Assembly (NCBI GenBank): GCA_002269645.1
Contig: NIVC01000745.1
Coordinates: 1 to 64,000, forward strand
Source: Macrostomum lignano
Taxonomy: Eukaryota
Direction: 5' to 3'
Length of the DNA: 64,000 nucleotides
The notes under the pieces were generated by a model. That model was not told where the DNA came from, did no database searches, and saw only the letters and a list, made by a program, of their open reading frames with translations. The first letter of the stretch is position 1; every line of letters begins with the position of its first letter. The position numbers were made by a program, and so were the translations under genes. This document shows, one piece after another, positions 1-64,000 of this stretch.

Positions 1-613
1 AATCAGGGGGGTTACATATGTTTGATTTGAATAATAGCTAAATTATAAATATATCATAGGCCTATTCTTAGCATATGCCATACTAATAAACAATATTATC
101 CATGTAGTACCATGTCAAAAATGCTTTGCTTATTTACATAGCAGCTACATTATAATATTTGACTTGGACTTGAAAATTACATTATATTAAAATAGGCTAA
201 ACTAAAAAAGGTAATAGTCCAATTCAGTAACAGCCACTTTGGTAACAGCCATTTCAGTAACAAATGATGTCCAATTCAGTAATAGCCATTTTGGTAAAAG
301 CCATTTAGGTTAAAATTAGTGGAAATAAATATATATTGATTGATATACTCAAAAAAGATTTTGCAAACAAACTTTAAAGAAAGAACGACAAAAAAGTAAT
401 TAAGATACATTCTCACAAACTTTGAGATTTGGATTGATAATGAAAACTAGGCCTAAGCATATTTTAGTCTACATGTATTTTTATTTTTATTTCCAGTTGT
501 GGCAGATGCATATATATAAGCTAAGATATCCTGTTGACCAAATATTGTATATATTAGAATCTCTGAGTTAGCAACTTCATTTACCAAATCTACTTTTTTC
601 TTCATTTATAATT

Positions 614-1335
614 AGAAATACTTATCCCCACAGTCCCATGTCAATAATTCCAATTTTATCCACACAGATCCGTGTCAATAATTTCCAGCTTATCTCTATG
701 GCAGCTCATTGGGATAGAGAACCTTAAAATGAATCTGTTCAAAAATCTGTTCATTTGTTTGTTTTCACTTTTCTACAAATCTTCCAAATAAACTAGCCTA
801 CTGAATACTGAATAGTATTGAGTACTTTGTTAAAACTTTTTTGTCATTAAAAGGGTTAATTTTAAATATTTGCTTAGCTGCCAGCTTTGCTTAGAATGAC
901 TAAACAACCTTAAGATTGAGGCAAATGAGACTTGCAAAATTCAAATTTCAAAATGTAATACTTGTAATAATGATAATTATAATTTAATGTCAGTACACAA
1001 AACTAAACAACTGCACAATCTTAGCTGTGGGGAAAAGCTGAAAATTCTTGACACATCTGTGTGGATAAAATTAGAATTATTGACATGGCCTATAGACTTG
1101 AATAGTGGGCAGTGGCAGCTATTTCAATAAGCTGCAGTGAGAATAAGCTGTAGAAGTTAAATTATCAACATGGATCCATGTGGATAAAATTGGAATTATT
1201 GATATAGCCTATAGACTTGAATGGTGGCAGCTGTTTCAATAAGCTGCCATGCAGGGGATAAGCTAAAAATTATCGACATAGATCTGTGGATAAAATTGGA
1301 ATTTTTGGCATAGGACCGTGGGATAAGCACTTCCT
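614..1335. mobile_element. MITE-like non-autonomous DNA element with imperfect ~85-bp terminal inverted repeats and a candidate 8-bp TSD
   Basis: 621-706 (cttatccccacagtcccatgtcaataattccaattttatccacacagatc...) is the imperfect reverse complement of ~1243-1327. The same ~120-bp unit occurs three times in tandem at ~1021-1330. TTATAATT flanks both sides (606-613, 1336-1343). No coding capacity. Confidence 0.55.
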
Positions 1336-3300
1336 TTATAATTACTTACTTCAAATTTCAATTTTCAACAATTGCTTAATGTTCTTTGCTGCCTTTAATT
1401 TTTTTTACAAAGTTAATGCACAAATGTAACCAAATTAGAATATGCTCAAAGAGAAGTAAATCTAAACATTCATAGGCCTATAGCTTATTACGAATATGTC
1501 TAAGAATTATTAATCATATAATATTATAACTTATATCATTGAAAATATCCAACTAGACTAGAAGGGCAAAGATAAGCCCTCTGCTTGTTAATCAAAATAG
1601 GTCCTTATGAAACCCAATAAAAATAAAAATACAAAGTGTAAATAATATAACATTATATGTGTAATGAAATATGCATTTATTTTTGTATTGCTAGTATTTT
1701 TTAAGAATTTATACTAATGTTAAATATTCTAGGAATGTAATATACCAACTATTTACTTACTGTAATTTTTATTATATTATTTGTTTTGAATAGTGTTTTG
1801 TATGCAAATATAAGGTAAAACCAGTTTAAACCAGTTAGGCATGCATTGTACAATTGGTCTCTCAGGTGGCTACAAATAAGCTAACCTTTAGACACTTCAT
1901 CATAGACATAGATGTCACACTACTTGCCGTAGACATAGACTTATACTAGAATATTACATTATTTAAGTTCACTTAGAGTGTAGTTAATATTGCAACTATT
2001 ATTACTATAATTAGCCCAATCCCAATACTAATTTTATCCAATATATAATAGTTATAGTGAGTTAGTAAGCCAGTGTGTGCTACCTAATCTAACTAGATCA
2101 TTAATATTATAATATTTACAGTCAACCTATATTAACCTACACAAATATTAAACCTGATTGCCCTGGCAGCGTCTTTGTTTCAATTTCTTTTATTCAACTC
2201 CAGTATAGAGAATTTGAATAGCAACCACAAGAAGTTAATATATTGCATAAATATTGTTATTTAGCTTTAGCTATTATGCAAATAAGCAGGGCACTATTGG
2301 CATGACATCATGTGGATAATATTATCAGGATTAGCATGGGGATGTAGGAATAAACACTGATATTATTCTTGCATTTGCAAGGAGCCAAGATGTTAGGCTT
2401 AGTATCTTTCATATTTGGTAATATTAATCAGCTTAAACATAATGAATAAATATTTCTACTTGAATTTGAACCTTGCAGTGTGTGAGTATGTAGATTAGAG
2501 TACATTTTCAATTTATTTCCTATCTTTCTTAGCTAGCACTAACCTAACACTTAATTTTTCAGCATACCAAAATATACTATTACCAAAGTGGCTATTACCT
2601 AAGTGGACTTTTACTGGGACATCCAAATCTTTTGATGAACCTGGAAAAATTGCAAACGACTATGCAATATTTAGACATGAATACTGAGCCAGAGCCACCC
2701 CCTCTTCTGCCTCACCCACACTGTCTGCCTCATTATTTTGTGGGCCACACGTTTTGCTAGGACAGTTTTTTAGTTTTTATTGTTTTAGCCGTAGCTTAAA
2801 ATTACACAGAGTTCTGTTGAAAAAATCTGATAGGAACAAAATGGTTGCATTTATTTTGTGTTTAATAATTAGTAAGTAACAAAAAATGAAGCCTAAGGCC
2901 AAAGGAAACATAATTTTAAATTTTGACTTGAATTCTTTCTTCTTGGAAAAATATTATTTTGCAATTTTTTGAATTAGCAGGAATTTCATTAACGATGCAT
3001 AACGAATTACTTTTAAAGGCTCTTTCCTATTGGTACTCTATATTAGTGCAACATTTGTGGTTCGTATTATTCGATTTATTTAAAGTAATGAAAGATGGCA
3101 GTGTAAACAAGTATTAAGGCGCTACCGAAGACTTTGCTAAAATTATCTAGTTGGTTGAATACAATTGAAAAAGTTTTCGACGCGAAAGTAAGTGCTTGTG
3201 AACAAAAGTATGCACTACTACCAAGATGAGCATAGTGTTAGTGGTAATTGTAATACAACAACAACAACAAAATACGCTGTCAAGATGGCAAAAGTCAGCG

Positions 3301-6131
3301 TCACAGGGCGCGCTTCATGGCTTGGGCGCGAACAAAGGCCGCGCCACCGGCAGTGTCCGGGGCGCCGGCGTCAGCCAGCAGACAGTCGACATAACGCCGA
3401 GTTCGCGCTTGACCTCGCCGGTAGGGTGCCTGCAGCGTGAGCAGCAGCACCTCCTGCACCGGCTGTGGGCAGTACGACTCGGCGCGGATGAGATGGCCTG
3501 CGAGCTGGAGTCGCCGACGGCGCAGTAGATCACTTGGACGTGGCAGGCCAGCGCGGCGATAGAGTGCCGCGTTGGTGACTCACTCGACGCCGATGTTGAA
3601 GGCGGCGCGCAGCAGGCCAGCGTGCGCCGCATCGACTTGCTGTTTGAGTGAGTCCGTCAGCGTCCAGGTCTCGGCGTTGTACAGCAGGACGGTCTCGATT
3701 ACCGCCTGGAACAGCGCCGCCCTCTGGCGGTCCGGTAGGGCCTCGAACTGCAGGACTGCCCTCACAGAACGAAAGGCAGCCCAGGCAAGCCCGCGGCGGC
3801 GTCGCAGGTCCTCGCGAGCGTCTGGAACCAGACCGCCGAGGTAGACGAACTGCTGACATCGCGGGAGTTCGGTCGCCTGCCCGTCAGCGCCTCGGCAGAA
3901 TATTGCAGCCTCGGCACGCAGAGCACAACGGTCTTCTGTGTGTTGACCACCAGGCCGACACTCGCCGCAACGGCAGCTAGCCTGTCCAGCTGCCGTTGGG
4001 CGCCCTCGACGGTCGAGGACAGCAGGGCGAGGTCGTCGGCGTAGCCAAGCACGCTGAGCCGCTTCTCCGGTTGACGTCGACCTACGCGTCGCCGCAGCAG
4101 AAAACCGTCGTCGTCGGTAGGAAGAGCAGTCCGCAGCACCCAGTCAAGCACCAGGACGAACAGGAACGGCGCCAGCGTATCTCCCTGAAGTACTCCGGAG
4201 GATGTCTCAAAGGAGTCCGATAGGCCGTCCGGTGTTGTCACAGCAGCTGTCGTATCACGGTACATCGCCATGATGGCGGAGATCAGCTGCTCGGGCACGT
4301 TGTACGCGCGGAGCACCATTGGAAGCACGGCTCTGACAACCGAGTCGAATGCCTTCTTGAAATCAATAAAGATTAGAATCAGGATCGACTGGCGAATCCG
4401 CGCCTCCTCGATGACTCGGCGAAGAGCCAGGATCTGCGCCACTGTGCCGCGATGGGGCCGGAACCCGTTCTGCTCTGGGCGCAGGTACGGATCCAGCACG
4501 GGCTGCAACCGCGAAAGCAGCATCCGGTTGAACAGCTTCGCTGCACAGGACTGAAGGCAGATGTGCCCGTGGTGCCCGGCCTAGTGGTGCCCGGCTTCTT
4601 TGGAACAGCAACGATGTGCGCCGTGGTCCATTCGTTGGGCGCCGCCTCACCGAAGAGCACGCGGTTCATCACTCTGGCGACCTCAGCGGCCACACAGAGG
4701 ATGCGCAGCGCCTCGATGGGCACCTCGTCCGGACCCAGCGCTTTCCCGCCCGGTGACTGCTGGGCGAGCTTGACAACGTCGGCTGCGTTGACTGGGCCTA
4801 CGCTGAAACTCTCCTCTGCCGGCAACGGCGTCTCCGGCGGCAGCGTCAGACTGTCTGGCAGCGGGGGTGGCGGCGCGTTGACGATGGCGGCGAAGAACTC
4901 GCGCAGCTCGTTCCTGCGCTCATCCGGAGTGTCACCAGCCAGGTTCAGCGGATTGCGCCGCTTTCGCCCCGTCAGAGCGTTGATGGCGGACCAGGCCACG
5001 CGCCCTCTGGCATCGGGCCCAGCGGCAGAGACAGCCTGAATGGCGTCATCGACAGCCGCTTGTTGGCGCTGCAGGTAGACAGCCGCCAGAGCTGCCTCTG
5101 CCTCGCGGGTTGGTCACCTGCTCAAGCGGAGCCTCTCCAGATCTTCCCTCGCTGCCTGAATCGCAGGGTCGTCCTGCCAGACCGGCTGCCCACGTTGAGC
5201 CGGTTGCATCATCGGGACTGCTTGCTCCGAGGCGGTTCTGACTGCAGCGCACACTTCCGCATACTCGGCACTTCCACGCTTGTCGCCCAGCGCGGTGTTA
5301 AAGGCGCTAGCAAAGCAACGCTGCGTATCGGTGGCTCTGAGCGCGCGGTAGTAGCGCCGCGGTGGCCGCTTCGGCGGACGGTAGAGCGGATCGCGAAGGT
5401 TGAGGTCGCAGATGAGGAGCCGGTGATCGGACCGCAGAGCCAGCGGCTTGATGGTGCGGCAGTTGACGGCGCGACGACGCTCACGGAAACGCACGAGCAC
5501 GTGGTCGAGCTGTGCTTGTCTCCGGGTTGCGTTCCTGCCACGCGCGTTCCGTCGCCTCCGCTTGCAGCCCACGAAGGTTGCGAGACCGCTCAGTGGCTTG
5601 CGGAAGCGGGTGTTGGCCGACACCATGTCCTGCCTCTCCAGGAAGTCCTCCAGTGCCTCGGTGTTGTTGTTCCCGCGTGGCGTCACGAACAGCGACCTCT
5701 CGGACCTACGCAGGACTGCGTTCAGGTCTCCGAGGACGACCGCTGTGTCACGCTGCGCCATCGCCTCTACCTGCACTGAGAGCTGCTCGAAAAACTCTTG
5801 AGCCTCGTCAGGGCGTGTGGCAGGGCGCGCGTACGCGCAGAACAGGCGAGCATTCCGACTGCGTAGCCGGACGTCGATCCGAAGCAACCGGGGGACAGGG
5901 AGACGCAGCGACAGCTCTGCTGCAGCCTCGGCCCGATCAGCGCTCCAACTCCTCCACTGCCTCGCTGGTCCGCAGAAGTATAGTAGAGGGTCCACCCGGC
6001 GCCCAAGTCCTCACAATGAAGTCCCGGGTCGGCCTTGATAGACACCTCCTGCAGCGAGATGATGTCGCCAGCACCCCTCTACGCCAAGCAGCCTTGAGAG
6101 TGCGGCAGTTCAGCGTCCCGACCCGAAGCAT
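3301..6131 (-). pseudogene. RTE single ORF (EN-RT polyprotein), disrupted
   Basis: ATG at 6131 and terminal TGA at 3303-3301 (...YVDCLLADAGAPDTAGGAAFVRAQAMKRAL*). Track ORFs 5937-6131, 5767-6045, 5114-5995, 4379-4999, 3762-4523 and 3580-3765 are consecutive pieces joined by at least 5 frameshifts. There is also an in-frame TGA at 3582-3580. Confidence 0.88.
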
Positions 6132-6310
6132 GCCCTGTGGTACAGCTTGGGCTCGATGCAGTTGTGCCTCACGGTCCCCGGCGCCACCCGGAGGATCCGA
6201 GTGGACCCGCGCGGCAGCTCGACGGGCGGCGCCACGCAGCCGGCCTCATCGGTTCCGCTCACGCCGGCGCTCAACACGCCGACGGGCGCTCCGCTGCCCT
6301 CGCTTGGTCC

Positions 6311-6401
6311 TGCCGCATTTGGCCGCCGCAGCAGTTAAGCGCGGCTCTCCGCTCTGACCACGAGGAGGTAGCGGCATTTATCTGCACCGTGGTGCAAAGG
6401 C
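6311..6401 (-). ncRNA. HDV-like self-cleaving ribozyme at the 5' end of the RTE element
   Basis: Minus-strand parse: P1 GCCTTTG/CAGAGC (one base short), J1/2 hairpin CACC-AC-GGTG, P2 TGCCGC(T)/(AT)GCGGCA, P3 ACC/GGT, L3 TCCTCGT, P1.1 GG, P4 GCCGC-GC-TTAACT-GC-T-GCGGC, J4/2 GG-C-CAA. G1 (6401) directly abuts the TSD. Confidence 0.8.
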
Positions 6402-8681
6402 AACAAAATGAAAATGACGACACGAGTTTTTAAAGTTTTTGAAGCGTTGTTAGTATACGAGCTCGTATGTGCGGCCTTACTTTTTGTATTGAATAAGTTT
6501 GAAATATTTTTTTCGTGTTGAGAAATAAATTAAGGCTCGCTTTCTGGTTAGCGGTAGTGCTAGTGGTTACTGTTGCAGTGCCTTTCCATAGCAGCAGGGC
6601 CTTTAGCACCAAGGGCTTAGCACCAGATGGGCTCCAGCTAAAGCACGATGCAGCATATCTTTCCCCCACCTAGCTCTTTGGATTTGCACTTGTTGCCTTT
6701 GAGTTACGGGCGTTGTTGTACGTGAGGCTGTTTACTAATGGAGTAAATCTAGCAAAAAGCCACTTCTCAGCTTCCCTTCGTGAATTCGAAAACAATTAGT
6801 GATCTGGCTCGCCAAAGTGCATAGAAAATTAATGCATGCAGCTACTCTCTCTGCATTTGCGTGAATGGCAGCTAACCGCTATTACAGTGTATAGTCATGC
6901 AGTCCGGTTTCAATGTTAATCATCCTGCATATTTGCTACATGTGGACAGCAGGCAGAATACACAATATACGGAAACTCGCGGACAAGCCATCATCGCCCT
7001 GGCTGGAAATTTGGTGATTTTGCGCAGATGCTTCGCATCATTTCCATATATAGTTGTGGGCTTGGATTTCAACACAGCCAGCGCTGGCCCGAGCGAGCTG
7101 CAGCTGTCCCACACCGCTCAAATTCTAACCGCCAACAAAATGTGCGATGCGGGATTGCTTTTTTAGGCCTCGCAGTATTTGAGCTCTCGGTCGGAAAATA
7201 TGGTGGCACATCTGGCGGCCGGCACATCTGCTTCTGTATTAGATGAAATTTGACTGCTTTAAGCTGCGCTTGAGCAAACAGAAATTCACAACAGTAGAAG
7301 TCAACGCTAAGTGCAGTGTCTGGCTTCAGGAAGCCGAAACTGTTATTGATTTCGTCCTGCGAAATCGGACCTGCTCAATAGAAAAGCAGTGATGGCGGGA
7401 TTGGCTGAAGAAGAACCTATATTGTCTGGTGGCTTTTTAATAAATAATAATACTTAACGCTTTACTTAACCACAGAGCGCCTTGGCTACTACCGCAAGTC
7501 AACTAGGCGACAGTCAACCTGCAGCCAGCCAGACGACAATTTTGCTGTTATACGTCAGTTCCACTGACTCCGGAGCACGCGTGTCCACGACCGTCTCATC
7601 ATTAGGTACTGAGGTACACTGTGCGAGTACCTCCTGCACACACAGGGCCCTGGGGGTAGGCCCTTATTGGCATCCATGCAGAGAGAGGTCACTGGTGCGA
7701 GAGACGGACGGACGAGTTACCGCTGAGCAGTCCTGCCGGGCAGTTGGGTTACTCTGACCGATAAGGAACAACCAACTGAAAGGCTGATCAGTTTTAAGCA
7801 TCGGAAACACCCAAGTACTAAGTTAGTGCAAGCAATGCGAAAGTGCTTCCCATGCCAGTGTGGGGTTGGCCTTCATCAATAATGCACGCCCTGCGGCAGG
7901 ACAAACCGCCAAGTCGGGCCGCCCCCCAGCCGCTGAAGGCCCAGCGATCTGTGCACAGCTTTGTGTTGAACAGCTGGAATTCATTGCGCAAAATGGGGAT
8001 CCCGGGCGGAGGATCAGCCTTAGGGCAGCGGGTCCCAGATGTTGTTTGCCATTTATCTATTGCCAGTTTGGCATCCCAAGAGGACTGACGGAGGCCAGAG
8101 GCTTTAGGAACTCGGTGGGGGGGACGCCCGATTATTGGCAGGCTGATCGGGGGTCGGTGGTCTGAGTATCGACTCAGCATCGACGCCTTCGCTCATGAAT
8201 TATTCATTGCCGGGCCTTCTGGAGGCAGCAGCAAAACTTGAAATCCACTGGAGAGAAACTCCGTCTCCCCCGGGGCCGCTTGTCGCCACGCGGCTCCCGC
8301 AGTTGAGCCGTCGGGTTTTTTTCGACCATTCGGCCAAAAGAAGAGGAATTTCTTCCCCTCCGGACCGGCCAGTCTGCGGCATCCGCTCTCTGGAAATGGT
8401 GAGACGGGTAGAAAGCGGAGGAGAGGACTCAGGCGGGAGAGAATGGGTTTACCCAGCTGCCAGGAGCCAACTGGATTCAAGCGGATGGCAGAAGGGGAGA
8501 GAAAAAAAATGGGAAGAATTGAGTGAGCCGGCCGGAGCTTGAGTAGATTTTTTGGGGGTCTCATTTTCCCCCTCCTTGGCTGGCTCTCGTCTCCCCTCTC
8601 CCACCAAGCTGCGGCAGGCTGAGGGGCTCAGTTTAAAAAGCCCAATGCTGCATCTTGGGGAGGGCTGAGCTGCCGCCTGAG

Positions 8682-9761
8682 ATGAGCCACGACGAGGAGC
8701 TGTTGGTCCCCGCCGCCCCCGGCTTCGAGGTCTGGCGCCTGGTTCTGGTGGGCCGCCTGATCCTCAACTCCGCAGCCATCGTGCTCAACCTGCTGAACTG
8801 CCTGCTGCTCAGGAAGCTTTGCCGGAAGCGCCGCGCCCACACCAGCCTGCTGAGTCTGCTTTACCTGAGCTACGCTGAGCTGGGCTTCACTGTGACCTCC
8901 CAGCTCTTCTCGGTGCTGTTTCTGGCTTCGCACACCGGTGGCCGAGACGACCACAGCCGAAGCAGCCCACCTGAGCACCAGAAGTTCTTCGTGCTGGTCG
9001 CCCTGGCGAGCTTCGGCAGCCTGAAGCACAGCTCGCTGTTCGTGCGCCAGTGGTGGCTCGTCTGCCTCGTCTGCCTGCACGGCGTCGCCAAGCGCTTCCG
9101 AGCGCTGGCCCACCGCCTGGCCGCTCGGCGCTTCGTGCGCGGCCTGTACAGCCTCTGCCTGCTGGTCGGGGCCAGCTTCGGCCTCGTCCGTCTGGTGGCC
9201 GAGAAGATCCCGGATTACTTCCGCAAAGACTACATCAGCGAGGAGCAGCACGAGCTCATCCACCGAGTGCTGTACGTTCTGGAGTTCGGCGTGCCGCCGC
9301 TCCTGGCCGTGCCGTGCGTGGCTGCGCTGGCCGCCCTGGTGGCCTGCGCCTGGCGACGGAGCCCCGCCTGCGAGACGGGCGATCAGCAGGCGGAGGGGGA
9401 CGCCGACTTATCGGTTTCCGCCGCCCTGCAGCAGCAGCAGCAGCAGCAGCAGCAGAGGTTGACTTGGTCGTGGCGCAGCTCACAGGTGGTGCTCATCATC
9501 GGGCTGCTGTTCGTGGTGCTGCAGGGCCCGCTGATCCTGCTGGACCGGGTGGGCGCGGAGTCGCCGCTGTTTATCAACCTGCAGGACCTGGTGATCTCGC
9601 TGTTCAGCTGCAGCTACTTTGTGATCTTCTGCGCCACCAGCGCCGCATTCCGAAACAAGCTGGCGGTGATGTGCACCTGCACTGTGACCGCGGGCACAGC
9701 TGAGAGAGACACCACCGTGCTGGACAGCGCCTGTGAGATGGTGCCCAGCAACAGAATCTGA
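8682..9761 (+). CDS. Intronless divergent class A (rhodopsin-like) orphan 7TM receptor, ~359 aa
   Basis: Open GC-rich frame with seven hydrophobic segments: TM1 ...IVLNLLNCLLL, TM2 LYLSYAE, TM3 FVRQWWLVCLV, TM5 EFGVPPLL, TM6 LLFVVLQGP, TM7/H8 SYFVIFCATSAAFRNKL. First in-frame ATG is 8682 (the track start at 8655 is TTG). AATAAA near 10140. Confidence 0.8.
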   Translation: MSHDEELLVPAAPGFEVWRLVLVGRLILNSAAIVLNLLNCLLLRKLCRKRRAHTSLLSLLYLSYAELGFTVTSQLFSVLFLASHTGGRDDHSRSSPPEHQKFFVLVALASFGSLKHSSLFVRQWWLVCLVCLHGVAKRFRALAHRLAARRFVRGLYSLCLLVGASFGLVRLVAEKIPDYFRKDYISEEQHELIHRVLYVLEFGVPPLLAVPCVAALAALVACAWRRSPACETGDQQAEGDADLSVSAALQQQQQQQQQRLTWSWRSSQVVLIIGLLFVVLQGPLILLDRVGAESPLFINLQDLVISLFSCSYFVIFCATSAAFRNKLAVMCTCTVTAGTAERDTTVLDSACEMVPSNRI

Positions 9762-10310
9762 GCGCATTCCTCATCGAGAATATGAAAAGTCGTCGGAATT
9801 CTAAGACGGTTTCCCTGCCCGCTGATTTGCTGACTTGCTGACCTTAACTGTCCGGCCACCAGTTTGCAATCCACGGCATTGGTAAAATGCGCGAGTTGGA
9901 ATCTGAATATGATTATAAATGCACCTTGGCACCGTATCAAATGCTTCAAGCAGTACACTCTGTGACTCTCTGTGTTGTCAGTCTAGCAACTCTTCTGTTA
10001 GTTGAAATAGGCTTTGCTATCTTAAAGATTAACCGTTTGTACTTTTGGGGTGTCGCGATTCCTCTCTGCCCCCCCCAATTAACTAAGACTCAAAGCACAT
10101 TTGCCCCATTGGTTAGAGAGAAATTGAAACCACAAGACTAATAAATAAACGGCCTCAGAAAACCCAGTTTTAACAGCACAGCTGAGTTGCGCTTTGATAT
10201 TTTTGTATTTTCTGGTGGCTCATAACAACTACCACCATTAGTAAGCATGGATCATCGACCACAAGCAGTGTGAGGCGAATTGGCACGGCTTCCACTTTGT
10301 ACTTCTAAGG

Positions 10311-10974
10311 GCATGATCTGATTTGACGGTTGCATGATCTGATTTGATGGTTGCATGATCTGATTTGATGGTTGCATGATCTGATTTGATGGTGCATGAT
10401 CTGATTTGATGGTTGCATGATCTGATTTGATGGTTGCATGATCTGATTTGATGGTTGCATGATCTGATTTGATGGTTGCATTATCTGATTTGATGGTTGC
10501 ATTATCTGATTTGATGGTTGCATGATCTGATTTGATGGTTGCATGATCTGATTTGATGGTTGCATGATCTGATTTGATGGTTGCATGATCTGAGTTGATG
10601 GTTGCATGATCTGATTTGATGGTTGCATGATCTGATTTGACGGTTGCATGATCTGATTTGATGGTGCATGATCTGATTTGATGGTTGCATGATCTGATTT
10701 GACGGTTGCATGATCTGATTTGATGGTGCATGATCTGATTTGATGGTTGCATGATCTGATTTGATGGTGCATGATCTGATTTGATGGTTGCATGATCTGA
10801 TTTGATGGTGCATGATCTGATTTGATGGTTGCATGATCTGATTTGATGGTGCATGATCTGATTTGACGGTTGCATGATCTGATTTGATGGCTGCATGATC
10901 TGATTTGACGGTTGCATGGTCTAATTTGATGGTTGCATGATCTGATTTGACGGTTGCATGATCTGATTTGATGG
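10311..10974. repeat. Minisatellite, 21-bp unit GCATGATCTGATTTGATGGTT (20-bp variants)
   Basis: About 30 tandem copies read directly. Confidence 0.95.
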
Positions 10975-11952
10975 CTCATCACAAGTGATGGCATTGTGGG
11001 CGAGTCTCCAAAAGGCATTGTGTTGAGAGAGTCAGGCTGATTTTGGGGTACACACGAACTTAGACTAAGTTGGCCTTCCGACTGGTATATTTATACTTAT
11101 ATATTTATCTAGCTGCGACAAATCAATATCGGCAAACAGATGTACATTGCAAATGTACATATCTGCAAACCAACTATCCAACAGGAGGTACATGCAGCAC
11201 CTCAAAAAAGCTTAGCTCGTATCAGAAGTGTTCGCAAGATGGGAATGGACTCCGATTCCAGCTATTCATAAATTTGCAAATAGCGCGAAACAATATAACA
11301 GTTGATGCTGTTATTCTGTGCAGAATGCATTTAACTTGATGGGAAGTCAGTTTTTCAGCACTAAAACTGGGAATATACCCTTGCCTTTAAAACTTCCAAA
11401 TTGCAAATGCGGCATTGCAAACTTGATTGACAAGTTTTTTCAGCTCAATGTTATAAAATTGTGTACCTCCGCCTGCTGCCTCAGTCTCCTCTTTTTTTCT
11501 GTTTTTTTTCGACAAAGTATCTCCTGCCACACGCATGAGCAAACGCGTGACAATGTCAGTTCAACTCTGAACTGAAGGCTTCCGATCTCGCTGGTGCATT
11601 TTGCTGTGAAACCCAGCCGCCAATCAAATCTGGCGCACTTTGGCGCAGAGATTCTGTTCGAAAGGAACTTGCAGCTCTTCGTAACCTCATCCTAGTGGGT
11701 GAGCTGCTGAGCCGTTGGAGTAGGAAGACTTCGACAGATGAGCTCAGCTAAGGATTCCAGCTGCTCAGCTCTGAGTCCACGAAACCGCCAGTCTCTCCCG
11801 CGACGGCCTCTGGGCTTTGGTTGCTGTGGCGGTCCCTTAATTCAGTATGCAAATTGTTTTCTGGCTCCGGCAGGTCGCGCCAGCAGGGATATCGGATTAC
11901 CGTGCAGATTAACGTGCCCTGCAGTCACTATGCCAAGATTATAAACAACAAA

Positions 11953-15858
<3,906 letters not shown>

Positions 15859-16172
15859 TGTGTGCCTGTGCATACGACTGCGTATATATCCGAGTGTGCC
15901 TGCTCAGGGAAGTCGGGCGGAATGGACAGTAATGCTTATCGATTGCAACCCATGATGTTTTTGTATTTTTTTCACGATTTTTGCAATTGTAATGAACGCA
16001 TAAGTTAAAGCTTTGCTCCACTTTTGAGATCTAAAAGGTGTTATAAACTCCAATCCAAAGACTCAAATCACTGTGTTTTCAACTCATATTGATGAACAAG
16101 TTCAGTTGTCAATAAAAGTGTCTGTCTCGAGCATCTGCAAAAGACTCGCGCAGTTGCCATTGACGTCAGTCA

Positions 16173-16438
16173 TTACTCGCACATCTTCCAATAGCTAGGT
16201 ATCCCGGAGCAGCGCTTTGAGCAGCAGTACGAGGCTAAGCTATTCTTACAGCGCCTGCCTTTCTTGAGGCATTCCAGTCTGCACGCGGTTGAGCAGTCTG
16301 CAGGGCGTTTTGCATGCGATTGGTTATTAGCCGCAGGCAAGCCAAGGATATGCTAAATAAACCTAATTCGGGGCTAAACTCACCGAGAACCGCGAGCAGG
16401 GCAAGCAGAACCAGCAGCACGAGTAGTTGGGTCTTCAT
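16173..16438 (-). CDS. Small secreted cysteine-rich peptide, inhibitor-cystine-knot (knottin/conotoxin VI-VII framework) type, 59 aa, two exons
   Basis: Exon 1 16438-16384 (MKTQLLVLLVLLALLAVL, signal peptide) ends at donor G|GTGAGT. The 86-nt intron has a CTAAT branch-like motif and a CCCTGCAG acceptor. Exon 2 16297-16173 is joined in phase 1. Product: MKTQLLVLLVLLALLAVLDCSTACRLECLKKGRRCKNSLASYCCSKRCSGIPSYWKMCE*. Confidence 0.78.
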
Positions 16439-16977
16439 TTAGACTTTTATAGCTTCCAAAAGTTTACTTGGGGTCAACGCCTGTCTGCAGCAGCCTCTCT
16501 TAGGAGCTGAATCTTTTGATGTCTATGGCAAAAACCCACAGGGTTGCGCTGTACCGTGACCTTTGCCCGGCGAGCTGACAGCCACGCCCGTTAGTGCCAT
16601 AGACGCATTAGGTGCCATCTACTGGTCAGCTGTGCGCCCTCCTTGACTTGGTCGGAGGGCACTGAATGATTTCTCCTTGCCCTCGAGGTCGAGAAGACTT
16701 TCCCATCTTCATGGTCTAATTACTACAGTTCAAAACTGCTGTCAGTAAACAAGCTCAAAAAGTTTTTAAGCTTCATCAGGCCAGCAAGATAATGAGCTGC
16801 TCAAGACTCCTACTAATTGCGTCTATAATTTTCTGTCTGCCTCCACCAACTTCCACTCATCTTTTTTCCTTAGACTCAGCCTGCCCCCTGCCGGTTGTTT
16901 GAGTTGGAGGGTGCTCAGCAACTGGGATGGCCAAGGAGGCTTTGAACTGGGATCTGGAGTGTCAAATCCTCTCGTAT

Positions 16978-17388
16978 TGTGAATTAGACATTGTTAATTA
17001 GACATTGTGAATTAGACATTGTTAATTAGACATTGTGAATTAGACATTGTGAATTAGACATTGTGAATTAGACATTGTGAATTAGACATTGTGAATTAGA
17101 CATTGTGAATTAGACATTGTGAATTAGACATTGTGAATTAGACATTGTGAATTAGACATTGTGAATTAGATATTGTGAATTAAATATTGTGCATTAGACA
17201 TTGTGAATTAGACATTGTGAATTAGACATTGTGAATTAGACATTGTGAATTAGACATTGTGAATTAGACATTGTGAATTAGACATTGTGAATTAGACATT
17301 GTGAATTAGACATTGTGAATTAGACATTGTGAATTAGACATTAGACATTGTGAATTAGATATTGTGAATTAAATATTGTGCATTAGAC
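16978..17388. repeat. Minisatellite, 14-bp unit ATTAGACATTGTGA
   Basis: About 29 tandem copies. Confidence 0.95.
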
Positions 17389-17720
17389 CCTGTAAACAAC
17401 CGGCCTGTTCTGAAATCTGGTGCCAACCCAACGGGGTTTTGGGCAAAGCTTGGCACTCCAAGTTCTGGCCCACGGCCTCCTTGGACGGAGAGACGAAGCT
17501 GCTGCCGCGTGGGCGGACTTTGAGGCCAGAAAAAATAGTCAGTGGGAATCCGCAGCGCCTCTGCTGCATCCGCTGGCAGCCTCTGTTTCCCACCGGACCT
17601 CCGCCAGCCAATTAATTGCCAAATGAAGCACTGAAGGCGGCTCACGCAGATCTGAGATCTCTCAGAGTCTCCTGCTGGCTTTTCTATGCTGCTCATCGGA
17701 ATCGGGTCTGGCTTTGCTAA

Positions 17721-18560
17721 AGGGTGAGATTGGATGCTTGTGGGGTGAGATTGGATGCTCACTGGGTGAGATTGGATGTTTGTGTGTTGATATTGGATGA
17801 GATTGGGTGAGATATTTGATGCTTGTTGGGTAGAAGCTTTTAAGGCGAGATAGGATGCTTGTATAATGAGATTCGATGCTTTTAGGTGCGATTGGATTTT
17901 TTAGGGCGAGATTAGATGCTTGAGAGAAGATTAAATGCTTGAGGGTGAGATTAGATCTTGAAGGGTGAGATCAGATGCTTGAAGGGCGAGATTAGATGTT
18001 TGTAGGGTGGCATTGGATGCTTTTAGAGTGGCATTGGATGCTTTTAGGGCGAGATTAGATATTTGTAGGGTGGCATTGGATGCTTTTAGGGTGCGATTGT
18101 ATGTTTTAGGGTGAGATTAGATGCTTGAGAGAAGATTAAATGCTTGAGGGTGAGATTAGATCTTGAAGGGTGAGATCAGATGCTTGAAGGGCGAGATTAG
18201 ATGTTTGTAGGGTGGCATTGGATGCTTTTAGAGTGGCATTGGATGCTTTTAGGGCGAGATTAGATATTTGTAGGGTGGCATTGGATGCTTTTAGGGTGCG
18301 ATTGTATGTTTTAGGGTGAGATTAGATGCTTGAGGGCGAGATTAGATGCTTGAAGGGTGAGATTAGATGTTTGTAGGGTGGCATTGGATGCTTTTAGGGC
18401 GAGATTAGATGCTTGAAGGGCGAGATTAGATGTTTGTAGGGTGGGATTGGTTGCTTTTAAGGTGAGATCAGATGCCATTAGAATATGATTGGATGCAAAA
18501 AGTTCGATATTAGATTAAATTGACATTGGATGATTTTAAGATGAGATCAGATGACTTTCA
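17721..18560 (+). repeat. Degenerate 21-bp minisatellite, family A (GAGATT(G/A)GATGCTTGAAGGGT), forward
   Basis: Tandem degenerate units with internal higher-order duplications; reverse complement of the array at 20742-21590. Confidence 0.85.
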
Positions 18561-19110
18561 ATTAAGAATAAATGCTTTTCTGTAGACCGCAAGTTCTCAG
18601 CTGACATGAAATGATTGTGTTATTTTTTTAAAAAACTTCTAGGCAGTTCCCAGTCACGCCCCACTGGTTCAGCATTAAAGCAGCTGCCTCAGATGAGGCT
18701 CGAGACAATGGCAAACTGGCGGAGCGAAGTCAGCGCCTCGCGTGCGGGCATCGGTGCAGGTGAAGGCGAGGGTCGATGAGAGACCTGAGCTGCCTTGAAA
18801 GGGAGGGCAAAACCAATATTGGGAAGGCGGCGGCGATCGAGCGGATTCCGGACAGTCTCTGAAATTCAAAATTGCAGATCCGTGGCGGGAGGCTGGGGAG
18901 CCGCTCCGGAACTTGGCGAAGATCGATTCGAAGGAAAAGCAAATTTCAGTCTCCGGTTCGGCCTCACCTGGGAGTTCCCGATCGAATCCAGGAAGAAGGG
19001 AGTTGAGCACGGAACTCACGGCTACCCCATCCCAGGTGGGACTGGCGGCGCTGCAGTCTAATCCTAAATCTTTATCGGATGAGGCAAATCCGTGCAGTTT
19101 AATCTACTTC

Positions 19111-20316
19111 TGCATGCAGGCTAGATTAGCAATCCATTCTATTCCTGCATCATCCATGCAGGCTAGATTAGCAATCCATTCTATTCCTGCATCATCCATG
19201 CAGGCTAGATTAGCAATCCATTCTGTTCCTGCATCATCCATGCAGGCTAGATTAGCAATCCATTCTGTTCCTGCATCATCCATGCAGGCTAGTTTAGCAA
19301 TCCATTCTGTTCCTGCATCATCCATGTAGGCTAGATTAGCAATCCATTCTATTCCTGCATCATCCATGCAGGCTAGATTAGCAATCCATTCTGTTCCTGC
19401 ATCATCCATGCAGGCTAGATTAGCAATCCATTATATTCCTGCATCATCCATGCAGGCTAGATTAGCAATCCATTCTGTTCCTGCATCATCCATGCAGGCT
19501 AGATTAGCAATCCATTCTGTTCCTGCATCATCCATGCAGGCTAGATTAGCAATCCATTCTATTCCTGCATCATCCATGCAGGCTAGATTAGCAATCCATT
19601 CTGTTCCTGCATCATCCATGCAGGCTAGATTAGCAATCCATTCTATTCCTGCATCATCCATGCAGGCTGGATTAGCAATCCATTCTGTTCCTGCATCATC
19701 CATGCAGGCTAGATTAGCAATCCATTCTATTCCTGCATCATCCATGCAGGCTAGATTAGCAATCCATTCTGTTCCTGCATCATCCATGCAGGCTAGATTA
19801 GCAATCCATTCTGTTCCTGCATCATCCATGCAGGCTAGATTAGCAATCCATTCTATTCCTGCATCATCCATGCAGGCTAGATTAGCAATCCATTCTATTC
19901 CTGCATCATCCATGCCGGCTAGATTAGCAATCCATTCTGTTCCTGCATCATCCATGCAGGCTGGATTAGCAATCCATTCTGTTCCTGCATCATCCATGCA
20001 GGCTAGATTAGCAATCCATTCTGTTCCTGCATCATCCATGCAGGCTGGATTAGCAATCCATTCTGTTCCTGCATCATCCATGCCGGCTAGATTAGCAATC
20101 CATTCTGTTCCTGCATCATCCATGCAGGCTGGATTAGCAATCCATTCTGTTCCTGCATCATCCATGCCGGCTAGATTAGCAATCCATTCTGTTCCTGCAT
20201 CATCCATGCAGGCTAGATTAGCAATCCATTCTATTCCTGCATCATCCATGCAGGCTAGATTAGCAATCCATTCTGTTCCTGCATCATCCATGAAGGCTAG
20301 ATTAGCAATCCATTCT
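19111..20316 (+). repeat. 42-bp minisatellite, family B (ATGCAGGCTAGATTAGCAATCCATTCT(G/A)TTCCTGCATCATCC), forward
   Basis: About 28 near-identical copies; source of the spurious MQARLAIHSVPASS ORFs. Confidence 0.97.
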
Positions 20317-20741
20317 GCACCTCAGACTTCGCTGGTTCCGAGGGCTGAGCAGAAATGTGGCTGCCTGCTTGTCACTCCAGCCTGCCAGCTCATCAGTTCG
20401 CGACCCCCGGACTAATCAGGGGGGGGGGGGGTAGGGGCAGCCGCTCATTTTTCGCCAAATTCCTGCGGTCTGAGGAAGTCACGAAAACCCTCAGCCCCGA
20501 ATTTCAGAGAATTCAATCTCCAATGCCTAATTAGCAGCGAGAATTTCTGATTTTCAATCTCGAGTGAATTCTAAAGGTCTCTGAGGTGAAGAAAACAATT
20601 TGAATACTTTTATGACTGCTCTGGCTACCTCGGCAGACAGGTGACTGCTTGCTATAGCGTGCTTGGACTGAGTTTTAATAAAATTTGGCTGACGAAAGCT
20701 AAGATCATCCCAAAAGTATGCAATCACTACTTCCGATCATA

Positions 20742-21590
20742 CAATCTCATCCTTCAAGCATCCAATCTCACTATTCAGGCCTCCAATCTTACCCTTCAAG
20801 CATCCAATCTCACTATTCAGGCCTCCAATCTTACCCTTCAAGCATCCAATCTCACTATTCAGGCCTCCAATCTTACCCTTCAAGCATCCAATCTCACTAT
20901 TCAGGCCTCCAATCTTACCCTTCAAGCATCCAATCTCACCCTAAAAGCATCCAATCTCACCCCTCAAGCATCTAATCTTACCTTCAAGCATCCAATCTCA
21001 CCCTTCAAGCATCCAATCTTATCCCTTTAAGCACCCAATCCCACCTATCAAACATCCAATCCCACCCTAGAAGCATATCATCCAATCTCATCTTTCAAGC
21101 ATCCAATCTCACCTTCAAGCATCCAATCTCACCCCTCAAGCAGCCAATCTCACCCTTCAAGCATCCAATCTCACCCTTAAGCATCCAATCTCACCCTTCA
21201 AGCATCCAATCTTACCTTCAAGCATCCAATCTCACCCTTCAAGCATCCAATCTTATCCCTTTAAGCACCCAATCCCACCTATCAAACATCCAATCCCACC
21301 CTAGAAGCATATCATCCAATCTCATCTTTCAAGCATCCAATCTCACCTTCAAGCATCCAATCTCACCCCTCAAGCAGCCAATCTCACCCTTCAAGCATCC
21401 AATCTCACCCTTAAGCATCCAATCTCACCCTTCAAGCATCCAATCTTACCCTTTAAGCATCCAATCTCACCCTCAAGCAGCCAATCTCACCTTCAAGCAT
21501 CCAATCTCACCCCTCAAGCAGCCAATCTCACCTTCAAGCATCCAATCTCACCCTTCAGGCATCCAATCGCACCTATCAAGCGCATCTCAT
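20742..21590 (-). repeat. 21-bp minisatellite, family A, reverse orientation (CATCCAATCTCACCCTTCAAG)
   Basis: Tandem units; reverse complement matches the 17.7-18.6 kb array. Confidence 0.88.
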
Positions 21591-22467
21591 CAAAGCATAC
21601 AGCCAGTGGACAGTTTATTTTGCCTGAATATTTAACCACACAAAACTGACACACAGTCCCAGCGCATGCAGCCGCCCCCAATGCACCCAAGCCGCCATCA
21701 GAAAATCGATGCAGACTTTGCGGCGGTAGCTCTGACAGGATCTGATGCAGCGGCTGCTCCAGGGCGGCACCGGGATTTGCGGGTGGGGTGGGCGGTTTTG
21801 GCGGCCCGCAGCAGGATGCGGCCCGTCAGGTGAGAGTCAATCAAGACCCCGCGATCGATGATTAATTGCAGCTAATTTGCGTCCCGGAGGCCATGCCGAG
21901 AGGTTGGAGGACATTTGAGCTGGTTTGCTGGCAATAAAATCGCCATCCTTATCGATGCTGCAGCTGTTCTTGACAAACTCAATAAAAATGGGATGAATTT
22001 TCGCTAAAGCACTACTCACATGAAAGTAGTAGAGTTTATTGCATTTTACAGCATATTTCTGCAAGGATTGTGAATCATGACCGTGACTGACAGAGCGCTC
22101 ATCCTCGCACTAAGAAGAAAAGCGAGATCGTGCTCAAGACTGCGCCGATGCGGATTGTCGCTTCTTTACCGGGGCGACCCCACGCGTAGGGCAGTGCCCC
22201 CCATGCCCCCCTGCTCTCTGGCTTTGATCAGCAGCTGAAACCTGCAGCAGCAAAGACGACAAGCAGCCGCCCTGCTGCCTGTGCAAGCGATTTTTTAAGC
22301 CAGCGGACTCACCGGCTTTGTATGGGAAGCGACTGGCGAAAGGGGAGTTTTAAGGAGAATTATTAATCACGGATCGCTGAATTCAGTGCTTGCGCTTCAA
22401 TAACAGAACTTTAATCCCACGATTTGAGGGGCGCTTTTCTGGGGAGATTAGGAATAGTATACCGAAC

Positions 22468-25010
22468 ATTGGATTGCTAATCCAGCCTGCATGGATGATG
22501 CAGGAACAGAATGGATTGCTAATCTAGCCTGCATGGATGATGCGGGAACAGAATGGATTGCTAATCTAGCCTGCATGGATGATGCAGGAACAGAATGGAT
22601 TGCTAATCTAGCCTGCATGGATGATGCAGGAACAGAATGGATTGCTAATCTAGCCTGCATGGATGATGCAGGAATAGAATGGATTGCTAATCTAGCCTGC
22701 ATGGATGATGCAGGAACAGAATGGATTGCTAATCTAGCCTGCATGGATGATGCAGGAATAGAATGGATTGCTAATCTAGCCTGCATGCAGGAACAGAATG
22801 GATTGCTAATCTAGCCTGCATGGATGATGCAGGAATAGAATGGATTGCTAATCTAGCCTGCATGGATGATGCAGGAACAGAATGGATTGCTAATCTAGCC
22901 TGCATGGATGATGCAGGAATAGAATGGATTGCTAATCTAGCCTGCATGCAGGAACAGAATGGATTGCTAATCTAGCCTGCATGGATGATGCAGGAATAGA
23001 ATGGATTGCTAATCTAGCCTGCATGGATGATGCAGGAACAGAATGGATTGCTAATCTAGCCTGCATGGATGATGCAGGAATAGAATGGATTGCTAATCTA
23101 GCCTGCATGCAGGAACAGAATGGATTGCTAATCCAGCCTGCATGGATGATGCAGGAACAGAATGGATTGCTAATCCAGCCTGCATGGATGATGCAGGAAC
23201 AGAATGGATTGCTAATCCAGCCTGCATGGATGATGCAGGAACAGAATGGATTGCTAATCCAGCCTGCATGGATGATGCAGGAACAGAATGGATTGCTAAT
23301 CCAGCCTGCATGGATGATGCAGGAATAGAATGGATTGCTAATCTAGCCTGCATGGATGATGCAGGAACAGAATGGATTGCTAATCTAGCCTGCATGGATG
23401 ATGCAGGAATAGAATGGATTGCTAATCTAGCCTGCATGCAGGAACAGAATGGATTGCTAATCTAGCCTGCATGGATGATGCAGGAACAGAATGGATTGCT
23501 AATCCAGCCTGCATGGATGATGCAGGAATAGAATGGATTGCTAATCTAGCCTGCATGGATGATGCAGGAACAGAATGGATTGCTAATCTAGCCTGCATGC
23601 AGGAACAGAATGGATTGCTAATCTAGCCTGCATGGATGATGCAGGAATAGAATGGATTGCTAATCTAGCCTGCATGGATGATGCAGCAACAGAATGGATT
23701 GCTAATCTAGCCTGCATGGATGATGCAGCAACAGAATGGATTGCTAATCTAGCCTGCATGCAGGAACAGAATGGATTGCTAATCTAGCCTGCATGCAGGA
23801 ACAAAATGGATTGCTAATCTAGCCTGCATGGATGATGCAGGAATAGAATGGATTGCTAATCTAGCCTGCATGGATGATGCAGGAATAGAATGGATTGCTA
23901 ATCTAGCCTGCATGCAGGAATAGAATGGATTGCTAATCTAGCCTGCATGGATGATGCAGAAACAGAATGGATTGCTAATCTAGCCTGCATGGATGATGCA
24001 GCAACAGAATGGATTGCTAATCTAGCCTGCATGGATGATGCAGGAACAGAATGGATTGCTAATCCAGCCTGCATGGATGATGCAGGAACAGAATGGATTG
24101 CTAATCCAGCCTGCATGGATGATGCAGGAACAGAATGGATTGCTAATCTAGCCTGCATGGATGATGCAGGAACAGAATGGATTGCTAATCCAACCTGCAT
24201 GGATGATGCAGGAATAGAATGGATTGCTAATCTAGCCTGCATGCAGGAACAGAATGGATTGCTAATCTAGCCTGCATAGATGATGCAGCAACAGAATGGA
24301 TTGCTAATCTAGCCTGCATGGATGATGCAGGAACAGAATGGATTGCTAATCTAGCCTGCATGGATGATGCAGCAACAGAATGGATTGCTAATCTAGCCTG
24401 CATGGATGATGCAGGAACAGAATGGATTGCTAATCTAGCCTGCATGCAGGAACAGAATGGATTGCTAATCTAGCCTGCATGGATGATGCAGGAACAGAAT
24501 GGATTGCTAATCTAGCGTGCATGCAGGAACAGAATGGATTGCTAATCTAGCCTGCATGGATGATGCAGGAACAGAATGGATTGCTAATCTAGCCTGCATG
24601 GATGATGCAGGAATAGAATGGATTGCTAATCTAGCCTGCATGCAGGAATAGAATGGATTGCTAATCTAGCCTGCATGTAGGAACAGAATGGATTGCTAAT
24701 CTAGCCTGCATGCAGGAACAGAATGGATTGCTAATCTAGCCTGCATGCAGGAACAGAATGGATTGCTAATCTAGCCTGCATGCAGGAACAGAATGGATTG
24801 CTAATCCAGCCTGCATGGATGATGCAGGAACAGAATGGATTGCTAATCTAGCCTGCATGGATGATGCAGGAATAGAATGGATTGCTAATCTAGCCTGCAT
24901 GGATGATGCAGGAATAGAATGGATTGCTAATCTAGCCTGCATGGATGATGGAGGAACAGAATGGATTGCTAATCTAGCCTGCATGCAGGAATAAAATGGA
25001 TTGCTAATCT
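22468..25010 (-). repeat. 42-bp minisatellite, family B, reverse orientation, with 35-bp deletion variants
   Basis: Unit ATGGATGATGCAGGAACAGAATGGATTGCTAATCTAGCCTGC is the reverse complement of the 19.1-20.3 kb unit. Interspersed units lack 7 nt. Confidence 0.97.
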
Positions 25011-25496
25011 GTCTAGTGGCAGATTCAAATCGGTGCCAGCTGCCAGGTGTTGGTTTTGAGGCCGAACTCCCCACAGAGCAGTTTTGTTTCCGTCTGCTTT
25101 AAACCGGGGCTGCTCGGGGATTTCGTAGGGCCGGTCGGCATCGAAAGTCTGTGGAATTTGCGACCCTGGGATTTTCGAGCCGCTGCGATTAAAGGCTGCG
25201 GGACTGAAGCCGCTTCCCCCGCTGTTGTTCCGCAGGTCTTGCTTGATTGCCTCTCCTAAGAGCAATCCTCGTTCTCTTTCTGCTGCGCCTCTAGCCCTCG
25301 TGGGAATTCCTTCTGCCAGAATGAATTCAACCGATTCAAGCAAAAGCCAATCCAGTTGCAAAAGCAGCAGTCAGGTTGCTTTAGTAGAATTTTTTCTGCT
25401 GCCAATGAAATCTTCAGTGGCTTCATGCGGGCTGCCGGCTTTTATTGAGGACTCAGCAATCCCGGCTCCTGCGGCACTTGGCGGACTCGGGACTGC

Positions 25497-26387
25497 GGGA
25501 TCGCGCCTGTCACTTTGGAATCCCGTCAGTCACTCTGGAATCCCGACTGTCACACTGGAATCCTCTCTGTTACACAGGAATCCCGTCTGTCACAGGAATC
25601 CCGTCAGTCACTCTGGAATCCCGCCTGTCACACTGGAACCCCGTCTGTCACACTGGAATCCCGTCTGTCACACTGGAATCCCGTCACTCACACTGGAATC
25701 CCGTCAGTCACTCTGGAATCCCGTCCGTCACACTGGAACCCCGTCTGTCACACTGGAATCCCGCCTATCACACTAGAATCCTGACTGTCACACTGGAATC
25801 CCGACTGTCACATAGAAATCCTCTCTGTTACACAGGAATCCCGTCTGTCACACTGGAATCCCGCCTGTCACACAGGAATCCCGACTGTCACACTGGAATC
25901 CCGTCACTCACACTGGAATCCCGTCAGTCACTCTGGAATCCCGCCTGTCACATTGGAATCCCGCCTATCACACTAGAATCCCGACTGTCACACTGGAATC
26001 CCGTCACTCACACTGGAATCCCGTCAGTCACTCTGGAATCCCGCCTGTCACACTGGAACCCCGTCTGTCACACTGGAATCCCGCCTATCACACTGAAATC
26101 CTGACTGCCACACTGGAATCCCGTCACTCACACTGGAACCCCGTCTGTCACACTGGAATCCCGTCTGTCACACTGGAATCCCGCCTATCACACTGGAATC
26201 CCGACTGTCACACTGGAATCCCGACTGTCACACTGGAATCCTGCCTGTCACACTGGAATCCTCTCTGTCACACAGGAATCCTGTCTGTCACTCTGAAATC
26301 CCGCCTGTCACACTGGAATCCCGTCTGTCACACAGGAATCCCGACTGTCACTCTGGAATCCCGCCTATCACACTGGAATCCCGACTC
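25497..26387. repeat. Minisatellite, 20-bp unit CACTGGAATCCCGTCTGTCA
   Basis: About 44 tandem variant copies. Confidence 0.95.
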
Positions 26388-27238
26388 CGGATTCTGGACC
26401 TCAAGAGGATGCAGCGAGGCTGAGGGAGTTAACCCGCTCCACCCCCGGCAGCCCCTGAGTTGCGAGCTCTCAAATTTCCTTCAATTCAAGCAGCTGCTCA
26501 GCCAGAGAAGGCCTCGGCGGGGGGGGGCCTTCGCTCCGGCAGATTTATGAAATCCCACTCGACATTATTCCCAGGAGTCCCATTTCTCACATGAAATTGA
26601 AGAACCTCGTACTAATGCGCTTTCTCCCCGAGATTCGTTGTAGGGGGGGGGGGGTACAAAATGGGGAGGGGAGGCTGCAGGGACCCGAGGCTTCGCGAGT
26701 GAAAGTTGAGCTTCCCGGCCCGCGATCAGGGTGGCCAGGCAGCAGGGAGACGCGTCCAGTCAGGCGAGGCCGCTCAGAGTTCACTGAGTTTCCTGCGGTA
26801 GAAACTTTTTGGCCTCCTCTGCCGAATATTTAGTAATTAGTGGGGCCACAATGCCCTGCTCTGACAAAGTGCAGCCTGTCTGTTTGCCCAGCCTGAGGTG
26901 AGCACAGCATGAGATGAAGCCTCATCAACAGCTGCTCGGGCCGAGGCTCTGAGTCTGGCGGAAACGCATTGACGTCCGTCTGCAGGTGGCGGAACCGGCA
27001 AAGCCCTTGGAGACCCCTTGGGAACTGGGAGACTCGAGTGCGAGGCCTCAACTGGGCTCGAAAGGCTGGAGGAACCGGGATGGCGGCTGCGCGGCTACGT
27101 GGCTTGGGGATAAAAATAGCTCCCTGCCTGCAGTTTGCCTGTTTGCTCGGGTTGGGGCGGGCTGGAGGACAAAGTTGACAGCGATGGCAATCCAGCTCGG
27201 AGCCTGCGTGTTGCTATGGGCTGAAAACTGGACTCGAA

Positions 27239-27843
<605 letters not shown>

Positions 27844-28284
27844 CAGGCACAGCCGGAGTCTCGGAACCTGGGCTATGCAAATTGGGAATTGCATTCCCCA
27901 AAAATGAGGAGCGGCAAGCGGGGATTTGCCGGGCAAAAATTGTTGCTCGCAGGAGAGCCGAGAGAGCGAAAGTCCGGCAGCTTCTCAGCAGGCAGTCAAA
28001 CAGCTGGGGAGATCCGCTCGGCCGTGTGGGCGTGGCTGGGAGGCAATAAAACTGGGGAGGGGGCTTCCGCTTCGGCAGCGCAGAGCCCCTCCTCTCTTCA
28101 CCTCCCTTTGGGATTTTAAATGATTTTTTTGCTTTTTTATTTTTCTCTTTCACCCCGGATTTATTCTTCAATTAATTCTTCAATTTAGAATCAGCCGGTT
28201 TTTGCTGAGCAGTTTTACTTGGGAAGTGGCTGGTCTGGGGCCGAGAGAGCAGGGAACAAGCGGACTTAAGACTTAAGGGTAAAA

Positions 28285-30172
28285 GTGAGTGAGATCGGGA
28301 GTGAGATTGGGAGTGAGATCGGGAGTGAGATCGTGAGTGAGATCGGGAGTGAGATTCGGAGTGAGATCAGGAGTGAGATAGAGAATGAGATTCGGAGAGA
28401 GATAGGGAGTGAGATCGGGAGTGAGATAGAGAGTGCGATTCGGAGTGGGATCGGGAGTGCGATTCGGAGTGGGATCGGGAGTGAGATCGGGAGTGAGATA
28501 GAGAGTGAGATTAGGAGTAAGATAGGGAGTGAGATAGAGAGTGAGATTAGAGTAAGATCGGGAGTGAGATCGTGAGTGAGATAGGGAGTGAGATCGGGAG
28601 TGAGATAGAGAGTGAGATTCGGAGAGAGATAGGGAGTGAGATCGGAAGTGAGATAGAGAGTGAGATTCGGAGTGAGATCTGGAGTGAGATAGAGAGTGAG
28701 ATTGGGAGTGAGATCGGGAGTGAGATCGTGAGTGAGATCGGAAGTGAGATAGGGAGTGAGATCGGGAGTGAGATAGAGAGTGAGATTGGGAGTGAGATCG
28801 GGAGTGAGATCGTGAGTGAGATCGGAAGTGAGATAGGGAGTGAGATCGGGAGTGAGATAGAGAGTGAGATTGGGAGTGAGATCGGGAGTGAGATCAGGAG
28901 TGAGATAGAGAGTGAGATAGGGAGTGAGATTGGGAGTAAGATAGAGAGTGAGATTAGGAGTAAGATCGGGAGTGAGATCGTGAGTGAGATCGTGAGTGAG
29001 ATCGGGAGTGAGATAGGGAGTGAGATCGGGAGTGAGATAGAGAGTGAGATTCGGAGTGAGATAGAGAGTGAGATCGGGAGTGAGATAGAGAGTAAGATTC
29101 GGAGTGGGATCGGGAGTGAGATAGAGAGTGAGATTGGGAGTAAGATCGGGAGTGAGATCGTGAGTGAGATCGTGAGTGAGATCGGGAGTGAGATAGGGAG
29201 TGAGATCGGGAGTGAGATAGAGAGTGAGATTCGGAGTGAGATAGAGAGTGAGATCGGGAGTGAGATAGAGAGTGAGATTCGGAGTGAGATCGGGAGTGAG
29301 ATAGAGAGTGAGATTGGGAGTAAGATCGGGAGTGAGATCATGAGTGAGATCGTGAGTGAGATTGGGAGTGAGATAGGGAGTGAGATCGGGAGTGAGATAG
29401 GGAGTGAGATCGGGAGTGAGATAGAGAGTGAGATTCGGAGTGAGATCGGGAGTGAGATAGAGAGTGAGATTGGGAGTAAGATCGGGAGTGAGATCGTGAG
29501 TGAGATCGTGAGTGAGATCGGGAGTGAGATAGGGAGTGAGATCGGGAGTGAGATAGAGAGTGAGATTCGGAGTGAGATAGAGAGTGAGATCGGGAGTGAG
29601 ATAGAGAGTGAGATTCGGAGTGAGATCGGGAGTGAGATAGAGAGTGAGATTGGGAGTAAGATCGGGAGTGAGATCGTGAGTGAGATCGTGAGTGAGATTG
29701 GGAGTGAGATAGGGAGTGAGATCGGGAGTGAGATAGGGAGTGAGATCGGGAGTGAGATAGAGAGTGAGATTCGGAGTGAGATCGGGAGTGAGATAGAGAG
29801 TGAGATTGGGAGTAAGATCGGGAGTGAGATCGTGAGTGAGATCGGGAGTAAGATCGGGAGTGAGATAGGGAGTGAGATCGGGAGTGAGATAGAGAGTGAG
29901 ATTGGGAGTGAGATCGGGAGTGAGATAGAGAGTGAGATTGGGAGTAAGATCGGGAGTGAGATCGGGAGTGAGATAGGGAGTGAGATCGGGAGTGAGATAG
30001 AGAGTGAGATTCGGAGTGAGATCGGGAGTGAGATCGGGAGTGAGATCGGGAGTGAGATCGGGAGTGAGATAGAGAATGAGATTCGGAGTGGGATCGGGAG
30101 TGAGATAGAGAGTGAGATTCGGAGTGAGATAGGGAGTGAGATAGGGAGTAAGATGGAGAGTGAGATTGGGAG
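28285..30172. repeat. Minisatellite, 12-bp unit GAGTGAGATCGG with variants
   Basis: About 157 copies; produces the spurious SEIG/ISLP ORFs. Confidence 0.96.
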
Positions 30173-30640
30173 CGAGTCACTCAGGGAGGAAGACAGATTG
30201 ATAGCTGGGCAGGATGAAGGGGAGAATTCAACAACACACATTGAATAAATTTCCATTCACAATAATGAGAATAAAAATTCTTCCCAAGCCCAACCGAATT
30301 GGCGAAATCCGTGCAGCCGATGCCCCAAATTGTACTTTTAAGCCAACGCCTTCCGGCCGCCACCCCCGATCCGCGTCATCCACCTGCGCCCTCCCTTTGT
30401 TCTCCCGGCCAGCTCAAAGCGGACTCGAAAGCGTCACTCGGGCCGCCGGGGCGTGGCTGGCGGGGACTTCGGCGGCGGCCCAAAACAGGCCGAGGGCGTC
30501 GGCCGGCGGCTTGCTGAAGGATGAGAGGGGGAAAAACCCATTCTTAGGGGCCAAGGAGGCTATGAACCAGAATTTGGAGTGCCGGACTTTTTCCCAAAAC
30601 TTTGAGACGCAGAGATCAATGTAATCCTGTTCGGTTTGCA

Positions 30641-32528
30641 CAGAGTGAGGCAGAGTGAGACAGAGTGAGACAGAGTGTGACAGAGTGAGACAGAGTGAGA
30701 CAGAGAGAGACAGAGTGAGACAGAGTGAGACAGAGTGAGACAAAGAGTGAGACAGAGTGAGACAGAGTGAGACAGAGTGAGACAGAGTGAGACAGAGTGA
30801 GACAAAGTGAGACAAAGTGAGACAGAGAGAGACAGAGTGAGACAGAGTGAGACAAAGAGTGAGACAGAGTGAGACAGAGTGAGACAAAGAGTGAGACAGA
30901 GTGAGACAGAGTGAGACAGAGTGAGACAAAGAGTGAGACAAAGTGAGACAGAGTGAGACAGAGTGAGACAAAGAGTGAGACAAAGAGTGAGACAGAGACA
31001 GAGTGAGACAGAGTGAGACAGAGTGAGACAGAGTGAGACAGAGTGAGACAGAGTGAGACAGAGTGAGACAAAGAGTGAGACAGAGACAGAGTGAGACAGA
31101 GTGAGACAGAGTGAGACAGAGTGAGACAGAGTGAGACAGAGTGAGACAGAGTGAGACAGAGTGAGACAGAGTGAGACAGAGTGAGACAGAGTGAGACAAA
31201 GAGTGAGACAGAGACAGAGTGAGACAGAGTGAGACAGAGTGAGACAGAGTGAGACAGAGTGAGACAGAGTGAGACAGAGTGAGACAGAGTGAGACAGAGT
31301 GAGACAAAGAGTGAGACAGAGAGAGACAGAGTGAGACAGAGTGAGACAAAGAGTGAGACAGAGACAGAGTGAGACAGAGTGAGACAGAGTGAGACAGAGT
31401 GAGACAAAGAGTGAGACAGAGACAGAGTGAGACAGAGTGAGACAGAGTGAGACAGAGTGAGACAGAGTGAGACAGAGTGAGACAAAGAGTGAGACAGAGA
31501 GAGACAAAGAGTGAGACAGAGAGAGACAGAGTGAGACAGAGTGAGACAGAGTGAGACAGAGAGAGACAGAGTGAGACAAAGTGAGACAGAGAGTGAGACA
31601 GAGTGAGACAGAGTGAGACAGAGTGAGACAGAGTGAGACAAAGAGTGAGACAGAGAGAGACAGAGTGAGACAAAGTGAGACAGAGAGTGAGACAAAGAGT
31701 GAGACAGAGAGAGACAAAGTGAGACAGAGTGAGACAGAGTGAGACAGAGTGAGACAAAGTGAGACAGAGAGAGACAGAGTGAGACAGAGTGAGACAGAGT
31801 GAGACGGAGTGAGACAGAGTGAGACAAAGTGAGACAGAGAGAGACAGAGTGAGACAAAGAGTGAGACAGAGTGAGACAGAGTGAGACAGAGAGAGACAGA
31901 GTGAGACAAAGTGAGACAGAGAGACAGAGTGAGACAGAGTGAGACAAAGAGTGAGACAGAGTGAGACAGAGTGAGACAAAGAGTGAGACAGAGAGAGACA
32001 GAGTGAGACAGAGTGAGACAGAGTGAGACAAAGAGTGAGACAGAGTGAGACAGAGTGAGACAAAGAGTGAGACAGAGTGAGACAGAGTGAGACAGAGTGA
32101 GACAAAGAGTGAGACAGAGACAGAGTGAGACAGAGTGAGACAGAGTGAGACAGAGTGAGACAAAGAGTGAGACAGAGACAGAGTGAGACAGAGTGAGACA
32201 GAGTGAGACAGAGTGAGACAGAGTGAGACAGAGTGAGACAGAGTGAGACAGAGTGAGACAGAGTGAGACAGAGTGAGACAGAGTGAGACAGAGTGAGACA
32301 AAGAGTGAGACAGAGAGAGACAGAGTGAGACAGAGTGAGACAGAGTGAGACAGAGTGAGACAGAGTGAGACAGAGTGAGACAGAGTGAGACAGAGTGAGA
32401 CAGAGTGAGACAAAGAGTGAGACAGAGTGAGACAGAGTGAGACAAAGAGTGAGACAGAGTGAGACAGAGTGAGACAGAGTGAGACAGCGTGAGACAGAGT
32501 GAGACAGAATGAGACAAAGTGAGACAGA
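30641..32528. repeat. 10-bp repeat GTGAGACAGA with variants
   Basis: About 185 copies. Confidence 0.97.
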
Positions 32529-33144
32529 TTGTCTACCTTCCGGAATGAAATGAAACTCTAAGCCAGAAGTGCTGCAGATACTTCTCGCCCATCTCCTGTG
32601 CGCGAACTGAGGCAGGAGTCCGCTCTCCAGATCCTATTTCAAGGCTTCCTTGGCCAAGTTCTATTTTTAGCCGCAGGTGCAGCCCATGGGCGGTGCCCGG
32701 AACCCGCCAGTCCCTGCATCGGGAGGGGCTGCAAGTGGTAAAAATAGAAAAAAGTGTCCAATATTTGCTCTGATTAAATTAATTGCCGCTGCGATGGTGG
32801 GCCGCGGGCTCTCAGAATCCCCAGCTGGGAGTCAGAGCCTGTCGCTTGATGAAGCTGGTTGATGAGGGATACGGCAGCTGGGGAGGGGGGAGGCGGGCTT
32901 GATTGAAAGTGCCGGAAATTAATTGAAAATGAGAAATAAAAATTGGCGGAGCCGAATGAAACACGGAATTCTTGGGACAGGGAATGGCGAAGATGTGCAG
33001 CCCCGGTGCTCAGCTGAGTGAATTAAATTGATTTCTAGGAAAGACAGTAGACTCAACAGGCGGCGGGCTGGAAATCAATGATGACAATAAGTACTCAAAA
33101 TGATCAGCGATCAGTTTTACTAAGGTTTAAACCTTGAATCGGTA

Positions 33145-35440
33145 CCTGAACAGATGAGATCTCTCCCTGAGCAGATGAGATCTCTCCCTGAGCAGATGAG
33201 ATCTCTACCTGAGCAGATGAATCCTTACTTGAATAGATGAGATCGCTACCTGAACAGATGAGTTCTCTCCCTGAGCAGATGGATCTTTACCTGAAAAGAT
33301 GAGATCCCTACCTGAGCAGATGGGATTCCTCCCTGAGCAGATGAAATCCTTCCCTGATCAGATGAGATCCCTCCCTGATCAGATGAGATCCCTCCCTGAT
33401 CAGATGAGATCCCTCCCTGATCAGATGCGATCCCTCCCTGACCAGATGCGATCCCTCCCTGATCAGATGCGATCCCTCCCTGATCAGATGCGATCCCTCC
33501 CTGATCAGATGCGATCCCTCCCTGACCAGATGAGATCCCTACGGGAGCATATGAGATCCCTCGTGATCAGATGATATTCCTCCTGATCAGATAAGATCCC
33601 TCCCTGATCAGATGAGATCCCTACCTGAGCAGATGGTTCTTTACCTGAGCAGATGGGATCCCTCCCTGAGTAAATGACATCCATCCCTGATCAGATGAGA
33701 TCCCTCCCTGATCAGATGAGATCCCTACCTGAGCAGATGAGATCTCTCCCTGAGCAGATGGATCCTTACCCGAACAGATGAGATCCCTACCTGAGCAGAT
33801 GGGATTCCTCCCTGAGCAGATGAAATCCTTCCCTGATCAGATGAGATCCCTCCCTGATCAGATGAGATCCCTCCCTGATCAGATGCGATCCCTCCCTGAC
33901 CAGATGAGATCCCTCCTGATCAGATAAGATCCCTCCTTGATCAGATGAGATCCCTCCAGGAGATGAGATCCCCACCTGATCAGATGAGATCCCTACCTGA
34001 TCAGATGAGATCCCTACGGGAGCAGATGAGATCCCTCCCTGATCAGATAAGATCCCTCCTTGATCAGATGAGATCCCTCCAGGAGATGAGATCCCCACCT
34101 GATCAGATGAGATCCCTACCTGATCAGATGTGATCCCTACCTGATCAGATAAGATCCCTCCCTGATCAGATGAGATCCCTACGGGAGCAGATAAGATCCC
34201 TCCCTGATCAGATAAGATCCCTCCAGGAGCAGATGAGATCCCTACCTGATCAGATGAGATCCCTCCCTGATCAGATGAGATCCCTCCAGGAGCAGATGAG
34301 ATCCCTCCCTGATCAGATAAGATCCCTACCTGATCAGATAAGATCCCTCCCTGATCAGATGAGATCCCTCCCTGATCAGATGAGATCCCTCCAGGAGCAG
34401 ATGAGATCCCTCCCTGATCAGATGAGATCCCTCCAGGAGCAGATGAGATCCCTCCCTGATCAGATGAGATCCCTCCCTGATCAGATGAGATCCCTCCCTG
34501 ATCAGATGAGATCCCTCCAGGAGCAGATGAGATCCCTCCCTGATCAGATGAGATCCCTCCAGGAGCAGATGAGATCCCTCCCTGATCAGATAAGATCCCT
34601 CCCTGATCAGATAAGATCCCTCCCTGATCAGATGAGATCCCTCCAGGAGCAGATGAGATCCCTACCTGATCAGATGAGATCCCTACCTGATCAGATAAGA
34701 TCCCTCCCTGATCAGATGAGATCCCTCCCTGATCAGATGAGATCCCTCCTTGATCAGATGAGATCCCTACCTGATCAGATAAGATCCCTCCTTGATCAGA
34801 TGAGACCCCTCCCTGATCAGATGAGATCCCTCCCTGATCAGATGAGATCCCTCCCTGATCAGATGAGATCCCTCCCTGATCAGATGCGATCCCTCCCTGA
34901 CCAGATGAGATCCCTACGGGAGCAGATGAGATCCCTCCTTGATCAGATGAGATCCATACGGGAGCAGATGAGATCCATACGGGAGCAGATGAGATCCCTC
35001 GTGATCAGATGATATTCCTCCTGAGCAGATAAGATCCCCACCTGATCAGATGATATTCCTCCTGAGCAGATAAGATCCCCACCTGATCAGATGATATTCC
35101 TCCTGAGCAGATAAGATCCCCACCTGATCAGATGATATTCCTCCTGAGCAGATAAGATCCCCACCTGATCAGATGATATTCCTCCTGAGCAGATAAGATC
35201 CCCACCTGATCAGATGATATTCCTCCTGAGCAGATAAGATCCCCACCTGATCAGATGATATTCCTCCTGAGCAGATAAGATCCCCACCTGATCAGATGAT
35301 ATTCCTCCTGAGCAGATAAGATCCCCACCTGATCAGATGATATTCCTCCTGAGCAGATAAGATCCCCACCTGATCAGATGATATTCCTCCTGAGCAGATA
35401 AGATCCCCACCTGATCAGATGGGATCCCTACCTGAGCAGG
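33145..35440. repeat. Minisatellite, 21-bp unit GATCAGATGAGATCCCTCCCT, ending in a homogeneous 41-bp dimer block
   Basis: Tandem units; ~35000-35420 holds about 10 identical 41-bp (20+21) units. Confidence 0.95.
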
Positions 35441-36157
35441 TCAGTAAAGTACTCGCCGTCACTCTTGCCCAGCAGAGCTCAGTGCTATAAAAAGATGAGT
35501 TGCCTAGCTAAGCGGATCCCGAGACAGCAGTCGAGTCAATTAGGATGGGATATTAACTCGAACCCTCGCTCGGGCAGCTCGCGCACGGACTGGGGATCGA
35601 GCCCAAGAAGTTCTCCGTCTGTCCAGCGAGAATGGGGCGGCAGATTTTGAGAATTTCACCCCAGCTCAGCTGAGGGAAGGGCGGGAGCGGACGGGGACAG
35701 TGAGGGAAGCAGCTGAGACGGGCGGCCCGCATCCCCAGCGAGAGCTGCATGATGGCAAATTTCGAGGATCAGAACAAGTAGAGGACGGAGAATGCGAGTA
35801 GCCAGAAGAGAGGCTGGGAGGCCCCCCCCCCGAGTCCGGATGAAGAGATGGACCGGCGGGACCGGAGCAGGGGAAGCGCTGAAATCAAGGTGGGGAGGCG
35901 GCCCAGGCACCGGGGCATCAGGAGAAAGTGGAGAAGGCGGGCTGGGTAAAAAGCGAGGATCTGGGGGAGGGCGAATCGATGGCGGTCGAGTCCAAGGGAG
36001 AATTGAGAGAAATTGCTGGGAAGAATTGAGACAGGAATTAGAAGACTGAGAGGATGAGATGGAAGTCGATGGAAAAGCAGACAGTGAGATGATCAGAAAA
36101 GAGAAAAGTGGAGTGAGAAGCAGACAGGAGACCCAAGTTGGAGATCAAGCCGCACAC

Positions 36158-36837
36158 CAACTGACGGGGGGCAGCTCAGCAACTGACGGGGGGCAGCTCA
36201 GCAACTGACGGGGGGCAGCTCAGCAACTGACGGGGGGCAGCTCAGCAACTGACGGGGGGCAGCTCAGCAACTGACGGGGGCAGCTCAGCAACTGACGGGG
36301 GCAGCTCAGCAACTGACGGGGGCAGCTCAGCAACTGACGGGGGCAGCTCAGCAACTGACGGGGGCAGCTCAGCAACTGACGGGGGCAGCTCAGCAACTGA
36401 CGGGGGCAGCTCAGCAACTGACGGGGGCAGCTCAGCAACTGAGACAGACGGGGGGCAGCTCAGCAACTGAGACAGACGGGGGGGGCAGCTCAGCAACTGA
36501 GACAGACAGGGGGGCAGCTCAGCAACTGAGACAGACGGGGGGGGGCAGCTCAGCAACTGAGACAGACAGGGGGGCAGCTCAGCAACTGAGACAGACGGGG
36601 GGCAGCTCAGCAACTGAGACAGACGGGGGGTAGCTCAGCAACTGAGACAAACGGGGGGGCAGCTCAGCAACTGACGGGGCAGCTCAGCAACTGACGGGTG
36701 CAGCTCAGCAACTGAGACAGACGGGGGGCAGCTCAGCAACTGACGGGGGCAGCTCAGCAACTGAGATAGACGGGGGGCAGCTCAGCAACTGACGGGGGCA
36801 GCTCAGCAACTGAGACAGACGGGGGGGCAGCTCAGCA
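36158..36837. repeat. Minisatellite, 20-21-bp unit CAACTGACGGGGG(G)CAGCTCAG with longer AGAC-insertion variants
   Basis: Tandem units read directly. Confidence 0.94.
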
Positions 36838-38027
36838 AAGTTTGGTGCAACTCGGCCGCATCTGTTTTTACAAAGCGAGAGGCCGATCCGAACTCAAAGA
36901 CAGTCATTGAGTCCTCAATCAGCTCGCAGCCCCGCCCTCGGATATTCGGTCCTGGGAAGATGGGACATCTGGATCCGAGACGGGGAATCCCTGTGTAGTT
37001 TCTGTACCCCTCAGAGCTTGCAGTGAATTTTAGCCGTGTAGATTCAGTGATCCCAACAACAGCAACAAAAATACTTTTAGTGCGATTCCCACGAGGGACA
37101 ATAATCAATAATTATGATAATAATATGATAATATCAGTAACTATTATGATAATAGCAGGTGTATCAAGTGCCGGTCAGTCATGCCGAGCTTCCACAAGAC
37201 AATTAATATGGTAAACACTGTGTATTTGTATATATATGCACTAAAACAATAAATATTGCACGCGCGGAGACAAGCAGAGAATTACTCGAAAGCAGGAAAT
37301 CAGAACTCAAAATAATCACAGCAATATACAGAGAAATCCAGTTGGTGCTGCTGCAAGCGGCCTTCGGTGCCAGTCAACAGCAGGAACTGCCCGAACCCTC
37401 AATAGGCCTGAAGCTAAACTTGCTGCTGTTTAAGATAGTCTGACTTCCATGGCGCCGGGAGCTCTGCGCATTCATTTGGGGGGCTCGTGCTCGTCCTTCC
37501 CACCCGAGAGGCCAACCCCCCCCCTCCACAGAGAGTGTACATGCCTAACAATTGGAAAGTCAGGGCGGCTGTACACCGGGGCCAACGCTGGTGCAGCTAT
37601 AAAATTTGTCCGCCTCGGTCTCGAAGCAGCTCAGCCGGCAGTCGGAGCAGACGGTGAGAAAAACACAAAAAAGTCACAACAATTTTACTGCACGCACGCG
37701 AAGACTCAGATTTGAGTTTTGTTCAACGGTTTCAACTTCGGAATGCGCTGTGAAAATAATAAATAAACACCTGCGACAGGGCAGCGGGCGCCGATAACTG
37801 CTGGCCTCTCCGGCGAATGCCGGGCTCCGTTCCACCGGAAGCGGCCGGGCGGGGTGGGGATGATCTTATCAGCTGCTCAATGAGATATGAAAATCCGGCA
37901 AAGGCGACAGATGGGAAATTGTAGAAGTAGACATGATATAGTGAGAATCAGTATTGTGCATACTGTTATAATCTACTTTGAATAAGTACGAGCTAGATAG
38001 GATAGAGGGAGAAGTAGCCAATGAAGA

Positions 38028-38770
38028 GTGAGATGTAGCTAAAATAGAGTGAGAAGTAGCTAAAATAGAGTGAGAAGTAGCTAAAATAGAGTGAGAAGTA
38101 GCTAAAGTAGAGTGAGAAGTAGCTAAAGTAGAGTGAGAAGTAGCTAAAGTAGAGGGAGAAGTAGCTAAAATAGAGTGAGAAGTAGCTAAAATAGAGTGAG
38201 AAGTAGCTAAAATAGAGTGAGAAGTAGCTAAAATAGAGTGAGAAGTAGCTAAAATAGAGTGAGAAGTAGCTAAAGTAGAGTGAGAAGTAGCTAAAGTAGA
38301 GTGAGAAGTAGCTAAAGTAGAGTGAGAAGTAGCTAAAGTAGAGTGAGAAGTAGCTAAAATAGAGTGAGAAGTAGCTAAAATAGAGTGAGAAGTAGCTAAA
38401 ATAGAGTGAGAAGTAGCTAAAATAGAGTGAGAAGTAGCTAAAATAGAGTGAGAAGTAGCTAAAATAGAGTGAGAAGTAGCTAAAATAGAGTGAGAAGTAG
38501 CTAAAATAGAGTGAGAAGTAGCTAAAATAGAGTGAGAAGTAGCTAAAGTAGAGTGAGAAGTAGCTAAAGTAGAGTGAGAAGTAGCTAAAATAGAGTGAGA
38601 AGTAGCTAAAATAGAGTGAGAAGTAGCTACAATAGAGTGAGAAGTAGCCAATAAACAGGGAGAAGTAGCCAATAAACAGGGAGAAGTAGCCAATGAAGAG
38701 GGAGAAGTAGACAATGCAAAGTGAGAGTTAGGCAGAGCAGAGTAAGAAGTAGACAATGTGGACTGAGAAG
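38028..38770. repeat. Minisatellite, 21-bp unit GAAGTAGCTAAAATAGAGTGA
   Basis: About 30 well-conserved copies that degenerate at both edges. Confidence 0.95.
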
Positions 38771-39144
38771 TAGACGGTGCAGAGTGAGTGGCAGCCATCG
38801 AGCCAGCAGGAGCAAGAGCTACAATTAACAACACACCACAGGGGCCAAGCGGAAGGCAGGCAGTCAGGGGGCATCTTATTGCAGCAAAGCAGCAAAACAG
38901 TCGCAATGTGCACGAGCTGAAATCAAAGTTTTCGGCGCAAATGTGACGAACAGAGTACGGGGGGGGGGGGTGCGGTTGATTACAACACAGAACTGGTTTT
39001 GATTAGACATTTCGGTGAAATACCGCGGCACACGCGGAGCGGTCGCGACTTGCGAATAACTACTGGGAGAACACCGCGGCTGCACAGCGCGAGAAAGGGG
39101 AACACGAATTATGTTTCTAGAATAAAACCAACTGTTTTGGGCTT

Positions 39145-39404
39145 GTCGGTCACTCTGCAGAATCGGGGGGGGGGGCGCAGTCTATCGGTCACTCTGCAGA
39201 GTCGGGAGTGCAGTTTGTCGGTCACTCTGCAGAGTCGGGAGTGCAGTTTGTCGGTCACTCTGCAGAGTCGGGAGTGCAGTTTGTCGGTCACTCTGCAGTC
39301 GGGAGTGCAGTTTGTCGGTCACTCTGCAGAGTCGGGAGTGCAGTTTGTCGGTCACTCTGCAGAGTCGGGAGTGCAGTTTGTCGGTCACTCTGCAGAATCG
39401 GGGG
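39145..39404. repeat. Minisatellite, 33-bp unit TCGGTCACTCTGCAGAGTCGGGAGTGCAGTTTG, directly after the DGK stop codon
   Basis: About 7 copies. Confidence 0.93.
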
Positions 39405-39406
39405 AG

Positions 39407-42400
39407 TCACTTGGAGAAGAGGCCCAGCAGGCCGCCCTTCTTGGCAGGCGGAGGCGCCATGATCATGGGCACCTGGTTCATGTGGGTGATGCTGATGGTG
39501 CAGGGCGCCTGAGACCAGGGCTCGCCGTCGATCTGCATGGGGAAGCGCCTCCTGGTCCGGATGACCACCTCACTGCACTGCGCCAGCCGCTTGCCGGAGC
39601 TGCGCAGCCCCCCGGCCACCATGCCGGCGTGGACGGCGTTCTCCAGGCCGACAACTTCAATGAGCTGGTCGCCCATGTCCTGCACTGCGAACGCCAGCTC
39701 GTTGTTGCTAAGGGAAGCACTGGACAGCTCGCGGTCTCTGCTCCCGCTGGCTCCGCCGCTCGGCTTCCGCTTGCCGCCCTGCTGCCCCGACGCCGCTGCA
39801 GCCGCGGCAGCTGCCGCCGCGGCCGCCGAGCTTCGCTTTCGGTTGTTCTCCCACAGAGTGCGGCCGCCGTACACGGAGTTGATGTTGAGCAGCGCCATGC
39901 CCTCCAGCGGCGTGCCCGAGCCCAGGTCCAGGGCGTAGCCGTCACAGATGATGTCCAGGCTCTCGTGCAGGTTCTTGCAGGACCCGCCCAGCATCTGCGG
40001 GGATGTGGGTGGGAATTTTTGTGAATCACGGGGATCTTGGATTTATGTGAGTCATCGGGATTTGGGATCTACGAGTATGTGAATGACTTATAGGGATCTG
40101 GGATTCACGCAAAGCATGGGGATCTGGGATTCACACCAACCATGGGGATCTGGGATTCACGCAATCCATGGGGATCTGGGATTCACGCAATCCATGGGGA
40201 TCTGGGGTTCGCACCAACCATGGGGATCTGGGATTCACGGGATTCACACCAACCATGGGGATCTGGGATTCACGGGATTCACACCAACCATGGGGATCTG
40301 GGATTCACGGGATTCACACCAACCATGGGGATCTGGGATTCACGGGATTCACACCAACCATGGGGATCTGGGATTCACAGGATTCACACCAACCATGGGG
40401 ATCTGGGATTCACGGGATTCACACCAACCATGGGGATCTGGGATTCACGTGATTCACACCAACCATGGGGATCTGGGATTCACGGGATTCACACCAACCA
40501 TGGGGATCTGGGATTCACGGGATTCACACCAACCATGGGGATCTGGGATTCACGGGATTCACACCAACCATGGGGATTTGGGATTCACGGGATTCACACC
40601 AACCATGGGGATCTGGGATTCACGGGATTCACACCAACCATGGGGATCTGGGATTCACGGGATTCACACCAACCATGGGGATCTGGGATTCACGGGATTC
40701 ACACCAACCATGGGGATCTGGGATTCACGGGATTCACACCAACCATGGGGATCTGGGATTCACGCAATCCATGGGGATCTGGGATTCACGCAATCCATGG
40801 GGATCTGGGGTTCGCACCAACCATGGGGATCTGGGATTCACGGGATTCACACCAACCATGGGGATCTGGGATTCACGGGATTCACACCAACCATGGGGAT
40901 CTGGGATTCACGGGATTTACACCAACCATGGGGATCTGGGATTCACGGGATTCAAGACACCATGGGGATCTGGGATTCGCGGGATTCACACCAACCATGG
41001 GGATCTGGGATTCACGGGATTCACACCAACCATGGGGATCTAAGATTCACGGGATTCAAAACAACCATTAGGATCTGGGCTTCGCACCGAACTGGCGGCA
41101 AAGCCGGGGCCAACAAGGCTAAATTTCGATCCCTAAGCAACCGGCAGTCCCAGTTTCAGGACGGGATTTCGTGCCGAGGGGGCCGAGGGATTAAAAACTT
41201 TCTAAATTGGCTGGTTTCGCCAGCGAGCCCCCCCCAGCCCGGCAGTCCTTGTCAGCTCATAACTTTTAGATTAAATAAAGCATTGCAGCCCGAATTCCGG
41301 ACAGGATCGGGCAAGAACTTTGCGGGGATAAATATCCCCTAAATATCCCCTACCTTCCTGACTGGCTTTCCTCTGTCTCTGGGGTTTCCAGCACCGGTCG
41401 GGGACTCTTCAATAAACCTGGATTGGATTCCTGAACTTGGGTTGCCTCACAAACTAGAATACTCACAAACTAGAATATTCACAAACTAGAATATTCACAA
41501 ACTAGAATACTCACAAACTAGAATATTCACAAACTAGAATATTCACAAACCAGAATATTCACAAACCAGAACATTCACAAACCAGAATATTTACAAACTA
41601 GAATATTCACAAACTAGAATATTTACAAACTAGAATACTCACAAACTAGAACATTCACAAACCAGAACATTCACAAACTGGAATATTCACAAACTAGAAT
41701 ATTCACAAACTAGAATATTCACAAACTAGAATATTCACAAACTAGAATATTCACAAACTAGAATACTCACAAACTAGAATACTCACAAACTAGAATATTC
41801 ACAAACTGGAATATTCACAAACTGGAATATTCACAAACTAGAATATTCACAAACTAGAATATTCACAAACTGGAATATTCACAAACCAGAATATTCACAA
41901 ACTAGAATACTCACAAACTAGAATATTCACAAACTAGAATATTCACAAACTAGAATATTCACAAACCAAAATATTCACAAACTAGAATTTTCACAACTCG
42001 TAATATTAAAAAACTACAAAATTCACAAGCAAAAATATTCACTTCACAAGCAAAAATATTCACAAACTTCTTTAATCCAGAACCCGTGTCCCCGTCTGGA
42101 CCGGCAAAAAAACGCACGAGCCGAAAATGTCAGCCAAAAGTTCGCAGAAGCAGCAGCAGAAGAAGAAATCGAATAACTCTAACTGCGACAGGGCAAGAAG
42201 CCGGAGACACCGGACCCCACCTGGGCTGCTGCAGAGGATAAAAATAGATCACACAGCAGCAGGACAGCCTGTGGTAGATGCGGTGCTGCTATTTCTGAAG
42301 CCCCAGCCTCTGCCCACTCCGATAATTGGGGTCGGAATTAGGCCTCAGTAATAAAAGCTGATTGAAGCGCACAGGCAGATCACAGCGGGGGGTCTCCCAG

Positions 42401-45400
42401 ACCTGGAAAGATTCATTCTTCCATTGGTGCGCAGGCAGCACTTGCTCTCTTCATAGCCGCAGCCCCCACCCGCAATTCCTATTCATAGCCCTTAATTCCT
42501 AAAGCCAGGCTAATCCGACTAGAAATCCCCGAGTCCCAGAGTCCCAGTCCCCGAGTCCTAGAGTACAGTCCCCGAGTCCTAGAGTACAGTCCCCGAGTCC
42601 TAGAGTACAGTCCCCGAGTCCTAGAGTACAGTCCCCGAGTCCTAGAGTACAGTCCCCGAGTCCTAGAGTACAGTCCCCGAGTCCTAGAGTACAGTCCCCG
42701 AATCCAAGTCCCCGAATACCAGAGTCCCAGTCCCCGAATCCCAGAGTCCCAGTCCCCGAATACCAGAGTCCCAGTACCCGAGTCCCAGAGTCCCAGTCCC
42801 CGAGTCCCAGAGTCCCAGTCCCCGAATCCCAGAGTCCCAGTCCCCGAGTCCCAGAGTCCCAGTCCCCGAATACCAGAGTCCCAGTCCCCGAATCCCAGAG
42901 TACCAGTCCCCGAATCCCAGAGTACTAGTCCCCGAATCCGAGAGTACCAGTCCCCGAATCCCAGAGTCCCAGTTTCCGAATCCCAGAGTCCCAGTCTCCG
43001 AGTCCCGGAGTCCCCAGTCCCCGAATCCCAGAGTCCCAGTCCCCGAATACCAGATTCCCAGTCCCCGAATCCCAGAGTCCCAGTCCACGAGTCCTAGAGT
43101 ACCAGTCCCCGAGTCCTAGAGTACCAGTCCCCGAATCCCAGAGTCCCAGTCCACGAGTCCTAGAGTACCAGTCCCCGAGTTCTAGAGTACCAGTCCCCGA
43201 ATCCCAGAGTCCCAGTCCCCGAGTCCTAGAGTACCAGTCCCCGAATCCCAGAGTCCCAGTCCACGAGTCCTAGAGTACCAGTCCCCGAGTCCTAGAGTAC
43301 CAGTCCCCGAATCCCAGAGTCCCAGTCCACGAGTCCTAGAGTACCAGTCCCCGAGTCCTAGAGTACCAGTCCCCGAATCCCAGAGTCCCAGTCCCCGAGT
43401 CCTAGAGTACCAGTCCCTGAATCCGAGTCCCAGTTTCCGAATCCCAGAGTCCCAGTTTCCGAATCCCAGAGTCCCAGTTTCCGAATCCCAGAGTCCCTAG
43501 TCCCCGAGACCCGGAGTCCCTGAGTCCCAGTCCCCGAATCCCAGCAAGCCTCCGCACCTCGGTCGCGCCCATCTCCACATAGTAGGCCTTGTTTCGAAAT
43601 CGCGACTTGAATTTTTCCGGGTGCTTCTCCCTCAACAGGTGCCACCGGTGCGCGATGGCCGCGTCCACCCCGATGCTGAAGTAGTTGTTGATGATTGTGG
43701 CGGGGATCTCGTCCCGGGCTGGCTCGACAGCCGCCGCCCCCGCCGGGTCCTCCGCGGCCGCCCCGGCGCCGCTGCCAGCGTCGCCAGCCTCGGCCGCGTC
43801 GCCGTTGTTCTCCGGCGCGGGCTCGGAGAAGTTGATCTTCCAGCGGTCCAGCAGCATCACGCTGCCCTGGCTGATGCGGTGCAGAATTTTCTCCAGGCTC
43901 TCGTTCTCGTAGCCGCCGCCCCAGCGCAGGCACCGGGCCAGGTCATTCCCGGTGCCCAGGGGCAGCACGGCCACCGGCGGCCGGTTGTCGCCCCAGTCGA
44001 ACTTGTCCATGGCCTCCAGCAGCCAGCCCGCCGTGCCGTCGCCGCCGCACACCAGGATGCGGAACTGCGGCAGCTCCCTGAAAAAGTTCAGCCCGATGTA
44101 CGGCCCGCCGTCCTTCACCAGGTCGTACACCTGGCGCGGGTTCAGCAGGTACTGCATCTTGTGCAGAATGCGGACTCCCTGCTTGCCGCCAGACTTCGGG
44201 TTGATGAACACCAGCAGCGGCACGCAGCCGGAGGGCGGCACAATCTGGAAGCTGGAGGACTGCTGATGAGGCGAGCAGGCCAGCTGGTCCAGCTGCGACC
44301 CGGCGGACTGGCTGTTGGGGAGGCTCTCGTTGGCTGCCGCCGCCGGCCTGCCGCGGTCCAGTACGGCGGGGAAGATCGCCGTGGGGGGCAGCACGTGCTC
44401 GCGGAGGGCGCCGAGGTCGCACTCGCTGGTCCACTGCTCCGCGCACTTGTTGTGCAGGCTGACCTTGCACCAGCGGCACTGCATGCCTGCAGTGGGTTGG
44501 GTGCAGATCTAGCTGAGGTGGGTGCAGATCTAGCTGAGGTGGATGAAGATCTAGCTGTGGTGGGTGCAGATCTAGCTGAGGTGGATGAAGATCTAGCTGT
44601 GGTGGGTGCAGATCTAGCTGAGGTAGGTGCAGATCTAGCTGAGGTGGGTGCAGATCTAGCTGAGGTGCATGAAGATCTAGCTGTGGTGGGTGCAGATCTA
44701 GCTGAGGTAGGTGCAGATCTAGCTGAGGTGGGTGCAGATCTAGCTGAGGTGGGTGCAGATCTAGCTGAGGTGCATGAAGATCTAGCTGAGGTGGGTGCAG
44801 ATCTAGCTGAGGTGGATGCAGATCTAGCTGAGGTGGGTGCAGATCTAGCTGAGGTGCATGAAGATCTAGCTGAGGTGGGTGCAGATCTAGCTGAGGTGGA
44901 TGCAGATCTAGCTTAGGTGGGTAGAGTGGGGTGCAAAGATCTAGCTGGGGTGGGTAGATTGGGGTGCAAAGATCTAGCTGGGGTGGGTAGAGTGGGGTGC
45001 AAAGATCTAGCTGGGGTGGGTAGATTGGGGTGCAAAGATCTAGCTGGGGTGGGTAGAGTGGGGTGCAAAGATCTAGCTGGGGTGGGTAGAGTGGGGTGCA
45101 AAGATCTAGCTGGGGTGGGTAGAGTGGGGTGCAAAGATCTAGCTGGGGTGGGTAGAGTGGGGTGCAAAGATCTAGCTGGGGTGGGTAGAGTGGGGTGCAA
45201 AGATCTAGCTGGGGTGGGTAGAGTGGGGTGCAAAGATCTAGCTGGGGTGGGTAGAGTGGGGTGCAAAGATCTAGCTGGGGTGGGTAGAGTGGGGTGCAAA
45301 GATCTAGCTGGGGTGGGTAGAGTGGGGTGCAAAGATCTAGCTGTGGGTAGAGCAGTTGAGCAGACCGGGTTGCTAATCCATCTCTCACCTGTGATGCCGG

Positions 45401-47723
45401 ACTTGATGGACTTGCGGCACTTGGCGCACTTTTCCACGCAGTTGCCCTCAGTCCAGTGGTGCTGCATGCTCTGCTGCGCCCCTGGCGCCGGCCGCTTGGA
45501 CTTGGTGTAGGTGAAGATGCACGAGGCGGGGGCGCGGCTCACGCACTTGGCGTGCACGGTGTACTTGCAGAACACGCAGCCCAGGCCCTGCTTGCCCAGG
45601 CCGACCAGCTGCTTCATGCAGATGTTGCAGTGCCGGCCCTTGGCGAAGTGCTTCAGCCGCCACACGTGGCTGCCGTCGTCCTTCACGGTGGTGTCGAGGC
45701 CGAGCAGCACCAGTAGCGGGATGGTCGTCAGGCCGCCTCGCTTCCACTCGTCCAGGCTGACCGTGCCGTCAGCGTCGAAGTCCAGATCCGTCATCATGGA
45801 CTTCAGAATCTGGCCGGGTGGGATGTTAGAAGCTCGTCATAGTTGGCTGACTCAATAAACCGAATTTGCATTCGATGCGAGAAATTCGTGCAAAAGCAGA
45901 AATTGAAGCCGACATGCTGGCGGCTGCCCGTGCCGCTTTTGCGAAACAGAATGATAAGACTGTTTTCTGGTAAAACTCAAGGGTAAGAAGACGGTTTTAT
46001 TAGAAACAGGACAGATTTCTAAGAAGACGGTTTCTTAGAAAGACGACGAGTTTCTCGGAAAAAAGACGGGTATCTTCAAAAGAAGACGAGTTTCTTAGAA
46101 AGAAGGCAGTTTTCTTAGAAAGAAGACGAAAGAAGACGGATTTGTTCGAAACAGGAATGGTTTCTTAAAATAAAAACGGATTTCTTCGAAAAAATTCTCT
46201 TCTAAGAATAAGACGGTTTCTAGAAAAAAATAGGACTGGTTTCTTAAAAGAACTAGATTTAGGGTTAGACTTTAAGGAACACTATTTTTATTAAAAATGC
46301 CGAGTTTCTAAAATACGGGTTTCGAAAGGAAAATGCAAGAGAGGTACTGGCGGGGTCCTGAGAATGCGGTAAGGGTAATGACGGGTTTCTAAGAATGAAG
46401 TTAAGATAATGGCGGGTTTTATCAAGAGTCGTAAAAGTTCAAGGACGAAATGCACCGGCCTGACAGCGGCAAGCAGTGATGAAGGACGCGGGCATTTAGC
46501 ATTAGCAGACACTGCCGCAAGCAAATTACAGGCTGTATATAAAACTGCCAATGATGTTGCTAACATCAATCAGCGATTGAGATTGACGGTGACTCATGCC
46601 GTGCTGATAGCGCTTGCACTGCTCAGCCACTGGCAGAGACAGATCAGGGAGAGGATGAGCAGAATTAGAATGACAGCCTTTAAAAATTATTTTTTAAATT
46701 CAAGTTGGATAAAATTGAGCTCATCAGTGACTGTTTAAAAGCATAAAAACGGTCAAGGAAACACAGAGTACTTGCCGACTATCTGATGCTGAGGTGCAGC
46801 TGAAAGATTTGTACGCACAGCTGTGTCTGAATATCTGAATTGCAGTGCAAATGCCTCTTTTGCACAGCTGAGCTCTGCGATGTGCCAGCAAAGATCTGGG
46901 AGGGCGGCCCAGCAACTCAAGATCTGGGAGGCTGGCCCAGCAACTGAGGATCTGGGAGGCTGGCACAGCAACTGAGGATCAGGGAGGGCGGCCCAGCAAC
47001 TGAGGATCTGGGAGGCTGGCCCAGCAACTGAGGATCTGGGAGGCTGGCATAGCAACTGTGGATCTGGGAGGCTGGTATAGAAACTGAGGATCTGGGAGGC
47101 TGGCCCAGCAACTGAGGATCTGGGAGGCTGGCCCAGCAACTGAGGATCTGGGAGGCTGGCTCAGCAACTGAGGATCTGGGAGGCTGGCACAGCAACTAAG
47201 GATCAGGGAGGCCAGCCCAGCAACTGAGGATCTGGGAGGCTGGCACAGCAACTGATGATCTGGGAGGCTGGCATAGCAACTGAGGATCTGGGAGGAAGTC
47301 AGCAGGATCCCAAATCAAACTCAGTAACCGCGCACTCACCGGCAGCAGCTCTGTGGTGTCCCAGCCGAGGTACTCAGTGACCTTCATCATCTGGCTGATG
47401 ATGGCGTCGACCTCGCTAGTATCCAAGTAGCCGTTGCCGTCGGTGTCGAACAGGCGAAAGACGAACTCGAGCTTCTCCTCGGGCGCGCCGCTCTCCAGCT
47501 CGCTGAGGCAGCGGACGAGCTCCTTGTCGACGCCTTCGAGACTGCTGGCTGCGCCAAACGATGAAGAGGCGGGGCCGCCCGATGAGGGCGAGCTGAGGCC
47601 GCCGTCGTCCTTGGACTTGGAGCCGGAGGCACCGCCGTGGCGCCGGCGGGTCTGCGGCGTGTCGTCCGCCGAGCCGCCGGAGGCCAGCGGCAGCACCGGG
47701 AAGGAGCGGCTCCGTGAGTCCAT
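39407..47723 (-). CDS. Dgk: Type I diacylglycerol kinase (DGK alpha/beta/gamma-like; EF-hands, two C1 domains, catalytic and accessory domains), ~773 aa
   Basis: Exons 47723-47340, 45809-45389, 44486-43558 and 39994-39407. All introns are GT-AG with matching phases (0,1,0); total 2322 nt. Motifs: EF-hands [12 protein letters not shown] and [12 protein letters not shown]; C1a HVWRLKHF...CNIC...CVFC...HAKC...C; C1b HHWTEGNC...; [12 protein letters not shown]; GGDGT; [11 protein letters not shown]; [10 protein letters not shown]; PMQIDGEPW. The start codon is inferred. Confidence 0.93.
40095..41065. repeat. Intronic minisatellite, 35-bp unit CATGGGGATCTGGGATTCACGGGATTCACACCAAC
   Basis: Tandem copies in DGK intron 3. 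Confidence 0.95.
41449..42066. repeat. Intronic minisatellite, 16-bp unit TCACAAACTAGAATAT
   Basis: Tandem copies in DGK intron 3. Confidence 0.95.
42525..43543. repeat. Intronic minisatellite, 21-22-bp unit GTCCCAGTCCCCGAATCCCAGA
   Basis: Tandem copies ending about 14 nt from the intron 3 donor. Confidence 0.95.
44492..45345. repeat. Composite intronic minisatellite: 21-bp GTGGGTGCAGATCTAGCTGAG block joined to 33-bp GTGGGTAGAGTGGGGTGCAAAGATCTAGCTGGG block
   Basis: Fills almost all of DGK intron 2; switch at about 44915. Confidence 0.95.
45960..46260. repeat. Degenerate AGAAGACGGTTTCTT-type tandem repeat in DGK intron 1
   Basis: Recurrent agaagacg/gtttcttagaaa motifs. Confidence 0.6.
46891..47296. 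repeat. Intronic minisatellite, 28-bp unit GGATCTGGGAGGCTGGCCCAGCAACTGA
   Basis: About 14 copies in DGK intron 1. Confidence 0.94.
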
Positions 47724-48480
47724 CACGGCGCGCTGACCGACTTGCTTGCTGCTGGTCCCGAGTTCGAACCCGAGACAGTTGATTCGACTGGCTGGCTGGC
47801 TGTGGGGGACGTCGCTGATGAAGGCCGGTGCGGGCCGGCTGCGCCGGTCAGTCCTGGCCGCGCCTCTTCCTCTATTTATGCAAACGGGGCGGGCGCAGCG
47901 GCGGGCGGGCCGGCGGGCATCAATAAAACAAAAATTGCGCGAGCTTCAACCGCGAGGCTGCTGCGGGGCGGCCCTGCCCAGTTTTCCACTCGGGCCGGCA
48001 GGCTGCGGGCAGATGAGCGCGGGAGAGACGGGGCTGATGCGGGCCAGGGGAAATCGCTGGGCTCGGCTGCTTAGAAGGGCGGGAGAAGGCCGGAGCAGTC
48101 AAGATCGGGGCAGGGGAGAGAAGCAGGGGGGAGCGCGCGGAGGAAGAGGATCGCGAGGTGGAAACAGAATCCGAATGGGCGCGGGCGGCTCAGGGAATGG
48201 GACAGGGGGGAAGAGGGGTGAAGCCGCAGGGAAATGGGCAGCAGGAAGGCGCTGGGGCAGCCATTCGCCAGAACTCAAAATGGCGGGCCCTCCCTCTTCC
48301 CCTTGGCTCTTCTCTGGCCCGCCCTGGCGCGGTGAGGCGCCGCCAAGAAGTTCAGCGGTGGCTGCTGGAGTCCCTCCCAGCTTCTCTCGGAAGACTCGAA
48401 AGTTCGCCTCATCACTAACAGGGAGAGGCAGGGACTCGAAGGGCGGTAATCAGGCAACTGATTAATAGGCTGGATGAATG
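47724..48480 (-). promoter_or_regulatory. GC/CpG-rich island upstream of the DGK start, probable promoter/5'UTR
   Basis: Sharp GC-rich block that ends where AT-rich DNA begins (~48480). A TATA-like ATAAATAG lies on the minus strand near 47872-47879. Function is inferred. Confidence 0.4.
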
Positions 48481-50794
48481 CTGGATTTGGGCGCGGGATC
48501 TACTACGGATTATTTAGGCCTGATGAGATTAAGATTGAGAAAACAGCGAGTCTGGTTGGAAAGTGAAATTGGATTTAGGAATTCAAAAAAGAACAATAGT
48601 TTTACTAGCAAATACAAATGCAGAACTTTTTGGGTGAACTCTTTCTGATATGAATCAATAAAGGCATGATGAATTTAATCTATATAAATTTGGGTTGCAT
48701 TGAGCTAGTTAGATGCTATTTGTTTTTAAGCAATTAGGCTTAAAAATTATATAGAGAAAAATGATTTAGAAAGTAGCTAAATCTTTTAATTATAGGTTCA
48801 TAAAAATCTATAAACTTCAAAGAATAAATTATATAAACCTATAAATTGTTCCTAATATTTGAGGATACGAATGGATACAGAAAAAATCTATAAGTATAAG
48901 GAGGTGCACATAAATATAAAACTATTATTAAAATACATTGCAATTAAACCAAATCTTCTATCTGGGATACACAGAACTATGATAATGATATATATACTCC
49001 CTCCCTAAAACTGCCCCTAAGTAATGATTAAATAACATTTAATTTGTTAGACATAAGAAGAAACCATTAGCATTTATGACTTAAAAACCAAACTAAAATT
49101 AGTGTCTATAAGATTTTTGGTGTTACCATCTTAAGTAAAATAGATCTATAAAGGGTTTATTCTATATATTTTATTTGAATAATACAATAACAAAAGTAAA
49201 ACATTAAAATACCAATACTATAGTAAAAATAATATTCAAATTTTAAATCTAGCTTTGATAGAAAGAAGACAATGACATTACTCAAAGCTATTCTGCTATA
49301 TCAAAAACATAAAACACATATAGATTGTTTTATCCAAGCATAGAAAACTTAAGAGATTTAGTTATATTTGGATAATACTTAGTACAGCCACTGCCAGCAT
49401 GAGAAAAATGTAAAAGATATGCTAGATAGAATCTGGAGTAATTAGCGTTCATAAAAATTGAATGATTGAATGACATAACTAAAAAAGGCATTTTCTAAAA
49501 TCACCAGCTAAAAATAACTAACACGCCGCTTTGGAGGGCCAATTGTTTCCAACAAAATACACCTTATTTTGCGAGTTAAATTTAGCCATTGTAAATATAC
49601 ACAGACTTTAACAAATATAAATATTTAAGAGCTACTACACATAAGTAAATTTACAAATGGTTGTCATTAAAACTAAAGTAAAAACTTCTGCTGATTTTAT
49701 TAAGTAATTTTTAGCTTTACAATGTAAAATTTTAAATATATTCATAATGTTTCGCGGTATCATGGTTACAGCACGTCGTCGTATGGAGCTCGGCTTGCTC
49801 AATGCTGTGCCTCTATCAAGCAGTGAGTTGACTTGAGTTTGAAAGAATATACAACATAATAATGTGACTAACGTTTTCTGCAATTCCGGTTAGGCTCAAA
49901 GCAAAAGTGAAGATCAAACAATTTTTTAGCAAGGTGTAAATAACTGTAACTAATAACTATATATTGGCAGCAGACCAGGCGTGCTTCTCCTTAAGCATAG
50001 ACGCAAGAAAATCAAAGAAGAACCAAGTGCATTTACAGAGCCGCCCCCTCTGCAACCCATTGGGCAGCTTGGGGCCTTGGGTCTGTCTTTACTCTCTAAA
50101 ATCCCCCTAAGTAATTATGACTGTCTTATAAAAGCTAAATGTCTTATTATCTAATTAGTATTATATATGTATTCTTTTGGAACATTTTTGCAACTTACCC
50201 TTGGTCAACCAACCATAATTTATAGTGGCTAAATTGGTTTGGTTGGCCAGAAGTTGTGCATGTATAGTAAAAAACTATTATATTTTAATTATTTTTATTT
50301 TACTTTTTCTTTTTAGAAAAGCTAAATACAATTTTTTAATTTAGGTTTCTGAGGATTAGAATCTAGGAGGGTTGCATCAGAGAGACTAGGCCCCCCTAAT
50401 GCTTTTAAGGGCTATCTAATCGACTAATGTTTTGGTAAAGTAATGTTTTGGCAAATAGTGTTCTAGCAAATTTATTTTTCAGGAACTTTTTTATCTCAAT
50501 GACACAATGCTATATATTATAATAATTTTCTATTACCCAGTGGCAGTAAAGACTACTTTGTTGAAATCACAACTTTATTTTTCTGGTTTTTAAAAATGCA
50601 GTTTTAGGCTTATTGAATATGACCCGTTTTCCAACTCCAACTCCAACTCCAACTCTAAGACTAAGTCCAAAAAAAAGACTAACAAAAAATTTAAAGGAAA
50701 ATTCTTAAAAAAGTGACAAAAGAAATTTAAAACTGACAAAAAATAAATGTACCAGAAGAATTCTACATTTTGATGAATTTTCAGCACAATTCAT

Positions 50795-51030
50795 ATATCC
50801 AGGCCATTGCTATTGACATTTAGTTTGAAATGGACAATTTAAATGCATATATTTCTATGCCTGTCAAATATTGACATAAAACTTTGAGCACCTGGGCCTG
50901 ATTCATGCATCTAGGCCGTTGCTATTGATATTTAGTTTGAAATTTTTAGTATATTGGATGGACAAATTAAATGCATACATTTCTGTGTGTGTTGAATATT
51001 GACATAAAACTTTGAGCACCTGGCCTACAC
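50795..51030. repeat. Two diverged tandem copies of a ~115-130-bp AT-rich unit
   Basis: ggcc(a/g)ttgctattga(c/t)atttagtttgaaa...attgacataaaactttgagcacctgg occurs twice. Confidence 0.7.
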
Positions 51031-51199
51031 CTAAAACTCAAACTAATGCAATAAACTTGAAAAGTGAACACGCTCCGTATACTCGCTAGAATAACAGAGC
51101 AAGCGCAGTATTGCTCTTTGGTGGGATAGACATAGGAAAATTGTTCAGCTAGTATACACACACTTCGGAATCAGTAAAATTTGGTACAGTTGAAATAAT

Positions 51200-51608
51200 G
51201 AAGGTGAAATATGAAGCACGCGTACAACAGAAATGAACAGGTGAAATGTGAAGCACAAGTACAACAGAAACGAACAGGTGAAATGTGAAGCACGCGTACA
51301 ACAGAAACAAACAGGTGAAATGTGAAGCATGCGTACAATAGAAACGAACAGGTGAAATGTGAAGCACACGTACAACAGAAACGAACAGCTGAAATGTGAA
51401 GCATGCGTACAACAGAAACAAACAGCTGAAATATGAAGCACGCGTACAACAGAAACAAACAGCTGAAATGTGAAGCATGCGTACAACAGAAACAAACAGC
51501 TGAAATATGAAGCACGCGTACAACAGAAACGAACAGGTGAAATGTGAAGCACGCGTACAACAGAAACAAACAGGTGAAATGTGAAGCATGCGTACAATAG
51601 AAACAAAC
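51200..51608. repeat. Minisatellite, 37-bp unit GAAACGAACAGGTGAAATGTGAAGCACGCGTACAACA
   Basis: About 11 head-to-tail copies with no spacers. Confidence 0.93.
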
Positions 51609-52276
51609 AAGAGATCAAAACATCTATTTGTAACAATGCTACTGCATTATAAAGTTAAAGGATTAGCATAGAGCAGAACTTGCAACACAAATAATGAATG
51701 CATTGTTTGCTATTGATAAAATGTTCCAATGCGCATAGGTGCATAGTAACATGAGAAAAAATGAGCAAAGTTATATAAGCAGATGGAGATTGCCCAAGCC
51801 AATTGCAGGTTATGAACAAATTCGGGTAATAATGAGCAGGGCAGGGTACAAAAACTACATTGTTAAGTAGTCCTTGATGAAGTATATAAGCAAAACAGGT
51901 GGGTTATGGGTTGTCGACAAGTGCAAGGACAAGTGGACAACTTCAAAAAAATTTAATTGTGTTCTCAACTTACAAGAAGCGTTATCATCCCAGTCTCACT
52001 CATCTGAGTCTCTCCAGTTGGGCCCTGCAAGTCTACGACTAATAGAATAATAAAAAATTCCAAGGCAGAATATAGGTCGACATTCAGACTGCGAGCGTCA
52101 TTGCTAGGGATCCGGGACCTAACTACCCTTCAGCCAGTCTATCAGTTTGATACTGATTTGAAACGATAAGCAATAACTCAGATAACTAGCCTGTCAAAGT
52201 CAATTGACTTCTGTTTTCGTGTTAATATTTCCTTACCACCATTTTCCTTCAGTTCAACTGATAAGGTAACATAGGA

Positions 52277-52278
52277 TC

Positions 52279-52331
<53 letters not shown>

Positions 52332-52400
52332 CTAGTAGTACTAGTAGTAGTAGTAGTACTAGTAGTAGAAGTAGTAGTAGTAGTAATAGTAGTAGTAGTC
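52277..52400. repeat. (TAG)n microsatellite
   Basis: Directly visible. Confidence 0.97.
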
Positions 52401-52787
52401 AAGCGCAACCCATAACAATAGTGGGATGCAAACAGGACAAGTATGAATGGAAATTATGACAATTTTGTTCAGACTTAGAGATGGCGACTGTGATATAACT
52501 TGTCTTTATTGCTCGCGGTAGCAAAATAAGAGACAGATTTTGCACGCGAAGAACTGGTCCTTTGCATCCTTGATTCTGCTAAACTCCTTCGGCATCACGT
52601 CGACACATAGCATGGTACCAGGTGTCACACATGTCGCACTTCATCTTTGGTTTAAAGGTTAAAGAAGAAAAATACAGATACGTTATTTCACAAACTATAA
52701 TACTTTCATTTCGGTACTCACCCAGTTGCGCAGTGAGCTTGTTTTGGACGTCTCATGACAGCTGTTACACCGGTTGGAATCTGGAGG

Positions 52788-55700
52788 CTACAGGATGCCA
52801 TTGTGCTGCAGTATTGTCTGCCAGATACGTGCTTGTGCGCATGCTAGGAAGCCTTCGTCAGTACAAAAATGGTATGGAATTCCTAGTTTAAAACACTTGG
52901 CATAGAGGCACACGATGATGCCACAGTTATGACCATCTTGCTGCACGGCTGCCGATGCCGCTCGTGGCAGATAAGGTCCGGAAAGCCGCCGGATGGACAG
53001 GTTGCGCACCAGTCCGCTATAGTTGTGGCGCAAAAAGGAATCATTTTTAAGAAGGGGTATAAATTATTATGAAATAAAAGCAAATAAAGGCTCTAGTGAG
53101 ATAACAGAATTGGGGTGTCGATACGTTCAATACCAAATCTACAGGAAATAGTGAACTTCTGAACATACACCACATACCACCATGAGGCATGCCACATCAT
53201 GTCGAAACCCAGTTGCAATGGATCCAAGAAGGTTGTTGTTTTATCCCGAGTGTCGACCATGAAGCAGGTGAAATAGGGTGGTTTTTATCCACACAGGATA
53301 AAAGATGTGCCGCGTCTGGGAGGTGAGCATGGATGATAGCGTCATAATGGATTGAAGCCATAGTTGTCATCCAAAAAACTTACAGATTAGTCTAACTATA
53401 TCACACAAAAGCTAACTGCATTTTCCAGTGAACTTATAGTTGCTGAAGAATATCTTTGATTGAGGTCTTGACGCTTTCGTCGTGTTTCAATGAAATCAAC
53501 TGTGGTGAGGTCTGTGTAGCTAAATATGCTGCAGTCGGAAGCCTCGAAAAAAGCGTGAATGTATGCACTCACAATTTGGATGCTAACCGCACGATTATCG
53601 CGAAGCACTGCAAAATCACTACCATCAATCATGGCCCTGCGGTCTTTCGCCCAGAACAGAAATTTTACCACTTGGAACTCAGCTACAGAATGCGTCACGC
53701 AACCAGCCCCTTTTTACCATGCAGCACATCATGTTTTATGCTTCTGAAGTAGTTCTTAGCAGTTACGTTTGAATACCACGATTCTCGTAGGTCAAGCTGA
53801 GCCTGGTTCTCAACTACAAAATGTCCGAAAAGAGGAGCCAAAGGAAGCCATTGGTTAGCGAGCAGTTCGGTGAGCTTTTCTGAGTACATTGGATTCGTTG
53901 TATTGTAGTCATCACCTGTGGCGTCTACGCAAACATTGCGGGCAAACTTCGCAAAGAAAGGCGACTTTCGGCGAATGCTACTCGTGTCATACACGATTTC
54001 CATAAAGGAGGAATTTTGGAAAACTTTTGTTTCAGATGTGTCAGGAACACCATTAGGAGTCTCGACTGTCTTCCATTCGGAAACTCTTTCAGTGAGAGTC
54101 AACAAGACATCCACTATTGTACAACGTGAGCTAAACAGTGTCACAGCAAGCTGAGCTGACATTACAAAACTAGCATACAACTTGCTGTAGATAAGGAGAA
54201 TGAACACTGATGAAGAAGTGCTTTGTTCAGGCATCAACATCGGCAAATGCAGGCTTTTTGAGTGTTCAACAGATTGTCGCTACAACATGGTTTGTACACA
54301 AAAATGGCATCGACTGTACGGGTGCAGCTTCTTTTTCGAAATGGTCGAATTGGCGCTGGATTAAATGGGTCAGGCTCGTCTGGCAGAAGCAAGCGCACAT
54401 AGCAAAAATTAGTGCCCACAAAAAATCTGTTACAACAATTCTGACAGGAGGAATCGTTCTATTGTGCAGTCTGTTCAGAGCGTAGACTACTTTCAGCAAG
54501 ATGTGAACCTGCTCCATGCTATGCGACACCAGAATGGCATTGGCAATGTTGATAGGAAGAGATTCATGCGGGCTCTCAAGAGTAAGCGAGTACAAAAATG
54601 GTTGGCCTGCTACATAGTTTAATTTTTTTACGATTCCGCCATTAGCATCAAAATGCAACACCTGCCTCTTGCATGTGCTATCAAGAATCGTTCTGAGTTG
54701 ATCTTTGGAGAACATAGTGAGCTCAAATGGATGCTCTATAATAGTCTAAATGTATCCCTTAACAGTCTCTTCCAAACTGGCACTGTCGAGTGCATCCTTG
54801 TAATGCAACAGAGTCAGTAAAACATGTTCTCCGAAGCGTAGCACCGAGGATCAAACGCAGTTGGATTCGTCTTTGCCAATTTTTCATTCCAACTTGCTTA
54901 AAATTCTTCGCTTTTAGCAGAAACTTGTCCGCTTTTATGAGATTGTCGAAAAAGACTTGCATTCCAGTTTTTAATGGTCGTTGTTGAGCCTGTAGTTTGT
55001 CTATCATTTCATTGGTTTCGCAGACGGAACTTCGGCGACACAGAGACTTGAGATGGTGTTCGTCACCTGTTTCATAGACATGGACCATTCCACTGACAGG
55101 CGAGTCAGCTGATGTCTTAAAAACTATGGCTTCAAAAGTTTTATAAGATAGATGCAGTCAGTGCATGGACTGTTTTATCCACACTGGAGCCTTGCGGGAC
55201 ACCAAGTACACATACCTCTTGTCAAAAATGATGATACATGTTGTGTGCTTCTCTACTTCAGTTCACAGAAAGTGCCTCCACTGGGTTGCCAATGGTTCTA
55301 AAAGTGTCTGCAATTCGATTGCATCCTTCAAAATGTGGGACCAAAAGTGGCAATCTATAATTTCAATGACGCACAAGTGCCTCTGTTCACTGTGCAAGGT
55401 TTTGTGAGAAACAGTTGCTTGGTAATATTCAACAGTACAGTTTTCAATTGGCTGGCTACCTGCTTGGTCTTGGTTGCTGGGCTCTATGATCTTTTCCTGG
55501 CTGCTACTGCTCCCAGACTTACTGTTTGCTAGGCTGTCACCATTGCTCTCTGTATGGCTCATGTCTTAGTTGTCATAGCCAGGCTCAATAATTTTTTCCT
55601 GGCTGCTACAGCTCCCAGTTTCATTCTCAGGGGCACTGCTGGCTGGGCTGTTACCACTGCTGTCTGTATGGCTATCTTGGCTGTCACAGCCAGGCTCAAT

Positions 55701-57240
55701 AATTTCTTCCTGGCTGCTACAGCTCTTAGTTTCATTCTCAGGGGCACTGCTGCCTGGGCTGTCACCATTGCCATCTTCATCACTATCATATGATGACTCA
55801 ATATCATCATCCACAGTGCCACTATGACAGGATGTTTGATGATTTTGGCATGACTGTCCTGCTGAATCTTTAAATCGCACTGACGCTATCTGAATACGCA
55901 AGTGATTTTTTGGCAGGTTAGGCATATTCAGTGCACGACACATACGACCACAGCAGCTAGAACTGCTTCGCCAGCTGTGTGTGTAACATGGTGGGCTTTT
56001 TAGCCACACATGCTGCAGGTGCTCCTGCAAAAACAAAAGAATTTTTTTTAAATAGCATGCTGATCCAACACACTTTTATTGTTTTTACTTTCCTTTTACT
56101 GTTGTACAAGCTTTTGGTTTCCAAAACGTTATACATTAATTCTGACGTATCTGAACAACTAAATATTACGCCAGACCCTACCTGCTTTTCCCTGGCCGCT
56201 CTGATGACAGAGTCCTCTGGGTCTTGTGTTGGCCTAGAAGGGGCTGCTTCTGCTGCAGCTGATGCCGACGTACTCTGTTTGGCGAACGATTGGAAGCGAA
56301 CTGTTCTCTGTGGAAATATTATGAGTGACTTAATATAAATTCCTTAAATACTTTTTAAATACTTTTTTACATTAATATTTAATACTTTAAATACTTTTAA
56401 ATTCAAGTCTTACTTACCGGCAGCTCCGGTTCTACACTGGAGCTCGTGATGCTGCCACTGCACCTCTTTCTGGCCGGCTCCGGCAAATCATCAATGGGCG
56501 GTGCCCGGCGAGATGGTTTTGCCAATCTGAGGTGCTGGAATTGCTGGCGTATAAGCTTAGCAGTAGTCACAGCCCTTTCGGCTACGTCCGCCCTTCCGGT
56601 GCCTTCGAGCTCGGCCAATTCATCCGCTGTCACTTCCTGGTACCAAGTGTCCTTCATGGGTTCTTCTTCGCCTTTCCATATTCTTAATTTTTCGATCTGG
56701 CGGCAAAAGAAGAATCTATAATTGTAGGTGTAGCCTTCAATTTCATCGCATTCGTCCAGCGTTTGCTGAATCAGCTTATCATGCGATTTTCCAGCGAACC
56801 CATGCAGAAAGATGCCATAAGGCCGGTTGGCGTGATATAGCAATTTGGCATCCTTCGCGGACAAGCAATACACTTTGCTGCCATTTGCCAGGCAGTGTCG
56901 ACGTGTGGCCGAGCGAAAACGGGCAGAGATTTTTGGCGTCGTTTCTTACAGCATTTAACTCAACCCACTGGGCGAAGAGGCCCGTCGGGCATTGCAGTGA
57001 GGGCGGCTGCTCGTAGGTCAGCCGTACCTTCCAAAGTTTCGGGCCTCTGTTCACCAATTTGACTTTTGTATCGTGCTTCCGCGGCTTATACTTCGCTGTC
57101 TGGCCAGCTTCGCGGTCGTCAACAGCATCTTCTGCTTCTTCTTCTTCTTCTTCACTCTCCTCCCTGTCCGCCTGCTCTTCCAGGCGATCGGCCCTTGTAG
57201 GTTCGTACGTCTCGTCACCGTCCGAATTATTTTCATACAC
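52788..57240 (-). mobile_element. Decayed Mutator-superfamily (NOF-FB-like) transposase gene with introns and a C-terminal Ulp1/C48-like protease
   Basis: MULE core VLHFDANGGIV...LYSL...NAILVSHS...IVVTDFLWALIFA. NOF-like NPMYSEKL...WLPLAPLF...SNVTAKNYFRSIKHDVL. Ulp1-like CFMVDTRDKTTTFLDPL and QQDGHNCGIIVCLYA. Upstream C/H-rich zinc-finger-like region. Multiple stops and frameshifts; element termini not located. Confidence 0.72.
55480..55790 (-). repeat. Three ~100-111-bp tandem repeats encoding acidic/Ser-rich units (SSSQEKIIEP...) inside the transposase gene
   Basis: ttcctggctgctac recurs at about 55495, 55595 and 55706. Confidence 0.8.
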
Positions 57241-57521
57241 AGTAACCCATATATAAAACTGAGTGCCAGGTTTCTTACAGGTGAACCTATTTTATATAGC
57301 ATAAATATATAAATCTATAGATATATCTCTGCTGTCCTAACTTTTAGCCACTGCAGTCAGTTGCTTGAAGGGCTATATTGTCATATTGTCATATGTCAAA
57401 CTTCAAACCAATTGTAATTTCAATACTCATAGTGTGTATGAAAAAAATTATTTTCATACACAGTAACCCATATATAAAACTGAGTGCCAGGTTTCTTACA
57501 GGTGAACCTATTTTATATAGC
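57226..57521. mobile_element. MITE-like ~224-bp unit with 16-bp TIR followed head-to-tail by a truncated second copy
   Basis: AATTATTTTCATACAC (57226-57241) versus GTGTATGAAAAAAATT (57434-57449), 1 mismatch. The first 76 bp are repeated exactly at 57446-57521. Confidence 0.5.
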
Positions 57522-57794
57522 ACAAGCTGTTGAAACCTGCAGAATTTGAACCCGGGGAATTCCAACCCCTGGAACTATTTTTGCATGTATTCTGAAATCT
57601 GAGCCCATACTTAAACAAAAACTTTTTAATAGTTAGGAATTTAGGATAGAGTTAAACTTAAAATAGAGTACATTCATGTACAATTAGTATTTGAAGCAAA
57701 CATTAATATTGTTGGTTGGGGTGCTGCACAGAATGTCAGGCAAACTCATGGCCTCTGCCTCTCCTTGTGTCCCTTTGAAGTTGGATCCTTAGAA

Positions 57795-59185
57795 ACTTCT
57801 ATCTCTACCTTCTCTTCTGTTTTCTCTCTTCTCTGGTCTATGGTCTCTTCTCTCTCTCTTCTATCCCCTCTTCTCTCGTCTATTCCCTCTTATTATTTTC
57901 TCTCCTCTCCTCTCTCGTCTCTGCTCTCTTATCTCTCCCTTTCTCCTGTTTTATCTCTTCCCATTTCTCTCTGCTCTCTACTCTCTCTTCTCTCTGCTCT
58001 CTACTCTCTCCTCTCTCCTCTCTCCTCTCTACTCTATTTTCTCTCTGCTCTCTACTCTCTCTTCTCTCTGCTCTCTACTCTATCTTCCCTCTGCTCGATC
58101 TACACTATCTTCTCTCTGCTCTCTACTATCTTCTCTCTGCTCTCTACTCTCTATTCTCTCTTCCCTCTCCCCTCTTCTCACTCCTTACTCTACCCTCTCA
58201 GAAACACTTCTCCTCTCTCCTTTCTCCTCTCCTCTCTCCTCTGTACTCTGTACTCTCTCGTCTCTCTCTCCTCTCTTCTATCGTCTCTTCTTTCACCTCT
58301 CCTCTCTCGTCTTTGCTCTCTTATCTATCTTTCCTTTCTCTTCTTTTATCTTTTCTCTCTTATCTCTTCTCATTTCTCTCTGCATGCTCTCTACCTCTAT
58401 CTCTCCCTCTCTCTCCTCACCCCTCTCTCATCCTTTCCCCTCTTTCCCCTGTCCTCTCGATTCTCTCCCCTCCCCTCCTCTTTCCTCACTCACTTCTCTC
58501 TCTCTCCTTTTGTCTCACCTTTCATCTCTCATCTCTTATTTCTTATCTATCCTCTTTTCTCTCTACTCTCCCATCTCTCGTGTGTTCACTCTCGTCTTTG
58601 CTCTCTCAGTCTTATCTTCCCTCTCTCATCTGTCATCTTTACTCTCGTATACTCATATGTTCTCACCTCTCTCCTCTGTACTCTTCTCTTTCCCCTCATC
58701 TGACTCCTCTCTCCTCTCTCCTCTCAGATATCGTGTTCACTCTCATCCCCTCTCTTTTCTGCCATCTGTACTCTCCAATCTTCAGTGTACTCTTCTCTTT
58801 ACCCTCCTCTGATTACTCTCTTTTCTTACTCCTCTTCTCTTCTCTCTTCTATACTCTCTCCCCTCTATTCTCTTCTCTCACCTTTCTGCACTCTGCTCTC
58901 TCCTCCTTCATCTCTCATCTCTACTCTCTTCTCACTCTTCTCTGCTCTCCTCTGTCATCGATCCTGTCTCATCTCTCCCATCTTCTCTCTCCCTCTTCTC
59001 ACTTCTACTCTTTCCTCTCTCTTCTCTCCCCCCTCCTCTCGCTTCTTATTCCAATATTATCTGCTCACTCCTTATCCTTACCCCATCATCTCTCTTCTTG
59101 TCTTCTATCTTTTCTCTTATCCTCCTCTCGCTTCTCCTCTCTTCTTATAGTCTATTCCTTCTCCTTTTCACTCTCATCTCATCAG
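57795..59185. repeat. CT-rich low-complexity (polypyrimidine) tract
   Basis: Degenerate CTCT/CTCTA repeats; source of the spurious Ser/Leu ORFs. Confidence 0.9.
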
Positions 59186-59869
59186 CCATGAGCTTGATTC
59201 TTTATCTGGCATTTGAGGTTAAAGTCTGTCAATCCCCGCTTCGAAAGCGTTTGTGGAACGTAGTACTCTCATAGTTGTTATGCTTTAATCACATCATATT
59301 TCTGGCCAATTAGCAGCCCTGAGAGGAATTTGTGTATCTCCCTCCAGCCCAGCTCCACCACCACAGTCTGCAGCAGTCTAGCAACCAAGGAAATACGTAT
59401 TTCTTAGGAGCCATTTAAATTTTAAAGTACCTTATGCGAATCTTGATGTTAAAATTTTCATGGTGTAACTAATTTAGTAGGATTGCATTGTAGTTATTCA
59501 TTAGTTATTCAGTTATTCATTAACTTTTCGCTATTTTTACAAACCATCCCACACCGCCTTGATTTGCCATCCACTGTTAAACGGCTGCAGACTTGTCTAT
59601 ACAGAGGACAGTGGTTTGAATCTCTCGCTGAAACTGTCTCTCCTCTCCACGCCTCTCCGCGCGTGGGGTGCCGAAAAGGCTATTAAAAAGTTATTCCAAA
59701 ACACTGTACATTCGCTAAGTACATTGAGCCCTATCGCCTGACCCTTCGTCTGGGCTGGGGGAATGAGTGAGTGAGAGGCACAAACAACAGAAAAAGCAGA
59801 CAAAATTCACATGCTTACAGTTTCTATCCTGATTGAGATACAGAGTTGAGACTTTACATGTAGGCAAAG

Positions 59870-60394
59870 AATGAGTCAATAAAGAATTGTGTCAAATTTG
59901 AAGTCAATCGCTTCACGTGGAGCAAAACTATGGCAGCCGAATGTTAGGCATTTTAAAACCTACTCACACCCTTTGCCCAGATCGGGAAAGAGAGGCAGGC
60001 GGGCGGAGGTTGGGGTGGCTGCCTCGCTGAAAAAAACAGCCAAACTTTAAAAGTGCACAGCGCCGTTCAGGATTAACTTTCAGACTCGAAATTTCATATG
60101 ATTTTGCTAAAAAATAGTTAAAAATTGTCTGTGTCAAATTTGAAGAGAATCCGTAGAAGTGGAGCGGCGCTATGGAGGATTTAGTGAAAAAATTGCGCAT
60201 TTTGAGCAGTTTTTTGCACTTTTAGGTAGGAAGACTCAAATTTAGGAAATTAAAAGGTAGCCTAAGACATTCTCCGTAGTAAGTTTAGGGTGGGTGTAAA
60301 GTTTGGTGTAATTTGGTTGAGCGGTTTGGGAGTCCATAGCGAACAAAATTGTCCACACACAGACAGACAGAGTTTTGATTTTTATATGTAGAGA
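59870..60394 (-). mobile_element. 5' part of a non-autonomous Helitron-like (Lep1-type) element
   Basis: Minus strand begins A|TCTCTACATATAAAAATCAAAACTCTGTCTGTCTGTGTGTG...GCTATGGACTCCCAAACCGCTCAACCAAATTACACCAAACTTT, the 5' layout I recall for invertebrate Lep1-like Helitrons. Internal repeated TGTGTCAAATTTGAAG at ~59890 and ~60130. The 3' hairpin-CTAG end was not found. Confidence 0.5.
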
Positions 60395-61899
60395 TAGTAG
60401 AAGCCATACTACAAAATTCAAAACATGTAAATGTAAGCCTAAACCAATCAGAGACACTCAACCATGATTCTTTTTTATATTTATTACAACATTGTCAACA
60501 ACAAAAAATGCTATTTCATGGTTCTGAGGGCAGCATTATAACACCCAACCTTATTACAACTCTCTAAATTTTTTGTATAAGAGACTAGATGTACTCATAG
60601 TAGCAAAAAGAGAATATCATTCAAAACTTACTATTAGCTGTGATTTTTGCTTCATGCAAGGTAGATACCTGAAAGAAAAGTTGTGGTTTCTGTTAAACTT
60701 GCTGTTTTACATTAACAATAAGAAAAAAGATTCAGCATAGGTCAGTGAGTTTTAGAAGTATAGAGAGCAACTCTCCCTCTAAATAAGTCCTAAAATTTTT
60801 GGTGCCTCCTACTGAACCCCATTTACTTGTAAAAACTCCCCTATACTAAAAATATTTGTGAGATTTTTAGCCTTATTCTTCAAATGTTTTTTTATAAAAT
60901 TGCATCTCTAAGACTTTATCCGAGGCAGTCTACTCATAAAATTAGCTATAATCTGACACTGTTCTAATAATATTTAAATAGGCCATAGGATTTTAATGAA
61001 GATTGGTTCTAGAATCATAATAAAATAATTTTAATTCTAATAACAGAATTGGAAGGAAAAGTATTGGGGAACTATTTTAAATGTTAATCAGCTTTATAAT
61101 GGCAATTGTGTCTCCTGAATAGATGTGTGACAAAAACTGCTAATAATAAAAAATTGATGATTTCAAATTAAATATATTTTACTGTTACAGTGACATGGAA
61201 ACATGACAAAAAACGGATCTGGAAATGGAGCAGGCTTATATAGAAAGGTTCCAACCCAATTCTGTTCTGGAAATAGTAGTATGAAAAGCCTAATAGTAGG
61301 TGTACGCAATCTATCCATGTCTCCTTAAGCATCCAGCTGATGCGTAGATGCATCTAAATGTAGACACGCATGCATGTGCTTAAAAATTAAAATGTAGCAC
61401 AAAATTTTAATTTAAAACGCGCTTGATATGTTTATATATACAGAAAATATCTTCCTTTTATGTTAATATCATGATTTATTGTTGTTTAATGACAACTCAG
61501 AGTTCATTCGTTTGTTTTAATTAAAGATCAAAAATTCAATTTACTTTTTGGAGTTAGAGTTGGAAAACAGGTCATTTATTGAATATTGACCTATTTGTTA
61601 AATTTACTACCTTGTTGGCACATGCTTGGGCGCAACCTTGGGATTCACCTGGCCATTTCTATTGGCAACACACACATGTAAGTTGCTATTGGATGGAATA
61701 GTAGTCACGTAAAATAAATACCTAGAAAAAAGTGCTTAGAAAGATCAGCAAGAGTGAGACAACAGGACTTAACAGCAAGGAAAGCAGAAACAATCAAGCC
61801 AGACAACTTTAATCCTTCCAATATTAAAGAAAGTGGCAAACTGGCGCAGCTTGTTGAGGCAGTGATAGTTTGGCACTAGCAGAGCGGCATTAGGAAGCC

Positions 61900-63536
61900 A
61901 CTTTTCCTTTGCTTACCAAGTGGTATTGACATTCCAGATTGTCCACACATTAAGAATGAGCGCTAGGAAGGCTACCAAGCCAGAGGAAAAATGGTATAAC
62001 TTTGCTGCTTTTACAGTAGACTCACTAAAGATGCTGGATGCATGCTGAACATTAGTCTTCCATGTTTGTTGGATTCAAGGACCTTATAGCTCATATTCGG
62101 TTGAAAGATGATCCGAGCTAGTTGCCTAAGTTCTTGTTTATAAAGTTTGTACAAATTGCAAAAATCTGCTGTTTGGATTTTCAGGGGGATGGTAAAGTCT
62201 AGAAATTAAAACACCTGGTGCAAAATCCAATTTTCAAGATGTTTTTAAAGTTGTATACAGGGCCAAAGAGAAAGAACAGCAGCTTGCTAGATACCGGATT
62301 TAGATTTAATGATTCCAGCTTGCCTTTATATAAAAGACCCTGAAAGTGGCTTTTATTTACTGAATTGTTCTAAAAAATGCACATTACCAGCTTCATGTGA
62401 ACCTAATCAAGCAAATCAAGGCAGTCAGTGAAGTGATTTTTCAAGTCCAGAGCACCGCGCCTACTTTTTGGCATAAATTTTTTTCCTAGAAGTCTCTATA
62501 GCAACTTGATCAAAAAAGTGCACACAGTTTTGGCAAGCTCATTGGTTTCTGTGTCAATGTCAAATATCTTGTTTTTATTGAGTTCCATTTGCTGCAACAA
62601 ATAAATTTCATCAATTGCAACAAGCACTACTCTCTCAGACTTAGACAGGCTATCAACTTTTAGCTTGAGATAATCTTTAGTTGCCTTGATATCAGGGTCA
62701 TTGCTCAATCTGGAAGTATCAAGCTCTTGATCATTCTTGACTTTAATCTTAGCTGACAAATTGGTGATAGCTTTTGTGACTGCCTCCTGAGCTAGTAAGA
62801 GGTGCTCCTCACAACTATGCTAGAAATGTTCCAAATGGACATCTTCCAAACATCATAGCTGGAAATTTTTTAGCCTAGCTATGATGTTTTCAAGTTGGGC
62901 AAAGGTTTTAAGACTGCCATCAGTTGCTAGATCTCTAGCAAAAGAAGCAACAGACATTCTAATTGTAATAAAAGTTACACTTAATTCAAAGATCACTTTG
63001 AAAAAGCACTTTAAATGATCTGATAGATTGTATGACATAATAGTGTAGAAGTCAAAAATCACATATTTTTGTAAAAGCTCCTCTGCTTTTACCTTGCAAT
63101 GTTGAATGTTATTCTTTCAATGGCTCTCAGCAGATACACAAACTATTTGCTGCTTTTCTAGGATGGCCTTGCTCAAGTGGGGTGCAACATTTGGGAAGAT
63201 GCATGGCACAGCATCATCTATCAGATGTTTATTTTTAAGCTTAGCAGTACCAGTTGATGGATTATCAGCTGCTGGCCTTTTGTGATTTTGGTTAGCATAA
63301 AGACAGTCACAAAAAACTTACCTAGAAAATGCAGAAAGCAAACCTGATAATTGTGACTAGGGTCAGACCATAGCTTACACAGCTTGGCCTCAGTCCATTC
63401 TCAAGGAATTGTAGTGATCCACTTGTTCAACAGATCCAGATTCTCAATACAAAGAAACTTGTAGATAGAAACAGTTGGATCCTTCTTATACTAAGGCAAA
63501 TTAGTAACAAGCTGGAACATAGCACTTGTATCCCAT
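61900..63536 (-). mobile_element. Decayed THAP-domain P-element-type transposase (pseudogene)
   Basis: THAP signature MGYKCYVPAC...KWITTI...QVCFLHF, then a 50-nt intron (63321-63272), then KHLIDDAVPCIFPN. P-transposase motifs ERVVLVAIDEIY...ELAKTVCTFLI, SLNPTNME and VWTIWNV. Many stops and frameshifts. Confidence 0.78.
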
Positions 63537-64000
63537 GATATATTATACAAATGTTTTATTAAAAAATTTGTTTAGAAAATCAAAGAATTGCTTAGAATGA
63601 ATTGATATCAGTTGTTTTTTGCTGTCTAAGTGATATCTTTCATTAGAAAATATAGGCAAAACATAGAAAAAGATAAATAATATTCCGTGTATAGTAAAGG
63701 AAAGACAAAAATTCTTTGCTTTCCAAGTTCCCACAATAAGACTAAACTTGTAGAGGGGGGAAAGGGCCATATGAGTGTTATTTCCTGGTGAGCGAAGCAA
63801 CCAAAAAGGCTTCCTTGGGTCATCTAGAAGGTTAGCCATTGCCAGGCAATATATATTTAGGTTATGTATGCTAGCATGTTTGGCAATACCAGAGTGCCAG
63901 CTTTCATATGTTATTTGTCTATTCTATCTCATTTAAGGCAAACAGATCTGCCAAAGTCCATATAGAGCTATCAAGCTATATGCAGCCTAGATAGTTGTAC

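Follow-up and report, generated by a model that had tools for sequence, protein, structure and literature searches.

The O-superfamily conotoxins (framework VI/VII) carry their cysteines in the order C-C-CC-C-C, with a basic, glycine-bearing first loop, and combine a conserved signal peptide with a variable mature region. In the omega-conotoxin MVIIA the spacing is C-x6-C-x6-CC-x3-C-x4-C. Lineage-restricted small secreted peptides of the C-C-CC-C-C type have also been described from soft-bodied marine lophotrochozoans, namely the alpha-nemertides, which are inhibitor cystine knot (ICK) peptides of the epidermal mucus of ribbon worms, and the CRP-I peptides of Mytilus. In these, too, the mature region diversifies fast. 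The CRP-I peptides are knottin-like, and their genes have four exons and encode a propeptide that is cleaved at dibasic sites (PMC10138031). Our literature searches brought up neither a knottin family from Platyhelminthes nor a description of the secreted effector peptides of Macrostomum lignano, a transgenic, regenerating flatworm model.

The closest described relatives of the gene reported here are three M. lignano genes whose products are listed as "hypothetical protein" BOX15_Mlig004682g1, g2 and g3 (69 aa; PAA46843.1, PAA85542.1, PAA64343.1; UniProt A0A267DC28, A0A267GJV9). In the assembly GCA_002269645.1 the three loci have the same layout, with a 55-nt exon 1 ending in GTTCTCG and followed by GTGA(A/G)GT, a 104-nt intron ending in ACATACAG, and exon 2. 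Spliced at these homologous sites, they yield precisely the GenBank proteins, and reading through the intron leads to a stop after 30 codons. The GenBank annotation of the assembly was built on RNA-seq and a de novo transcriptome (StringTie/TACO/TBONE and TransDecoder), not ab initio (Wudarski et al., 2017; PMC5730564). Since the models of the paralogues derive from RNA-seq, their splice junction is transcript-supported. Three subgenomes have been described for the neopolyploid M. lignano (PMC10733133), and we infer that the three annotated copies most simply represent these.

A further gene of this kind is found on the minus strand of the window, by which we mean the whole stretch of M. lignano DNA that was analysed (64,000 nt of contig NIVC01000745.1). 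When the strand is read and the exons are joined by script, two coding exons separated by an 86-nt phase-1 intron give a precursor of 59 aa with eight cysteines, MKTQLLVLLVLLALLAVLDCSTACRLECLKKGRRCKNSLASYCCSKRCSGIPSYWKMCE, and the unspliced frame is a Cys-poor ORF of 67 aa (Table 1). A sequence-only reading had proposed here a hidden two-exon gene for a secreted cationic peptide with a cystine-knot (conotoxin) framework. All that it claimed at the sequence level was reproduced, including the donor, the 86-nt intron, the phase-matched second exon and the spacing C-x6-C-x7-CC-x3-C-x9-C. The 16384/16297 junction on which the model depends is exact in the sequence, and the homologous RNA-seq-annotated M. 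lignano genes use the equivalent junction. The gene is indeed wedged between two satellites, with the (AGTT)n and the 14-mer arrays on either side.

Table 1. Features of the locus, listed in the direction of transcription, and of its surroundings (positions are those of the window).
Feature	Position	Strand	Remarks
14-bp satellite ATTGTGAATTAGAC, 30 copies	16976..17388	.	538 nt 5' of ATG; context, outside the gene
Conserved 5' flank, putative promoter or 5' leader	16439..16702	-	BLASTN similarity to the three M. lignano loci ends at 16702
Conserved blocks of the 5' flank	16656-16672, 16509-16533, 16467-16484	-	Alignment with paralogues
Possible Py-tract/AG acceptor	16453-16465	-	In the 5' flank
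TATA-like TATAAAAG	16444-16451	-	13 nt from ATG; not conserved in paralogues
Start codon ATG	16438-16436	-	In-frame TAA immediately 5'
Exon 1, coding part	16384..16438	-	55 nt, phase 1; encodes MKTQLLVLLVLLALLAVL and the first base of codon 19
Donor CTCG/GTGAGT	Exon 1 end 16384, intron start 16383	-	
Intron	16298..16383	-	86 nt, phase 1; GTGAGT...CCCTGCAG (CAG acceptor)
Conserved intron block ATCCTTGGCTTGC	16337-16349	-	Alignment with paralogues
Conserved intron block AATCGCATGCAAAA	16308-16321	-	Alignment with paralogues; possible branch-site region
Exon 2, coding part	16173..16297	-	125 nt; signal-peptide c-region and mature 8-Cys cationic peptide
Alternative 3' splice site GTGCAG/A	16278..16280	-	19 nt 3' of the main acceptor; exon start 16278
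Stop codon TAA	16175-16173	-	End of exon 2
Conserved 3' UTR start	16103..16172	-	Paralogue similarity ends here
(AGTT)n microsatellite, ~977 copies	11953..15859	.	3.9 kb; starts 314 nt 3' of the stop; context, outside the gene
Type-I diacylglycerol kinase (DGK) gene	EF-hand 47196-47726; C1 44913-45797; catalytic 43402-44484; accessory 39407-39994	-	Same window

The predicted precursor starts with Met and Lys, followed by a 16-residue Leu/Val/Ala core, and these correspond to the n- and h-regions of a signal peptide. In a rule-based check the positive charge is provided by K2, 9-residue windows over L5-L18 have a hydropathy of 3.4-3.7, and the c-region reads DCSTA. An n-h-c signal peptide, as had been supposed for the first exon, agrees with both the hydropathy and the (-3,-1) pattern. 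Under the (-3,-1) rule cleavage is most favourable at STA/C after A23 (S at -3, A at -1), and LLA/V after A16 and LDC/S after C20 are weaker; in the paralogues VLG/C after G19 is also possible. Cleavage after A23 leaves seven cysteines, an odd number, so that one thiol would stay free or the peptide would form a dimer; earlier cleavage leaves eight and four disulfides. The 8-Cys mature form would be mildly favoured, because C20 is kept in both paralogues. The cationic, Cys-rich character assigned to the product earlier is correct as well: the exon-2 peptide carries 9 K/R and, on the acidic side, 2 E and 1 D, with a net charge of +6 and a pI of 9.1.

When the precursor was searched against 5.8 billion proteins, the only match was the M. 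lignano Mlig004682 cluster (E 3e-12, 64% identity in BLASTP, 100% query coverage). The same cluster alone was recovered by a profile search of the 5.8 billion proteins (E 2e-39) and again when 1.84 billion representatives were scanned exhaustively with HMMER, using a profile of the mature region (E 1.5e-27). Over aligned columns (MAFFT) the identity to the paralogues is 75-76%. The similarity extends over the full length and includes the gene architecture and all eight cysteines: C20, C24, C28, C35, C43, C44, C48 and C58 are invariant between the window copy and the paralogues, and in both the intron lies after signal codon 18 in phase 1. In addition, 17 of the 18 signal-peptide residues, the SYCCSKRCSG core, the YWK-CE C-terminus, the promoter-proximal DNA blocks and the strong cationic charge (net about +6 to +7 in both paralogues) are shared. 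There are also differences. The product has 59 aa instead of 69 aa, its Cys2-Cys3 loop is one residue shorter, and its last inter-Cys loop comprises 9 residues as opposed to 19; the intron is 86 nt and not 104 nt, and the 5' leader is shorter. The window copy also has an alternative acceptor of its own, which Mlig004682 lacks.

Two very large searches recovered relatives from Macrostomum alone, in line with the lineage-specific family suggested by the sequence-only reading. Judging from these comparisons, the family can be regarded as uncharacterised and Macrostomum-restricted, with the window gene as an additional member. The view of the gene as hidden was overstated. Neither the spliced 59-aa product nor the unspliced 67-aa one is among ~15 billion catalogued proteins, and for this reason the window copy appears unannotated; the GenBank and UniProt sets with its paralogues do not include it. 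The family as such, however, is already deposited there (PAA85542.1, PAA46843.1, PAA64343.1).

At the DNA level the similarity to the paralogues is confined to 16103-16702 (BLASTN). Tblastn revealed no further paralogues in the window or in the 20-kb flanks of the M. lignano loci, and synteny with the Mlig004682 loci was limited to a shared LINE family that differs in relative orientation. The DGK gene of the same window bears on the origin of the DNA. Its catalytic exon is 65% identical overall to M. lignano UniProt entries, a value from which the window gene could be taken for an orthologue from another species. In pairwise alignment with A0A1I8FL28, residues 37-118, 163-185 and 226-288 are essentially identical, with 100% blocks of up to 82 residues, and the gaps fall where the old gene model is frameshifted. 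The 100%-identical blocks rule out the orthologue, and since the window itself is M. lignano, or a genome practically identical to it, the gene is to be placed as a paralogue of the Mlig004682 genes, an older and diverged one. For the neighbouring 359-aa ORF a contig look-up gave no match.

Taken as a whole, the locus is likely to be an intact M. lignano gene, an older diverged Mlig004682 paralogue, for a secreted, disulfide-rich and cationic effector, most likely defensive. Exon 1 and the first residues of exon 2 would form the cleavable signal peptide, with cleavage favoured after STA23 and with A16 or C20 as alternatives. The remaining 36-43 residues, with a net charge of +6/+7, would fold in the ER into a compact product with three or four disulfides, the six-Cys core of which would be compatible with an ICK/knottin. 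The peptide would then be secreted to serve as an extracellular effector. Its role would most likely be defensive, either antimicrobial or as a deterrent or toxin in mucus or gland secretion, and its targets would be membranes or ion channels.

The distribution of substitutions is consistent with such a role (Nei-Gojobori estimates). In the signal region dN is 0.03 and dS 0.13 (dN/dS 0.22), in the mature region the values are 0.19 and 0.22 (dN/dS 0.87), and for the non-Cys codons of the mature region both are 0.25 (dN/dS ~1.0). None of the 8 cysteines has changed, while 13 of the 41 aligned residues differ (hypergeometric p = 0.03). The signature is that of a signal peptide and a Cys scaffold that are frozen and a surface that changes freely. 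A frozen signal and Cys scaffold with a variable mature region is typical of conotoxins, defensins and other effector-peptide families, and also of fast-evolving reproductive proteins.

The gene might therefore be real but encode a reproductive (prostate or seminal-fluid) or a signalling peptide, with its rapid evolution reflecting sexual selection in a hermaphrodite. A dN/dS of ~1 at the non-Cys mature codons next to a conserved signal suits reproductive proteins equally well, and the family is confined to Macrostomum. Many of the rapidly evolving reproduction-related or putative seminal-fluid proteins of Macrostomum are reportedly small secreted orphans. Two studies (PMC7336406, PMC5977470) report that genes connected with reproduction, and putative seminal-fluid proteins, evolve rapidly in Macrostomum. 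Nevertheless, Mlig004682 gave 0 matches in a full-text literature search, and likewise 0 in the supplements of PMC5816591, PMC7336406 (17 files), PMC5946080, PMC12732829, PMC12896417 and PMC12148028, so that the supplements searched supply no positional or tissue data in favour of a reproductive role. The strong cationic charge kept in both paralogues (net +6) also speaks against it, and the weak resemblance to knottin-type antimicrobial peptides leans to defence. All in all, we consider a reproductive or signalling peptide rather unlikely. With this locus an orphan family gains a second, strongly diverged paralogue. As a peptide of 36-43 residues can be synthesised, the family is a cheap candidate that can be tested for a part in the innate defence of flatworms, in chemical deterrence or in reproductive signalling.

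Another explanation is that the copy is silent or decaying, with an intact ORF but with expression or selection lost, and that only the Mlig004682 copies are functional. In agreement with this, the product is found neither in GenBank/UniProt nor in the 15-billion-protein catalogue. Several features of the locus itself also agree: the window copy is without 28 nt of the 5' leader found in the paralogues, has a weak start context with T at -3 in place of the G of the paralogues, and lies between large satellites. Within 400 nt downstream of the stop there is no AATAAA or ATTAAA, only AATACA at +206. Finally, dN/dS over the whole gene is 0.8, a value that alone does not exclude relaxed constraint. 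The absence from GenBank, however, is weak evidence on expression, because the annotation pipeline discarded models that overlapped repeats or fell below 0.5 RPKM (PMC5730564).

The pattern of divergence argues against decay. Identity to the paralogues is 93-95% in exon 1 and 84% in exon 2, compared with 72-73% in the 5' flank, 66-73% in the intron and ~50% in the 3' flank. Counted as mismatches, 23 of 180 exon positions differ (12.8%) versus 101 of 346 (29%) in the intron and the upstream region together (Fisher p = 2e-5). The two exon-2 indels relative to the paralogues, of 3 nt and 27 nt, are both in frame, and the promoter-proximal blocks are conserved. In simulations of neutral decay of a paralogue CDS, the probability of retaining the ATG, an open frame and all 8 cysteines was 0.013 with divergence as in the exons and 1e-4 with divergence as in the flanks, which makes the intact ATG, splice sites, frame and cysteines of the window copy improbable under neutrality. 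The comparison indicates that the ORF, the splice sites, the frame and the eight cysteines have been maintained by selection, with the other mature residues free to drift or diversify. A silent or decaying copy is thus quite improbable in our opinion.

The sequence-only reading had itself pointed to a downstream GTGCAG acceptor that gives a Cys-free peptide. The site exists, and if the main product were made with it, the Cys-rich frame would be incidental. GTGCAG/A is a well-formed acceptor just 19 nt beyond the first one, and its use leads to a Cys-free product of 32 aa ending in DWNASRKAGAVRIA and a stop. The site is specific to the window copy, since the corresponding sequence is GTGCGT, which is no acceptor, in three of three Mlig004682 paralogues; it is a copy-specific by-product of the AGA codon of Arg25. 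The upstream AG, on the other hand, is the first after the conserved intronic block and coincides in position with the acceptor of the transcript-derived models of M. lignano, and it is the Cys-rich frame that is conserved and not the Cys-free one. A Cys-free main product is accordingly very improbable.

The idea that a hydrophobic ORF, splice-like motifs and a Cys-rich ORF came together by accident in repeat-rich DNA can be dismissed. Stop-free Cys-rich segments are common in the non-satellite part of the window, where 25 of them have at least 6 Cys in 45 aa and six have at least 8, and Cys-richness alone is no more than expected by chance there. Together with highly significant homology to a transcript-derived gene of identical architecture, however, it lies far beyond chance.

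The fold is a separate question. The last six cysteines form C-x6-C-x7-CC-x3-C-x9-C, a C-C-CC-C-C framework with loops in the usual ICK range, and in this respect the earlier assignment to the cystine-knot (conotoxin) framework fits, as an analogy at the level of the pattern. The 19-residue last loop of the paralogues exceeds that range. No knottin or conotoxin profile was matched, and eight cysteines are conserved instead of six. Pfam searches with the precursor, the mature peptide, the core and the paralogue gave no family even at E values as high as 10, and the models for conotoxins, spider toxins and antifungal knottins were among those without a match; a signal-peptide match to Pfam IBIN was discarded as spurious. 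O-superfamily conotoxins were matched neither in Pfam nor in the HMM scan of 1.84 billion proteins. AlphaFold2 predicted a helical structure for the 40-aa peptide (pLDDT 63.3), and for the 32-aa core a beta hairpin (E15-17/E20-22; pLDDT 63.6), so that the two low-confidence models disagree; with these models Foldseek found no usable match in the PDB. The CS-alpha/beta defensin motif does not apply either, as CxxxC occurs twice (CSTAC, CRLEC), CxC is lacking and the C-terminal half reads CC-x3-C-x9-C.

Among PDB sequences the best two matches of the six-Cys core, both below threshold, were the plant knottin-type antimicrobial peptides PAFP-S (1dkc; E 0.096-0.17) and Ep-AMP1 (2mfs; E 0.62). Cysteines I, II, III-IV and V are in register with those of the window peptide, loop 1 has a Gly in the same way, and the size and the cationic character are similar. 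They have, however, 6 Cys in place of 8, and their gene and precursor organisation is unrelated. At E 0.096-0.62 the match is not significant and counts as a resemblance, with homology not demonstrated.

To the O-superfamily conotoxins the window peptide is similar in the C-C-CC-C-C order, the basic Gly-bearing loop 1, the loop lengths, which are close to those of MVIIA, and the conserved signal with a variable mature region. It differs from them in the absence of any sequence or profile match, in an unlike signal, in the two additional N-terminal cysteines and in its compact gene of two exons with an 86-nt intron. There is also no room for a propeptide, as the first Cys comes 2 residues past the hydrophobic core. 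Furthermore, M. lignano is a diatom-grazing flatworm and not a venomous predator. With the alpha-nemertides and CRP-I no sequence similarity can be detected, and CRP-I has four exons and a propeptide whereas the gene described here has two coding exons and none.

On these comparisons a knottin-like fold appears plausible, with the chances about even, and membership in any of the named toxin families is not supported. Because of the two extra conserved N-terminal cysteines the peptide is not a plain six-Cys ICK. In an ICK the disulfides connect I-IV, II-V and III-VI, the third bond being threaded through the ring, and the two extra cysteines make it harder to assign such a connectivity here. 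A more far-reaching proposal is that the window gene and Mlig004682 make up a true flatworm knottin (ICK) family, with an omega-conotoxin-like basic core stapled by a fourth disulfide, an origin independent of the mollusc, spider, nemertean and plant knottins, and a function as an ion-channel-blocking or antimicrobial secretion. This we put forward tentatively, as possible but on the doubtful side. If the knottin fold is real, the family would provide a flatworm example of the scaffold, and could be the first from Platyhelminthes.

In the surroundings of the gene, the TATA-like TATAAAAG was rejected as the promoter, being too near the ATG and not conserved in the paralogues. For the same reasons, its position 13 nt from the ATG and its lack of conservation, the real promoter is probably to be sought in the conserved blocks at 16467-16672. 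Compared with Rfam, the conserved upstream region had no match, and it is therefore not a known RNA gene. It may also be that the Py-tract/AG in the 5' flank (16453-16465) serves for trans-splicing of the mRNA instead. In M. lignano 39% of the genes are trans-spliced (PMC5730564). The locus also illustrates how an annotation filtered by transcripts misses small peptide genes of two exons that lie in satellite-rich DNA. Tandem repeats as a whole make up ~40% of the window.

Tandem repeats make up approximately 40% of the 64-kb window, and the more than 20 distinct families span positions 10311-59040, where, in addition to the (AGTT)n and (AGAC)n arrays, 20-42-bp minisatellites are numerous. Owing to these repeats the window displays extreme local GC/AT skews and long spurious ORFs. 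Between 17721 and 24985 two satellite families are each present twice and in opposite orientations. Their order, with the 21-mer as A and the 42-mer as B, is A+ B+ A- B-, an arrangement that differs from a simple inverted duplication.

The (AGTT)n array has at its inner edge an 88-nt stretch (15854-15941), which lies 232 nt 3' of the stop codon of the two-exon Cys-rich peptide gene and shares 82% identity with sequence found 3.2 kb upstream of the annotated paralogues (Mlig004682 genes) at two of their genomic loci, L002 and L003. This stretch may represent the end of a repeat element linked to the (AGTT)n microsatellite. The minus strand at 3280-5995 carries a fragment of a LINE-type retrotransposon, approximately 77% identical at the protein level to a LINE copy that lies downstream of the Mlig004682 genes, at a distance of about 270 nt, in L001-L003. 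The orientation of the LINE relative to the peptide gene differs between the window and these three loci.

Features of the window (all coordinates on forward-strand numbering)
Feature	Position	Strand	Inverted copy
LINE, reverse transcriptase domain	3762-4523	minus	
LINE, AP-endonuclease domain	5114-5995	minus	
(AGTT)n, 3.9 kb	11953-15859		
21-mer satellite AGGGTGAGATTAGATGCTTGT	17721-18475		20738-21581
42-mer satellite	19113-20317		22470-24985
(AGAC)n	27239-27843		
DGK, accessory domain exon	39407-39994	minus	
DGK, catalytic exon	43402-44484	minus	
DGK, C1 exon	44913-45797	minus	
DGK, EF-hand exon	47196-47726	minus	
ORF	53695-54246	minus	
ORF	54266-54715	minus	
ORF	56403-56873	minus	
ORF	56779-57240	minus	

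On the plus strand, a 368-codon frame (8655-9761, ATG at 8682), with neither a Pfam match nor an identical protein on record, encodes a poly-Gln run and several transmembrane-like hydrophobic stretches, and may be a single-exon gene for a membrane protein or receptor. Four consecutive minus-strand ORFs of 149-183 aa, for which Pfam gave no match, occupy AT-richer DNA at 53695-57240. They could represent the exons of an unknown gene, or else a mobile element in a degraded state.

A type-I diacylglycerol kinase (DGK) gene with very long exons extends over 39407-47726 on the minus strand. Minisatellites crowd its introns, and some arrays adjoin or enter its open reading frames at 42526-43542, 44498-45348 and 46893-47295. 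Compared with the window sequence, the M. lignano DGK models in UniProt (A0A1I8FL28 and A0A1I8FJN0) look frameshifted.
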